A DNA stretch of 64,000 nt from Phyllobates terribilis. Taxonomy: Eukaryota. The DNA lies in the NCBI RefSeq assembly GCF_046119375.1, contig NW_027362764.1, positions 189,038,001 through 189,102,000 of the forward strand. The letters run 5' to 3'. Made by a program: the position numbers and the translations under genes. How positions within the stretch are numbered: the stretch's first letter is position 1; each line of letters starts with the position of its first letter. The notes under the pieces were generated by a model, which saw only the letters and a program-made list of their open reading frames with translations, ran no database searches and had not been told where the DNA came from. Positions 1 through 64,000 of this stretch are shown here, piece by piece.

Positions 1-54
1 ATGCTTTGATGCTATTTTTAAGGCAAAGGATGGTTACACCAAATATTGATTTGA
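1..54 (+). mobile_element. 3' end of an old Tc1-like element (transposase end), continued at 10021-10171
   Basis: The aaggcaaaggatggttacaccaaatattgatttga motif is typical of Tc1 transposase 3' ends. The same 15-mer caaatattgatttga (40-54) recurs at 10021-10035, followed by the rest of a Tc1 right end. Confidence 0.65.
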
Positions 55-3000
55 ATACCTAATAGTGTTGAGCAAGCATGCTCGACACTGCTCGGTACTC
101 GCCTGAGCATCTCACTACTCGGGATGTTCGGCGAGCACCGAGCATTTTCGGGTTACTCGCGGGGGAGCTCGGGTATCCGTCTTGCATGTTTGGCGCTCTT
201 TACAGAGCCAATGAACATGCTGGGATTCCCAGCCAGTCACTGTAATGCCACAGCAATGTTGGTTGTGGGCATTATAGTGATTGGCTGGCCGCACAGTGTC
301 ACCTCGAGTATTTAAAACCGGGCGCCGCCATCTTGGACAAAGTCGCTCCAGATCAGACAGTGTAGGGAGAGTGCTGCTGAGCTAGGGAGAGATTTATACT
401 GTGAAATAGGTAGTGTAGGGTCTCTAAAGCCTGTAAAATCAAACAAACAGTCCTTCTGAGGACTAATATCCATCCCAGATATCAGGCAGGCTGTATAGGA
501 GACGCAGTGGTTATACCAACAAACACTGCATTACAGTCCTGTGTGCTGCTGCTGCTCAAATTGCTAGACTTAGCCCCAGGTCTCAGGGGCCAGGAAAAAT
601 CCTTTTTTTTTTTCCCTCAGTCAGACTGTACAAATACCCGTCTTATTAACCTTTTGGTATCCCCCCCCCCCCAAAAAAAAAAAATTGAGTGTGTCTGTGA
701 GTGTTCAGACACAAATATATCTGTTTAAAAGATTCTGGTGTAGGCCAGTGAAATAGAACTGTGGTTTTCCTCTTCCACGGTTCAAATCTGAGTGTAATCC
801 ACCTTTTTGCCTTTTTTACATAAAAAAAAAAAACAGTTTGAGTGTCTCGCTGACTGTTTAGACACAAATATATCTGTTTAAAAGATTCTGGTGTAGGCCA
901 GAGAAATAGAACTGTGGTTTTCCTTTTCCACGGTTCTAATCTCCTTTTTATTACCCTTTTCCCATTGATAGTGCGAGTGTAAGCTATTTTACTTCATTTA
1001 CAATGGGCAAGGCGTGTGGCACGGGACGTGGAACTGGACGTTCTGGTGATGGTGCGTGCAGAGGATGGGGCCGTGGCCAAGGTGAAAATGTGCCACAACC
1101 AACAGCCACTTCTTCTCGCTCCCAGTTCTTGACCGAATTACTAGGGAAGCACACAACAACACCACTATTGCGAACTGAACAGTGTGAACAGGTTATTAAT
1201 TGGATAGCAGATAATACTTCCAGTCACCTGGGCACCACCACCTCTGGTCTGTCTTCCACACGGTCAAGTCTTAGTAGTCGTGAGTGTCGACCGCATACAA
1301 CTCCTCACCCTGATGCTCCTTCCTCCCACCATGCCGAGTGTCGTCAGACAGCAACTGATCCCACAGTTGGACACTCTGAAGAGCTGTTCACTGGTCCATT
1401 TCCATATTTGGGCCCCTCGCCTGCTCCGCTTGAAGTGGTGAAAGAGAAGATCCCATGTAGCGATGGCCAAATATTTGAACAGCCACGGCCACAGGAAGGC
1501 GACGCTGGCAATTTGTCACAAGAGGTGGACGATGACGAGACACAATTGCCACGAAGTGAGGAGGAGGACCGTGGTGCGGAAGTGGAAGAGGAGGTGGTGG
1601 ATGATCAAGTAACTGACCCAATGTGGCAGGAGGACACGCAAAGCGAGGCCAGCAGCACACAGGGGGAGGGAGGCAGAGTACCCCAACAGGCAGGAAGAAG
1701 CAGTGTGGTGGCCGCAGACAGAAGGCGAGCAACCGTTCTCCGTAACACCAACATGAGGGACGTTGCCAGTACAACCGGTAGGTCTTCCTGAGTCTGAAAT
1801 TTTTTTAAAGACTCTGCTGATAATCCCAAAGAGGCCATTTGTACCACCTGCCAGGCCAGCATCAGCAGGGATGACAAAACTACCAGCCTGACCACCACCA
1901 GCATGATCAGGCACATATCAGCAAAGCACCCGACTTTGTGGGGCGAAACCCAGAGTCCACGACCAGTGTCAGCTGGCGTCACCACTGCTTCTTCCGCTGT
2001 TGTGCGTGTAAGAGAACCCCCTGTTGTGCATGCAAGGCAATCCCCTGTCCATACTGCATGCAAAGATGCCCCCCCCTCTCAGTCTTCACTTGTTATGGCA
2101 GTTTCTCAAGAAACAGCATCAACGTCCACTTCCCACCGCAGCGTTCAATTGTCGATATCCCAGACCTTTGAACGAAAGCGCAAATTCGCAGCCAACGCCC
2201 CAGAGGGAACAGTCCTAAATTCGCACATTTCACGACTGCTTGCGTTGGAAATGCTGCCTTTAGGCTGGCGGAGATGGAATCCGTCTGCGACCTTATGGCG
2301 GTGGCCGTCACTCGGTACTCGGTCTCCAGCTGACACTATTTTGCCCGGTGTGCCATCCCCGCACTACACAAGCACGTGTCCCAAAACATCTGCTGTGCCC
2401 TCAACAACGCAGTTACTGGGAGAGTCCACCTGACAACGGACACGTGGACAAGTGCTTGTGGCCGGGGACGGTACATCTCCCTGACGGTACACTGGGTAAA
2501 CATAGTGGAAGCCGGGACCCAGTCGGACCTTTGGACGGAACACATCCTCCCCACACCGACGATTGCGGGCCCTATGTCAGTCAGAGTTGCCCCCACAGTG
2601 TACAGCTCCTGCGCATCATCCTCCTCCTCATGTTCAGCCTCCATCTCAGATATTACCACATCAGTTACAAGCTGGAAGCACTGCAGTACTGCCTCAGTCA
2701 AGCAGCAACAGGCTGTGCTGAAACTCATAAGCTTAGGTGATAAACCTCACACTGCTTGTGAGTTGTGGACAGCTGTGAAAGAGCAGGCAGATCTGTGGCT
2801 GAGTCCGCTGAACCTACATCCTGGCATGGTCGTGTGTGGCAATGGCCGTAACCTGGTGGCGGCTCTGAGGCGAGGCGAGATCACACACGTGCCATGCCTG
2901 GCTCATGTGCTTAACCTCGTGGTTTAGCGGTTTCTTAAATCGTACCCCGAGTTGCTAGATCTGCTCGTCAAAGTACGCCACCTGTCAGCTCATTTTCTGA

Positions 3001-3230
3001 AGTCGGCTACAGCTTCCGCCGCCCTTGCTGTGTTGCAGCAGCGTTTGCAGCTTCCCGCACACCGACTGGGGTGTGATGTCCCCACACGTTGGAACTCTAC
3101 CCTCCACATGTTTCAAAGGAATTGTGAGCAGAAGAGAGCAGTTGTGGAGTACCAGCTGCAACAAGGCCGTCGATATTCAGGTCAGACTCCACACATAAGA
3201 CCTCAGGAGTGGACTTGGATGTCTGACATA

Positions 3231-4876
3231 CAGTTAGGTCCATATATATTTGGACAGAGACAACATTTTTCTAATTTTGGTTCTAGACATTACCACAATG
3301 AATTTTAAACAAAACAATTCAGATGCAGTTGAAGTTCAGACTTTCAGCTTTCATTGAGGGTATCCACATTAAAATTGGATGAAGGGTTTAGGAGTTTCAG
3401 CTCCTTAACATGTGCCACCCTGTTTTTAAAGGGACCAAAAGTAATTGGACTATTGACTCCAAGGCTATTTCATGGACAGGTGTGGGCAATTCCTTCGTTA
3501 TGTCATTCTCAATTAAGCAGATAAAAGGCCTTCAGTTGATTTGAGGTGTGGGGCTTGCATTTGGAAGGTTTTGATGTGAAGTAAACATGCGGTCAAAGGA
3601 GCTCTCCATGCAGGTGAAACAAGTCATCCTTAAGCTGCAAAAACAGAAAAACCCATCTGAGAAATTGCTACAATATTAGGACTGGCAAAATCTACAGTTT
3701 GGTACATCCTGAGAAAGAAAGAAAGCACTGGTGAACTCATCAATGCAAAAAGACCTGGGCGCCCACGGAAGACAACAGTGGTGGATGATCGCAGAATAAT
3801 CTCCATGGTGAAGAGAAACCCCTTCACAACAGCCAACCAAGTGAACAACACTCTCCAGGAGGTAGGCGTATCAATATCCAAATCTACCATAAAGAGAAGA
3901 CTGCATGAAAGTAAATACAGAGGGTTCACTGCACGGTGCAAGCCACTCATAAGCATCAAGAAGAAAAAGGCTAGACTGGACTTTGCTAAAAAACATCTAA
4001 AAAAGCCAGCACAGTTCTGGAAGAACATTCTTTGGACAGATGAAACCAAGATCAACCTCTACCAGAATGATGGAAAGAAAAAAGTATGGCGAAGGCGTGG
4101 TACTGCTCATGATCCAAAGCATACCACATCATCTGTAAAACACGGCGGAGGCAGTGTGATGGCTTGGGCATGCATGGCTGCCAGTGGCACTGGGTCACTA
4201 GTGTTTATTGATGATGTGACACAGGACAGAAGCAGCCGAATGAATTCTGATGTATTCAGAGCCATACTGTGTGCTCAGATCCAGCCAAATGCAGCCAAAC
4301 TGATTGGTTGTCGTTTCATACTACAGATGGACAATGACCAAAAACATAAAGCCAAAGCAACCCAGGAGTTTATTAAAGCAAAGAAGTGGAATATTCTTGA
4401 ATGGCCAAGTCAGTCACCTGATTTCAACCCAATTGAGCATGCATTTCACTTGTTAAAGAATAAACTTCAGACAGAAAGGCCCACAAACAAACAGCAACTG
4501 AAAACCACCGCAGTGAAGGCCTGGCAGAGCATCAAAAAGGAGGAAACACAGCGTCTGGTGATGTCCATGAGTTCAAGACTTCAGGCAGTCATTGCCAACA
4601 AAGGGTTTTCAACCAAGTACTAGAAATGAACATTTTATTTACAATTATTTAATCTCTCCAATTACTTTTGGTCCCTTTAAAAACAGAGTGGCACATGTTA
4701 AGGAGCTGAAACTCCTAAACCCTTCAGCCAATTTTAATGTGGATACCCTCAAATGAAAGCTGAAAGTCTGAACTTCAACTGCATCTGAATTGTTTTGTTT
4801 AAAATTCATTGTGGTAATGTCTAGAACCAAAATTAGAAAAATGTTGTCTCTGTCCAAATATATATGGACCTAACTG
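3231..4876 (+). mobile_element. Tc1 element (DD34E, ~220-bp TIRs), family Tc1-1 copy 1, inserted in the hAT-A transposase
   Basis: CAGTTAGGTCC...GGACCTAACTG ends; TA TSD at 3229-30 and 4877-78; TIRs ~3231-3449 and 4657-4876. The empty site gacatatgtacc is present in hAT-A copy 2. Confidence 0.96.
3587..4623 (+). pseudogene. Tc1 transposase (DD34E) with an N-terminal frameshift and stop
   Basis: ATG at 3587; 1-nt loss in an A-run and a TGA near 3650-3660. WTDETK, QMDND and SPDFNPIE motifs, with 34 residues between D and E counted by hand. Confidence 0.93.
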
Positions 4877-5860
4877 TATGTACCATCCTGCCAAACTTTG
4901 AGCAGTCGACCAAGATGGTGAGTGGCGATGACGCCATCATTAGCGTCAGCATCCCACTTGTCTGTCTTTTGCAACGCTCTCTGCAGAGAATTAAAGAGGA
5001 GGCATTGCAGCCAGAGTATGATGAGATGGATCAAGAAGCCGTAGCGGGTGATTACACACAGCCCAGCCTCATTTCATCCCAACGTACATTGGGGGACAAT
5101 GAGGGAGAGGATGAGGAGGAGGAGGAAGAACAGGAGCTGGTATCATGTGCTGTATATGGTAGTACCTGTACAACTGTCATACCATAGGTTCAGCGTGGGT
5201 GGCCTGAGGACGGGGGGAGGAGGAGGAGGAGAGCATGGTCAGTCGTCATCTTGGTGAGGATGTGGAAGTCTTGCCCGTTACCAGTCTGGCACGCATGGCT
5301 GACTTTATGTTATGCTGGGACAGTTTTCTGAGACCTGCCCAGCTTACAGGCCCTGGAGTGCGGGGTACTCTCACAAGGAGTGGAAAGTTTCAAAAGATGG
5401 TGAGGGAGTACCTTGCCGACCGTACCAGCGTCCTCCGTGATTACTCTGTGCCTTTTAATTATTGGGTATCCAAGCTGGACACTTGAAATGAATGCGCTAT
5501 TTACGCATTGGAGGTCCTGGCCTGCCCTGCCGCTAGCGTGTTATCGGAGCGTGTTTTTAGTGCCGCTGGGGGAATTATAACTGATAAGCGCACTCGCCTG
5601 TCAACTGACAATGCTGACAAGCTGACCCTTATCAAAATGAACAAGGGCTGGATTGGGCCAGACTTCTCATCACCACCAAATGACAGCAGAGTAACATAAA
5701 GTCAAATACACTGTGTTATTTTGGGAGGTGTATTGCGATGCACCGCTTCACACCCACACATGGGTATACACTTCCTCATTTTGGCTGTTTTTCCTTACCC
5801 TCAGCCTCCACCACCACTACACCACCAGGGTGACCGTGGTCCATGTTGCCAGCATTGCAA

Positions 5861-6255
5861 GTTCCTCCGTCTTAATTTTTGGCAGCTTTTGCTTGGAAGG
5901 CATAGGCAAAGACTATGGGAGAACCACTCCCCAATAATGGGAATAATGTTTTTTAATATGCTGTACTGCATGGCTCTTGTAATGGGCATTGCAAGTTCCT
6001 CCGTCCTAATTTTTGGCAGCTTTTGCTTGGAAGGCATAGCCAAAGACTATGGGAGACCCACTCCCCAATAATGGGAATAATGTTTTTAATATGCTGTACT
6101 GCATGGCTCTTGTAAGGGGCATTGCAAGTTCCTCCGTCCTAATTTTTGGCAGCTTTTGCTTCAAAGGCACAGGCAAAGACTATGGGAGACCCACTCCCCA
6201 ATAATGGGAATAATGTTTTTAATATGCTTTACTGCATGGCTCTTGTAAGGGGCAT
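5861..6255 (+). repeat. ~133-bp tandem unit x3 inside hAT-A (x2 in copy 2 at ~23150-23410)
   Basis: gttcctccgt... recurs at 5861, 5995 and 6128. Confidence 0.85.
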
Positions 6256-6990
6256 TAAAATCGTCTTGTTAAGCTACTGTGACCTCCACATCTCTTCCAA
6301 GGGTCATTGATATTGTCTTTTTATTCCACTGTGACATCAACGTCTCTTTCAAGGAGCATTAAAACCGTCTTTTTAAGCTACTGTGACCTCTACGTCTCTT
6401 CCAAGGGGCATTAAAACCGTCTTGTTAAACCACTCTGAACTCCACGTCTCTTCCAAGGGGCATTAAAATCGTCTTGTTAAGCTACTGTGACCTCCACGTC
6501 TCTTCCAAGGGTCATTGGTATTGTCTTTTTATTCCACTGAGACCTCCACCACTCTTCCAAGGGGCATTTATATTGTCTTTTTATTCCACTGCGACCTCCA
6601 CCACTCTTCCAAGGGGCATTGATATTGTCTTTTTATTCTACTGTAACCTCCACCACTCTTCCAAGGGGCATTGATATTGTCTTTTTATTCCACTGGGACC
6701 TCCACCACTCTTCCAAGGGGCATTGATATTGTCTTTTGATTCCATTGGGACCTCCACGTCCCTTCCAAGGGGCATTAAATCCGTCTTGTTAAACCACTCT
6801 GAACTCCACGTCTCTTCCAAGGGGCATTAAAACCGTCTTGTTAAGCTACTGTGACCTCCACGTCGCTTCCAAGGGGCATTAAAACCGTCTTCTTAAACCA
6901 CTCTGAACTCCACAGCTCTTCCAAGGGGCATTGAAATGTTGTTTTTAATTACCTCTAACCTCCACGACTCTTCCAATGGGCATTGCATTT
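6255..6990 (+). repeat. ~52-bp satellite inside hAT-A copy 1
   Basis: Repeated ccaaggggcattaaaaccgtcttgtt...ccacgtctctt units, plus a shorter gatattgtctttttattcc variant. Confidence 0.9.
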
Positions 6991-9611
6991 CCTCCTTATT
7001 TTAGTCAACTTTTGCTTTTCAATGCATAGGCGAACACTATGGGAGACCCACTCCCCAATAATGGGCAGAAGGTTTTTAGTACGCTGTAATCCACGTCTGT
7101 TTCAAGGGGCATTGCAGTTCCTCATAATTTTTGGAAAGCCTTCAATTCACTGCTTAGGCCAACAGTGTTAAGGTTTAGTTAAGGCCCTCTGACCTCCATG
7201 TCACTTCCAAGGGGCATTGGAGTGCCTCAAAATTTTTGGTAGGCATTGCACTCACCTATAAGTGTGTAGCCGAACCGCTCCTTTTGGTACAGAAACATAT
7301 CCTACAAGACATGTGTGGTTGACTGGCCTGATATTGATGTGAATGGTCCCTGTTCCTCCTGCTCTTTCTCCTTTGCCACCACCTCATCCATCATTCATCA
7401 CCTGAAGCTTTGTTTTAACGGGAGTCATAGAACTGGGATAATAGCAGGAAAACATCCAGCAATCCTTGGAGGAGGTAAGATATGCGCCAAAACGCTGACC
7501 ACCTCAGGCCTAGCCGCTACTACATACATGCGCTTGCATTCCAAGGAACAGAAAGCTAAGGAGATGGATGGCCTCATGATCATGAATAATTTACTCGTTG
7601 TGTAGGAGGCCGACCACTGCTGTTGTCTACCTTCTGAACTTTGTGATGAAGCATGAGTGACCCAGGACCCGCAATCCTAGTGTTCAACTGTGTCCCGGCT
7701 TCCACAATATTAACCCAGTGTGAAGGCGTCAGTGAGATGGACTATCCGTGGCCACATTCACTTGTCCAGGTGTTTGTGGTTAGACTGTCCTTCCCACTAA
7801 ATGCACTTGGGAGGCCCAATTTCAAGTGCAAGCAAGCAGTATGGTATTGCAGCCTGGGGGTGGGTGGGTAGCAGGCTGCATACTTGCGCTTGCATTGCAA
7901 GGAATGGGGGAGGTACAATTGAACACTGCCCTGGGACAAGGACTTGAACGGGGATAGTTGCAAATGTGCAACGACAGGTGCAGGGGAGGCATCTTCGCAT
8001 GTGCCATGAACAGGGGGTTGGCATGCACACACTACAGCGGAATAGGCTGTCCTTCCCATTAAATGCACTGGGGAGGGCACAAGTAATGTTTTCGTATGCG
8101 CGCTTGTGTATAAGGCGCACCGGGACAAATAGGGGCGGCTGGGGACAGAGTATGGACACCCGGCTGCCCCCTGGCGGCTGGAGACCGAGTGTGGACACCT
8201 GGCCGCTGGGCAGCTGGGACTGAGTATGGATACCAGGCCACCGACGCAGCCATGACATGGTGGCCGGCGTCTGCCTCCACAAGCCTAAAAGGCTTCATTT
8301 CAAGTGCAAGCAAGCTAGCAGTATGGTATTGCAGCCTGGGGGTGGGTGGGTGGCAGGCTGCACACTTACGCTTGCATTTCAAGAAAACAAAGCAGATGCT
8401 AACTTCTATCACCATCATGCTCCTCACCTTGGCACTCTCAACTCCCCTGATGGAGAATCCAGGGCCCACCGGAGGAGTCTGGTTGTCTGGTGGGCTCATC
8501 CAATGCTGCCCTGAAGCAGGCCAGGCTAAGAAAAGTGTGGGGAAGGTTCTCGGGACAAATAGTGGCGGTTTGGGACTGAGTATGGAGACCTTGCCACTGA
8601 CGCAGCCATGAGGTAGTAGCCAGCTTTTGTCTCCTCCAAACTAAAAGGCCCCATTTCAAGTGCAAGCTAGCAGTATAGTATTGCAGCCTGCGGGTGGGTG
8701 GGTGGTTGCCTGCATATTTGCGCTTGCATTGCAACGAATGGGGGAGGTACAATTGAACACTGCCCTGGGACAAGGACTTGCACAGGGATAGTTGCAAGTC
8801 TGCATCTTCTGATGTGGCAAGGATCACTTCTTATGGGCACACTATTAGGCAGTGACCTGGGTGTCAGAGATGCTTCCAGGGGTCTTCCCCGTGCTGTTCC
8901 CAAGTCTTTTCAGCACTGTATGCATGTGTCACACAGCACATGACCAGATAAGGTTGTAAAATGACATTTCCTGGTGAATGCATTTGTCACGGTTGAAAGC
9001 AATACAAAAGTGCAAAAACGCATAAAAAATGCTACTTGTGAACATAGCCCAAGGTGTGGAGGAGTATTTTTGTTTTTGGTTATTTATTTTACCTTATACA
9101 CAAGTCTTTACCCTGGAAAGGATGTTCCTTAACATATTTCACAGGAAAACAGTTTGTTTAGTTTTTGAACGTTTTATTGTGAGTCCGTAAAAGTGGCTTA
9201 ATACCTCTGACCACGTTATTGACAGCAGTGACCTGGGGGTCAGAAATGCTTCCTGGGGCGATCCCCATGCTGCCCCCATGTCATTTGAGCACTGTCACTA
9301 TCGTTTTGGGCACTTTTTAGGCTTTCTACAGACTGCCGGGGGTGCCGCCGCAAAAATGCTCGGGTCTGCCATAGACTAACATTGGGCTCGTTGCTCGGGT
9401 CGAGCACCCGAGTATCACGGTGAGCTCGGCCCGAGCTTCGAGCACCCGAGCATTTTAGTGCTCGCTCAACATTACTAATAGACCAAAATCAAGGGCTCTC
9501 CCATGAATCAAGAAAACCAATAGTTATATAGGAACATATAGCCAGAAATTCCTTAAAAAAAGATTTATTCTTTATTGCAGAAATATAAGAAAGAATTTTA
9601 ATACATTCATA

Positions 9612-9970
9612 TTGCATATATTAAATTGCATGTTAAATTTCCTAGAGGAGCATTGCACGGCGAATAAGCCTCCTTACATTGGCATGCCAGAGCCGGTGTG
9701 TCACTCTTCACAAGGAGAAACGTTATCCCTTAGACCTCAGTCCAAAGCCTCTCACCCAGCCAAATCAGTTCTCATACTTTGCACTGATGAGGGGACATAC
9801 CCCGAAACAATGTGTCTGCATATTGAGATTCTGATTTGGCTGTTATCCTAAGTCATATTGCAAGATTTATTAAAGGGTCGATAGTGAATTGTAGGATTGC
9901 TGCTTCCAACAGGTGGCGCTATAGAGTTTAAGTCCTCTTCCTGTCTGAAGAGGCAATTTGCATATTAAAT
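9612..9970 (+). mobile_element. Retrozyme-like non-autonomous retroelement monomer (~350 bp) with a hammerhead ribozyme
   Basis: Homologous by eye (roughly 80%) to the 330-bp tandem unit at 39483-40188 on the opposite strand. Central hammerhead sits within a long self-complementary stem. Confidence 0.8.
9780..9820 (+). ncRNA. Type I hammerhead ribozyme, intact core
   Basis: Stem I TGCA (9780-83)/TGCA (9817-20); CTGATGA 9784-90; stem II GGGG-acata-CCCC; GAAA 9804-07; stem III ACA-atg-TGT; GUC cleavage triplet 9814-16. Confidence 0.9.
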
Positions 9971-10020
9971 AATTTTAAGGAATTTCTGGCTATATGCTGC
10001 AATATAATTATAGGTTTTCT

Positions 10021-10171
10021 CAAATATTGATTTGATTTAGATTTTACTTTTGTTCTTTCACTTTGCATTTTGTTGATTAATAGAAATAAACTATTTATAC
10101 TTTTATTTTTTAAAGCATTCTTACTTTACAGCATATTTTCCACATCTGCCTGAAACTTTTGCACAGTATTG
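10021..10171 (+). mobile_element. Right end of the old Tc1 element begun at 1-54
   Basis: caaatattgatttgatttag...gcctgaaacttttgcacagtattg resembles a Tc1 right TIR region. Confidence 0.65.
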
Positions 10172-13100
10172 GTGTGGTGCCCTGCAAAGTCAGGCGTCAC
10201 AAATGTCTGTGAACTCTGATGGTGTGAGAAGCCAGCTCTTCAGCCATTTTTACACACACACGTAATTAGTGTAAGGGTCATTGTGAAGTCTGGTGGGTAG
10301 CAGCCCCCGCAGGAGAAATGCAGAGCCAGGAGAAGCAACCCTGGGCCCCTGGAATTGAGTGGTACTGGAGATCAAGGAGGCCAGTGCCTTTGCTTTGGTG
10401 ACTGTCGAGACTCTAGCACAATCTGTGCAGCCGCATGGGACATAGTGTCCTCTGCGGTTCAAGAAGTGCCCAATGGCCAGACGACGTCAGTTAGGGATCT
10501 GAAGAAAGATGTCTTGATATGATCCTTAGTTGCCAGCAGTGAGAAAAAAGCTGAGGTACGTTCCTATAAGCCTTACTGCACGTATAGTGCTATATGCAGC
10601 AGGTGAGAGGAGAGCTGCTACACATTGCCGGAAAAGAGCTGGGCTCATCACACCATGAGAGGCTGTTGGCTCAGTGTAATGAATATCTGTGGAGAGCTGT
10701 AATCATCATCATCAACTGCTCCAGTTAATGCGAGTTTTTTTTCCTGTTGCACCTGAGGTCTGGACATTGCTTATTGAGATGGGCTGATACTGTATCCCTT
10801 CCACAGCGCTCTCCTTCTTATTATTGCCAGCCAGCGAGACCACCGTGAGCGTTGGCCACCATTACACACCGACTCGGTGGAAGCCGACCCAGACATTGGC
10901 ACAGTACTATAAGTAGTAGCTGAAAGCTATGCTTCCTGAATACTCAGTCAGCACATGGCTGTCTGAGACAGCTTTAAAAGGCCTTGAGTGATTATTTCAA
11001 AGGTGTTTGCTGGGTTACTGAAGTAACGTAACATGGACTAGCACAGAGGGAGACAGCAATAGGGGAAGGGAAAAGTCCAGTGCTTGAGCCGAAACAAGTG
11101 AAAAACAACTACTTCCTGCAAAATATACCAAATGTATATTAGAAAGTAGGGGACAAATGTAGACTATTTGCAAAGTTATTTTTTGTGTCATAGTGATTAG
11201 GATAAACAGAATACAAAAATAAGTTTTCTATTTGTATTAAATGAGATCAGCCATTACTCCCCAATTCCTTACAATCCAGCGCCTGACTGACAGAGACCCG
11301 GCTATGGCAGGAGCACCCTCACTGTTCTTTCTGGTCACAAAGATTGTAAAGTCTTGTCCCTTGGCTAAGCAGCCCAAGATTATTGAACACTGTGGGAAAG
11401 TTTGTCTACTGCTCACTTTTTCAATTATTTTCTAGGTTTAATGTTATATTAATATAGGATTTTTCCCTCTCTCTTTTTCTCTCTCTGATCTCTCTTTTTT
11501 TCCCTGCACGTTCTTTTCCTCTCTATCTATTCTTCGCAGTAACATAAAACACACTTTTGAACAGACCCTTTTTAGTAGCGTTTTTTCTTCTTTTTTTTTA
11601 TCAGTAATTGTGTTTATAACCGAAATAAACTTCAGAGTACTCGAGGAATTGTGTAAAGTCAATAATTTACATGTCAAAGATCAGAAAAATGGGCATTCTC
11701 AACCAAAATGGTACTTTCCACTCAACGTCTGACCACATCCATGAGGGAGTTCCAAAACAGCCATATGTTTTAAAGGTCATGATTTCTTTATTTAAAATAA
11801 CACTTTTTTGTGGTAACTATTTTGTGGTAATATCACTTTTCACTTAGAATAGTTAGGCATTCATATTAGGAATATATGCTTAGCTTTTCGGCTCTGTACA
11901 GTCTTCCCTATCATTTGCTATGGCTGAAATGCTCTTAAGACTGTAAGACTATAACAGTTTCATTCTTGGCTCTCTGAAATTAAAATATTCTATCTTTGCT
12001 TGTTAAATTTCCCTTAATCTTATTGTAAAATACTGTATCCCTGAGTCATGCATGCAATCTAGGGAAAGTGCATTAAAATAAATTAGATTTTCTACTAAAA
12101 GTAAATGTAATCATGGGATACTGTTAGAAAAATGTCAGCTATTTTGTGCATTCACGGACAGCCACATAAACTGTAGAGGATTTCACGCAGGAAAGACTTA
12201 TGAAATGTCTGAGACATCAAAAGCATAAGATATCTGACTACTGCACTCTGGTCTTAAGAAAGACACTGGCTCTAAATGTGTATTACCCATATTACTATTA
12301 GGACCTAAATGGACTTCTAAATTAGTTTAAGTCTCAAAAAATAAAATAACAACATGAAAGTTTGTCGAAGTCAGTAACATCTTTGTAGTGAAGGGGGAAA
12401 GATAACACAGTAACTTTGTTCTTTTTATTTTAAAAAATTATTGCCCTGATTCATCAAGAATGGCTTATTGATGAAGTGTGCACTTCTTAATGACTTTGGC
12501 GCATCTTTCAGATGTCATGTGCCATTGTAAGAAATGTACACCAATCAGGGACTGATTTCTGTTGTAATTTAAACTACATTTGTGGCAAAAATTATGATTC
12601 ATTTTTTTGGGTGCGCTCAGCCAAACGCCCTCCAGGCCCAGCTATGCTTACTTTTCAAAAAGTTTGTTGGAGCTCACTGGGACTGGTGTAAAAAAGCCAA
12701 AGGTTGTAAAAATATGCCGTGGTGTAAAATGACGATAAATGTTTTGAAGATAAAATATGTTATCATTTTCAAAGGCATGTGACTCTGTCAGACCTATATT
12801 AGAAGTACCTGTATATAAAGAAGTATAGTGTATCGTTGGTGATCAATTGCAGAGGAGGAGTCAGTTGCATTTGACCCTCAAAAGGCTAGATATTATACAT
12901 ACATGAATCACTGAGTAGTTTTCCTAACCCCTAAGGAAAAAAAATACGATGCTTTTTGGTATCACACGTGTTGGTGGTGGCATGGAGTTTGTTACACTTT
13001 TTTGTGTAGACTTTTTTTTAGACTTTATAATACTGCATTTCTGGAAAGTTGGAGTTAAAAAATGCATGGCCTTTTCTCACATTTTTCTTATAGGTTGACT

Positions 13101-13370
13101 AGGATTAAAGCTCAGTCAGACGTCAGAGTTTTTTCTCGTACACAAAAAAAGACCCGAGTTTCATCAATTTTTCAGAATCTCAGAGTTTGATCAGTGTGTC
13201 AGTTTATCACAATCAAAGTTTCTACAATTTTTCTGGTAAGAAAAAACACCTGATGGAGGTTTCTCAAGCCTCTGCTATCAGTTTATGAAAAATAGACAGC
13301 ACAGAGATGGCATCCGTGTGCTGTTCGAATTTTCATGAACAACTTGCATTGATGACTTTCATCGATGGAA

Positions 13371-15335
13371 TGCAAGCGTCCCTGCGTGCTTCCTCCTTTC
13401 CCCTCCAGTGTACTCACCATCCCAGCCACGCTCCTCATCTTGCCTAGTGTGTTTGCGAGTGCATTCCCTTTTTTTAAAGGGGTAGCGTGCGCTGTCCTTA
13501 GATGTCCTCAGCCAATACCTGGGAGCCTCTGGTATTTAAGGCACCATCCTCCCATTGGGAGGTGTCTGTTCAACATCATGGACTTTATTGTCTAGCTTGC
13601 CTGTAAGCTATTAAGTCCGTTGTCAGGTCCACACCTTGCCCGTTCCTGTTTCCCTGGGTCTGTATGTACAGCCCTGAAACGTGAACCTGTACCTGTGTCT
13701 GATCTAGCCTGAGTCTGCCACCCTGGGTGCTGTATACCCAGACCTGAACCTGTACCTGTGTCTGATCTAGTCTGAATTAGGACCTGACTCTTATCCTGTT
13801 TGTATCTAGTCTGTATCTTTCCCTGTATGTATTTCCAGTATCTGAACCTGTCTCTTTATCCTTCTGTGTCTGAATCAGCAACTGTTTCCACACCAGCTGT
13901 GTCTGATTCAGTTTCTTCCACCAAACCTGTTGTCAAAATTAGTCCCTACCCTAAACTTGCTGTAGCAGCTCCCTTTCCTAAACCAGCTGAGTCTGTATCA
14001 GTACTTATCTCTAATTTGTTGTCGCTATGCAACATTAGTGATTATTGTGTACACTTGCTACTTCATTGTAAGTACCCTGTTTGAGCTTGGCTCTGTCTGT
14101 CCTGTAATTGTCTTGTGCAAACCTGACCCTATCTGTTCCATGTGAACAGAGTCCTGTCTCTCCTGTGGGAACCTGCGGTACCTTATCTGTCCGCAACTGC
14201 AGTACCTTGTCTGTCCTCAACTGCGGTACCTAGCCTGTCTGCACCTGCGGTTTCTCGTCTGTCCGCACCTGTGGTTCCTCGACTGTCCGCACTTGAGGTT
14301 CCTTGCCTGTCCAAACCTGCGGTTCCTTGCCTGTCCACACCTGCGGCTCCCTGCCTACCCGTACCTGCAGTTCCCTGCCTGTCCGCACCTGCGGTTCCCT
14401 GTCTGTCCCTACCTGCGGTTCCTTGCCTGTCCACATCTGCAGTTCTGTGCCTGTCTGCATCCGCGGTTCCCTACCTGTCCGCATCTGTGGTTCCCTACCT
14501 GTCTGCACCTCCGGTTCTGTACCTGGCTGCGCCAGTTGTTCCCTGCCTGTCTGCACCTGCGGTTCCCTGCCTGTCCACACCTGTGGTTCCCTGCCTGTCC
14601 ACACCTGTGGTTCCCTGCTTGTCCGCACCTGCGGTTCCCTGCCTGTTCGCACCTGCGGTTACCTGCCTGTCTGCACTTGCAGTCAAGTACCTCCCCTGCC
14701 AGAGACTCAGTTCTTCCTGAAGCCCTTCCAGTTTGTCCAGTCAGAAATGGGTCCTACCTGTTCCTGTATTCCAGTTGTATCTGTCAGTGACCCAGTTCTT
14801 CCTGAAGCTGTTCCTGTCCGTCCAGTCTGAACTGGGTCCTACCTGTTCCTGTATATCAGCCGTGCCCGCCAGTACTTACCTGCCTGTATATCAGCCATGC
14901 CCACCAGCACCTGCCTGCTTGTATATCAGCTGAGCCCGCCAGCACCAGCCTGCTTATATATCAGCCGTACCTGCCAGCACCTACTTACCTGTATATCAGC
15001 CGTGCTCGCCAGCTCTGCCTGTCTGTATACCAGCTGTATTTGCCAGTTCTGCCTGCCTGTGAATCAGCCATGCCAGTCAGTATATCTGCTGCACCTGCCG
15101 GCACGTATCCCTGCACGTATCCCTGTATGCAGTTCCTGCCAGTATCTGTCGTTACAGCTCCATGTCCATTTGGGGATCAGCTGCTACTGCCTGACGCTGC
15201 CCTGGAGTGGTATCTGACAGCTACCTGTCGCACAAGCCTGACTTCGCCACTAGAGGCTCCAGTGAACACCAAGGTAGCTGCTTAGTTATGCCCCTCCGGA
15301 GTAAGTCCAGTCCGTGGCACAGTCCGAGTGCAACA
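13371..15335 (+). mobile_element. Probable solo LTR of a gypsy-type element, expanded by internal minisatellites
   Basis: TG...CA ends, TATA-like ggtatttaag, pyrimidine-rich cctg repeats and a 3' ccggagtaagtcc motif. No TSD found, so boundaries are approximate. Confidence 0.5.
14165..14690 (+). repeat. 24-bp minisatellite (gcacctgcggttccctgcctgtcc), ~22 copies
   Basis: Direct reading; explains the APAVPCLS 8-aa repeat ORFs in several frames. Confidence 0.92.
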
Positions 15336-15599
15336 GTCCATAACTTGGATGAAAATCTAGCATGTTCTTGATTTTATGCAGAACACTTGGTAAGCAAAAA
15401 TACATGGACATGAGAACAGCGCTATGGAATACAATAGGTACAAGTCCTATATGTTAAAAATCTGGATAGAATTCGTATGTAAAAATCTGACATCTGAATG
15501 AGCCCTTTTTAAGTCATGATCTTTCTTCCAGTCTTTACAATATTAAAACATCTGTGCATATTTCCTATTTTCAGGTGGGATGTCAAAAAAGATTAGCAG

Positions 15600-15911
15600 C
15601 AGTGATGAGCGAGCATGCTCATTACTCGAGATTTACGAGCATGCTCTCGTGTTTTCCCGAGTATCTTCGGGGTGCTCAGATGTTATGTTACAGTCACTCC
15701 GTGCTCATGATTTGCGATTGTTTGGCAGCTTTAATACATGTGAGGAATGCCTGTTTCTTAGGCATGCCTCACATGTATTAAAGCTGTCAAACTGTCGCAA
15801 ATCATGAGCACGGAGTGACTGAAACATAACACCCGAGCATGCCGAAGATACTCGGTGAGCACCCGAGCATGCTCACTGAAAGGGTTAACAGAACATACTC
15901 GCTCATCACTA
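15600..15911. mobile_element. hAT-derived palindromic MITE (312 bp), probably mobilised by family A
   Basis: TIRs CAGTGATGAGCGAG / CTCGCTCATCACTA; perfect 8-bp TSD ATTAGCAG at 15592-99 and 15912-19; internally palindromic; CCGAGCATG-type subterminal motifs. Confidence 0.93.
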
Positions 15912-16537
15912 ATTAGCAGAAATAAAATGAAAAAAAAATGTTCACAATGCAGTAGCAGAAATGATCATTTGGTATTTGAGAATATATTTTATTATAAAAC
16001 GAAAAATGAATCTTCCTTGGACCCGCATAGGAATAACTAATAACTGCTGATAGAAACATAAACATAAAAATTAGACTTTAATGTCAAAGTTGGGAGTGAA
16101 CCCAAGACATTAGTAAAAAGGTCACTGTTCCAAGTATGGAATCAAGTTAGGAAAAGAAACAAGCAGCTTGAGGAAACCACAGTCATGCCAAAGCCAAAAA
16201 TAAGAAATCCATAAAAATGACAAAAAGCCTGATCTGAAGCTGCAACCTCAAGTAAATAATGAAGAACCATCTGTGAGAAATATAGAAATTGTGACTGGTG
16301 TGTCTTCCATATGTATCCATTCTTGCTTTAAAACTGCTCAAACATAAAAGTTGAAGTTGGAAAACTGAACTCATTACCAGACTACAGGAGGATAACTCAC
16401 TGGAGAGATTAATCTGTATGGAAAAAGCGCTGAAATGTGCATTTTATTTTTCTTACTAAATCAACAATTAACATTTTAGGAGCTAATATTAGTAAAGGAA
16501 ATTTTGCATTTGTCAAATTTGGGGGAATGGACTCTCC

Positions 16538-17986
16538 TTAACCCCTTAGTCGGGAGCAAATGTATGGAGTGGGGTCATGGGATGAGCTCGCCCTATAATC
16601 GACAGTTAATCGCTGTGACACAAATCCAGGACCTGCCTGTAAGAAGCCCAGGGGGAGCGGAGCTCAGGTCATGATTTTTAACCTGTTAAATACCACCCGT
16701 CAATCCATGACAGAAGCATTAACAGGGCGCTGGCATGGGGGCATATCATTTCATCCACCCACTAGCTGCCCTGCGATGTGATCGCGGGGTGCCGATGGGT
16801 TGTTATGACAGCCGGGGGTCTGTTAAACACCTCCATGCCTGCTATCATGAGCTCCATTGAAACCCAGCCCAGCAATCTATCAGTTTTAGCTGCTGCTAAG
16901 CTATGATTGGCAGCATTTGGGAGGCAGTGGTGAAAGAACACGTCCTCAGAAAAAACTGTGACGAAATACCCAGTTGGAATCCAATTCAGAGATTTCACAT
17001 GCTGCGTTCTAGAAGAAACAAATGTGAATATCTCTGCAAAGGAGTGACACAGCGCAAAACAGAAAAGAGCAGGAGAATCAGGGGAACTCAGGTATATTAA
17101 AATATATTAAATTCATTTTTTTTATCAAGTGGCAGGTCCTCTTTAAGGAGATTAGCTGTGGGGAACTTTTTTGGCATGATAAAAAGTGTGAAAATTAGCT
17201 TTCACCAAAAAATAAAAGAAACAAAAATAGAACAAGCCTTGCATCATGACCAGGAAAAAAGCCTATGTTGACACTCATCTACAAACAGCTGTTTTGGATA
17301 CTTGCCCCTCATCGGGGGGTGACAATATGCTGGGGCCTAGGCAGCACTCCTTCAACATCTATGAATAGTAGCAGAGATTAAAATTTTACATTTTGGGACA
17401 TATTTTTTGAAATTTTATTAAACTTACCAATTGTGCTTCATTTTAACATCATCTTAACAGACTGAAAAGCTGAGCCTTCTTCAAACCAGGTTGGTGCCAG
17501 CTGTGTTATACAGACTGCATCTGCATCTAACAGAAACTACTTGAGCTACTTTTGATTGCTTCAATCTCTAACAGCATTTTTTAAAGCCTGCAATAGTGCC
17601 CTTGCATCTGCTCTGTTGCCCATCAGCCCCGTGACATTATTGTGGAATGCCAGTAGGTTGCCATAATAGCCTGATGAAGGCCCCTGACACTGCCATCTTA
17701 GTACACCTGAGCATGGTACTACTGGTAGGTACCCCTGTTTCTGGCATCTCTGTACTCCTATACTCATAGAACACAGTGATTTTACTATATACTGCAATGC
17801 TGCATTATTGCAGGATATAAAACAAGCCATTAAATGATTGCAAGATCAAGTCGCCTAAGGGAAGTAAAAAGTTAAGTGTAAAGTAAAAAAATATATAAAT
17901 ACTAAAAAAATTAAAAAACAAACATATGAATTACCCATCTTTTCACTCTTTGAAAATAACTAAATTAAAAAATTTGCCATTGCTAT
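16538..17986. mobile_element. Fragments of a TTAA-CCCCTT (piggyBac-type) non-autonomous element, apparently continuing at 39017-39480
   Basis: TTAACCCCTT start. AT-rich sequence on both sides of hAT-A copy 2 joins across the ATTGCTAT TSD. Family assignment is recognition only. Confidence 0.35.
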
Positions 17987-18327
17987 TAGTGTTGATCGAG
18001 CACTAAAATGCTCGGGTGCTCGAAGCTCGGGCCGAGGAACCATGATACTCGGGTGCTCGACCCGAGCAACAAGCCCAATGTTAGTCTATGGGAGACCCGA
18101 GCATTTTTGCGGAGGCACCCCTGGCAGTCTGTAGAAAGCCTAAAAAGTGCCCAAAACGATAGTGACAGTGCTCAAATGACATGGGGACAGCATGGGGATC
18201 GCCCCAGGAAGCATTTATGACCCCCAGGTCACTGCTGTCAACAACGTGGTCAGAGGTATTAAGCCACTTTTACGGACTCACAATAAAACGTTCAAAAACG
18301 AAACTGAAACGGCTTTCCTGTCAAATA

Positions 18328-19922
<1,595 letters not shown>

Positions 19923-21569
19923 TATGTTAAGGAACATCCTTTCCAGGGTAATGACTTGTGTATAAGGTAAAATAAATAACCAAACACAAAAATACTCCTC
20001 CACACCGTGGGCTATGTTCACAAGTAGCATTTTTTATGCATTTTTGCACTTTTGCATTGCTTTCAACTGTGACAAATGCATTCACCAGGAAATGTCATTT
20101 TAACATTTTACAACCTTATCTGGCCATGTGCTGTGTGACACATGAATACAGTGCTGAAAAGACATGGGAGCAGCATGGGGAAGACCCCTGGAAGCATCTC
20201 TGACACCCAGGTCACTGCCTAAGAGTGTGCCCATCAGAAGTAATCCTTGCCGCATCAGAAGATGCAGACTTGCAACTATCCCCGTGCAAGTCCTTGTCCC
20301 AGGGCAGTGTTCAATTGTACCTCCCCCATTCCTTGCAATGCAAGTGCAAGTATGCAGCCTGCCACCCACCCACCCCCAGGTTGCAATACCATACTGTTTG
20401 CTTGCTTGCACTTGAAATTGGGCCTTTTAGGCAGGTGGAGGCGGAATCTGGCCACCACGACATGGCTGCGGCGGCGGCCTGGTATCCATACTAAGTCCCC
20501 AGCCGCCCGGCGGCCGGGTGTCCACGCTTAGTCCCCAGCCGTCAGGGGGCGGCCGGGTGTCCATACTCGGTCCTCAGCCGCCCAGCGGCCGAGTGCCCAC
20601 ACACGGTTCCCAGCCGCCCCTATTTGTCCCGGTGTGCCTTATACACAAGCGCGCATAAGAAAACATTACCTGTGCCCTCCTCAGGGCATTTAGTAGGAAG
20701 GACAGCCTAACCACAAACACGTGGACAAGTGAATGTGGCCAGGGATGGTCCATCTCACTGACGCCTTCACACTGGGTTAATATTGTGGAAGCCGGGACAC
20801 AGTTGACACTGGGATGCAACACGTCCTCCAGACATAGAGGATTGAGGGTCCTGGGTCAATCAGGCTTCAACACAAAGTTCAGAAGGTAGACAGCAGCAGT
20901 GGTTGGCCTCCTACACAATGAGTAAATTATTCATGATCATGAGGCCATCCATCTCCTTAGCTTTCTGTTCCTTGGAATGCAAGCGCATGTATGTAGTAGC
21001 GGCTAGGCCTGAGGTGGTCAGCGTTTTGGCGCATATCCTACCTCCTCCGAGGATTGCTGGATGTTTTCCTGCTACTATCCCAGTTCTATGACTCCCGTTA
21101 AAACAAAGCTTCAGGTGATGAATGATGGATGAGGTGGTGGCAAAGGAGAAAGAGCAGGAGGAACAAGGACCATTCACATGAATATCAGGTCAGTCAACCA
21201 CACATGTCTTGTAGGATATGTTTCTGTACCAAAAGGAGCGGTTCGGCAACACAGTTATAAGGCATACAGTGAGTGCGATGCCTACCAAAAATTTCGAGGC
21301 ACTAGAATGCCCTTTGGAAGTGACGTGGAGGTCAGAGGGCCTTAACTAAACCATTTTTTCCATTTATAGCATCTGGGTCTCCTGTACACTGTTGGCCTAA
21401 GCAGTAAAAGGAAGGCTTTTCAAAAATTATGAGTAACTGCAATGCCCCTTGAAACAGACGTGGATTACAGCGTACTAAAAACCTTCTACCCATTATTGGG
21501 GAGTGGGTCTCCCTTAGTGTTCGCCTATGCATTGAAAGGCAAAAGCTGACTAAAATTAGGAGGAAATGC

Positions 21570-23150
21570 AATGCCCCTTGGAAGAGTCGTGGAGGTTAGA
21601 GGTAACTAAAAACAACATTTCAATGCCCCTTGGAAGAGCTGTGGAGTTCAGAGTGGTTTAACAAAATGGTTTTAATGCCCCTTGGAAGACACGTGGAGGT
21701 CACAGTAGCTTAACAAGACGGTTTTAATGCCCCTTGAAAGAGACGTGGAGTTCAGAGTGGTTTAACAAGACGGTTTTAATGCCCCTTGGAAGAGACGTGG
21801 AGTTCAGAGTGGTTTAACAAGACGGTTTTAATGCCCTTTGGAAGAGACGTGGAGGTCACAGTAGCTTAACAAGACAGTTTTAATGCCCCTTGGAAGAGAC
21901 GTGGAGTTCAGAGTGGTTTAACAAGATGGTTTTAATGCCCCATGGAAGAGACATGGAGGTCACAGTAGCTTGACAAGACGGTTTTAATGCCCCTTGGAAG
22001 AGACGTGGAGTTCAGAGTGGTTTAACAAGACGGTTTTAATGCCCCTTGGAAGAGACATGGAGGTCACAGTAGCTTAACAAGACGGTTTTAATGCCCCTTG
22101 GAAGAGACGTGGAGTTCAGAGTGGTTTAACAAGATGGTTTCAATGCCCCTTGGAAGAGACGTGGAGGTCACAGTAGCTTAACAAGACGGTTTTAATGCCT
22201 CTTGGAAGAGACGAGGAGTTCAGAGTGGTTTAGTGGTTTAGCAAGACAGTTTTAATGTCCCTTGGAAGAGACGTGGAGGTCACAGTAGCTTAAAATTACG
22301 GTTTTAATGCCCCTTGGAAGAGACGTGGAGTTCAGAGTGGTTTAACAAGACGGTTTTAATGCCCCTTGGAAGAGACGTGGAGTTCAGAGTGGTTTAACAA
22401 GACAGTTGTAATGCCCCTTGGAAGAGACGTGGAGGTCACAGTAGCTTAACAAGACCGTTTTAATGCCCCTTGGAAGAGACGTGGAGTTCAGAGTGGTTTA
22501 ACAGGACGGTTTTAATGTCCCTTGGAAGAGACGTGGAGGTCACAGTAGCTTAACAAGATGGTTTTAATGCCCCTTGGAAGAGACGTGGAGTTCAGAGTGG
22601 TTTAACAAGACGATTTTAATGCCCCTTGGAAGAGATGTGGAGTTCAGAGTGTTTTAGCAAGACCGCTTTAATGTCCCCTTGGAAGAGACATGGAGGTCAC
22701 AGTAGCTTAACAAGACGGATTTAATGCCCCTTGAAAGAGACGTGGAGTTCAGAGTGGTTTAACAAGATGGTTTTAATGCCCCTTGGAAGAGACGTGGAGG
22801 TCACAGTAGCTTAACAAGACGGTTTTAATGCCCCTTGGAAAAGACGTGAAGTTCAGAGTGGTTTAACAAGACGGTTTTAATGCCCCTTGAAAGAGACGTG
22901 GAGGTCACAGTAGCTTAACAAGACGGTTTTAATGCCCCTTGGAAGAGACGTGGAGTTCAGAGTGGTTTAACAATACGGTTTTAATGCCCCTTGGAAGAGT
23001 GGTGGAGGTCGCAGTGGAATATAAAGACAATATCAATGCCCCTTGAAAGAGTAGTGGAGGTCCCAGTGGAATAAAAAGACAATATCAATGACCCTTGGAA
23101 GAGACGTGGAGGTCACAGTAGCTTAACAAGATGATTTTAATGCCCCTTAC
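21570..23150 (-). repeat. 52-bp satellite expanded to ~30 copies in hAT-A copy 2, with two largely alternating variants
   Basis: Period of 52 measured at 21721/21773. Variants ggagttcagagtggttt and ggaggtcacagtagctt mostly alternate. Confidence 0.93.
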
Positions 23151-23570
23151 AAGAGCCATGCAGTACAGCATATTAAAAACATTATTACCATTATTGGGGA
23201 GTGGGTCTCCCATAGTCTTTGCCTATGCCTTCCAAGCAAAAGCTGCCAAAAATTAGGACGGAGGAACTTCTAATGCCCCTTACAAGAGCAATGCAGTACA
23301 GCATATTAAAAACATTATTCCCATTATTGGGGAGTGGGTCTTCCATAGTCTTTGCTTATGCCTTCCAAGCAAAAGCTGCCAAAAATTAGGACGGATGAAC
23401 TTGCAATGCTGGCAACACGGACCACGGTCACCCTGGTGGTATAGTGGTGGTGGAGGCTGAGGATAAGGAGAAGAGCAAAAAACAGCCGAAATGAGGAAGC
23501 GTATACCCATGTGTGGGTGTGAAGCGGTGCATGGGAATACACCTCCCGAAACAACACAGTGTATTTGACT

Positions 23571-24619
23571 TTATGTTACTCTGCTGTCATTTGGTGGTGA
23601 TGAGAAGTCTGGCCCAATCCAGCCCTTGTTCAATTTGATAAGGGTCAGCTTGTCAGCATTGTCAGTTGACTGGCGAGTGCGATTATCAGTTATAATTCCC
23701 CCACGCTCCGATAACACGCTAGCGGCAGGGCAGGCCAGGACCTGCAAGGTGTACAGAGCGAGTTCATTCCAAGTGTCCAGCTTGGATACCCAATAATTAA
23801 AAGGCACAGAGGAATCATGGAGGACGCTGGTACGGTCGGCAAGGTACTCCCTCACCATCTTTTGAAACTTTCCACTCCTTGTGAGAGTACCCCGCGCCTC
23901 AGGGCCTGTAAGCTGGGTGGGTCTCAGAAAACTGTCCCAGAACGTTGACAGTGTTCCCCTGCCTCTGCTGGATTGGAGTTGCGTCTCTCTCGCCTGTACG
24001 TCTTGGTTGGTCAACGAACTGTGACCTCTGCCGCTAGCGTGTTTAGATGGGAATTTTTTTAACAGTTCTGCAGCAAGGGCCTTCTGGTACTGCCCCATTT
24101 TTGTAGACCTCTCTGCCTCAGGAATAAGAGAGTGAAAGTTCTCCTTGTAGCGGGGGTCTAAAAGTGTCACCAACCAGTAATGACTGTCACCCAACATTTT
24201 GACAATGCGAGGGTCACAGTTAAGGCAGCGTAACATAAAGTTAGCTATGCGTGCCAGACTGGTAACGGGCAAGACTTCCGTGTCCTCACCAAGATGATGA
24301 CTGACCAATCTCTCATCCTCCTCCTCCTCCTCCCCCTTGTCCTCAGGCCACCCACGCTGAACCGACGGTATGACAGTTGTACAGATATTAACGTCTACAG
24401 TGCATGATACCAGCTCCTGTTCTTCCTCCTCCTCCCCTCCCTCATTGTCCCCCAATGCACGTTGGGATGAGATGAGGCTGGGCTGTGTGTAATCGCCCGC
24501 TACGGCTTCTTGATCCATCTCATCATACTCTGGCTGCAATGCCTCCTCTTTAATTCTCTGCAGAGAGCGTTGCAAAAGACAAAGAAGTGGGATGCTGACG
24601 CTAATGATGGCGTCATCGC
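23571..24619 (-). pseudogene. C-terminal part of the hAT-A copy 2 transposase
   Basis: DDAIISVSIP...LLDPRYK...CPAASVLSER(GG)IITDNRTR; stop at 23571-73; VFSAA deleted. Confidence 0.92.
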
Positions 24620-25132
24620 TAGTGTTGAGCCACCCCCGTAGTGTTCGAGTTCGGTTCGGTTCGTCGAACACCCGTGTGTTCACCGAACTGTTCGTCGAAC
24701 TGTTCGTCGAACACCTTCGAACACCGTTAAAACCAATGGCAGGCAAACAAAAACACATAGAAACACATAGAAAACACCTTCAAAGGTGTCCAAAAGCTGA
24801 CAAACTGCTCAGAAGACACAACTAACACATGGAAAAGTGACAAGTACATATAGTCATGCGAAAAGAAAAGAGGTGGAGGAGTAAAAGGAGGGGGAGACAC
24901 AGATATAGGCATGTCATGCCCTTCTAAAATCCAAAAAGTGAGAAGCCGACACTTTCAGTCCGCTCCTGCCCGTGCCACCTCCGTGTCGCCGGGTTTGTGC
25001 CAGAGCCGCGGTGAACCCTGACGGCCAGCCCCCCTCTCCCAATACTGGTGCCTGTCCGCTGGTGGGTCGAGCGAGCCCCCCTGTGGTGGAGGCAGCTCTA
25101 AGCTTTTTAATTTAAATTGTCTCTCTAATTTG

Positions 25133-25390
25133 AATAAATACACTTTAAATCCATTTACAAGGATCTATTGGAGGGCAAGTCTCATGCCAGCAGCCGCGTA
25201 ATTCCAGCTCCAGTAGCGTCCACTAAAGCTGCTGCAGTTAAAAAGCTTTTATAAGGATCGAGCTCGGCTGTCCACCGCAAGGCATCCTACTGCCAGTCCC
25301 AGCCCCTATGCCTTGGGGTGCCTCCTGATGCTCTTCACTGAGTATCCCGTGGTCCCGAAGCATTTCCTTTGAAAAAATTAAGTGTCCAAA
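25133..25390 (+). pseudogene. Degenerate internal fragment of 18S rRNA carried inside hAT-B
   Basis: cactttaaatcc...attggagggcaagtct..tgccagcagccgcg-taattccagctcca..agcgt...taaag.tgctgcagttaaaaagct...gatgctctt.actgagt.tccc...cccgaagc.ttt.ctttgaaaaaatt matches the conserved 18S helix-18/V4 region. Confidence 0.9.
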
Positions 25391-25502
25391 CTACAGGTGG
25401 TGTAGCTTGCTTAACAGCCGGGATAATCCGCTGACTAGCAGACCCTGCTACTAGGCACAAAGTATTTCCTGGGCTAGATGCAGTTAAAAATTTGTAATTA
25501 GA

Positions 25503-27320
25503 TACTCTCGTTGGATGCTGAGAAAGCATTCCATAGAGTCTCCTGGCACGCCATATATGATTCTCTTAAAAAGCTTGGGGTAGGGGTCTAGGGGACCCTT
25601 TTATAGCCAAAATCACGGCCCTGTATCGCAATACGTCACCTAGGCTGAAGATAAATGGAACTGTAGCACCCTGAGGGCTTGGTTGCTACAGAGGTATTGC
25701 ACCTCACCCAGAGGTGTGATATCTCACTCTCAGGTAAGGATGTAGTGTGGATCAGGACCCGACACCTGCATGCATTACACCACATTGCCGTGGGGCAGGG
25801 CGACCAATATGCCCCTGAGATGGCCACGACAGTCCCTGTCCCTGGCTGGAGTGGGGGGAGGGAACACTGAGGAAGGGGAACCCTGTAGTGCAGGAGCAGG
25901 GAGGAAGCAGTTCCTGGGTGCATTGAGAAGGGAGTATAAAAGGTGGGCACCATCTTAGTTCAGTGCAGAGAAGTCTGAGCAGAAGTGGCAGGGAGCAGGG
26001 GCTCTGCATGAGCTCTGCTCCGGAGGCGGGCCTAGTAACAGAGGCCCAGGCCTGGAAGAGGGAGAAGGAAGGAAGAGGAGCGGAGAAGGCTCCAGGAACG
26101 AGGAACGAAGGGATCTCAGGGGTGCGGACGGGCGAGTCGCCACCGCACGCCCGAATCCACCTGCGTGGAGGGGTCAGGCCAAAGGGGGAGACCGGTCCCC
26201 GAAACTAGTGGAGGCAGGAAACGACCCTCAGCTAGAAACAGGAGGCTGTGACATTTTATGTGGCGCAGCCCCTCGCTACACCCGCTAGGAAGGCACCACA
26301 TAGGGTCAGGGAAACTGGCGCCAAGTTTACCAAGAGGAGGCCCGAGGCAGCCGGACAGAAGGGTTGGTAAGAAAGGCCAGACAAAGGACACACAAAGGGG
26401 GTCCTGTGAAGCACTCCAAAGTTATCTGGGAGTTGTCTGAGCCCCTCACCTGGTGAGCACAGTACGACGTGGGCAGCCGTTACCTGCAGACGTGGTCTGG
26501 ATAATAAGAACTGTGAGTAAAGGCCCTGGACTGCATCACTGACTCCGTGTCATTACTGCTGCTGCCCTGCACCATCACCCCCATCCTCCGCATACACTGC
26601 CCTGAGGCTATACTCCTCCCGTGGGGAGTTATGCTACGCTCTGCTGCACACACAACACCAGCCTCAGCGGTCTGCCCTGGAGCGGCGGTTCACTCTGACC
26701 GCAATCCACGGGTGGCGTAGTCGGACATTTAAACATCAAAACCACATAAATAGTTCCGCCACTGGTTTGACCGCCCTGAGCCACGGAACCGGGTTGCCGC
26801 CACGGAGACTACAACCACCAGCATCCACCAAAAAGGGTCCGGCTCCGGGTGTCCCAAGGCCCAGGGGGCGCGTCAGAACATTTTCATCACCTTTCACAAT
26901 CACCAATGGGACAAGGCAGGGATGTTCTCTGTCCCCTCTCTTATACATCCTAGTGACGGAGCACCTGCTCTCATCAATTCGCCATAACCCCAATATTAGG
27001 TGGATTGAGGTGGGAGGCACCGAGTACAAGTGCTCTCTATTTGCTGATGATGTCCTAGTATATATCACTCAATCACATATATCCATCCATGCTGTTATGG
27101 CTGAAATAGATCACTTTGTTACATGGTCAAATTTTAAAATCAATGCAGCGAAGTCTGAGGCCCTCGATGTCTCCCTCCCCAAATCCATATAGGATTCCAT
27201 CCAGTCCAACTTTCCCTTTGCCTGGCCCTCACAGGGTATCAAATACTTAGGAATTCCTATTCATAGAGACCTCTCCCATCTATGTTATCTTAATTTTGGG
27301 CCCTTTATTGAACAACTCCA
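25503..27320 (+). mobile_element. Internal L1-clade reverse transcriptase fragment (~600 bp), split by a solo LTR
   Basis: LSLDAEKAF, LKINGT|FSSPFTITNGTRQGCSLSPLLY, FADDVLVY and FKINAAKSE motifs. No 3' UTR or poly(A). Confidence 0.88.
25662..26875 (+). mobile_element. Solo LTR (1214 bp), gypsy-type family
   Basis: TGTAGCACCC...GGGGGCGCGTCA ends; 4-bp TSD GAAC at 25658-61 and 26876-79; TATA box gtataaaagg. Confidence 0.93.
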
Positions 27321-27324
27321 TACA

Positions 27325-28885
27325 GACCACGGTTGGCAAGTTAGAACTGTAAGATTCACTACGTGAACCACTGGTGTTTTGTGGAAAAGCACATGTACAC
27401 TGTGTTCCAAATTATTATGCAAAAAGTGTTATGGAGTGATAAGGGAAGAATTTGTTTGTTTGTCAGTTAAACTCATTGATGGTGATGTGTGTCAGGGCTC
27501 TTTATATCACTGTAAGCAATTGCAGACACCTGTGCTAATTAGTTTGGCAGGTGTGTCCAATGAAAGGCAAGACTACTTAAGAAGGCTGTCTCACATTATT
27601 AAGCAGCCTACATTTTCTGCCAAAATGGGAAAGAAAAAGGATGTGTCGGCTGCTGAGAAGCAACAAATTGTGGAGTGTTTAGGTCAAGGCATGACTGCAA
27701 TCAACATTGTGCGATGATCAGGATGAAGTGTCTTGGCAATCAAGAAGTATGTAGCTGATTCACAGTACACACGTGTGCGTGCTGATAAGGGCAAATTGAG
27801 GACTCTTTCCTACAGGCAATTACGTCAGGTTGAAAGAGCAGCGGCAAAAAAGCCTTGTCATAGCAGCAGACAAGTTTTTGAAGCTGCTTGTGCCTCCAAC
27901 GCCCCCCGAACAACAAGATGCAGGGTCCTTCAGAGGTTTGCAGCTGTGCATACGCCATCCTGTCGACCTCCTCTATCCACTTCACACAAGCAGAAACGGC
28001 TCCAGTGGGCCAAACATTACATGAAGACTGATTTCAAAACTGTTTTGTTCACGGATGAGTGCCGTGCAGCGCTCGATGGTCCAGATGGATGGAGTGGAGG
28101 ATGGCTGGTTGATGGACACCCCACGCAAACACGGCTACAGCGCCAACAAGGAGGAGGTGGAGTAATGTTTTGGGCTGGAATCATGGGGAGAGAGATTGTC
28201 GGCCCCTTTAGGATCCCTGAAGGCGCTAAAGATGAACTCCATAATGTATGTGGATTTTCTCAAACAGCACTTCCTGCCATGGTTCAAGAAGAAGAACCGT
28301 GTATTTCACAGCAAGATCATTTTTCTGCATGATAATGCACCATCTCATGCTGCACATAAAACATCTGCATCTCTGGCTGATATGGGCATAAAAGGGGACA
28401 AACTTATGGTGTGACCCCCATGCTCCCCTGACCTCTACCCCATTCAGAACCTTTGGAGCATCATTAAAAGGAGTGTCTATGATGGCGGGAGGCAGTTCAC
28501 ATCTAAGCAACAGCTCTGGGAGGGTATTCTGTCCTCATGCAAAACAATTGAAGCAGAAACCATCCAAAACCTGACAAATTCAATGGACGAGAGAGTTCAG
28601 AAGCTCCTTTCGAACAAGGGGTCCTATGTGAAAATGTAACATCACCTAGAATAAAGTTTTGAGTTGAAAACTGTTTGATTTCAGTTTCTAACAACCTGCT
28701 AATGCTTATAATTTCAAAAATGACCATTTTTTTGGTCTTTATTAAAATGAAAAGGTTGATCGAAAAGTTTGGGGGATCTAAGAGTGTGGCAACCCAGTAG
28801 TCATGATTACTTCGAATTCTGACAATATGAGGGTCATGCTGCAGGTAGTGCAACAAGAAGGCACTTATGTGTCTTGGGCATCTCG
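27325..28885 (-). other. Diverged second fragment of hAT-B-type transposase sequence, interrupted by the TRT element
   Basis: 27325-27397 resembles 29660-29730; ~28760-28885 resembles ~29815-29935. Confidence 0.8.
27398..28760 (+). mobile_element. Tc1-superfamily DD37E (TRT-type) element, right end deleted; transposase pseudogene 27625-28639
   Basis: TA then CACTGTGTTCCAAATTATTATGCA left TIR. MGKKKD..., TDECRAALDGPDGW, and HDNAPSH...(37 aa)...Q where E is expected. Frameshifts and a stop. Confidence 0.85.
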
Positions 28886-29207
28886 GAGCCCCAAAATTAT
28901 TTTCCGGGCTAGATGCAGCTAAAAATTATTATTAATTTTAAATCTGGTGAAGCTTTAGTATAGATGGCCTAATAGGATCAGTGCTGCACACTGCTACAAA
29001 GCCCAAATTATTTTCCAGTCAAGATACAGATAAACATGATTAGTAATTTTAAATCTGGTGGAGCTTATTATAGATGGCCTAATAGAATCAGTGCTGCACA
29101 CTGCTACAAAGACCAAATTATTTTCCAGCCAAGATACAGATAAACATGATTAGTAATTTGAAAGCTTAAAACGGTTGGTAGGGTGATTTTAACCAATCAT
29201 CAAGCTT

Positions 29208-32200
29208 TTACTCTCCCCAGGATGACACAGGGGTAGAAAAGTCGTTTCGGATCCATGATTTGTTCATCTTTATGAACGTGAGTCTGTCTACATTATCAGT
29301 GGAGAGCCGCGTGCGCTTATCTGTCAGCACACCACCAGCAGCGCTGAACACACGTTCAGACAGAACGCTGGCTGCGGGGCATGACAAGATCTCCAAGGCG
29401 TAAGTGGCTAGCTCCGGCCATTTATCCAGATTGGAAGCCCAAAAAGAGCAAGGGTCCAGTGACACAGTCATGGCTTCAATGTTTACTTGGAGATACTCCT
29501 GTACCATCGTCTCTAGGCGTTGACTATGTGTCAGACTTCTTGTCTCCTGTGGCCTTGCAAAGGATGGGCTAAAAAAGTGGTGAAATGATTCCGCAAAATT
29601 GATGTTACCAGCAGATACTGTGGTTCTGTTACGGTTTGAGTGCTGAACACTTGACGGTCCCACGGTTGGCAAGTTGGAACTGTGAGATTCACTACGTGCA
29701 CCACTGGTATTTTGTGGAAAAGCACATGTAAGATTCTGCAACAGTCTCTGCTGATACTCCTGCATGCGTGCATCCCTTTCTATGGCAGGAATAATTTCTG
29801 CAAATTTACTTTTGTACCGGGGATCTAACAGTGTGGCAACCCAGTAGTCAGGATTATTTCTAATTCTCACAATTCGAGGGTCATGTTGCAGGTAGTGCAG
29901 CAAGAAGGCACTCATGTGTGTTGCGCATCCAGGAGCACCAAGTCCCTGTTGTGTTGGTGGCGAGGTAACAATCATGCTTCCTTCCTCTGTCCTTTCCCCC
30001 CAACCTCGCACAACAGAAATGTGATCAAGGTCTCCCTCATCTGATGAGTCTTCCATCAGTTCGTCCTCCACTTCTTCCTGGGCTCCTGCACCTTCCTCAC
30101 TAGTTTGGCTGCTACCATGCGCCCTGGTAAAACCATCTCCCCCACCCTCACATGCCTGCCGCCTTGGTGCTGCCGACCGTCTGGACCTTGCAGATGTTAG
30201 CCCTTCTGCATACAACTCCTCCTCCTCTACTTCCTCCACCTCCTCTTGTGCCACCACCTGACTCCGAATTCTGTTTAACATGTGCTCCAGCATGTAAATC
30301 ACCGGAATATTCATGCTGATAATGGCATCGTCAGCACTAAACATCTTCGTCGCCATTTCAAAACTGTGCAGAAGGGTGCATAGGTCCCTGATCTGAGACC
30401 ACTCCTCCAGCGTGATTTGCCCCACCTCTGGATCTCGTTGGCCCAGGCTATACGTCAGAACGTATTGCACCAGGGCTTGTCGGTGCTGCCACAGTCGCTG
30501 CAACATGTGCAGAGTTGAATTCCACCGGGTAGGCACATCGCATTTTAGCCGGTGAAGTGGCAGGCCCAACGACTTCTGTAGAGATGTAAGTCGCTGAGCT
30601 GCGGGATGCGAACGGCGGAAGTGAGCACACAGCGACCGTGCCCTCTGCAGAAGGCCATCTAGTCTGGGATAGTGGGCTAAAAATTGCTGGACAACCAGGT
30701 TCAACACGTGAGCCATACACGGCACGTGCATTGTCTCGAAAATCCTCTGTGTCCACCAGGCGGAAAGGCAGCATTTCTGTAGCCAAGAGCTTGCAGATGG
30801 TGAAATTCAACCTCTTAGCTTTCTCATGGCTAGGAGGAAATGGTCTTTTACTTGTCCACATCTGAGGGACCGAGGGCTGGCTATTGTGCTTAGACGGGGT
30901 TGATAAGGGTGTCCCCGGCAAACTGCCGGTCTGTGAGGAAGATGCAGGCGGACATGTTAGGTTGCCTTGATCCAAAGGTGGTGCTATCGATGTCGGACAG
31001 CGCTCAACACCAGCTGGTGTTACCACCTCCAAAGAAAATGATGACCTGCCAAACACGCTGGCTGTTGCGGGTAAAGAGGTGGCAGGTCTGCGCCCCAAAA
31101 CAGGTGTGACTGCTGTCCCCCCAGTCACAGAGGATGAAGAGGCCGCGGATGCACAAGATATGGCAGACGGTGGTTGGCCCGGCCGGCTAGGCCGCATTGT
31201 AGCACACTGAGCTTCCCACTGCAACTTATGCTTCATGTCCATGTGCCGGTTCATGCATGAAGTACTCAAACTATGTATTTTTTGGCCTCTACTTAGCTTT
31301 TGCTGACAAATGTTACAGATAACACGAGTTGGGTCATCTTTATCGATCTGAAAAAATGCCCAGGCTATGCAAGGCTTAGCACCCATGCGACCTGAAGAGC
31401 CACCACGACTTGTGGTGAGAGGCAGAGTTGTGTTTGAGGATGCAGTTGTTGACGTGCTTCCAGTACTACGTCTCTGTCCAGGAAGGCGCAACCTGACCTC
31501 GTCGTCACTAGCATCTTCCTCCACCTCCTCTGCTGACCTCATCTCTTGGCTGACTGTGGGTTGACAGTAAGTGAGATCTCCAACCTCATCATCATCACCC
31601 TGTGCGTTATCACACCCGTCGTCCTCAGAGCCAACCTGTTCCTGCCCTGACAAAAAACTAAAGTTGTCACTCCAATCAGGTATTTGAGTCTTATCATCAT
31701 CTTCCTCATTGTCTCCACCAACAGGAGTTACAGTTTGGGAATGAGGGTCTACATTATGGTCAGAACCTTCTGCGTCTGGTCCTGGATCCGACTCATAAAG
31801 ATTCTGGGCATCAGTGCAGATCATTTCCTCGTCTGGATTCACAGAAGCGCTGGAGTCGACCTCTGATTCCCAGGCTATAGTATGAGTAAACAGCTCTGCA
31901 GACTCAACCATCTGTTCTACCTCATACTCAGACGGGCAGCTGGAGATTTGGGAGCTGTGAGGAAGCAAGTGCGATTGGGGTGACACCTTTGAGGACTGGA
32001 GTATTTGTGATGTTGAAGTTGATGTGGAGGAGAGCCCACTTAAAGGAGCACTTGATATCCGTTGAAGCACCTGCTGTTTTTGTGCCTCATCTGGAATTTG
32101 TAGCGATTGGCGTGGCCGTAAGAAAGGGATCTTATCACATTGTCCGCTAAAAGAAGTAGACATTTTAGTTTGGCTGGAAGATGGTCTTTCTTCTGCAGAT

Positions 32201-32301
32201 GTTACTGTTGCTTTAACACCTACCCCACGGACACAACCTTTTTTCCCCTTCCCAACACGCCTATTCCCCTTTCCACCAGCAGCAGGCCTTTTTCCACTCA
32301 T
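29208..32301 (-). pseudogene. hAT-B transposase with an internal deletion removing the first two catalytic Asp motifs
   Basis: ATG at 32301; BED finger ICNICQQKLSRG...MNRHMDMKH. Sequence jumps from LVDTEDFRD directly to HVPCMAHVLNL (frame change ~30735). C-terminal half is open to the hATC domain (CPAASVLSERVFSAAGG). Confidence 0.92.
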
Positions 32302-32379
32302 TTTGGTGGTTAACTAATTAACAACTCTGGAGTTGTTTGCACAAAAAAACAATGGATGGTAACCGAGCAGAGCTGAGTG

Positions 32380-34430
32380 GCCAAACTGTGGTATTAGGCC
32401 AAAACTATTGGCTGGGTTAGATGCAGAAAAAAATTATATTCAAATTGCAACCTGATGGAGGTCAGTATAGATGGACTAATAGAGAAAGTCCCACACACTG
32501 CTAGAAGGCCAAATATTTTTTCAGAGCTAGATGCAGATAAAAATTATTTTTAATTTGCAACCTGATGGAGGTCAGTATAGATGGACTAATAGAGAATGTC
32601 CCACACACTGCTAGAAGGCCAAATATTTTTTCAGAGCTAGATGCAGATAAAAATTATTTTTAATTTGCAACCTGATGGAGGTCAGTATAGATGGACTAAT
32701 AGAGAAAGTCCCACACACTGCTAGAAGGCCAAATATTTTTTCAGAGGTAGATGCAGAAAAAAATATATTCAGTTTGCAACCTGATGGAGGTCTGTATAGA
32801 TGGATTAATAGAACAAGTCCCACACACAGCTAGAAGCCCAATATTTTTTCAGAGCTAGATGCAGAAAAAAATATATTCAGTTTGCAACCTGATGGAGGTC
32901 AGTATAGATGGACTAATACAACAAGTCCCACACACAGCTAGAAGCCCAATATTTTTTCAGAGGTAGATGCAGAAAAAAATATATTCAGTTTGCAACCTGA
33001 TGGAGGTCTGTATAGATGGATTAATAGAACAAGTCCCACACACAGCTAGAAGCCCAATATTTTTTCAGAGGTAGATGCAGAAAAAAATATATTCAGTTTG
33101 CAACCTGATGGAGGTCAGTATAGATGGACTGATACAACAAGTCCCACACACAGCTAGAAGCCCAATATTTTTTCAGAGGTAGATGCAGAAAAAAATATAT
33201 TCAGTTTGCAACCTGATGGAGGTCTGTATAGATGGACTAATACAACAAGTCCCACACACAGCTAGAAGCCCAATATTTTTTCAGAGGTAGATGCAGAAAA
33301 AAATATATTCAGTTTGCAACCTGATGGAGGTCAGTATAGATGGACTAATACAACAAGTCCCACACACAGCTAGAAGCCCAATATTTTTTCAGAGGTAGAT
33401 GCAGAAAAAAATATATTCAGTTTGCAACCTGATGGAGGTCTGTATAGATGGATTAATAGAACAAGTCCCACACACAGCTAGAAGCCCAATATTTTTTCAG
33501 AGGTAGATGCAGAAAAAAATATATTCAGTTTGCAACCTGATGGAGGTCTGTATAGATGGATTAATAGAACAAGTCCCACACACAGCTAGAAGCCCAATAT
33601 TTTTTCAGAGGTAGATGCAGAAAAAAATATATTCAGTTTGCAACCTGATGGAGGTCAGTATAGATGGACTAATACAACAAGTCCCACACACAGCTAGAAG
33701 CCCAATATTTTTCAGAGGTAGATGCAGAAAAAAATATATTCAGTTTGCAACCTGATGGAGGTCTGTATAGATGGATTAATAGAACAAGTCCCACACACAG
33801 CTAGAAGCCCAATATTTTTTCAGAGGTAGATGCAGAAAAAAAATATTCAGTTTGCAACCTGATGGAGGTCAGTATAGATGGACTAATACAACAAGTCCCA
33901 CACACAGCTAGAAGCCCAATATTTTTTCAGAGGCAGATGCAGAAAAAAATATATTCAGTTTGCAACCTGATGGAGGTCTGTATAGATGGACTAATACAAC
34001 AAGTCCCACACACAGCTAGAAGCCCAATATTTTTTCAGAGGTAGATGCAGAAAAAAATATATTCAGTTTGCAACCTGATGGAGGTCAGTATAGATGGACT
34101 AATAAAACAAGTCCCACACACAGCTAGAAGCCCAATATTTTTTCAGAGGTAGATGCAGAAAAAAATATATTCAGTTTGCAACCTGATGGAGGTCTGTATA
34201 GATGGATTAATAGAACAAGTCCCACACACAGCTAGAAGCCCAATATTTTTTCAGAGGTAGATGAAGAAAAAAATATATGCAGTTTGCAACCTGATGGAGG
34301 TCAGTATAGATGGACTAATACAACAAGTCCCACACACAGCTAGAAGCCCAATATTTTTTCAGAGCTAGATGTAGAAAAAAATTATATTCAATTTGCAACC
34401 TGATGGAGGTCAGTATAGATGGACTAATAG
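32380..34430. repeat. 108-bp satellite, ~19 copies, upstream of the hAT-B transposase
   Basis: Period of 108 measured at 32881/32989. Diverged units also at ~25445-25500 and ~28890-29160. Confidence 0.93.
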
Positions 34431-35349
34431 AATGATGCTATGCCCAAAAGATTTTACTTCACTAGGTGCAGTAAAAAAATTGGTATTCTATACACAGGTG
34501 GTATATCTTGCAACACAGATAGGCTACTCCACTGACTAACACACTCTGCAATAGGCCAAAAAGGATTAGCTTTGCTAGATTCAGCCAAATGCTGTGAAAA
34601 AAACTTGCACAGCACTGGCACAGACCTGCCTGGCAAAAACTGATAGGAACTGATGTAACTTAGTCCTGAAAAGGACTCCAATTACAATTAGTCTTTACTC
34701 CCACAATCTATCTATTTAAGAGCACAGACCTGCCTGATAAAAGTCGTAGGAAATGCTGTAACCTAGTCCTTAAAAGGACTGCAATCACAACTATTCCCTA
34801 CTCCCAAGCTATCTGTAGATTTGTGCGAAAATTGGCTTGAAATTAACAAGGTATAGCGCACACAGCAACAGCGGTGCCGTCTAACACGCAGCTGCAGCAG
34901 TGAGAAAATGGTGGCGACGGGGAAAATGGCTTGGTCTTATAGGGCAAGGACATGTGACATACACTGCCAATGACACATGCCCTTGCTTGTGTGAAAAAAA
35001 GCACTTCGCTCCGTGTGTGCGCTGCTGATAGGCTGACAGATTGCACCTCCCCACTGTAAATGCGGGAAAGAGAAAAAAAAAATGGAGATCTTCATTGTTC
35101 CTGCAGAGATCCATCCCCTGCCCCTCCCCCCACCCCGCTGTACACTCAAACTGCGTATTAACATTAATTTTCATCATTACTGAGAAAAAATCCAGTTATG
35201 ATTTTGGTGCACGAACAGTTATCGAACATAACCTCGAACAGCCGAATTTTTCTCAAATTGTTCGTGTTCGCCGAACGGCTCGAACACCGCCCAAAACAGC
35301 TCGAATTTGAGATTGGCGAACAGTTCGAGTAGAACAACGCTCATCTCTA

Positions 35350-37644
35350 GTCATTGCCACTCACCATCTTGGTGGACTCCTCAAAGTTTGTCAGGATGGT
35401 ACATATGTCAGACATCCAGGTCCACTCCTGAGGTCTTATGTGTGAAGTCTGACCTGAATATCGACGGCCTTGTTGCAGCTGGTACTCCACAACTGCTCTC
35501 TTCTGCTCACAATTCCTTTGCAACATGTGGAGGGTAGAATTCCAACATGTGGGGACATCACACTCCAGTCGGTGTGCCGGAAGCTGCAAACGCTGCTGCA
35601 ACACAGCAAGGGCGGCGGAAGCTGTAGCCGACTTCCGAAAATGAGCTGACAGGCGGCGTACTTTGACGAGCAGATCTGGCAACTCGGGGTACGATGTAAG
35701 AAACCACTGAACCACGAGGTTAAGCACATGAGCCAGGCATGGTACGTGTGTGATCTCGCCTCGCCTCAGAGCCGCCTCCAGGTTACGGCCATTGTCACAC
35801 ACGACCATGTCTGGATGTAGGTTCAGCGGTCTCAGTCACAGATCTGCCTGCTCTTTCACAGCTGTCCACAACTCACAAGCAGTGTGAGGTTTATCACCTA
35901 AGCTTATGAGTTTCAGCACAGCCTGTTGCCGCTTGGCTGAGGCAGTACTGCAGTGCTTCCAGCTTGTAACTGATGTGGTGATATCTGAGAAGGAGGCTGA
36001 ACATGAGGAGGAGGAGGATGATGCGCAGGAGTTGTACACTGTGGGGGCAACTCTGACTGACATAGGGCCCGCAATCCTCGGTGTGGGGAGGATGTGTTCC
36101 ATCCCAAGGTCCGACTGGGTCCCGGCTTCCACTATGTTTACCCAGTGTGCCGCCAGGGAGATGTACCGTCCCTGGCCACAAGCACTTGCCCACGTGTCCG
36201 TTGTCAGGTGGACTCTCCCAGTAACTGCGTTGTTGAGGGCACGGCACATATTTTGGGACACGTGCTTGTGTAGTGCGGAGATGGTACACCGGGCAAAATA
36301 GTGTCGGCTGGGGACCGAGTACCGAGGGACGGCCACCGCCATAAGGTTGCGGATGGATTCCGTCTCCACCAGCCTAAAAGGCAGCATTTCCAATGCAAGC
36401 AGTCCTGAAATGTGCGAATTTAGGACTGTGGCCTGTGGGGCGTTGGCTGCGAATTTGCGCTTTCGTTCAAAGGTCTGGGATATGGACAACTGAACGCTGC
36501 GGTGGGACGTGGACGTCGACGTTGATGCTGTTTCTTGAGAAACTGCCATAACAAGTGAAGACTGAGAGGAGGGGGCATCTTTGCATGCAGTATGGACAGG
36601 GGATTGCCTTGCAGGCACAACAGGGGGTTCTCTTACATGCACAACAGCGGAAGAAGCAGTGGTGACACCCCCTGACACTGGTCGTGGACCCTGGGGTTCG
36701 CCCCACAAAGTCGGGTGCTTTGCTGACATGTGCCTGATCATGCTGGTGGTGGTCAGGCTGGTAGTTTTGTCACCCCTCCTGATGCTGGCCTGGCTGGTGG
36801 TACAAATGGCCTTTTTGGGGTTATCAGCAGAGTCTTTCAAAAAATTCCAGACTCTGGAAGACCTACCGGTTGTACTGGCAACGTCCCTCGTATTGGTGTT
36901 ACGGGGAACAGTTGGCCGCCTTCTGTCTGCGGCCACCATACTGCTTCTTCCTGCCTGTTGGGGAACTCTGCCTCCCTCCCCCTGTGTGCTGCTGGACTTG
37001 CTCTGCGTGTCCTCCTGCCACGTTGGGTCAGTTACTAGATTATCCACCACCTCCTCCTCTTCCACTTCCGCACCACGGTCCTCCTCCTCTCTTCGTGGCA
37101 ATTGTGTCTCGTCATCGTCCACCTCTTGTGACAAATTGCCAGCGTCGCTTTCCTGTGGCCGTGGCTGTTCAAATATTTGGCCATCGCTACATGGGATCTC
37201 CTCTTCCACCACTTCAAGTGGAGCAGGCGAGGGGCCCAAATATGGAAATGGACCAGTGAACAGCTCTTCAGAGTGTCCAACTGTGGGATCAGTTGCTGTC
37301 TGACGACACTCGGCATGGTGGGAGGAAGGAGAATCAGGATGAGGAGGAGTATGCGGTCGAAACTCACAGCTACTAACACTTGACCGTGTGGAAGACAGAC
37401 CGGAGGTGGTGGTGCCCAGGTGACTGGAAGTATTATCTGCTATCCAATTAATAACCTGTTCACACTGATCAGTTCGCAATAGTGGTGTTGTTGTGTGCTT
37501 CCCTAGTAATTCGGTCAAGAACTAGGAGCGAGAAGATGAGGCTGTTGGTTGTGGCACATTTTCACCTTGGCCACGGCTCCATCCTCTGCATGCACCATCA
37601 CCAGAACGTCCAGTTCCACGTCCCTTGCCACGCTCCTTGCCCAT
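35350..37644 (-). pseudogene. N-terminal and catalytic part of the hAT-A copy 2 transposase
   Basis: ATG at 37644; nonsense codons near 37523 and 35837; TTDTWAS, VCDNGRN, CLAHVLNL and DVPTCWNST motifs. Confidence 0.93.
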
Positions 37645-37710
37645 TGTAAATGAAGTAAAATAGCTTACACTCGCACTATCAATGGCAAAAGGGTAATAAA
37701 AAGGAGATTA

Positions 37711-38385
37711 GAACCGTGGAAGAGGAAAACCACAATTTTATTTCACTGGCCTACACCAGAATCTTTTAAACAGATATATTTGTGTCTGAACAGTCAGCGA
37801 GACACTCAAACTGTTTTTTTTATGTAAAAAAGGCAAAAAGGTGGATTACACCCAGATTTGAACCGTGGAAGAGGAAAACCACAGTTCTATTTCTCTGGCC
37901 TACACCAGAATCTTTTAAACAGATATATTTGTGTCTGAACAGTCAGCGAGACACTGAAACTGTTTTTTTTTATGCAAAAAGGTGGATTACACCCAGATTT
38001 GAACCGTGGAAGAGGAAAACCACAGTTCTATTTCTCTGGCCTACACCAGAATCTTTTAAACAGATATATTTGTGTCTCAACAGTCAGCGAGACACTCAAA
38101 CTGTTTTTTTTTTATGCAAAAAGGTGGATTACACCCAGATTTGAACCGTGAAAGAGGAAAACCACAGTTCTAGTTCTCTGGCTTACACCAGAATATTTAA
38201 ACAGATATATTTGTGTCTGAACAGTCAGCAAGACACTCAAACTGTTTTTTTTTGTATGGAAAGTGGATAATACAGAGATTTGAACCGTGCAACTGCAAAA
38301 CCACAGTTCTAGTTATCTGGCCTACACCAGACTCTTTTAAACAGATATATTTGTATCTGAACACTCACAGACACACTCAATTTTT
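37711..38385. repeat. ~140-150-bp subterminal repeat x5 in hAT-A copy 2 (x2 in copy 1 at ~700-945)
   Basis: gaaccgtg recurs at 37711, 37860, 38001, 38143 and 38282. Confidence 0.88.
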
Positions 38386-39621
38386 TTTTTGGGGGGGGGA
38401 ATACCAAAAGGTTAATAAAGCGGGTATTTGTACAGTCTGACTGAGGAAAAAAAAAGAGGATTTAGATGAAAAAAAAGGATTTTTCCTGGCCCCTGAGACC
38501 TGGGGCTAAGTCTAGCAATGTGAGAAGCAGTACACAGGACTGTAATGCAGTGTTTGTTGGTATAACCACTGCCTCTCCTATACAGCCTGCCTGCCTGATA
38601 TCTGGGATGCATATTAGTCCTGAGAAGGACTGTTTGTTTGATTTGGCAGGCTTTAGAGACCCTACACTACCTATTTCGCACTATATATCTCTCCCTAACT
38701 CAGCAGCACTGACCCTACACTGTCTAATCCCGGCGACTGTGTCCAAGATGGCGGCGCCCGGTTTTAAATACTCGAGGTGACACTGTGCGGCCAGGCAATC
38801 ACTGTAATGCCTACAACCAACATGACTGCGGCATTACAGTGACTGGCTGGCATTCCCTGCATGTTCATTGGCTCTGTAAAGAGCGCCAAACGTGCAGGGC
38901 GGAGACCCGAGCTCCTGCCCGAGTAACCCAGAAATACTCGGTGCTCGCCGAACATCCCGAGTAGTGAGATGCTCGGGCGAGTACCGAGCAGTGTCGAACA
39001 TGCTTGCTCAACACTAATTGCTATATCTGCAAATGTCCGATCTATCAAAATATTAAATTATTTAATTCAGAAATTCAATGCCATAAAGCAAAAAAAGAAA
39101 AATTGAAATACCAGAACTGCATTTTTTTTGCTTGCCACACCTCCCACAAAAATGAAATAAAAAAATTATAGGTACCACAAAATTATACCAATAAAAACAG
39201 ATGGATGCTGGGTGTGACACGGGGGGTAACCCCTCCCACAACCCAGCAGCCAGCGCGGGGACCCCAGCGCTGAGTCACGCCTCACTTGTCGTGACGTCAG
39301 CGCTGGGTCATGTGATGCCTGTGAGCGGCTAAGGATAGCGCCGCTCACAGGCAGAAACAGCAACGTAAGGTATTTGCAAAAATCCTTAGGGGCCCCGGGG
39401 GATAATATAAAGTACTGGACAACTTCTTTAAATATGACATACAAATCAGAGACAAAAAAAAAACGGTGTCAAAAACGCTATATGCAAATTGCCTCTTCAA
39501 AGAGGAAGATGATTAGAACTCTAGTGCCACTTATTGGAAGTAGCAATCCTAAAAAGTCAATATCGACCCTTTAACGAGCTTTGGCACATGACTTAGGATA
39601 AAAGCCAAACCAGAATCTCAA

Positions 39622-39666
39622 TTTGCAGATACTGCGTTCCGGGGTATTGCCCCTCATCAGTACAAA
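39622..39666 (-). ncRNA. Hammerhead ribozyme motif, degenerate core (GGAA for GAAA)
   Basis: Minus strand reads tttgta CTGATGA GGGG caata CCCC GGAA cgcagt ATC tgcaaa. Confidence 0.8.
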
Positions 39667-39951
39667 GTATGAGACCTGATTTGGCTAGGTGAGATGCTTA
39701 AGATTGGGATCTAAGGGGTAACGTTTCTCCTTGTGGAGAGTGACAAGCCATGCCTGGCATGTCAGAGTGAGGAGACTTATACGCCATGCATGCTCTTTTG
39801 GGCAATTAAATATACAAATTGCCCCATCAGAGAAGAAGAGGACTAGAACTCTAGTGCCACTTATTGGAAGTAGCAATCCTAAAAAGTCAATATCGACCCT
39901 TTAACGAGCTTTGGCACATGACTTAGGATAAAAGCCAAACCAGAATCTCAA

Positions 39952-39996
39952 TTTGCAGATACTGTGTTCCGGGGTATTGCCCCTCATCAGTACAAA
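39952..39996 (-). ncRNA. Hammerhead ribozyme motif, second tandem copy, same GGAA change
   Basis: Minus strand reads CTGATGA GGGG caata CCCC GGAA cacagt ATC tgcaaa. Confidence 0.8.
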
Positions 39997-40239
39997 GTAT
40001 GAGACCTGATTTGGCTAGGTGAGATGCTTAAGATTGGGATCTAAAGGGTAACGTTTCTCCTTGTGGAGAGTGACAAGCCATGCCTGGCATGTCAGAGTGA
40101 GGAGACTTATACGCTTTGCATGCTCTTTTGGGCAATTAAATATACAAATTGCCTCATCAGAGAGGAAGAGGACTAGAACTCTAGTGCCAAACGCTATAAA
40201 AACGTACTCAAGATGGGGTTCAGAGTGTACATTAATGAG

Positions 40240-40331
40240 AAAAAAATGAACTTTTTAGAATTTACCAAATGACTGCAATGAAACAAAGAGTGAACAATTT
40301 ATAGGGGTCTGAATACTTTCCATACCCACTG
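40240..40331. mobile_element. Tc1 terminal remnant
   Basis: ggggtctgaatactttccatacccactg|ta resembles a Tc1 TIR end. Confidence 0.5.
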
Positions 40332-41485
40332 TATATGCAAAATCTGTGCTATGTGAACCCAAGAATACAGCAGGGTAAGTAATTAGCAAAGCAATGCTGT
40401 AATAAATCTTAATACGCTGGCATTCGAAAATGTCCTTGTAGACCTAGCCTGTTAAGAAACATTGCGCAGCATCTTTTCCACTTTTGATAATAGGGAATAT
40501 ACTTCATTAACATAGTTTGGATATATGACGCGCTTCTGGAGCAGAAAATGTCTCCGTACAGCTACATTGTAGACATTACCAGTCTCTGTTTTCCGTGATT
40601 GCGCTGATGTACAGTAGGTAATATAATAGTTATCATAAGTAAGGGTCTTTTTAATCTGTCACAGTAAGGTTTAGGAATTCATTCTCAAAGCTGATCTAGC
40701 ATCTACTGTTACAGCAATCAGCGATATATTGCCACATGTGCCAATAGAGTTGGTTGTTTGAAGTCTATAGGGGAAAATGTGTGACATTCCTATTTGTCTA
40801 TAAAGATGGCCTTACAGCCAGACACTTTGGCATCTACCATTATTTTATGATGTATAGACTGGCAGAGACAGGTGGAATTATTTATTGATGCAAGTGCAAC
40901 ACATTCATGGGATTGTATAGTTTATATGTATGTCACAATAAAAAATAACAAAAATAGTATTGAAGCTTTAACCCCTTAACACCCACCAATACGCATTAAA
41001 ATGGCGATCGTTGTGGGGCCTTATTCCTGATTTTTAAAACAGTCAGGAATAAGTGAATAGCGCTTCACCGCGGGTGCAATTCCCGCATGTGACAGCTGTA
41101 CATGACTGTTAAGCAGACACAAATATTAAAAGCACCCACTGTGGTCAAAAGTTAGTTTCAGCAAAATAGTAGGTTAGTAGGTATAGCACTTAATTTTTAA
41201 TAAACTAATAAATAAAAGTATCCTAGTAAAATCATCATAACAAATCAAAACCACCAATTCAATAGTGCTACTTGTACTTATAAACAGCCGTAGAAATGTG
41301 AACACACAGTGCCGCGGAATAAAAAACTTGGAACAATCTCACCACTATGTCAGCAGAAAATCCTGAGTAGTTCCATAAATGAGATCCTCAGTTGTTAGGG
41401 AGATCATGTTTCCATGTTTCAATCCCTTATTTATGGGACTCCCCAATATTTACTCTGCACGCGTTTCATACAATCATACAATCAT

Positions 41486-41526
41486 GATCATGATTAAGAG
41501 CTAGTGTAGCTCGAAACGCATTGACC
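41486..41526 (+). ncRNA. Degenerate Penelope-type minimal hammerhead
   Basis: atgattaa GAGCTA gtg TAGCTC GAAACGCATT gacc. An inverted acgcgtttc lies just upstream (~41459-67). Confidence 0.5.
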
Positions 41527-41594
41527 GTTGTGCTTTCATGTTTTTTAAATTTTACTTTTTCTTGCTTTAATCTACAAATAAATATCATGTTTTA

Positions 41595-42528
41595 GGCTGC
41601 GTGCCCACTATGCGTTTTTCAAGCGTTTTTGCCGTGGAATATCCGCAGCGAAAACGCTTAAAAAACGCTTGGTAATACGTGCCCCATGGTCCCCAATGAT
41701 AATCCGCATGTGCTGTGCACATGCTGTGGAAATTTCCCCTGCGGATTATCATTGCGGAAAAATCCGCAGCATGTCCATTAATTTTGCAGACACGCAGCGT
41801 ATTTGCCACCATTGACTTGCCTTGAAACACTTAATATCCGTGTCAGCACATTTGCACACACGGATATTAAGCGATTCTATGTGCGGATGGTACCCGGGTC
41901 TGGAGAAGAGGAGACTCTCCTCCAGACCCAGGTACCATAGAACCTGTTAAAAAAAGAATTTAAAATAAAAAATAAAGGTTATACTTACCTTCCGATGGCC
42001 CCCGGCCTCCTCAGCGATGCGTCCGGTGTCTTGGGCGGCTTGCGGTGGTGTGAGGACCTGCCATGACGTCATTTAGTCATGTGACAGGTCACGCGACCGC
42101 TGACGTCGGCGGTCGCGTGACCTGTCACATGACTCAATGACATCATCGCAGGTCCTTCACACCACCGCGAGCCGCCCAAGACACCGGACGCATCGCTGAG
42201 GAGGCCGGGGGCCATCGGAAGGTAAGTATAATCTTTATTTTTTATTTTTTACCATTCTTTTTTTTTTTACTATTACTTGGTCACACTATATAAATCCGTG
42301 CCAGTTGCATGGATTTATATAGTGTGACCAAGTTGTCAAGCACTTTTCCAAGTGATGCTAAAATGCCTTGGAAAAGCGCTTGATAACCCGCATGCAGAAA
42401 TGCATGCAAAAACGCTTGATAAACGCTTCTACCTGGCGGGAAAAACACATGTAAAATCCGCATGCGTTTTTCCTGCCAGGGAGAAGCGGAAAAAATATGC
42501 AGCATTTCTGCATCGTGGGCACATAGCC
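41595..42528. mobile_element. PIF/Harbinger-type MITE (934 bp) with a near-perfect central palindrome
   Basis: TIRs GGCTGCGTGCCCAC / GTGGGCACATAGCC; 3-bp TSD TTA at 41592-94 and 42529-31; palindrome ~41970-42250. Confidence 0.88.
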
Positions 42529-42599
42529 TTAATGAATTTTGTAGTTGCTGAATTTTCCTCCTTTTTTTCACCCCATAGAAAGCCCTTGCTTGTTAGCCC

Positions 42600-43680
42600 A
42601 GTTAGAAGTCAACATTCCGGATGTACGCTGAAAACACTCAGATCTACCTCTCTGGCCCAGACATCACCTCTCTGCAGTCCAGAATCCCGGCGTGTCTATC
42701 AGCCATCTCCTGCTTCTTCTTTCACTTCCTTAAGCTCAATGTGGACAAATCTGAAATCATTATCTTTCCTCCATCTCACGTATCTTCCCCACCTGATATA
42801 TCTATCACAATAAACGACATCACACTTTCCCCTGTACCAGAAATTCACTGCCTCGGAGTAACCCTTGACTCTGCCCTGTCCTTTGAACCACATATCCAAG
42901 CTTTCGCCACCTCCTGTCACCTCCAACTTAAAAATATTTCCAGAATCTGTCCCTTCCTAAACCCTCAATCTACTAAAATGATTGTGCATGCCCTCATCAT
43001 ATCCCGCCTCGACTACAACAACATCCTCCTCTGTGGCCTACCTGCTAACACTCTCGCACCTTAACTCTGCTGTCTGACTAGTTCATCTCTCTCCTCGCTA
43101 CTCCTCTGCTCCCCCCCTTTGCAAATGCCTTCATTGGCTCCCAATTCCACAGCGTATACAGTTCAAACTACTAATACTGACCTACAAAGCCATCCATAAC
43201 CTTTCTCCTCCTTACATCTCCGAACTAATCTCCCGATATCTTCCCTCACGTAACCTCCGGTCCTCCCAAGACCTCCTTCTCTCCTCCACACTATTTCGTT
43301 CCTCACCCAATTAACTGAAAGACTTCTCCCTAATATCCACCATCCTCTGGAATTCTGTGCCTTAACAAGTCCGATTAGCCTCCACATTCGGATCCTTCAG
43401 ATGGAACCTGAAAACTTATCTCTTCAAGAAATATTCTAACCTGCAAAGACCACACTGCCACTTCAACACCACAGGAGCTACTGCAACCCCCCCACCTACT
43501 TTATCCTTTCCCATTATCCTGTAGAATGTAAGCCTGCAAGGGCAGGGTCCTCTTCCCTCTGTACCAGTCTATCATTGTTAGTTTGTTTACTGTAAGTGAT
43601 ATCTGTATTTTGTATGTAACCCTTTCTCATGTACAGCACCATGGAATCAATGGTGCTATATAAGTAAATAAAAATAATAA
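42600..43680 (+). mobile_element. 5'-truncated L2-clade LINE (RT C-terminus and 3' UTR)
   Basis: YAENTQIYLS (YADD-like), LKLNVDKSEIIIFP, LIISRLDYNN; 3' end catggaatcaatggtgctatataa followed by an (aat)-rich tail. Confidence 0.88.
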
Positions 43681-43879
43681 AAAATATTTTTGTTCTTTGC
43701 TCTTTACGCTTTGTTTCTTATAAAATCAACTTCATTATAGCTCAGGGAGAACAGCTCACGAGACCTTTACAGCTTGATGCTCAGATTGTGCCTGCCAATA
43801 GCTTTTTGATAGTAGAAGAGGAAATAAATTCCAAAAAGACAAGTGTATCAGTGCTGAGCCGGCTGTCAGTCAGTGCCGG

Positions 43880-44015
43880 GGTGTCCTCTCTCCTCCTGTA
43901 CCAGTCAGCGACTTCTATTGTCTAAGATTATTGTACTTGTTTTTATTATGTATTCCTCTTTTCACATATAAAGAGCCATGGAATAAATGGCGCTATAATA
44001 ATAAATAATAATAAT
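43880..44015 (+). mobile_element. Short L2 3' end fragment
   Basis: tcctctctcctcctgtaccagtc...ccatggaataaatggcgctataataataaataataataat. Confidence 0.7.
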
Positions 44016-47000
44016 TACAGCAGCTGCTCACTATGTACTGAGCAGTGACTGAAGCAACACCGGCCGCGCCTCTATGACTGAAAGCCGGAGGCTGCTGAGA
44101 GGAATAAAGTTAATTTCCTCCTGGCAGCCAGGCTTTCAATGCAGCAACCACATGGCTTTAGAATGCTATTAACCTGCACATTAACTCCATAATTTTTAAA
44201 AGCACAGGTTCCTTTAAAATCCACATCCAATACAGATACAGCATATCACAAGCTTAAGCATTTCATGCCTATTCAACCCTATTTACCTCATAAATTAATA
44301 TGACTGAAATGCGTAGCTAGATTTTAGAGGAATATTCCAATTTTAGCAAGTTATTGCTTATCCACATGATAGGTAATAATTTGTTGATTTCCCCCCATCT
44401 CAATCCTGGAAATGAGGTCTCTAAAGTGTCTTGTTTGCTTGGAACTATGGCCACACACGCCATTCAAATGAGAAACTTCAGAGCCCAGTTTTGGGGATTG
44501 GTGGAGGTTCCCAGTGGTGGTACCCCCTGTTATCAGCAAATTATTTCCTATTCTGTGGATAGTTCATAACTTGTTGGGAAGAAAATAAACCCTTTACCTG
44601 TTTGACAAATACATTTTATTTTCTTAAGGTTCTTGACTTGCTGGATTCCACTTCTACTACTAATGTCAATTGCAAGTTTAATATTATAAAAGGGGTTGTC
44701 CAAGATTAGAAAACATGGCAGCTTTCTTTGAGAAACAGCATCACATCTGTCCATAGTTTTTTTGCTATTGCAGCTCTGCTCCATTGAAGTGCATAAGGCT
44801 AACATCTGCAGACAGGTGTACACTGTATTGCTTTTTCATTTACATATCTCAATCTGTATTAAAAATTAAAAAAATGAAATCTTTCCATTTTTTCCATTGG
44901 CCACTGAGGCATTTTTAGACTGTAACCTCCTGCTGTTTCAGGAAACAACACATGTGTATAGCCACAATGGTCAGACCTCGACATTATCATTTGTCTAGAA
45001 GTATTTAATGAGCATGTGGAAAGGTCATTGTGAAGAGAGGGAAAGCAGGGTCAGCTGTAACATCACCTTTTGTAAATGGTGTGTTATCAGTAGTGTTATC
45101 AGTAGTGTATGGAGGAGTTATCTGTCATTGTTATGCTGTCTCTGATGATAAGGAGCCTCCTGAAACAACAGGAAGTATGAGTCTAAAAAAGCTCCAGTGG
45201 CCAGTGTGAAAGTTGCATCATCATTACTAATTTTGTTTTTCTAATAAAGATCATTATATCGAGAAAAAAAATGTTGCCATTTTTTTAAAAAATAATACAT
45301 CTAACACAAAAACCTGATTTAAAGGACAGGTCATTTTCTGATGCTTTTTTCTCTGAAATTGGTAAATTCCATTGTGACATCCGAGTTACCATAAACATTT
45401 CCCAACGTGCTTTCTAGCAAACATGTTAAACAGGTAGATCTGAACAGTATCATACTGATTACAGTCAGCCAAAGGATGCTTGCCAATGATAGCTGCTATT
45501 CTTGGTGAGAGGATGAAGGTTATATTTATTTAACTAAGACGTACAGGCGAAGAGACAGCAAGTGGCACAGTGCCACCGAGCATGCTATTCTTGGAAAAAG
45601 GATTAGGCTTATATTTATTTATATAAATTAATTGTGGGGTAGAGAAAGAACAGAAGTACGCCTTAGTGGAAGCCTGAGTAAAGAGAGAAACGGGAGATGC
45701 GTGGACTGCTGTAACATAAAGTGTATAAAATAAATAGTCCTTGGTAACGATAAAACCTCTATTTTTAAGAAGTCTAAACATTTCAATGGTGGAGATGGTT
45801 TGTAGAGCATGGAAATTCTTTCCCAAGAAAAAAAAACACAGATTAATTTATTTGTGTAAAAGTCAGACTCAACCTGCTCTAAAAATGTTTGTAAGAACTA
45901 CAGAACTACAGAGGTAAAGTAATCTCATAACGTAATGCTAGAGGACATATTTTCTATTAGGAGATTATATTGCATGGAGTTTCCTAATATGATTTTATTC
46001 TATTAAGCAAAGTGGTTAAATAGACCCACATTGTGCCCAAATAGATTGTGCACCCAATACCCAAAGAGTATTTATACACAGTATTTATGCACTGCTTGTC
46101 CAGTTAGTGCTATACATACAGTATATTGTTACCTCCCTGATTTTCTCAGAGGCACTGGCAGCGATGCTGAGCGACACATGCTCTACACAGTCAATTGTCA
46201 CAGTCTTCTGGCCATCAGAAGAGCTGGTCAAAAGACCAATTGCAGGCTTCGGCATCCATTAAGTGGCTATATTACATGGTGCAATATTCTTATTGAATTC
46301 GTAATGTTCTGGCCTGGCAACTTCTGAGCTACTCATCTAGAGAAACTCATGGATATCCATTCTGGTTTCATGTTGAACTGTTTGACTCTTCTTTATGAAC
46401 TGTGTGTGACTTTCTGACTTTCTGAACCTTGCTACCCTGGGCTCCTCTTTTGTCCTTGTTAGTGATTCTCTAATTTTTACCATTGCTAATTTGTACTTCC
46501 TTCAGCTCAATCAACCAGTCAGCAACTACTTTGCAGACACAATAAAGGAGCCCTTGCAGCAAAGTCCACATCCTATGGTTTCATGGTAAAATTGCCTATG
46601 GTATCATATTTTGCACAAATATTATATATAATTAAATACTTTGCACACATATTGTCCAATTTATCAAATCATTTTCACCAGAATTCTGGCATAAAACTAT
46701 TGGAAAAGTTGCACATTTTTTTAAACTAACCAGCCATTTCCACCAACTTTTTGAAACAATATCTTAGCAGGGCAGCGTGGAGAGGCATGGGTCGAGCACT
46801 GTCTACAAATTCAACATAATTTATGCATGTCTCCAGCATAACATTTACCTTAGTTTGCCAAACTACTGCCATATAGTGTTCACATTTCCTTGTCTTTTCA
46901 CTGACCGCTTGCCTGTGCAAAACTCACAGAGACGTGTCGGGATTTTTTCCAACAGTACAGATGAAAAGTGCCAATACATGTCTATGGGACCGTGAGAAAC

Positions 47001-47573
47001 ACGTAGAGTACACGGATGGCATCAGTGATTAACATTGTAATGTATAGGAGAAGCTTTGTAATTTATTTATTTATCCACATGTGAAAAACACTGATTACAC
47101 TGATTCAAACTACTGATGACCCACATACCATTTTTTTGCGTATGCCAAAAATACTGATATCTGAATGAGGCCTTATTCAGCAACTAAATTCAAGATTTAT
47201 TGGTATACTTTTAAAGTCTGCTAAGTGAAGAAATACATTTTTCCTGCTGTTAATGTACCGGATACCCACATATTTTTCTTTGACTTTTGTTTTTTATGAC
47301 GGCACTGCTCACCTGCCAATGATCCTGGTGTATCTACTTTGTTATTTCTGTAATAAAGCCAAGGGGTGAGCTGAATTAAATTTGGTTTGTTTGGATTTTA
47401 CTTTCATTATATTTTTGTGACTTTATAAAGTCATATGGTGTCAATCTGTGCCCAGAAAGTGTTACACTCGTCTAGATAAATAGTGCATTATGCTGCTGAA
47501 ATCCACTTACTATACCTCGTTGCGCTCTTATCACTTCGCATTATCATCACCACAATATATAATATATATATTT

Positions 47574-47616
47574 TTTTTTGCCTGATGAAGAGGCTAGAAC
47601 AGCCCCAAAACACGTA
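47574..47616 (+). ncRNA. CpG-decayed Penelope-type minimal hammerhead
   Basis: tttttgc CTGATGA agaggct agaac agcccc AAAAC ACGTA gcaaa. GAAACGCGT is recoverable by two G>A changes; stem I ttttgc/gcaaa. Confidence 0.6.
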
Positions 47617-47989
47617 GCAAATAAATATGGATTTTCAAGATCACTCCTTTGTGGCATTGGTTCCTGGGTAGCGCTATTGATCACCTATTCCCATCATCCG
47701 TCATCCTATTTGATTATTTGGAACTCCTTCCAGTGCCGCCAGTACCGCCATAGCTACTGAGTGCGCATCACTTCTTTTCTTACAGAGCAAGAGGAACAGA
47801 GCTATTAAATTTTATATTTAATCCAGAAAGATAGGCAATGTTTATAAAAAAATATACAAGATAAGTTAGAATGGGAACAAACAATGCAATATATACAATT
47901 ACATAGAATAAAAAGAGATAACGAAAGAAACTTCCTAAACCTGGTCACATAAATGGTTCAGAGCTTAGTGGAGAGAAGCACTCCTGACT

Positions 47990-48650
47990 TGGAAGATGGA
48001 CACTCATACAGTGAACTATGTCTTCCTAGAACAACAAAGACCCAAGTCCAGTTTCTGCTTTTTATTAGCTCCAAGTTACACCCACATACCTCTCCTTGAA
48101 GACCTCATGTGGGGGCTGTTTGTGATATGTTATCAGCCCTTCAGGATTTTATGAGATCCCCAATTTACAAGATATTTTCGCCTCTGAAGGTCTCAGGCAT
48201 TAGATATTGACGTCATATTTTCTATCGTGATTTTACCTTTACATAGAGACCAAATAAGACCTGATCTATTGCCCCACAGTGATGTGAGTGAATGCGTTCC
48301 ATTCATTCCTTCGCTATGATGCCGAAAATCTGTATCTTATAAATATCGGATCTATATAAAACTCAATATTCTTATCTGTACTCCGGAGACAGGCCATCTA
48401 GCTGCACTCTCATACTAATTCTTTGAACTTAGGATGCTTCCTCCCTTGGACAACGGCAGCTTCTCCACTTATCCTCCCCTGCATACACAAATCTCAATCT
48501 GGTGGTCTTTTCCCCAGCAGATATCCTGTTTTAATCACCTGTCCACAGCAGGAGGTCTTCTGCCTCAAAGATTGTTATAATTAGTTTCTCTCTCCATAGC
48601 TATAAGCAATTTTTCTCTTCCCCATATGTTCATTGTGAAGGCTTACCTAC
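47990..48650 (-). mobile_element. Highly degenerate L1 ORF2 endonuclease-region remnant
   Basis: Minus-strand translation has eroded resemblance to the L1 EN region; many stops. Confidence 0.35.
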
Positions 48651-49147
48651 TTCCAAAAGGAGTCTGAATTGTCAGCTCCTCTCCCTTCTCTGGAGATGTC
48701 TTATGGATTTTAATTTTTCTATGACACAATCCACTGACTGTTCCTCTCGTGATTTTGACTTCCAAATACTGATGTAAAATACTGACCAAATACTGAATGT
48801 GTGAATGTGGCCTAAGCCTGGCTCCATGTCTGACCATGTTTTGGTTATTATCAGCTATAAGATGCATACCAGAGATCCCTTAGCTGCATGTTCTCCACAG
48901 ATGTCTGTACCAAGATACACAATAGCGGTCTGCTTGGATTTTTTGCTGTTTCTTATGTTTTCCCTCTTTTTTATGTGTTTTCATGCAGATTTGATGCAGC
49001 ATTTTTTTAAGCATTTTTTGTTCCAAAATGCTGCAATTCTGCAATTAAAAACACAATTGCATTTTTTACATGCATTTTTCAGATTCCACATAGACGTTTT
49101 TAGAGAAAAAATGCAACGAAAACAGCACAGTTCAAATGCATCTTTAA

Positions 49148-51011
49148 AGTGCACTTGTCAGCAGGATTGTGCTCAGTACACTACATACACTGTCAGGTGA
49201 GCGATATTACACTGATTAAAATGATACCTTTGTTGGTGAAATCCATCCCATGGTTCTTGTGTAATCTTTACTTTCAGTTTGGAGATAATTATATGCTCGT
49301 GCTCCGGGGTGGCCTGTGGGGGGCGCTCTATCTGGTGCTCTGCTTATATATTTAGCTGTGTGCTCTTATGACAGCTCACTGTGCCTTCACTGACCTGCCT
49401 CCTATTTAACCTAGACCCGCACTACTAGATGCATTATGTAAAATAGGAGGCAGGTCAGTGAATATCAGTGAGCTGTCATAAGAGCATACAGATGAATATG
49501 TAAGCAGAGCACCAGATACAGCGCCCTCCACAGTTCCTCCCCGGAGCATGAGCATATCATTATCTCCAAACTGAAAGTAAATATTACACAAGAGCCACAG
49601 GACAGATTTCATCAACCAAGGTATCATTTTAATCAGTGTAATGGCAGCCACCTGACAGTGTATATGTAGCGCCCCGAGGGTTCGGCCGCTACAGGGGAAT
49701 TGCACCTCAGACCAGAGGTGTGATATTCCACTCCCGGGTAAGGATGGAGTATGGACCAGGGCTCAGTTAGCTGCATACAGCACACACACCCCATTTCCGA
49801 GGGACAGCTCAACGGTTCTCCCACTAGACAGAAGTGCAGGCACGACCGACTATGTCCCTGACTGGAGTGGGGAGGGGGGTGGAACACCCAGTGCTGTAGG
49901 GGCAGATAGGGGTTGGTTCCTGAGCATAGGTAGGAGCCCATTGGTTGCTGGTCACCTGGGCTCATGGTCAGAGGGAGGTATAAAAGGTGGGCACCATCTT
50001 AGCTGGAGGAGGAGTTCGGTTCGTTCTGTCCAGAGAGGAGAAGACAGGGAGTAGAGGCTCTGTAGGAGCTCTACTCCAGGAGGGCCTAGTGAGAGGCCGA
50101 GGAGGAGGTGAAGGGGAGCTGAGATTGCGTCTCATCCCAGCTCCAAGAGAAAGGAACAGAAAGGAACAGGAAGGAACAGAAAAGGAGAAGAAGAGACAGA
50201 GAAACAGAAGGGCTCAGGAACAAGAAGGTGGAAGGGACCCTAAGAACCCACGAGAATCCAGGGTGCAGGGTCAGGCAGATTAAGGGTACCGGATCCCAAG
50301 TTGGTGAAGGAGAAACTACCCTCAGCCAAAGACCGGTCGTCGTGATCATTTATTGGTGCGACACCTCATCAAACCTGCTAGGAAGACACCATATAGAACA
50401 GCGGAGGACGGGTCCCACATTTAACCGCACAGGTCCGCGGCAGCTGGACAAAAGTGGGTCACTGGTGAGGCAGGCCAGAGAAAGGACAAAAGGGGGTCCT
50501 GAGCCATACTTCTGAACTGCCTGGGAGTTGACAGAGCCCCACACCTGGTGGACGCAGCACGGCTCGGGCGGTCACTACTGGTGCCGAAGTGACCCGGAGC
50601 ACATGAACTGTGAGTAAAGACCCTGGACTGTAACTTGTTGTCTGTGTGCTCCTTTGCGCCTCCAGCACTACCGGTACTGGGACTCTCACCACCATCACTC
50701 CCACCATCCATTATACTGCCCTGGGGCCACACTCTTCCCGTGGGGAGTCACACTACCCTAGCTGCACACCTCATCAGCCCCAGCGGTCTGCATGCAGCGG
50801 CAGTTCCTAATAACCGCAATCCACGGGTGGCGTAGTCGGACATTATCAACGGTACATAGCAGACTACCATTGGTCTGACCACCCTGAGCCGCGGGACCGG
50901 GCCGCCACTACTACCCCCATCGTTTCCCTGTTGCCCGGATCCACGTGCCCCACGGCCCAGGGGGCGAGTCATATACAGTTTACTGAGCACAATCCTTCTG
51001 ACAGGTGTGCT
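49148..51011. mobile_element. T2/Kolobok-type palindromic MITE carrying a solo LTR
   Basis: TTAA at 49144-47 and 51012-15; inverted ends agtgcacttgtcagcagga / tccttctgacaggtgtgct; long internal inverted arms. Confidence 0.8.
49665..50971 (+). mobile_element. Solo LTR (1307 bp), same gypsy-type family, different subfamily
   Basis: TGTAGCGCCCC...GGGGGCGAGTCA ends; 4-bp TSD TATA at 49661-64 and 50972-75. Confidence 0.93.
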
Positions 51012-51015
51012 TTAA

Positions 51016-51353
51016 AGTGGACCTGTCACCTAAAAAAACACTATTAATCTGCAGAAATGGGGTTAATCTACAGGTTAATAGTGTTGTGAACCTACCCGGT
51101 GCCGGCACTTAGACCCCTGCTGCCAGGAGGAAATTAACTTTATTCCCACAGGTAGCGTTCCCATTTCAGTTACGGGGGTGACGCCAGTGTGGGTTCAGTG
51201 AAACTGGAATGCTGCCGGGGGAAAATAAAGTTAATTTCCTATCGGCAGAAGGGATGTAAGTGCCGACACTGGGCAGGTTCATAACGCTATTAACCTGCAG
51301 ATTAACCCCATATCTGCAGGCTAATAGTGTTTTTTTCAGGTTACATGTTTCCA
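51016..51353. mobile_element. Second T2/Kolobok-type MITE sharing the TTAA of the previous one
   Basis: TTAA-agtggacctgtca...ttacatgtttcca-TTAA; internally palindromic. Confidence 0.7.
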
Positions 51354-52534
51354 TTAAATGCACAGTGAAGTGAAATCATGTATACTTTGCTTGCATTGCT
51401 AAATGCAGAAGATTTTCTGCACTTAAAATGCAGCCGAAAAATGCGGAGTTTACACTATATGGAAACAAGGCCTTGCCGCCTTGGACTCTATGACTGGCTC
51501 AACCAACAGAAAGCTGAGGTTTTCCTCGCCTTGCTGGTGAGCACAACCATAACAACTCCCCTATTAGGTCCTATGGGCCTCATTCCGTCACATTCCTGCA
51601 TTGTGCAGGAGAATTGTACTGCCCTCTGCTGGAAATACAAGTAATGTCACATTGACATTACTAGATTGGAAATACAGAGATCAGAGAAATCTTTGGTCTC
51701 CACAATTGTAAGCCACACTTTTAACATAACTCTGTATATTTCAAAGAGATAATATCATATGATCATCACAAGTGACATTCCATTGGGAAGGCCATGTTAC
51801 AATGTAACAGAAATGCATATACACATTTACACGAAAATGCATGCAATAAGGAACAACAAATGGTAACTGACATCTTTATATAAGGACACAAAGCTTAAAA
51901 GGATTGTTTTAATGTAAAAAGTACTTGGCGCCACAGGCATTTTTGGACCTTAAACAAAACTACATTAAGAAAATAACTGGGGTTAGAGATGGATTCAAGT
52001 TTAGAATTTGCGTGCTGCAACCAAATTGATCCAGCAGCATCTGGAATGACATCAGCATCTTCCTGACCCTGAAGCTGCGAGGAAAGGGATTATTTTTTCT
52101 ATCTTAAATTTAAAATAGAAGGATTTGAAAGGAAAGTCCCCACAAAGCGTGTAAGGATGGAAAAGTAAACCTAAAGCACAATGCACAGCAACGTTGTCTT
52201 TTATTCTTATATGTCCATGTGGTCAAGGTCGCTCCTGCAATATCTATCAGGTGGTGGTATGAGCTGTCTGGTAGGGGTCAGTAAAATGCAACTACTCCCA
52301 TTTCAGACTGAGATGCTGTGGATTGGTTAGCAGACAGCGGACAGTCACGGCATGTAAGACGAGGTTGTAACAATCACAAAGGGTGCAGCATGACTGGGGC
52401 TGAGGGGGGCCTTGCAATGTCGGCGCAATTTTCTTCCTTGGACACATCCAGTTGAAAACTATTGCAGAGCAGAGAACCAATAGCTCCCTGCCCCACAATA
52501 CCTATAAAACTTACTGATTTACCAGAGGTCCGCA

Positions 52535-53230
52535 GCAACAGATGACGTTGGGACATTTTCACTATATGGGGGCCAGAATATAGGACATTATCATTGAATG
52601 GGGGCCACAATGGGGGACATTTTCATTGTAGGGGGGGGCACAATGAGGGACTTTATCATTGTATGGGGCCAGAATAGAAGATATTATCATAGTATGCAGT
52701 CCGTTGCAGTATCGTTGTATTCACACCAGAATGGATGCCATTATCATTGAAAGGGGGTCAGTCAGAATGCAAGATATTATCATTATATAGGGGACATTAT
52801 ATTTGTATGATGGCCAAAATAGGGGTCATTTGCGTAGAATGATGGCAATAGTAGGGGACATTCTTATTGCTTGGTGGCCAGAATGGGGGAATATTATCAT
52901 TGTCTGGGGGGCAGAATGGGGGATATCATTGTATTTGGACCACAATGGAGGACATCATTATTAAAGGGTGACCATGATGGAGGCCAACAATAAGAAATAT
53001 TATCAATGTAGGGGGCCATTATAATTATATGGGCCAGAATACAGGACATTATCATTGTATGGGGGCCTCAATGGCTGTTATTATCATTGTAGGGAGTCCG
53101 CAATGAAGGACATTATCAGCATATGTATGCCAAAATTGGAGCCATTATCATTGTATGCTGACCACAACTGGGTATTATCATTGTATGGGGGCAACAATGG
53201 GGGACATTATTACTGTATGGGGGGCAAAGA
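52535..53230. repeat. Degenerate ~30-35-bp minisatellite (ggggacattatcattgtatgggggcc-like)
   Basis: About 20 recurrences of attatcatt/ggggg motifs. Confidence 0.75.
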
Positions 53231-53643
53231 AGGGACCTTTCTACTGTGTGATTACAAACAGGGATGGAGGACTGCAAAATATTTTATTTTTGGAGATACT
53301 TTTTCTGTGGAGGGAACAAATAGGTGGTGCTTGTACAGAAGAGTAACAGTATGGCACTTTTCTTGATATCCCAGTGTAGTGGAGAAGTGGGGAAAAAAGT
53401 GGGGATGATGTTCTAAAAGCAATCAACCATAGATGAATGTGTGTTACAATCTGCATATAAAAGACGAGTTGTGGCTGGAGGAAGTAATAGGGGTCTGCGC
53501 TGGATGAAGAACAGAAGTAAAAAATGAATTACTTCATTTGGAGACGTCACTAGTGAGCCACTGGATCATCAGGCATTTACTCTGATGGTCCATGGCAGAT
53601 ACACTGATACTGCTGATGCTCCTATTATGGTGTTTCTCCTAAT

Positions 53644-53694
53644 CTGTCCCCTGATGAACCCTGAACTAGGAGAGGGTGAAACGCTTTGGGATAG
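53644..53694 (+). ncRNA. Penelope-type minimal type I hammerhead, nearly intact
   Basis: Stem I CTGTCCC/GGGATAG; CTGATGA 53651-57; stem II ACCCT/AGGGT; GAAA 53678-81. ACGCTT replaces the palindromic ACGCGT. Confidence 0.75.
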
Positions 53695-54372
53695 CTGCTG
53701 GCATCTACTGTGCCATGATTTTGGGACCTTTTCCTATGCATTGGTGCAAACTACAGGATTCTACCTGAATTGAACCACCCGGTCCTTTTTTTTAAAGCAA
53801 TCTACTACCTATCTCAGATAAGTCCATTTTTCTCTTATAGTGCATATTACAGTGTTTATTTGCTTTTCTGAGATTATTGATCATTTCTCTGTTTATATCT
53901 CTTGATTGAGATTAAACTATATTTAGCACCTATCATATGATTATAGATATCTGGATGTGACCTGGGCAGTACCACTGCATAGGATAAAGAATTTTGCTAA
54001 ATAATTCTTAGTTAATGTATGTCTGGTGCAAGGGCCTAATAGGGCCATCAAGGGACAGCCGACGTGGAGCGGGGACACCAAACCGTCTTGCTAGGGTGAT
54101 AAACGTCCGCTGTCAGGTATGGTCCTAGTTTGTTTAGGGACATCTAGGGCCAGCCTGAATGACATTATCTCATCGTACCCTTGATCATTACCCTGTGTTG
54201 CACGGACATTTTTTGGTGTTGGTCCATTTTGTGACCAATTAGTCGGTCTTTTAAAATATCTATTAAAAGTTACATTTTATTCTGGGGTTTTTTTCTTTGT
54301 CTGTTTTTTTTTTTTTTTTTTTGAGCCATTGGATTTACCTGTACATTTACAGTATACACTATATACTATCTA

Positions 54373-55550
54373 ATTAGAAAAATAGCCCAAGTACTACAAA
54401 TTGAGTGTGGGCAAGGGAACAGAATCCCCCCCGACACCCTCAAATACCGACTCCAAGGCAACATTTTTTTACTAGGAGAAAAACAGAGTCATCATGGTTT
54501 TTTAAAAAAAGACACATATTTTATTAACAATCAGTTAAGACAAGTGTTGTAATCAAAAAACAAAAGGAAATTAATAAAGAGCAAGTGAAAAGCAAGGTGG
54601 ACAATGAAATATCCACATAAGCCCAAACAGACCTGCCTCAATATTAGATGCTTAATCAAAAATAGACACAACTCTTATGACTGGAAAAAAGGATTTTTCC
54701 ATAAGAGTAGAAAGACCGCTGCACCTAAGATTTTCAACCAATACAGTGAAAATTGCATAAATAATAGGCCAATAATTTATCTCAATGGAATATCAAAATT
54801 GAAGAGCTGTCGTTAAACTGAACACCTAGTGGCGCACTATAGTATACTGAAAAAAGAGAACAAACATCAAAGACAGACCCATCAATTAAGGTGCAGCGTG
54901 CATGTTAATATAAACTATAGAGTTGGACAGATAGAGGAGCATCTCCACATATTCCCTCCATTCCCCCAATCTCCCACTCCTACAAAATGAAAGGAGGGGA
55001 GAGTGACCTCTTAGGCATATTAACATAAAGTGCCAGAAAGGGCATGTCACTCAAATTGGCCAATATGTGGAGATGCTCCTCTATCTGTCCAACTCTATAG
55101 TTTATATTAACATGCACGCTGCACCTTAATTGATGGGTCTGTCTTTGATGTTTGTTCTCTTTTTTCAGTATACTATAGTGCGCCACTAGGTGTTCAGTTT
55201 AACGACAGCTCTTCAATTTTGATATTCCATTGAGATAAATTATTGGCCTATTATTTATGCAATTTTCACTGTATTGGTTGAAAATCTTAGGTGCAGCGGT
55301 CTTTCTACTCTTATGGAAAAATCCTTTTTTCCAGTCATAAGAGTTGTGTCTATTTTTGATTAAGCATCTAATATTGAGGCAGGTCTGTTTGGGCTTATGT
55401 GGATATTTCATTGTCCACCTTGCTTTTCACTTGCTCTTTATTAATTTCCTTTTGTTTTTTGATTACAACACTTGTCTTAACTGATTGTTAATAAAATATG
55501 TGTCTTTTTTTAAAAAACCATGATGACTCTGTTTTTCTCCTAGTAAAAAA
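54373..55550. mobile_element. Retro-type insertion with a 490-bp inverted duplication and 15-bp TSD
   Basis: Arms 54464-54953 and 55062-55551, spacer 108 bp. TSD ACTATATACTATCTA at 54358-72 and 55551-65. AATAAA and a short A-tract near the right end. Confidence 0.85.
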
Positions 55551-56902
55551 ACTATATACTATCTACAGAGTTCCGTGTATAATGTCACCAGCAATCACTG
55601 TATAGTCTGTACATATAGTCTGCATATGTGGTAGTACTGTCAATTTTGAATGGTATTATTGAAAAGTGTAAGTGTAGCACCCCGAGGGTTCGGTTGCTAC
55701 AGAGGTATTGCATCTCACCCAGATGTGCGATATCTCACTTCCAGGTAAGGATGGAGTGTGGCTCAGGACCCTAACACCCACATGCACTACACCACATTTC
55801 CGGGGGACAGCTCGACGGTGCTCCCATTAGTTATGCAGTCACGAGTGAGCATGTCCCTGGCTGGAGTGGGGGGAGGGAACACCTAGAGAAGGGAACCCGG
55901 TAGTGTGTGCGTGGGGGAAGTAGATCCTGGGTGCACTCTGTACAGGAGTATAAAGGGAGGCACCATCTTGGAAAGGGAGTGAGTAGAGAGAGGAGAAGTC
56001 AGGGAGCAGAGCTGCTTTATGGGCTCTGCTCCACAGGCAGGCCCTGTCAGGAGGCCTGAGCCTGGAGGAGGAAGAGGAGCAGACTGGGCTCCAGGAAGGA
56101 CAGAGGGGACCCCAGGGGTGTGGACTGGCTGGTAGCCACCACACGCCCGCCGCTACCTGAGTAGGGGGGTCAGGTCAAGAAGATGGGAACCGGATCCCAA
56201 ATTAGTGGAGGAGAGAAACTACCCTCAACTAAGAACCGGAGGCTGCGACATTACATGTGGAGCAGCCCCTCACCACACCCGCTAGAAAGGCACCACATAG
56301 GACCTGGGAAACGCAGGCCAACGTTTGCCCACCAAGAAGGTCCGAGGCAGCTGGACATAAGCGTGGTCACTAGTGGGGTTGAAGACCAGAGACAGGGGAC
56401 ATAAAGGGGGTCCTGCAAAGCACTCCAGAAAGACCTGGGAGTTAACCGAGCCCCTCACCTGGTGAGCACAGCGCGACACAGGCGGCCACCTCTGCAGCGG
56501 TGGCCTGGAGCAGTAACCGAGTAACCGTGAGTAAAGACCCTGAACTGCACCACCAAGACTCCGAGTTGTCTTTGTTGCGCTCGTGTACCACCATCACCCC
56601 CATCATCTATCCCTGCTGCCCTGAGGCCATACCCCTCCCGTTGGGGGTTATACCACCACGCTGCACATCCTCATACACCTGGCCTCAGTGGACTGTTCTG
56701 CAGCGGCGGCTTCAAAGCCGCACTCAACGGGTGGCGTAGTCGATCAAGTTAACATCTACTGCCATAGACTGCCACTTAGTCTGACTCCCTGGGCACGGAC
56801 CAGATCACCGCCACGAGACTACAACCCTAAAGAGATCCGGCTCCGGGTAAGCTCCCGCGTGCGCAACGCAGCGCGACACAGGCCCAGGGGCGCGTCAACT
56901 TC

Positions 56903-56921
56903 TGGCGTAGTCGGCAGGATT
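56903..56921 (+). promoter_or_regulatory. Primer-binding site for tRNA-Ser
   Basis: TGGCGTAGTCGGCAGGATT is complementary to the vertebrate tRNA-Ser 3' end (...AATCCTGCCGACTACGCCA), 5 nt after LTR1. Confidence 0.9.
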
Positions 56922-58441
56922 TCGTGCCCGCAACCACGGGTACTGCGTGCCTGAAAAAGAGACTTTTAAAACTTACCATCCGTGAAGTTTTCCCGCCATC
57001 CGGCGCCATCTTCAGCCTTCTTCCCGCCATCCGTGAAGATTCCCGCCATCCGGCGCCATCTTCAGCCTTCTTCCCGCCATCTGTGGAGTTTTCCCGCCAT
57101 TGGGCGCCATCTTGAGGACGCCGCGCGGGAAGAAGAGGGGCGTGGACTCCGAAAGCGCGTGAGAACTGAAGCCCCGCCTCACGTCCGGACGTTGCGTAAG
57201 GTCCTGGAAGGAGCCCAGCAGACGCCGACGTCACTGGAGCGCGACGGAAGGTCCTCGACCCTGATGATCAACTGCGGAGCCGCGGCCTACGGAAGAGGAT
57301 CATCGCAAGGTAGGCCACGGTCCACCAGGGGGGAGGAGGACACCAGGAACGGACAGCAAGATGGCGGACCGGCAGCAGACTAAGCTGCCCAGCATCGGCA
57401 GCGCCCCAGCCGTCGCGGGCCCCGACCAGCACCAGGAGAAGACGCGTGACGCAGGAGCGGGAGCAGGTAAGAGGAGTCTCCCTGTCCCGGACGCTGCCAG
57501 CGTCAGCCTGCTCCCGGGCCACCCGGTGGAGCCGCCGATCCCAGGCGCTGCAGACGCAGACCTGCTCCAGACCCCGCAACAAGCCCTGCAGCCGAGCCCT
57601 CCAGACCTGGGCACTGCCACCACTAGCCCGCGCCCAGGCCCAAAGTCGCACCCCCTGACCCCGGGCGTCATTAACAGTACCACTCAGACCCCGAGTACCA
57701 AGAGGGCCCGGACGGGTCTGAACCTGAGAAAGAGAAAGGAGCGTGTGGAGCACACCGTTAATCGTAAACGGTAAAAGAGGAGATGTAAATAGTTACCCGA
57801 CCGGGTATAAGGACTGTTGTGGGACTGTTTCCACTAAGAGTGTGGTCCCCGTTGGGACAGAAAGAGAACTGTTTCCCTTACCCCCCCACCTGGCTGGGGA
57901 CTGAGAACAGCCACCCCTTTTCCCTCTAACTGGCTGGGGACTGAGAACAGCCACCCCTACCTGGCCGAGGACTGAGAGCGGCCATATCCTGTAAATAATT
58001 ATGTGTTTCTAGTAATGTATAGGAGTCCTTGGTGGATTTACCGGGAATCCTTTGTACAGTTAGTGGAGCGTAACCCAGGATGGACTAAAAGACTGTTAAG
58101 GACTCGGGGCAGGACAGACCCCTACCTGGTTACGTCTCCCTGTTTTAGGAAAATGAACACCTGGTTGCAGAATAAACTGTGACCTGTTATAAAGAGACTT
58201 CTTCGTGGATCTGCTGCTAGAAATGTTTTATATGAAAAATTTATATGCTAGAATGTGTTACTATGAAAAAGAGTTCCAGAACAGTACATATGCACTTATA
58301 CCGTTTAAGAGAGAGCCGTTCCCATAAAGGGAAACTGAATGTTGATACCTGTTATACTTGTTGTTTATGAAAAATTTACATGTTCTAATGTATACCCTGT
58401 CTTTTGCTCAGTTCCAGCCCGCGGACGTGCTGGGTTTTGCC

Positions 58442-58450
58442 AGGGGGGAA
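58442..58450 (+). promoter_or_regulatory. Polypurine tract
   Basis: AGGGGGGAA immediately before the TGT start of LTR2. Confidence 0.8.
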
Positions 58451-59689
58451 TGTAGCACCCCGAGGGTTCGGTTGCTACAGAGGTATTGCATCTCACCCAG
58501 ATGTGCGATATCTCACTTCCAGGTAAGGATGGAGTGTGGCTCAGGACCCTAACACCCACATGCACTACACCACATTTCCGGGGGACAGCTCGACGGTGCT
58601 CCCATTAGTTATGCAGGCACGAGTGAGCATGTCCCTGGCTGGAGTGGGGGGAGGGAACACCTAGAGAAGGGAACCCGGTAGTGTGTGCGTGGGGGAAGTA
58701 GATCCTGGGTGCACTCTGTACAGGAGTATAAAGGGAGGCACCATCTTGGAAAGGGAGTGAGTAGAAAGAGGAGAAGACAGGGAGCAGAGCTGCTTTATGG
58801 GCTCTGCTCCACAGGCAGGCCCTGTCAGGAGGCCTGAGCCTGGAGGAGGAAGAGGAGCAGACTGGGCTCCAGGAAGGACAGAGGGGACCCCAGGGGTGTG
58901 GACTGGCTGGTAGCCACCACACGCCCGCCGCTACCTGAGTAGGGGGGTCAGGTCAAGAAGATGGGAACCGGATCCCAAATTAGTGGAGGAGAGAAACTAC
59001 CCTCAACTAAGAACCGGAGGCTGCGACATTACATGTGGAGCAGCCCCTCACCACACCTGCTAGAAAGGCACCACATAGGACCTGGGAAACGCAGGCCAAC
59101 GTTTGCCCACCAAGAAGGTCCGAGGCAGCTGGACATAAGCGTGGTCACTAGTGGGGTTGAAGACCAGAGACAGGGGACATAAAGGGGGTCCTGCAAAGCA
59201 CTCCAGAAAGACCTGGGAGTTAACCGAGCCCCTCACCTGGTGAGCACAGCGCGACACAGGCGGCCACCTCTGCAGCGGTGGCCTGGAGCAGTAACCGAGT
59301 AACCGTGAGTAAAGACCCTGAACTGCACCACCAAGACTCCGAGTTGTCTTTGTTGCGCTCGTGTACCACCATCACCCCCATCATCTATCCCTGCTGCCCT
59401 GAGGCCATACCCCTCCCGTTGGGGGTTATACCACCACGCTGCACATCCTCATACACCTGGCCTCAGTGGACTGTTCTGCAGCGGCGGCTTCAAAGCCGCA
59501 CTCAACGGGTGGCGTAGTCGATCAAGTTAACATCTACTGCCATAGACTGCCACTTAGTTTGACACCCTGGGCACGGACCGGGTCACCGCCACAAGGACTA
59601 CTACCCCTATCCAGATCCGGCTCTGGGTATCCCCTGAATATGGCCCAGGGGGCGCGTCATAAGCATTTAGAAACTACAGCATCTCAGCC

Positions 59690-60095
59690 ATGAAGTGTCA
59701 GACAATGTAGAGTTACGGGATCGACATGAGCCTGCTAGTGCTGAAACTTCTCTGGCATTAACACCAGGAGAAAACTGTATGCTCATAGCTAAGTGGCATG
59801 GGGTTCAATGACTGAGCAGCTGCATTCAAGCCTCATATTACCAAGCACAATGCCAATGGTTGGATGGACTGGTGTAAAACCCTTTGCCAGTGGACTCTAG
59901 AGCACAGAAACATGTCCTGTGGAGGGATAATGTCTCTTCTCTATGTGGCAGTTTGGTGGACTGGGTTTTACAAATGCCAGACTTCATTGCGCCAACTGTA
60001 AAGTTTTTGAAGAGGAGGGATAAGATAATGAGGTTATTTTTCAGATATTGGCCTAGGTCCCTTAGTTTGAGTGACGGGAAATCTTAATGTTTCAT
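59690..60095 (+). mobile_element. Old degenerate Tc1 transposase fragment
   Basis: Eroded KPHITKHNA, WTLE, KHVLW and PTVKF motifs. Confidence 0.7.
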
Positions 60096-60211
60096 GGTTG
60101 TGACGTTTTATTTATTTCACTACCGATTAGATTAAAAAAAAAGGGCCTGCACACCTTTAGCATTAAATTATATTATACAGGTGCATAAATACGCTATGTT
60201 GCCAACATATA

Positions 60212-61859
60212 CAGTTAGTTCCATATATATTTGGACAGAGACAACATTTTTCCAATTTTGATTCTAGACATTACCACAATGAATTTTAAACAAAACAATT
60301 CAGATGCAGTTGAAGTTCAGACTTTCAGCTTTCATTTGAGGGTATCCACATTAAAATTGGATGAAGGGTTTAGGAGTTTCAGCTCCTTAACATGTGCCAC
60401 CCTGTTTTTAAAGGGACCAAAAGTAATTGGACAAATTAAATAATTGTAAATAAAATGTTAATTTCAAGTACTTGGTTGAAAACCCTTTGTTGGCAATGAC
60501 TGCCTGAAGTCTTGAACTCATTGACATCACCAGACGCTGTGCTTCCTCCTTTTTGATGCTCTGCCAGGCCTTCACTACGGTGGTTTTCAGTTGCTGTTTG
60601 TTTGTGGGCCTTTCTGTCTGAAGTTTAGTCTTTAACAAGTGAAATGCATGCTCAATTGGGTTGAGATCAGGTGACTGACTTGGCCATTCAAGAATATTCC
60701 ACTTCTTTGCTTTAATAAACTCCTGGGTTGCTTTGGCTTTATGTTTTGGGTCATTGTCCATCTATGATATGAAATGACGACCAATCAGTTTGGCTGCATT
60801 TGGCTGGATCTGAGCACACAGTATGGCTCTGAATACATCAGAATTCATTCGGCTGCTTCTGTCCTGTGTCACATCATCAATAAACACTAGTGACCCAGTG
60901 CCACTGGCAGCCATGCATGCCCAAGCCATCACACTGCCTCCGCCGTGTTTTACAGATGATGTGGTATGCTTTGGATCATGAGCTGTACCACGTCTTCGCC
61001 ATACTTTTCTCTTTCCATCATTCTGGTAGAGGTTGATCTTGGTTTCATCTGTCCAAAGAATGTTCTTCCAGAACTGTGCTGGCTTTTTTAGATGTTTTTT
61101 AGCAAAGTCCAGTCTAGCCTTTTTCTTCTTGATGCTTATGAGTGGCTTGCACCGTGCAGTGAACCCTCTGTATTTACTTTCATGCAGTCTTCTCTTTATG
61201 GTAGATTTGGATATTGATACTCCTACCTCCTGGAGAGTGTTGTTCACTTGGTTGGCTGTTGTGAAGGGGTTTCTCTTCACCATGGAGATTATTCTGCGAT
61301 CATCCACCACTGTTGTCTTCCATGGGCTCTCAGGTCTTTTTGCATTGATGAGTTCACCAGTGCTTTCTTTCTTTCTCAGGATGTACCAAACTGTAGATTT
61401 TGCCACTCCTAATATTGTAGCAATTTCTCGGATGTTTTTTTTTTTTTTTTGCAGCTAAAGGATGGCTTGTTTCACCTGCATGGAGAGCTCCTTTGACCGC
61501 ATGTTTACTTCACAGCAAAACCTTCCAAATGCAAGCACCACACCTCAAATCAACTCCAGGCCTTTTATCTGCTTAATTGAGAATGACATAACGAAGGGAT
61601 TGCCCACACCTGTCCATGAAATAGCCTTGGAGTCAATTGTCCAATTACTTTTGGTCCCTTTAAAAACAGGGTGGCAAATGTTAAGGAGCTGAAACTCCTA
61701 AACCCTTCATCCAATTTTAATGTGGATACCCTCAAATGAAAGCTGAAAGTCTGAACTTCAACTGCATCTGAACTGTTTTGTTTAAAATTCATTGTGGTAA
61801 TGTCTACAACCAAAATTAGAAAAATGTTGTCTCTGTCCAAATATATATGGACCTAACTG
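60212..61859 (-). mobile_element. Tc1-1 family, copy 2
   Basis: CAGTTAG...CTAACTG ends; TA at 60210-11 and 61860-61; near-identical to 3231-4876. Confidence 0.96.
60465..61502 (-). pseudogene. Tc1 transposase (DD34E) with frameshifts
   Basis: ATG at 61502; poly-A slippage at ~61435-50; frameshift ~60765; ancestral stop TAG changed to TTG at 60465-67. Confidence 0.92.
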
Positions 61860-62086
61860 TATAATCATATTCATACACAGTGTGTAAGTACAGTAAGTGC
61901 TTCAGTACATACTTCAGGGCAAAATACCCTTATTCACCCATCTTTCACACAAAAGGTTTTAATTAGGAGCTATCCCTGGTTTTCTTTCACTTCCCTAGTT
62001 CAGATGAGGCCTGGCTTGACACATAGTGGAGAACCCCAGAGTGGTACTTTAATCCCTTTTGACTTTTATTGGACCATAATACCATA

Positions 62087-64000
62087 TATCATAGAATAAT
62101 AGAATGTTAGAGTTGGAAGGGACCTTCGGGTCATCGTGTCCAACCCCCTGCTCAATGCAGGATTCACTAAACCATCTCAGACAGATGTCTGTCCAGCCTC
62201 TGTTTGAAGACTTCCATTGAAAGAGAACTCACCACCTCTCTTGGCAGACTGTTCAACTCATTGATCACCCTCACTGTCAAAAAGTTTTTTCTTAGATCTA
62301 ATCTGTATCTTTTCCCTTTCAGATTCATTACATTGCTTCTTGTGTTTCTATGTGCAAATGAGAATAAGGATGATCCCTCTATACTGTGACATCCCTTCAG
62401 ATATTTGCAGACAGCTATTAAGTCTCCTCTTAGCCTTCTTTTTTTGCAAGCTAAACATTCCCAGATCTTTTAACCATTCCTCATAGGACATAGTTTGCAA
62501 TCCGCTTACCATCTTGGTATCTCTTCTCTGAACTTGCTCCAATTTTTTTACGTCTTTTTCAAAATGTGGGCACAGTATTCCTCTGACCGAGGAGGAGTAG
62601 AGGGGGATAATTATTTCACGTGACCTATACTCCATGCTTCTCTTAATACATCCCAGAACAGTGTTTGCCTTTTTTGCTGCTACATCACACTGTTGACTTA
62701 TTTGCAGTCTGTGATCTATTAGTATACCCAAGTTTTTTTCACACGTGCAGTTGCTTAGTTCTATTCCTCCCATTTTGTAGATGTATTTTTCATTTTTTTT
62801 GCCCAGATGTAGAATCTTGCATTTCTCCCTGTTAAATACCATTCTATTAGTCGCTGCCCGTTGTTCAAGCTTATTTAGATCCTCCTGAATCCTTTCTCTG
62901 TTTTCTCTAGTGTTAACTATCCCTCCTATACTTTGCATCGTCTGCAAATTTGATTAGCTTACCTTCAGTTCCCTTCTAACTCTTGCCCTGCATTCACTGC
63001 ATTAGATTCTTCTTTAGATATGCTCCCTTCTTTCCATTTGATATACAGTACATTTCTTTTTTCTCTTTTTAGCAAGTGTTTAAATTCTGTGTTCATCCAT
63101 CCTGGTCTCTTTAAATGCTTCCAATTCTTCCTTCTTTCTTTTTGGGATTATTTCTGATAGTGCAGTGAGAATCTCAGTTAGCAAAAGCACCCATCCTTTT
63201 TGGACATTTCTGTCCTTTAGATCATCCAGCAATTGGACCTTTAATACCCTCTTTCTGAGTCCATTAAAATCTGCCTTTCTGAAGGCCAGCCTTAAAGTCC
63301 GAGTCCTCACAGGTCTTCTTCCTCTTGTAATCCAAAATTCAAAGATAGCATGTTTACTGCCTCCTAAATTCCTAGCCACCTTTACTTCCTCAACCATTTC
63401 CTACCTGTTGGTAAGAATTAGGTCCAAGATGGCAGATCCTCTTGTTCTCTCTTCTACCTTTAGAAAGATAAAGTTGTCACCGGGAGAAGATAAACTTTTT
63501 CTGGACCCATTACTTTTGCCTGAGGGAGATTCACAATAAATATATGGATAGTTAAAATCTCCCATGATCACTATGTCATACTTTTTTGAGAACAAAGACA
63601 TCTGATGTAAAAAGAGTTCATCCATATATTCAGTCTGTCCAGGGGGCCTATAGTAAACACCTACAATAGTGTCCTTTGTGTTCCTCTCTCCCTGTATTCT
63701 TACCCAAAAAGTTTCTACAGAGCTACCATTCTCTGAAGCTTGGATCTCTGTGGAAACATACGCTTTCCTAATATACAATTGAACAGCTCCTTCCCTTTTG
63801 TTAAGCCTGTTTCTTATAAATAAGTTGTAGCCTTCAAGGTTTGTATTCCAATCATGTGTGTCATCCCACCAATTTTCGGTGATGCTATGACATCATATCT
63901 CTCTTCCTGTTTTAGCAGCTTCAATTTTCCTTGTTTGTTTCACATACTCTGTGCATTTGTATAGACACATTTTAGTTTGTAGTCGGTTTCTCATGCTCCT
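62087..64000 (-). mobile_element. CR1 LINE, ORF2 endonuclease joined to the RT C-terminus by a large internal deletion; runs off the window
   Basis: VGVYYRPP and IMGDFNYP (EN); FNREKCKILHLG, LEQVQRR (RT C-terminus); ATTCTATG-like 3' tail at ~62087-62105; deletion junction ~62960-62990. Confidence 0.92.

Follow-up and report, generated by a model that had tools for sequence, protein, structure and literature searches.

The short hammerhead-bearing repeat at 9.6 kb of the window (the whole 64,000-nucleotide stretch of the Phyllobates terribilis genome analyzed here) is best read as a truncated, likely inactive copy of a high-copy retrozyme, likely inserted by a borrowed reverse transcriptase/endonuclease of the Penelope type from an RNA that was likely circular and is predicted to have been transcribed from an internal small-nuclear-RNA-type promoter in tandem parent copies; we assign this composite reading a probability of about 70%. 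As one of thousands of copies, and a decayed one, the locus is unremarkable in itself; the interest lies in the insertion and promoter anatomy of the family. The identity of the enzyme and of the template that mobilize animal retrozymes is stated to be open in the available text of two studies (PMC7229834; bioRxiv 10.64898/2026.07.22.740005). The insertion anatomy described here points to an enzyme of the Penelope type, and the predicted starts of reverse transcription, 149 and 253 nt past the cleavage site, along with a predicted start of transcription 50 nt before that site, open the retrozyme cycle to direct tests.

The self-cleaving motif is genuine. A complete type I hammerhead can be read from the forward strand at 9780-9820, with predicted cleavage after C9816, exactly where the original prediction had placed it: the CTGATGA core occupies 9784-9790, the GAAA of G12-A13-A14-A15.1 lies at 9804-9807, stem II pairs 9791-9794 with 9800-9803 across a 5-nt loop, stem III consists of 3 bp (9807-9809/9813-9815) closing a 3-nt loop, the GUC triplet is found at 9814-9816, and stem I pairs 9780-9783 with 9817-9820. 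All the features that define the type are present, namely, C3-A9, G12-A14, A15.1-U16.1, H17, stems I-III, and an open helix I. Past an internal loop, helix I continues on the same strand over 9757-9842, through 5 bp (9770-9774/9824-9828) and then a helix of 12 bp (9757-9768/9831-9842), one more than the 11 bp originally counted. A search with the full hammerhead descriptor hit the window once, at this site, and gave nothing in 100 mononucleotide shuffles of it or in 360 kb drawn at random from the genome; the motif is therefore beyond chance expectation. Scoring with the Rfam hammerhead models, which had been proposed as a check, gave no match for the window copy, neither at the gathering score nor at E<=10.

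The copy extends from 9623 to 9970 on the forward strand and is 5'-truncated, with one 332-bp unit preceded by about 11-16 nt of the previous one, that is, 1.04 units and a single hammerhead. The terminal redundancy that had been noted does exist, as an overlap of ~9623-9638 with 9955-9970; the pairing first given for it, at an offset of 345, is out of register because the period of the unit is 332, and the letters at 9612-9621 align by eye with an adjoining older repeat, not with the retrozyme unit. A possible 9-bp target-site duplication (9618-9626, partner 9962-9970, forward strand) is ambiguous, the same letters being part of the unit. The long rod-like hairpin envisaged at the outset gives way to a stem of ~21 interrupted bp within a branched structure that has 58% of its positions paired and forms 6 hairpin loops, and the stability of which is modest (folding z-score of -2.0 as a linear molecule and -1.5 as a circle). 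The minimum-energy fold lacks helix III, and the full hammerhead fold has a probability of 0.005, compared with 0.0004-0.018 in typical members of the family, improbable for both; as modeled, folding of the monomer appears no worse than in typical copies, and some cleavage by the 9.6-kb copy is conceivable.

The immediate surroundings belong to a different, older, low-copy repeat with ends of the Penelope type, the left arm of which (9471-9621, reverse strand) carries the 3' end and a tail of ~35-40 nt, and the right arm of which (9971-10020, forward strand) carries the short end without the tail. These two arms, arranged head to head, account for the 48-bp inverted repeat 9511-9558/9973-10020, which accordingly was rejected as a part of the retrozyme. 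At 11 other loci, the older repeat stops at the short end in 7 cases and ~35-40 nt further in 4, and we take it to be the likely end of a Neptune-like Penelope element; at two loci, a motif resembling a minimal hammerhead was spotted by eye ~750 bp upstream of it. We read the older repeat as an earlier inverted insertion of the Penelope type, the AT-rich center of which became the target of the retrozyme; a composite event through a template jump is conceivable as well. Farther out, the composite is flanked by multicopy repeats, at 9100-9470 on the left, a common interspersed repeat that is also found near 17983-18327, and at 10021-10172 on the right, with 80-86% identical matches at three of the family loci (L017, L131, and L244), presumably the end of a Tc1-like element. 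In a contig from run X15, a bridge of 14 other letters connects 9470 with 10021, which could represent an empty site or a chance joining of two common repeats.

The family is a dispersed, multicopy one, as had been predicted, with a non-coding unit within the 150-450 bp range of non-long terminal repeat (LTR) retrozymes, one type I hammerhead per unit, and both tandem and dispersed copies; the unit period is 332 bp, and arrays of up to ~6 units were found. A DNA search of the frog's own genome (10.6 Gb) returned 90 matches from the best 40 scored of 7,628 candidates, and exact patterns, counted genome-wide, occur 1,190 times (33 nt of the intact core), 2,401 times (34 nt just past the cleavage site), and 5,969 times (19 nt of the 3' end); the reversed controls gave 0. 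The repeat, then, has at least 5,969 genomic copies, and homologous copies elsewhere in the genome, a count of which had been called for, are plentiful. Older pieces of the family occur in 4 of 36 random 10-kb stretches (941 of 360,000 bases), a density that, as a rough extrapolation, implies on the order of 10^5 loci. Amphibian non-LTR retrozymes, which the original prediction invoked as an established class, are indeed already in print (PMC7229834; bioRxiv 10.64898/2026.07.22.740005, as far as their available texts go), and the present family is new within that known class, with the proviso that the supplements of both studies may already list the family or its features.

The 105 other units that we sampled are 91.5% identical to one another. 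Between subfamilies, stem II has undergone a compensatory swap (82 C-G units vs 14 G-C units), so that the spreading lineages appear to keep the ribozyme. For one subfamily pattern, 353 intact cores were counted genome-wide against 4 dead ones, which rules out a dead-core subfamily. Helix III in the family has 3 bp and a near-palindromic loop, and 17 of 85 family arms cover at least two hammerhead positions; an alignment-wide consensus fold of the family was uninformative except for stem II. Within 3 Mb of a single contig (G000:C2:858865046-861767026), the pattern with the G-type stem II is matched nine times in a row on the forward strand, possibly a segmental amplification or a source cluster.

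The case for the enzyme comes from the ends of the insertions. We mapped 85 loci through the core pattern (90 fetched, 5 dropped as belonging to the same arrays) and 60 through the downstream pattern (70 fetched, 10 dropped as overlapping), all on the chromosome-scale contig C1. The copies share a fixed 3' end, site A, at ~9965 in the window (9934-9970, forward strand), 149 nt past the cleavage site and 12 nt past a 7-bp hairpin at 9934-9953, and a second fixed 3' end, site B, equivalent to ~9737 (9705-9740, forward strand; not an end in the 9.6-kb copy), ~253 nt past the cleavage site, 104 nt beyond site A of the preceding unit, and ~19 nt past a 5-bp hairpin at 9705-9718. Where a 5' inverted arm is absent (97 insertions), the 3' end is at site A in 81, at site B in 7, and elsewhere in 9; the 48 insertions with a head-to-head inverted arm combine A with B in 31 cases, A with A or B with B in none, and include at least one other end in 17. 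A separate set of 29 best-hit loci speaks against a strict rule, two of them (L011 and L021) being A+A. Duplications of at least 8 nt accompany inverted insertions in 25 of 31 cases and plain ones in 21 of 54, as against 1-2% of mismatched flank pairs, so that 46 of the 85 loci have target duplications, of 8-15 bp, well over the 4 bp exceeded by retrozymes; the flanks are 70% AT vs 53%, and the 5' ends are variable.

Fixed 3' ends, a tail on one side, 5' truncation, an inverted arm, and an AT-rich target together compose the pattern of Penelope mobilization, which the family shows. In the available text of published accounts, Penelope-like elements are marked by one-ended tails, inverted arms, and duplications of 8-10 bp (PMC3846280, PMC8557442), and an anole Penelope protein was shown in vitro to start at two internal sites and to nick AT-rich DNA on both strands (PMC11167929). 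On the basis of this match, we infer a Penelope-type enzyme, which narrows the unspecified borrowed reverse transcriptase of the original prediction; the pairing of A with B in head-to-head insertions corresponds to the Penelope 'tail' signature, and sites A and B would be the starts of reverse transcription. The hairpins that precede the two sites are 91-98% paired, and the role of these hairpins is unproven because no two-sided covariation was seen among the commonest pair types. A miniature inverted-repeat transposable element (MITE), with the 48-bp flanking inverted repeat as its termini, was also considered and discarded: the inverted repeat is absent from family copies L002-L030, and of 85 loci, only two have inverted similarity of the flanks, one weak and one due to a simple repeat.

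The same marks are what one would expect if the unit were the pseudo-LTR of an autonomous Penelope element outside our sample, with the 9.6-kb locus as a solo truncated terminal repeat, a proposition that gains some appeal from the wealth of elements with GIY-YIG endonucleases in this genome (4,370 candidates) and from the report that, of 57 retrozyme families in Xenopus, 24 correspond to known elements, which are Penelope termini in almost every case (bioRxiv 10.64898/2026.07.22.740005, available text). We nevertheless consider it very improbable. Of the loci sampled from these candidates, 30 with GIY-YIG and 20 longer Penelope ones, none carries the unit as a terminal repeat, and no open reading frame (ORF) for a reverse transcriptase with GIY-YIG was directly bounded by the unit among the sampled loci, so that a pseudo-LTR origin is not demonstrated. 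No autonomous partner for the retrozyme emerged from these 50 loci either, a point that weighs against our main reading as well. Arms of more than one unit (>340 nt in 36 of 85 loci of the first sample and 30 of 60 of the second) run into another unit instead of an ORF, six loci that bring the two together (L064, L142, L143, L164, L225, and L290) are insertions into or near Penelope ORFs, and the hammerhead of the family is canonical, with helix III, whereas the motif behind the Penelope ORF at L279 is of the minimal type. Two candidate parents were dismissed individually: at L064 the unit had inserted into a gene for reverse transcriptase, duplicating ~12 bp of the target, and at L290 it follows the ORF only after 1 kb and other repeats. 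Retrozyme copies sit inside Penelope coding sequence at L064:1453-2934, L225:567-1337, and L164, and pieces of Penelope endonuclease genes occur near several of the 189 family loci.

The template that the borrowed enzyme copied can be approached through the 5' ends of the arms. A cleaved linear monomer would yield cDNA of at most 149 or 253 nt, and in an unbiased count, 70 of 71 arms run on past the cleavage site (106 of 108 in a larger, partly selected set), which favors a circular template. Nor is there an excess of ends at the predicted start of transcription (4 of 92 at risk, 40-59 nt upstream of the cleavage site); because cDNA ends accumulate at neither place, the template appears to have had no end there and hence to have been a circle. 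Tandem units also share rare variants far more often than random pairs do (74 of 768 vs 111 of 17,765). Seven loci seemed at first to have 5' ends at the cleavage site, as left by cleaved templates, and were set aside, given that two of three junctions extend 5-6 nt more and that the unbiased count contains 1 such end in 71.

The principal competing explanation retains the Penelope-type enzyme and makes the template a long, uncleaved, linear read-through of tandem arrays, with the ribozyme and the circles as side products or later-acting components. In the available text of the anole study, the Penelope protein takes unprocessed RNA, and mutants of the hammerhead leave insertion in vitro unaffected (PMC11167929); in vitro cleavage was seen for just one Xenopus dimer of 9 (bioRxiv 10.64898/2026.07.22.740005, available text). 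Some tandems, moreover, join different subfamilies (L017, with 0 of 9 concordant sites, and L002, with 1 of 6), the switch points in these hetero-tandems not being locatable, as haplotypes are mosaic. The window itself contains a further case, an independent, diverged-subfamily insertion of 2.15 tandem 330-bp units on the reverse strand at 39480-40189, with its 3' end at site A, a 10-bp target duplication, and 81-82% identity to the 9.6-kb copy; both units have a broken hammerhead core with the same changes at A13 and in stem III, a variant that occurs only 4 times in the genome. A dead core common to both units, whether this tandem was inserted or duplicated as such, cannot easily be explained by a circle, and together with the hetero-tandems, it implies that template switching, multimeric templates, or later duplication must also occur. 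However, a linear template should leave 5' ends at the start site, or at the cleavage site if cleaved, and neither is found, and the stem II swap and the preponderance of intact cores suggest that the ribozyme has been kept. We therefore judge the linear template unlikely, albeit with a weight that should not be neglected, and favor the circle over an uncleaved linear multimer roughly three to one.

The RNA from which such circles would be made is predicted to have its own promoter. Comparison of the unit with the upstream regions of the host's own U1, U2, and U6 genes, with a matrix built from only 5 host proximal elements, identified a 16-mer at 9700-9715 (forward strand) that resembles the proximal sequence element of small nuclear RNA (snRNA) genes; this is the best matrix match of the unit, on the sense strand, with a typical unit scoring 16.7, a value reached by 0 of 1,080 random segments. 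The 16-mer agrees with one host U6 element at 13 of 14 positions and has persisted in the diverged subfamily, although its conservation could stem from the overlapping RNA hairpin instead. An octamer motif resembling those upstream of the host U1 and U6 genes sits at the end of the unit (9956-9963, forward strand; exact in 79 of 106 units), and its upstream counterpart at 9624-9631 has one mismatch in the 9.6-kb copy. No TATA box is visible between the proximal element and the predicted start. From these sequence matches, the promoter is predicted to be of the RNA polymerase II, U1/U2 type, with +1, going by the spacing in U1/U2 genes, at A9767. The stretch just past the octamer position, 9634-9660, resembles what we take to be an SPH/Staf site, and another, 9905-9922, presumably a CTCF site.

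In the light of these observations, a cycle can be proposed in which polymerase II would start ~50 nt before the cleavage site, as the octamer and the proximal element suggest, and read through tandem units; tandem hammerheads would cleave as dimers, and the 332-nt monomer would be ligated into a stable circle, of the kind shown for axolotl retrozymes (PMC7229834, available text). A Penelope protein would then nick both strands of the target and start cDNA synthesis internally, at two sites in the RNA, on a template that would have no end at the cleavage or start site, that is, on the circle. At the 9.6-kb locus, synthesis would have begun at site A, proceeded for 1.04 turns, and landed in the AT-rich center of the older inverted insertion, with decay thereafter.

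The copy is likely decayed and inactive today, contrary to its initial description as a potentially active member of the family. Its median identity to the 105 other units is 88%, and none is closer than 92%, which leaves no sign of recent offspring. Private changes affect loop 2 (9795 and 9796), the internal loop that corresponds to loop 1 (9821), and loop 3 (9810), with letters found in 0-3 of the 105 other units, the loops being conserved in the family; contacts of loop 1 with loop 2 are needed for efficient hammerhead cleavage, according to the available text of PMC7229834. The predicted dimer helix III amounts to -3.0 kcal/mol vs ~-7.4 in typical copies. The proximal element carries a C>T change in its core, at 9708, and scores 11.9, a value reached by 31 of 1,080 random segments. 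Active elements have at least two consecutive intact hammerheads, and with only one, the copy cannot release a monomer or a circle.

That the 9.6-kb copy is nonetheless an active source of self-cleaved or circular RNA is hardly credible, even though all its core nucleotides and stems I-III are intact, which is true for only part of the family: the single hammerhead, the private changes in all three loops, the weak predicted dimer helix, and the altered promoter core argue against it, as do the transcripts. Two poly(A) runs, possibly from a different species, contain 656 and 1,340 family-like reads on an 801-bp stretch, of which 1 and 3, respectively, are at least 99% identical to the copy, and the read ends, which bear on the proposed cycle of the family as well, do not pile up at 9767 or 9816 in these possibly heterospecific data; poly(A) libraries would not retain circles. 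Back-joints of 332/333 nt occur in the poly(A) reads; run X15 shows them too, and tandem DNA accounts for them. In runs X20 and X23, loose ends at 9802 mark abundant reads with a third stem II variant in which pairing is apparently kept, suggesting another expressed subfamily in the sequenced organism.

Similar in build among the known systems are the axolotl retrozymes Rtz_331 and Rtz_353 (Cervera & de la Pena 2020, PMC7229834), which, in the available text, share with the present family a non-coding unit of ~330 bp with one canonical type I hammerhead, a short helix III predicted to need dimers, occurrence as monomers to short tandems, long target duplications, and co-existence with Penelope elements. 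The axolotl retrozymes, of 331 and 353 nt, give rise to both linear and circular RNA, with better cleavage in dimeric form; the present family, in which circles are predicted, has, compared by description, a helix III that closes a 3-nt loop with 3 bp, A15.1-U16.1 included. Three features of the present family, namely, its pair of fixed 3' ends, the pairing of inverted arms, and the promoter, go unmentioned in the available text of PMC7229834. The newt satellite 2, reported to have an snRNA-type polymerase II promoter (Coats et al. 1994, as cited in the available text of PMC2220036), is similar in its unit of 330-332 bp, type I hammerhead, extended helix I, and internal snRNA-type promoter, in our case a predicted one, the likeness consisting in a sequence match to an octamer and a proximal element inside the unit. 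Unlike satellite 2, again compared by description, the present copies are dispersed, mostly as insertions of 0.5-2 units with Penelope-type ends.

According to the main text of a 2026 preprint, retrozymes are found in all 7 amphibians sampled, with a mean unit of 316 bp, and are proposed to be non-autonomous derivatives of Penelope elements (Li, Clavereau & Pollet 2026, bioRxiv 10.64898/2026.07.22.740005). The Xenopus retrozymes described there resemble ours in their many dispersed monomers and in the proposed mobilization by Penelope; the argument, however, differs, being based on co-occurrence and pseudo-LTR similarity, whereas here it is based on insertion anatomy, and no pseudo-LTR parent was found in the sampled loci. 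The words 'promoter', 'snRNA', and 'tail' are absent from that main text, and in the literature outside subscription journals, we found no description of an snRNA promoter or of two-ended insertions in a non-salamander retrozyme. The anole element Poseidon PAc is alike, in the available text, in its two internal starts of reverse transcription, AT-rich targets, and insertion without a need for cleavage (PMC11167929). The one-ended tail, head-to-head arms, and 8-10-bp target duplications are also those of Penelope-like elements as described in the accessible parts of PMC3846280 and PMC8557442, from which the present unit differs in having no ORF and in its 'tail', which measures 104 nt vs 30-40 nt and is the start of the next unit.

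These likenesses invite a broader, speculative reading, which we regard as possible, though short of probable: the present family and the salamander satellite 2 might represent a single ancient retrozyme lineage, an RNA parasite complete in itself, that captured a host snRNA promoter, makes circles through dimeric hammerheads, and carries two hairpin-marked start sites for a dimeric Penelope protein, one per DNA strand. If so, the lineage would be a SINE-like partner of Penelope elements, not a shed pseudo-LTR, and the copies in the genome would document past rolling-circle reverse transcription of circular RNA. An snRNA-type promoter held in common with newt satellite 2 would bear on whether amphibian retrozymes had one old origin or were derived repeatedly from pseudo-LTRs.

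Elsewhere in the window, part of an 18S rRNA, likely pseudogenic, lies at 25100-25219 (Rfam RF01960, 61 bits). Tandem repeats of 52 bp and 133 bp form two related blocks in opposite orientation at 5852-6985 and 21570-23409, and further arrays have periods of 108-110 bp (28.9 kb and 32.4-34.4 kb) and 141 bp (37.7 kb).

What the first reader, a model, noticed from the sequence alone, without database searches (positions are those of the whole stretch)
39473..40198. 2.1-mer of the same retrozyme with a 10-bp TSD: footprint of reverse transcription of a circular or multimeric RNA
Seen: exact 330-bp period, ~46 bp of a third unit, and TSD AAACGCTATA on both sides. The ends fall away from the hammerhead cleavage site, i.e. 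the unit is circularly permuted. The two units differ at only a few positions and both carry GAAA>GGAA and GUC>AUC. Inference: a permuted, greater-than-unit insertion with a TSD is what target-primed rolling-circle RT on a circRNA would leave. The shared dead core means either the template was catalytically weak or the dimer arose by local duplication after insertion.
Basis: partly seen in the sequence, partly recalled or inferred. Interest (0 to 1): 0.75.

Follow-up and report, generated by a model that had tools for sequence, protein, structure and literature searches.

The report
Decayed frog retrozyme insertion, later duplicated
This is a real but ordinary insertion of a known small hammerhead-ribozyme retroelement (a frog "retrozyme", like newt satellite 2); its two-unit form most likely arose by a later local duplication, not by rolling round an RNA circle twice.

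Summary
There are 2.15 head-to-tail units of exactly 330 bp (39480-40189), flanked by a perfect 10-bp direct repeat, AAACGCTATA. A type I hammerhead lies on the minus strand. Both units carry GAAA>GGAA (A13G) and GUC>AUC, and the ends lie 148 nt from the cleavage site.

The element is a known kind: an amphibian satellite-2-like non-LTR retrozyme. Contigs show it is very abundant in this frog and three relatives, and this scan has noted it many times on other DNA of this genome. More-than-unit cDNA copied from a circular RNA is already the published model.

- **Shared end.** The only other copy in the window (9636-9965, intact core, 12-bp TSD) ends at the same position. In ribozyme sense both end at ...GGCAAUUUGCAUAU, in a hairpin loop about 149 nt after the cleavage site. 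This argues against random permutation.
- **Clustered differences.** Unit differences cluster in the 50-nt terminal redundancy (5/50 against 6/330, p=0.008). The outer copy keeps family letters where the other two share derived ones. This rejects one circle copied 2.15 times. It fits a ~1.15-unit insertion followed by unequal exchange.
- **Possible subfamily.** The two core mutations are rare in relatives but held by about 7-10% of depth in this species, which hints at a ribozyme-impaired subfamily.

It is a new member of a known kind, of modest interest.

The parts
39473..39482 (.). Left copy of the target-site duplication AAACGCTATA. Its last three bases (ATA) also match the start of the element, giving microhomology.
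39480..39529 (-). Segment 'a': the outer copy of the 50-nt terminal redundancy, which is the 3' end of the element in ribozyme sense. It holds an intact octamer, ATGCAAAT. It differs at 5/50 from 40140-40189 and at 7/50 from 39810-39859.
39480..39809 (-). Unit 1 (330 bp).
39619..39690 (-). Hammerhead of unit 1 with extended helix I. The core carries A13G (GGAA) and G16.2A (AUC). The nominal cleavage site is between 39628 and 39627.
   Evidence: weak Rfam match
39800..39824 (-). Boundary hairpin GGGCAAUU-UGUAUAUUU-AAUUGCCC. The unit boundary, and hence the insertion's end position, lies in its loop.
39810..40139 (-). Unit 2 (330 bp). Outside its first 50 nt it differs from unit 1 at only 4 positions. 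It shares with unit 1 the letters at 39580/39910 and the two core mutations; at all of these most family depth reads another letter.
39949..40020 (-). Hammerhead of unit 2, with the same two core mutations.
40140..40189 (-). Segment a': a partial third unit (50 nt), which is the 5' end of the element in ribozyme sense. It differs at 2 positions from the start of unit 2.
40189..40198 (.). Right copy of the target-site duplication AAACGCTATA.
40199..40336 (.). Host sequence: the end of a very abundant repeat. Its terminus ...GGGGTCTGAATACTTTCCATACCCACTG|TA looks like a Tc1/mariner-type end; that naming is from my own knowledge and was not tested.
   Evidence: (depth and loose ends at 40333-40336)
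9601..9967 (+). Comparison copy of the same family. It is one unit plus a tail of about 30 nt, with an intact hammerhead core (cleavage after 9816). It has the same ribozyme-sense 3' end (...GGCAATTTGCATATT) and is flanked by AAAGAATTTTAA / AAATAATTTTAA (11/12 identical) in the loop of an inverted-repeat host.

Best explanation
A non-autonomous, non-coding hammerhead retroelement was inserted by target-primed reverse transcription into the end region of another repeat. It is a frog non-LTR retrozyme, the counterpart of newt and axolotl satellite 2. A staggered break produced the 10-bp duplication.

The RNA was of ribozyme (minus-strand) sense. DNA synthesis started at a preferred place, the loop of a small hairpin at the unit boundary, about 148 nt downstream of the hammerhead cleavage site. 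The ATA microhomology with the nicked target suggests how it was primed. Synthesis ran for a little more than one unit (about 1.15) on a template continuous across the cleavage site. That template was either a ligated circle or an uncleaved multimer; which one is not resolved.

Later, unequal exchange or replication slippage between the two 50-nt terminal copies added one whole unit, giving 2.15. The exchange would have fallen within their longest identical block, 39514-39529. The core changes A13G and G16.2A were present before that duplication. They were probably already in the source RNA of a ribozyme-impaired subfamily, so this locus does not make a self-cleaving RNA.

Shown: the anatomy, the TSD, the mutated core, the shared end of two copies, and the uneven differences. 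Inferred: the priming strand, the two-step order, the template form, and the enzyme (most likely a Penelope-like element's reverse transcriptase and endonuclease).
For: The period, copy number and TSD come.

Family letters are C at 39630/39960 and T at 39639/39969 in more than 90% of depth in four runs.

Both window copies have the same ribozyme-sense 3' end, 148-151 nt after the cleavage site. The chance of agreement within +/-3 nt under random permutation is about 7/330 = 0.02. Six contig pieces from three species stop at 39480-39485; four of them carry 35 to 529 further unlike letters on that side, one only 16, and one ends there (table 8).

The uneven differences are 7/34 against 4/296 between units 1 and 2 (p=1.7e-5), and 5/50 for a-a' against 6/330 for the later comparisons (p=0.008). 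Segment a has G and T at offsets 4 and 16, as does copy B, and family depth confirms the T at offset 16 (39826 and 40156 A>T in 98-99% of depth). The middle copy and a' share A and A at those sites.

T at 39580/39910 is shared by both units, while 96-99% of family depth has C.

From the literature: non-LTR retrozymes run from dimers to multimers and have TSDs larger than 4 bp (PMC7229834). Monomers are evenly dispersed while multimers are clustered in Xenopus, and retrozymes are related to PLE pseudo-LTRs (bioRxiv 10.64898/2026.07.22.740005). PLEs and their non-autonomous derivatives give 5'-truncated partial tandems and head-to-tail insertions (PMC8557442).
Against: - Only two copies could be read directly, and the contig pieces shown are a selected sample.
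- The strongest loose end in all four runs is at about 39697-39710, not at the unit boundary, so the family has other frequent boundaries or sub-elements.
- The a-a' divergence rests on 5 sites in 50.
- A perfect 10/10 TSD beside 10% a-a' divergence is only moderately likely (about 0.35).
- A multimeric template from a heterogeneous array, or a template switch after the first ~34 nt, could also give the pattern in one step.
- No orthologous or allelic empty or monomer site could be recovered.
- No RNA run holding the stretch was found.
- No Penelope-like gene was found among the ten window ORFs of 192 aa or more that were scanned, and similarity to a PLE end could not be tested.
Confidence: 0.5

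Rival explanations
1. One-step insertion from a linear, uncleaved multimeric transcript of a ribozyme-impaired tandem array. This is a Penelope-type partial tandem: a 5'-truncated copy followed by two full units, with a fixed 3' end. It may include a template switch after the first ~34 nt.
For: - The letters of the two core mutations are kept by 9.7% and 7.2% of depth in organism A. In relatives the figures are 1.3-2.2% and 0.26-0.44%, and the background at a private site is about 0.6-1%. Impaired units are therefore multi-copy, and such RNA would stay multimeric.
- Multimeric RNAs are documented in amphibians, and their hammerheads cleave poorly as monomers (PMC7229834).
- Non-autonomous PLEs give multicopy head-to-tail insertions (PMC8557442).
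- The shared end of the two copies fits a fixed 3' start.
Against: Units 1 and 2 are nearly identical outside the first 50 nt and share letters that are rare in the family (39580/39910). All the excess divergence sits exactly within the terminal redundancy. An array template does not predict that; a later duplication does.
Confidence: 0.27
2. One reading: target-primed rolling-circle reverse transcription went 2.15 times round one circular RNA, starting at a random point.
For: - The insertion is longer than a unit, is permuted relative to the cleavage site, and has a TSD.
- This is the published model for retrozymes (PMC7761336).
- circRNAs of such elements are abundant in axolotl (PMC7229834).
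Against: - Three copies of one circle segment should be identical at insertion. Here the outer one keeps family letters at two sites where the other two share derived letters, and it differs about 5-fold more than the rest.
- A circle needs self-cleavage, but both laps carry A13G and G16.2A, so the template itself was impaired.
- The start point coincides with that of the second copy.
Confidence: 0.1
3. A DNA-level event with no reverse transcription. A fragment of satellite or extrachromosomal circular DNA was captured at a staggered break, or the flanking repeat is a chance match.
For: Satellite-like arrays of this family exist, and multimers are clustered in Xenopus (bioRxiv 10.64898/2026.07.22.740005). 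The element has no poly(A) tail.
Against: - The 10/10 repeat abuts both ends exactly and is the only such run at that offset in the window.
- A second copy has its own 12-bp duplication and the same end.
- Other notes of this scan list further TSD-flanked copies (unverified).
- Random DNA fragments would not share an end.
Confidence: 0.05

Closest known systems
Metazoan non-LTR retrozymes (Cervera & de la Pena 2020, PMC7229834; axolotl Rtz_331/353) and newt/salamander satellite 2 (Epstein & Gall 1987, as cited there)
   Same: - A ~330-bp non-coding unit in head-to-tail copies, with GC 43%.
- One type I hammerhead per unit, with a 2-bp helix III and a long helix I.
- A TSD longer than 4 bp, and no LTR, PBS or PPT.
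- Very high copy number in an amphibian.
   Different: - The host is a frog rather than a salamander.
- This copy's core carries A13G and G16.2A.
- Sequence homology to the salamander units was not tested here.
- Expression as circRNA was not tested.
- The published description states that no conserved motif points to the mobilising element. Here two copies share a defined end in a hairpin loop.
Penelope-like elements and their non-autonomous derivatives (Craig et al. 2021, PMC8557442; Li, Clavereau & Pollet 2026, bioRxiv 10.64898/2026.07.22.740005)
   Same: - A partial tandem: a 5'-truncated copy ahead of full copies.
- A shared 3' end with a variable 5' end.
- No poly(A).
- A short extra tail on copy B (about 30 nt).
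- A hammerhead in the repeated part.
- Proposed dependence on the PLE RT/GIY-YIG endonuclease.
   Different: - The element has no ORF.
- No PLE domain was found among the ten window ORFs scanned.
- Similarity of its end to a PLE pseudo-LTR could not be tested.
- The hammerhead is the fuller amphibian form, not the minimal PLE variant.
Plant LTR retrozymes (Cervera et al. 2016, PMC4918200)
   Same: Non-autonomous retroelements whose hammerheads yield circular RNA, which is thought to template cDNA of more than unit length.
   Different: The plant elements have type III hammerheads in ~350-bp LTRs, a PBS and PPT, 4-bp TSDs and Ty3-gypsy dependence. None of these is present here.
SINE-type target-primed reverse transcription
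   Same: A small non-coding RNA is copied at a nicked target. It leaves a TSD of 10-12 bp, microhomology at the start, and a variable 5' end.
   Different: This element has no A-rich or LINE-derived tail at this end, has tandem organisation, and carries a ribozyme.

Membership tests
Hammerhead ribozyme, type I | Conserved core CUGANGA ... GAAA ... UH, with all invariant bases present | tested here: not met
   Both units read CUGAUGA ... GGAA ... AUC. A13 is G, and position 16.2 is A opposite C15.2. Copy B at 9760-9870 has the full core, CUGAUGA ... GAAA ... GUC.
Hammerhead ribozyme, type I | Three helices round the core, with helix I open and helices II and III closed by loops | tested here: met
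   Helix II is GGGG/CCCC with a 5-nt loop. Helix III is at most 2 bp with a 5-nt loop. Helix I is UUUGUA/UGCAAA and is extended to about 25 bp in the MFE fold.
Hammerhead ribozyme, type I | Reaches the Rfam gathering score for a hammerhead family | tested here: not met
   The only match is Hammerhead_3 at 14.9 bits against a cut-off of 48.5, E=7.5. The intact copy B gives no hammerhead match either. The models evidently do not fit this short-helix-III form.
Hammerhead ribozyme, type I | Self-cleavage | not testable with these tools
   This needs in vitro transcription of monomer and dimer constructs.
Non-LTR retrozyme (metazoan) | Short tandem units of 150-450 bp, from dimers to multimers, each with a type I hammerhead | tested here: met
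   The unit is 330 bp with 2.15 copies and a hammerhead motif in each full unit. The motif is mutated.
Non-LTR retrozyme (metazoan) | Non-coding, low GC (below 45-50%), with no LTR, PBS or PPT | tested here: met
   GC is 43.1%, and the longest stop-free stretch is 71 aa. The only terminal repeats are the unit repeats themselves. No specific search for PBS or PPT motifs was run.
Non-LTR retrozyme (metazoan) | Target-site duplication larger than 4 bp when present | tested here: met
   The TSD is 10 bp here and 12 bp (11/12 identical) for copy B.
Non-LTR retrozyme (metazoan) | Expressed as linear and circular unit-length RNA | tested here: inconclusive
   No listed run holding the stretch is on record as RNA, and all runs are kept as contigs. 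This locus is unlikely to self-cleave.
Penelope-like non-autonomous element | Common 3' end with variable 5' truncation or partial tandem | tested here: inconclusive
   Two of two window copies share the end, and six contig pieces stop there. Another strong boundary near 39697-39710 exists in the family.
Penelope-like non-autonomous element | Sequence similarity of its end to the pseudo-LTR or 3' end of an autonomous PLE of the same genome | not testable with these tools
   None of the ten scanned window ORFs of 192 aa or more has a PLE domain. No genome or repeat library is available.
Amphibian satellite 2 | Sequence homology to the newt/salamander 330-bp unit | not tested
   No reference sequence was available through the tools. 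The resemblance rests on size, ribozyme form and the octamer motif.

The most novel reading that the evidence does not exclude
Frog retrozyme cDNA synthesis starts at a defined site, the loop of the boundary hairpin that holds the octamer, about 149 nt downstream of the ribozyme cut. It usually runs just over one lap. A subfamily with a crippled ribozyme core has nevertheless amplified in this species. Together these would give the first cis-acting start signal for non-LTR retrozyme mobilisation. They would also show that self-cleavage in cis is dispensable for transposition.
Probability: 0.25. Interest if true: 0.55.

Novelty: new member of a known kind. Interest (0 to 1): 0.3.

Why it matters
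The mobilisation of animal retrozymes is still a model without direct evidence. The reviews state that no conserved motif points to the enzyme or the start site (PMC7761336). The 2026 preprint linking retrozymes to Penelope-like elements says the mechanism remains to be characterised.

A clean TSD-flanked copy such as this one shows what information single loci hold: which strand was copied, where copying began, how far it went, and what happened afterwards. Here that information argues that multi-unit copies can be secondary, and that ends are not random.

If a genome-wide census confirms this, it would turn the rolling-circle idea into a testable, site-specific priming model. By itself the locus is an ordinary, decayed repeat copy with no likely function.

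Tried and rejected
1. **Rfam.** At gathering thresholds nothing was found in the region. At E up to 10 there was only a sub-threshold Hammerhead_3 match, plus a whalefall-1 match on the opposite strand (24 bits against a cut-off of 37). Copy B lacks that match, so I treat it as chance.

2. **Terminus opposite the ribozyme nick.** The terminus is 92% complementary to the cleavage-site region (I7). This suggested that the DNA end lies opposite the ribozyme nick in a rod. The circular MFE fold instead pairs the cleavage-site strand in a long helix I and puts the terminus in its own hairpin loop, so I dropped the idea.

3. **Paralogous empty site.** Neither flank has another copy in the window. 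One organism-A contig joins 39427 to 40232, but with only 21 nt on the shorter side and unknown letters between. That is too weak to use.

4. **Orthologous or allelic site.** No contig bridges the insertion. The relatives' contigs match only 40490-40800, at about 90% identity.

5. **More copies from public collections.** A metagenome scan with the hammerhead core found 4 contigs that share only the 25-nt core. The other collections hold no frog DNA.

6. **Partner element.** Pfam scans of ten window ORFs of 192 aa or more found only Tc1-type and hAT transposase domains and no Penelope-like RT or GIY-YIG domain.

7. **Mate of the host repeat's end.** A search for the Tc1-like end found none within 3 mismatches.

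Full report
**1. What is there**

Tandem Repeats Finder reports one array at 39480-40189 with period 330, 2.2 copies, 96% matches and no indels. Unit 1 (39480-39809) and unit 2 (39810-40139) differ at 11 positions, and a 50-nt third piece follows at 40140-40189.

The decamer AAACGCTATA stands at 39473-39482 and again at 40189-40198, directly against both ends of the array. At offset 716 it is the only run of ten or more matches in the 64-kb window. Ten-out-of-ten matches occur at 1.5e-4 of positions at random offsets, so the flanking repeat is not chance. Three of its bases on the left (ATA) and one on the right (A) could equally be element sequence. The duplication is therefore 6-10 bp with microhomology at the junctions.

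**2. The ribozyme**

The hammerhead is on the minus strand. In each unit the sequence parses as CUGAUGA, GGGG-CAAUA-CCCC (helix II), GGAA, C, a 5-nt loop, A, UC. The nominal cleavage site is after 39628 in unit 1 and after 39958 in unit 2. Helix I (UUUGUA/UGCAAA) extends to about 25 bp in the circular minimum-free-energy fold.

Compared with the canonical core, A13 is G, and position 16.2 is A opposite C15.2 in a helix III of only two pairs. The other copy of the family in the window (9636-9965, opposite orientation, 80% identical) reads GAAA and GUC. In contigs of four sequencing runs, more than 90% of the depth has C at 39630/39960 and T at 39639/39969, which are the canonical letters.

From established mutational work on the hammerhead core (my own knowledge: Ruffner, Stormo and Uhlenbeck 1990), an A13 change is severely disabling. 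AUC as such can be cleaved, but here it also breaks one of the two helix III pairs.

Rfam does not recognise this form. The best hammerhead match is 14.9 bits against a cut-off of 48.5, and even the intact copy gives none.

**3. What family it belongs to**

The element has these properties:
- a 330-bp non-coding unit with GC 43%;
- one type I hammerhead per unit, with a very short helix III;
- head-to-tail copies, and a TSD longer than 4 bp.

These are the properties of the non-LTR retrozymes of animals, first seen as newt satellite 2 and described for axolotl with 330- and 350-bp units (PMC7229834).

Earlier notes of this scan say the genome is a frog and record the same 330-332-bp element many times on other pieces, including other TSD-flanked copies (unverified notes). 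Laying contigs of another individual of the species and of three related organisms put 26,800-37,297 contigs on the stretch. Depth jumps sharply at the left junction, so the family is very abundant and shared among relatives.

The host sequence on the right (40199-40336) is the end of an even more abundant repeat. Its terminus looks Tc1-like (the naming is my inference).

**4. Is the permutation random?**

In ribozyme sense the insertion ends with ...GGCAAUUUGCAUAU at 39480, 148 nt after the cleavage site. The second copy ends with ...GGCAAUUUGCAUAUU, 149-151 nt after its cleavage site. It is followed by its own duplication, AAAGAATTTTAA / AAATAATTTTAA, in the loop of an inverted-repeat host.

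Under random permutation, two ends would agree within 3 nt with probability about 0.02. The other end differs: 2.15 units here, against one unit plus a tail of about 30 nt there. Six contig pieces from three species also stop at 39480-39485. Four of them carry 35 to 529 further unlike letters on that side, one only 16, and one ends there (table 8).

In the fold, the unit boundary lies in the loop of an 8-bp hairpin, GGGCAAUU/AAUUGCCC, which also carries the octamer ATGCAAAT.

A fixed 3' end, a variable 5' end and a 5'-truncated copy ahead of full copies form the layout described for Penelope-like elements and their non-autonomous derivatives (PMC8557442). A 2026 preprint argues that animal retrozymes derive from such elements (10.64898/2026.07.22.740005).

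The support is limited to two readable copies. The strongest loose end in all four runs lies near 39697-39710, followed by heterogeneous letters that are A-rich in ribozyme sense. The family therefore has other boundaries or sub-elements that I could not resolve.

**5. One step or two?**

If one circle had been copied 2.15 times, the three copies of its first 50 nt would have been identical at insertion and would have diverged like the rest. They did not.
- Seven of the eleven unit 1/unit 2 differences fall in the first 34 nt (7/34 against 4/296, p=1.7e-5).
- The outer copy a (39480-39529) differs from the far copy a' (40140-40189) at 5/50. All comparisons that a later duplication would reset differ at 6/330 (p=0.008).
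- At offsets 4 and 16, a has G and T, as in copy B. Family depth confirms the T at offset 16 (39826 and 40156 A>T in 98-99% of depth). The middle copy and a' share A and A at those sites.
- At offsets 20, 30 and 33, a alone is derived.

This is the pattern expected if about 1.15 units (a-body-a') were inserted, a and a' then diverged, and an unequal exchange between a' and a added one unit. The middle copy is a'-like at all five sites. That places the exchange in the last 16 nt, the longest identical block.

Both units also share T at 39580/39910, where 96-99% of family depth has C. That fits a recent common origin of the two units.

A heterogeneous multimeric template, or a template switch after about 34 nt, could produce the pattern in one step. 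I cannot exclude either. Neither predicts that the divergent zone should coincide with the terminal redundancy.

**6. The dead core**

The reference letters at the two mutated core positions are kept by 9.7% and 7.2% of depth in the other individual of the species. In the three relatives the figures are only 1.3-2.2% and 0.26-0.44%. The residual at a site private to this locus (40156) is 0.6-1.0% in all four runs.

Contig depth is a poor count, and linkage of the two changes is not shown. Still, this hints that impaired units are a multi-copy, species-specific subfamily. If so, the source RNA was already impaired. That favours an uncleaved multimer over a ribozyme-made circle as template, and suggests that self-cleavage in cis is not needed for spread.

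**7. What could not be done**

- No contig bridges the insertion, and the relatives' contigs match only 40490-40800 at about 90% identity. The decisive orthologous-site test is therefore open.
- No RNA run holding the stretch was found.
- Neither flank recurs in the window.
- A metagenome scan with the ribozyme core returned only unrelated hammerheads.
- No Penelope-like ORF is among the ten window ORFs that were scanned.

**8. Verdict**

This is a genuine, well-delimited, decayed copy of a known retroelement class. For this locus its specific form, random start and 2.15 laps, is not supported.

The useful residue is a testable refinement: site-preferred priming in the boundary hairpin, about one lap of synthesis, secondary duplication, and possibly a ribozyme-impaired subfamily.

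Noticed in passing
window 39723-39774 and 40053-40104 (+ strand): There is a sub-threshold Rfam match to the whalefall-1 RNA motif (24.1 bits, cut-off 37, E 1e-3 for the 1.1-kb search). It lies on the strand opposite to the hammerhead and includes the motif's single-stranded UCAG-GUGAGGA block. The older copy at 9636-9965 lacks it, so it is probably chance.
   Followed up: partly
window ~39697-39710 (and the equivalent position in unit 2): In all four runs the best-supported loose end is 'before 39710' (173-245 contigs). About 13 nt of family sequence (CTTTKRACTGAGG) are preceded by heterogeneous letters that are A-rich in ribozyme sense. This suggests a frequent second boundary, or a tailed derivative of the retrozyme that ends just upstream of the hammerhead.
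   Followed up: no
window 39629-39710: Contigs of all four runs skip 75-80 nt here. In one organism-C contig the gap holds 33 other letters that lack the CUGAUGA box. This may be a shorter, ribozyme-less variant of the family.
   Followed up: no
window 9517-10014: The intact-core retrozyme monomer sits between inverted arms that share a 21-nt exact core, catatagccagaaattcctta. With the 11/12 duplication TTAAAATT(A/C)TTT, this reads as an insertion into the loop of a hairpin (MITE-like) element. About 30 nt of stuttered ATGCAA-type tail lie at its ribozyme-sense 5' end.
   Followed up: partly
window 40199-40336: This is the end of an extremely abundant repeat, with contig depth above that of the retrozyme. 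It has a Tc1/mariner-like terminus ...CCCACTG followed by TA. No mate terminus lies within 3 mismatches in the window.
   Followed up: partly
window 35836-37518 (- strand): A 560-aa ORF lies 2 kb from the finding and has no Pfam match at E<=1e-3. It was not examined further.
   Followed up: no
window 54358-55567: A long, near-perfect inverted repeat is flanked by the direct repeat ACTATATACTATCTA. I saw no obvious hammerhead core when reading it. It is a different family from the retrozyme.
   Followed up: no
window 25100-25219 (+ strand): A fragment matching eukaryotic SSU rRNA (61 bits) lies in non-ribosomal surroundings. Another note of this scan lists it as captured inside a hAT-like element.
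   Followed up: no
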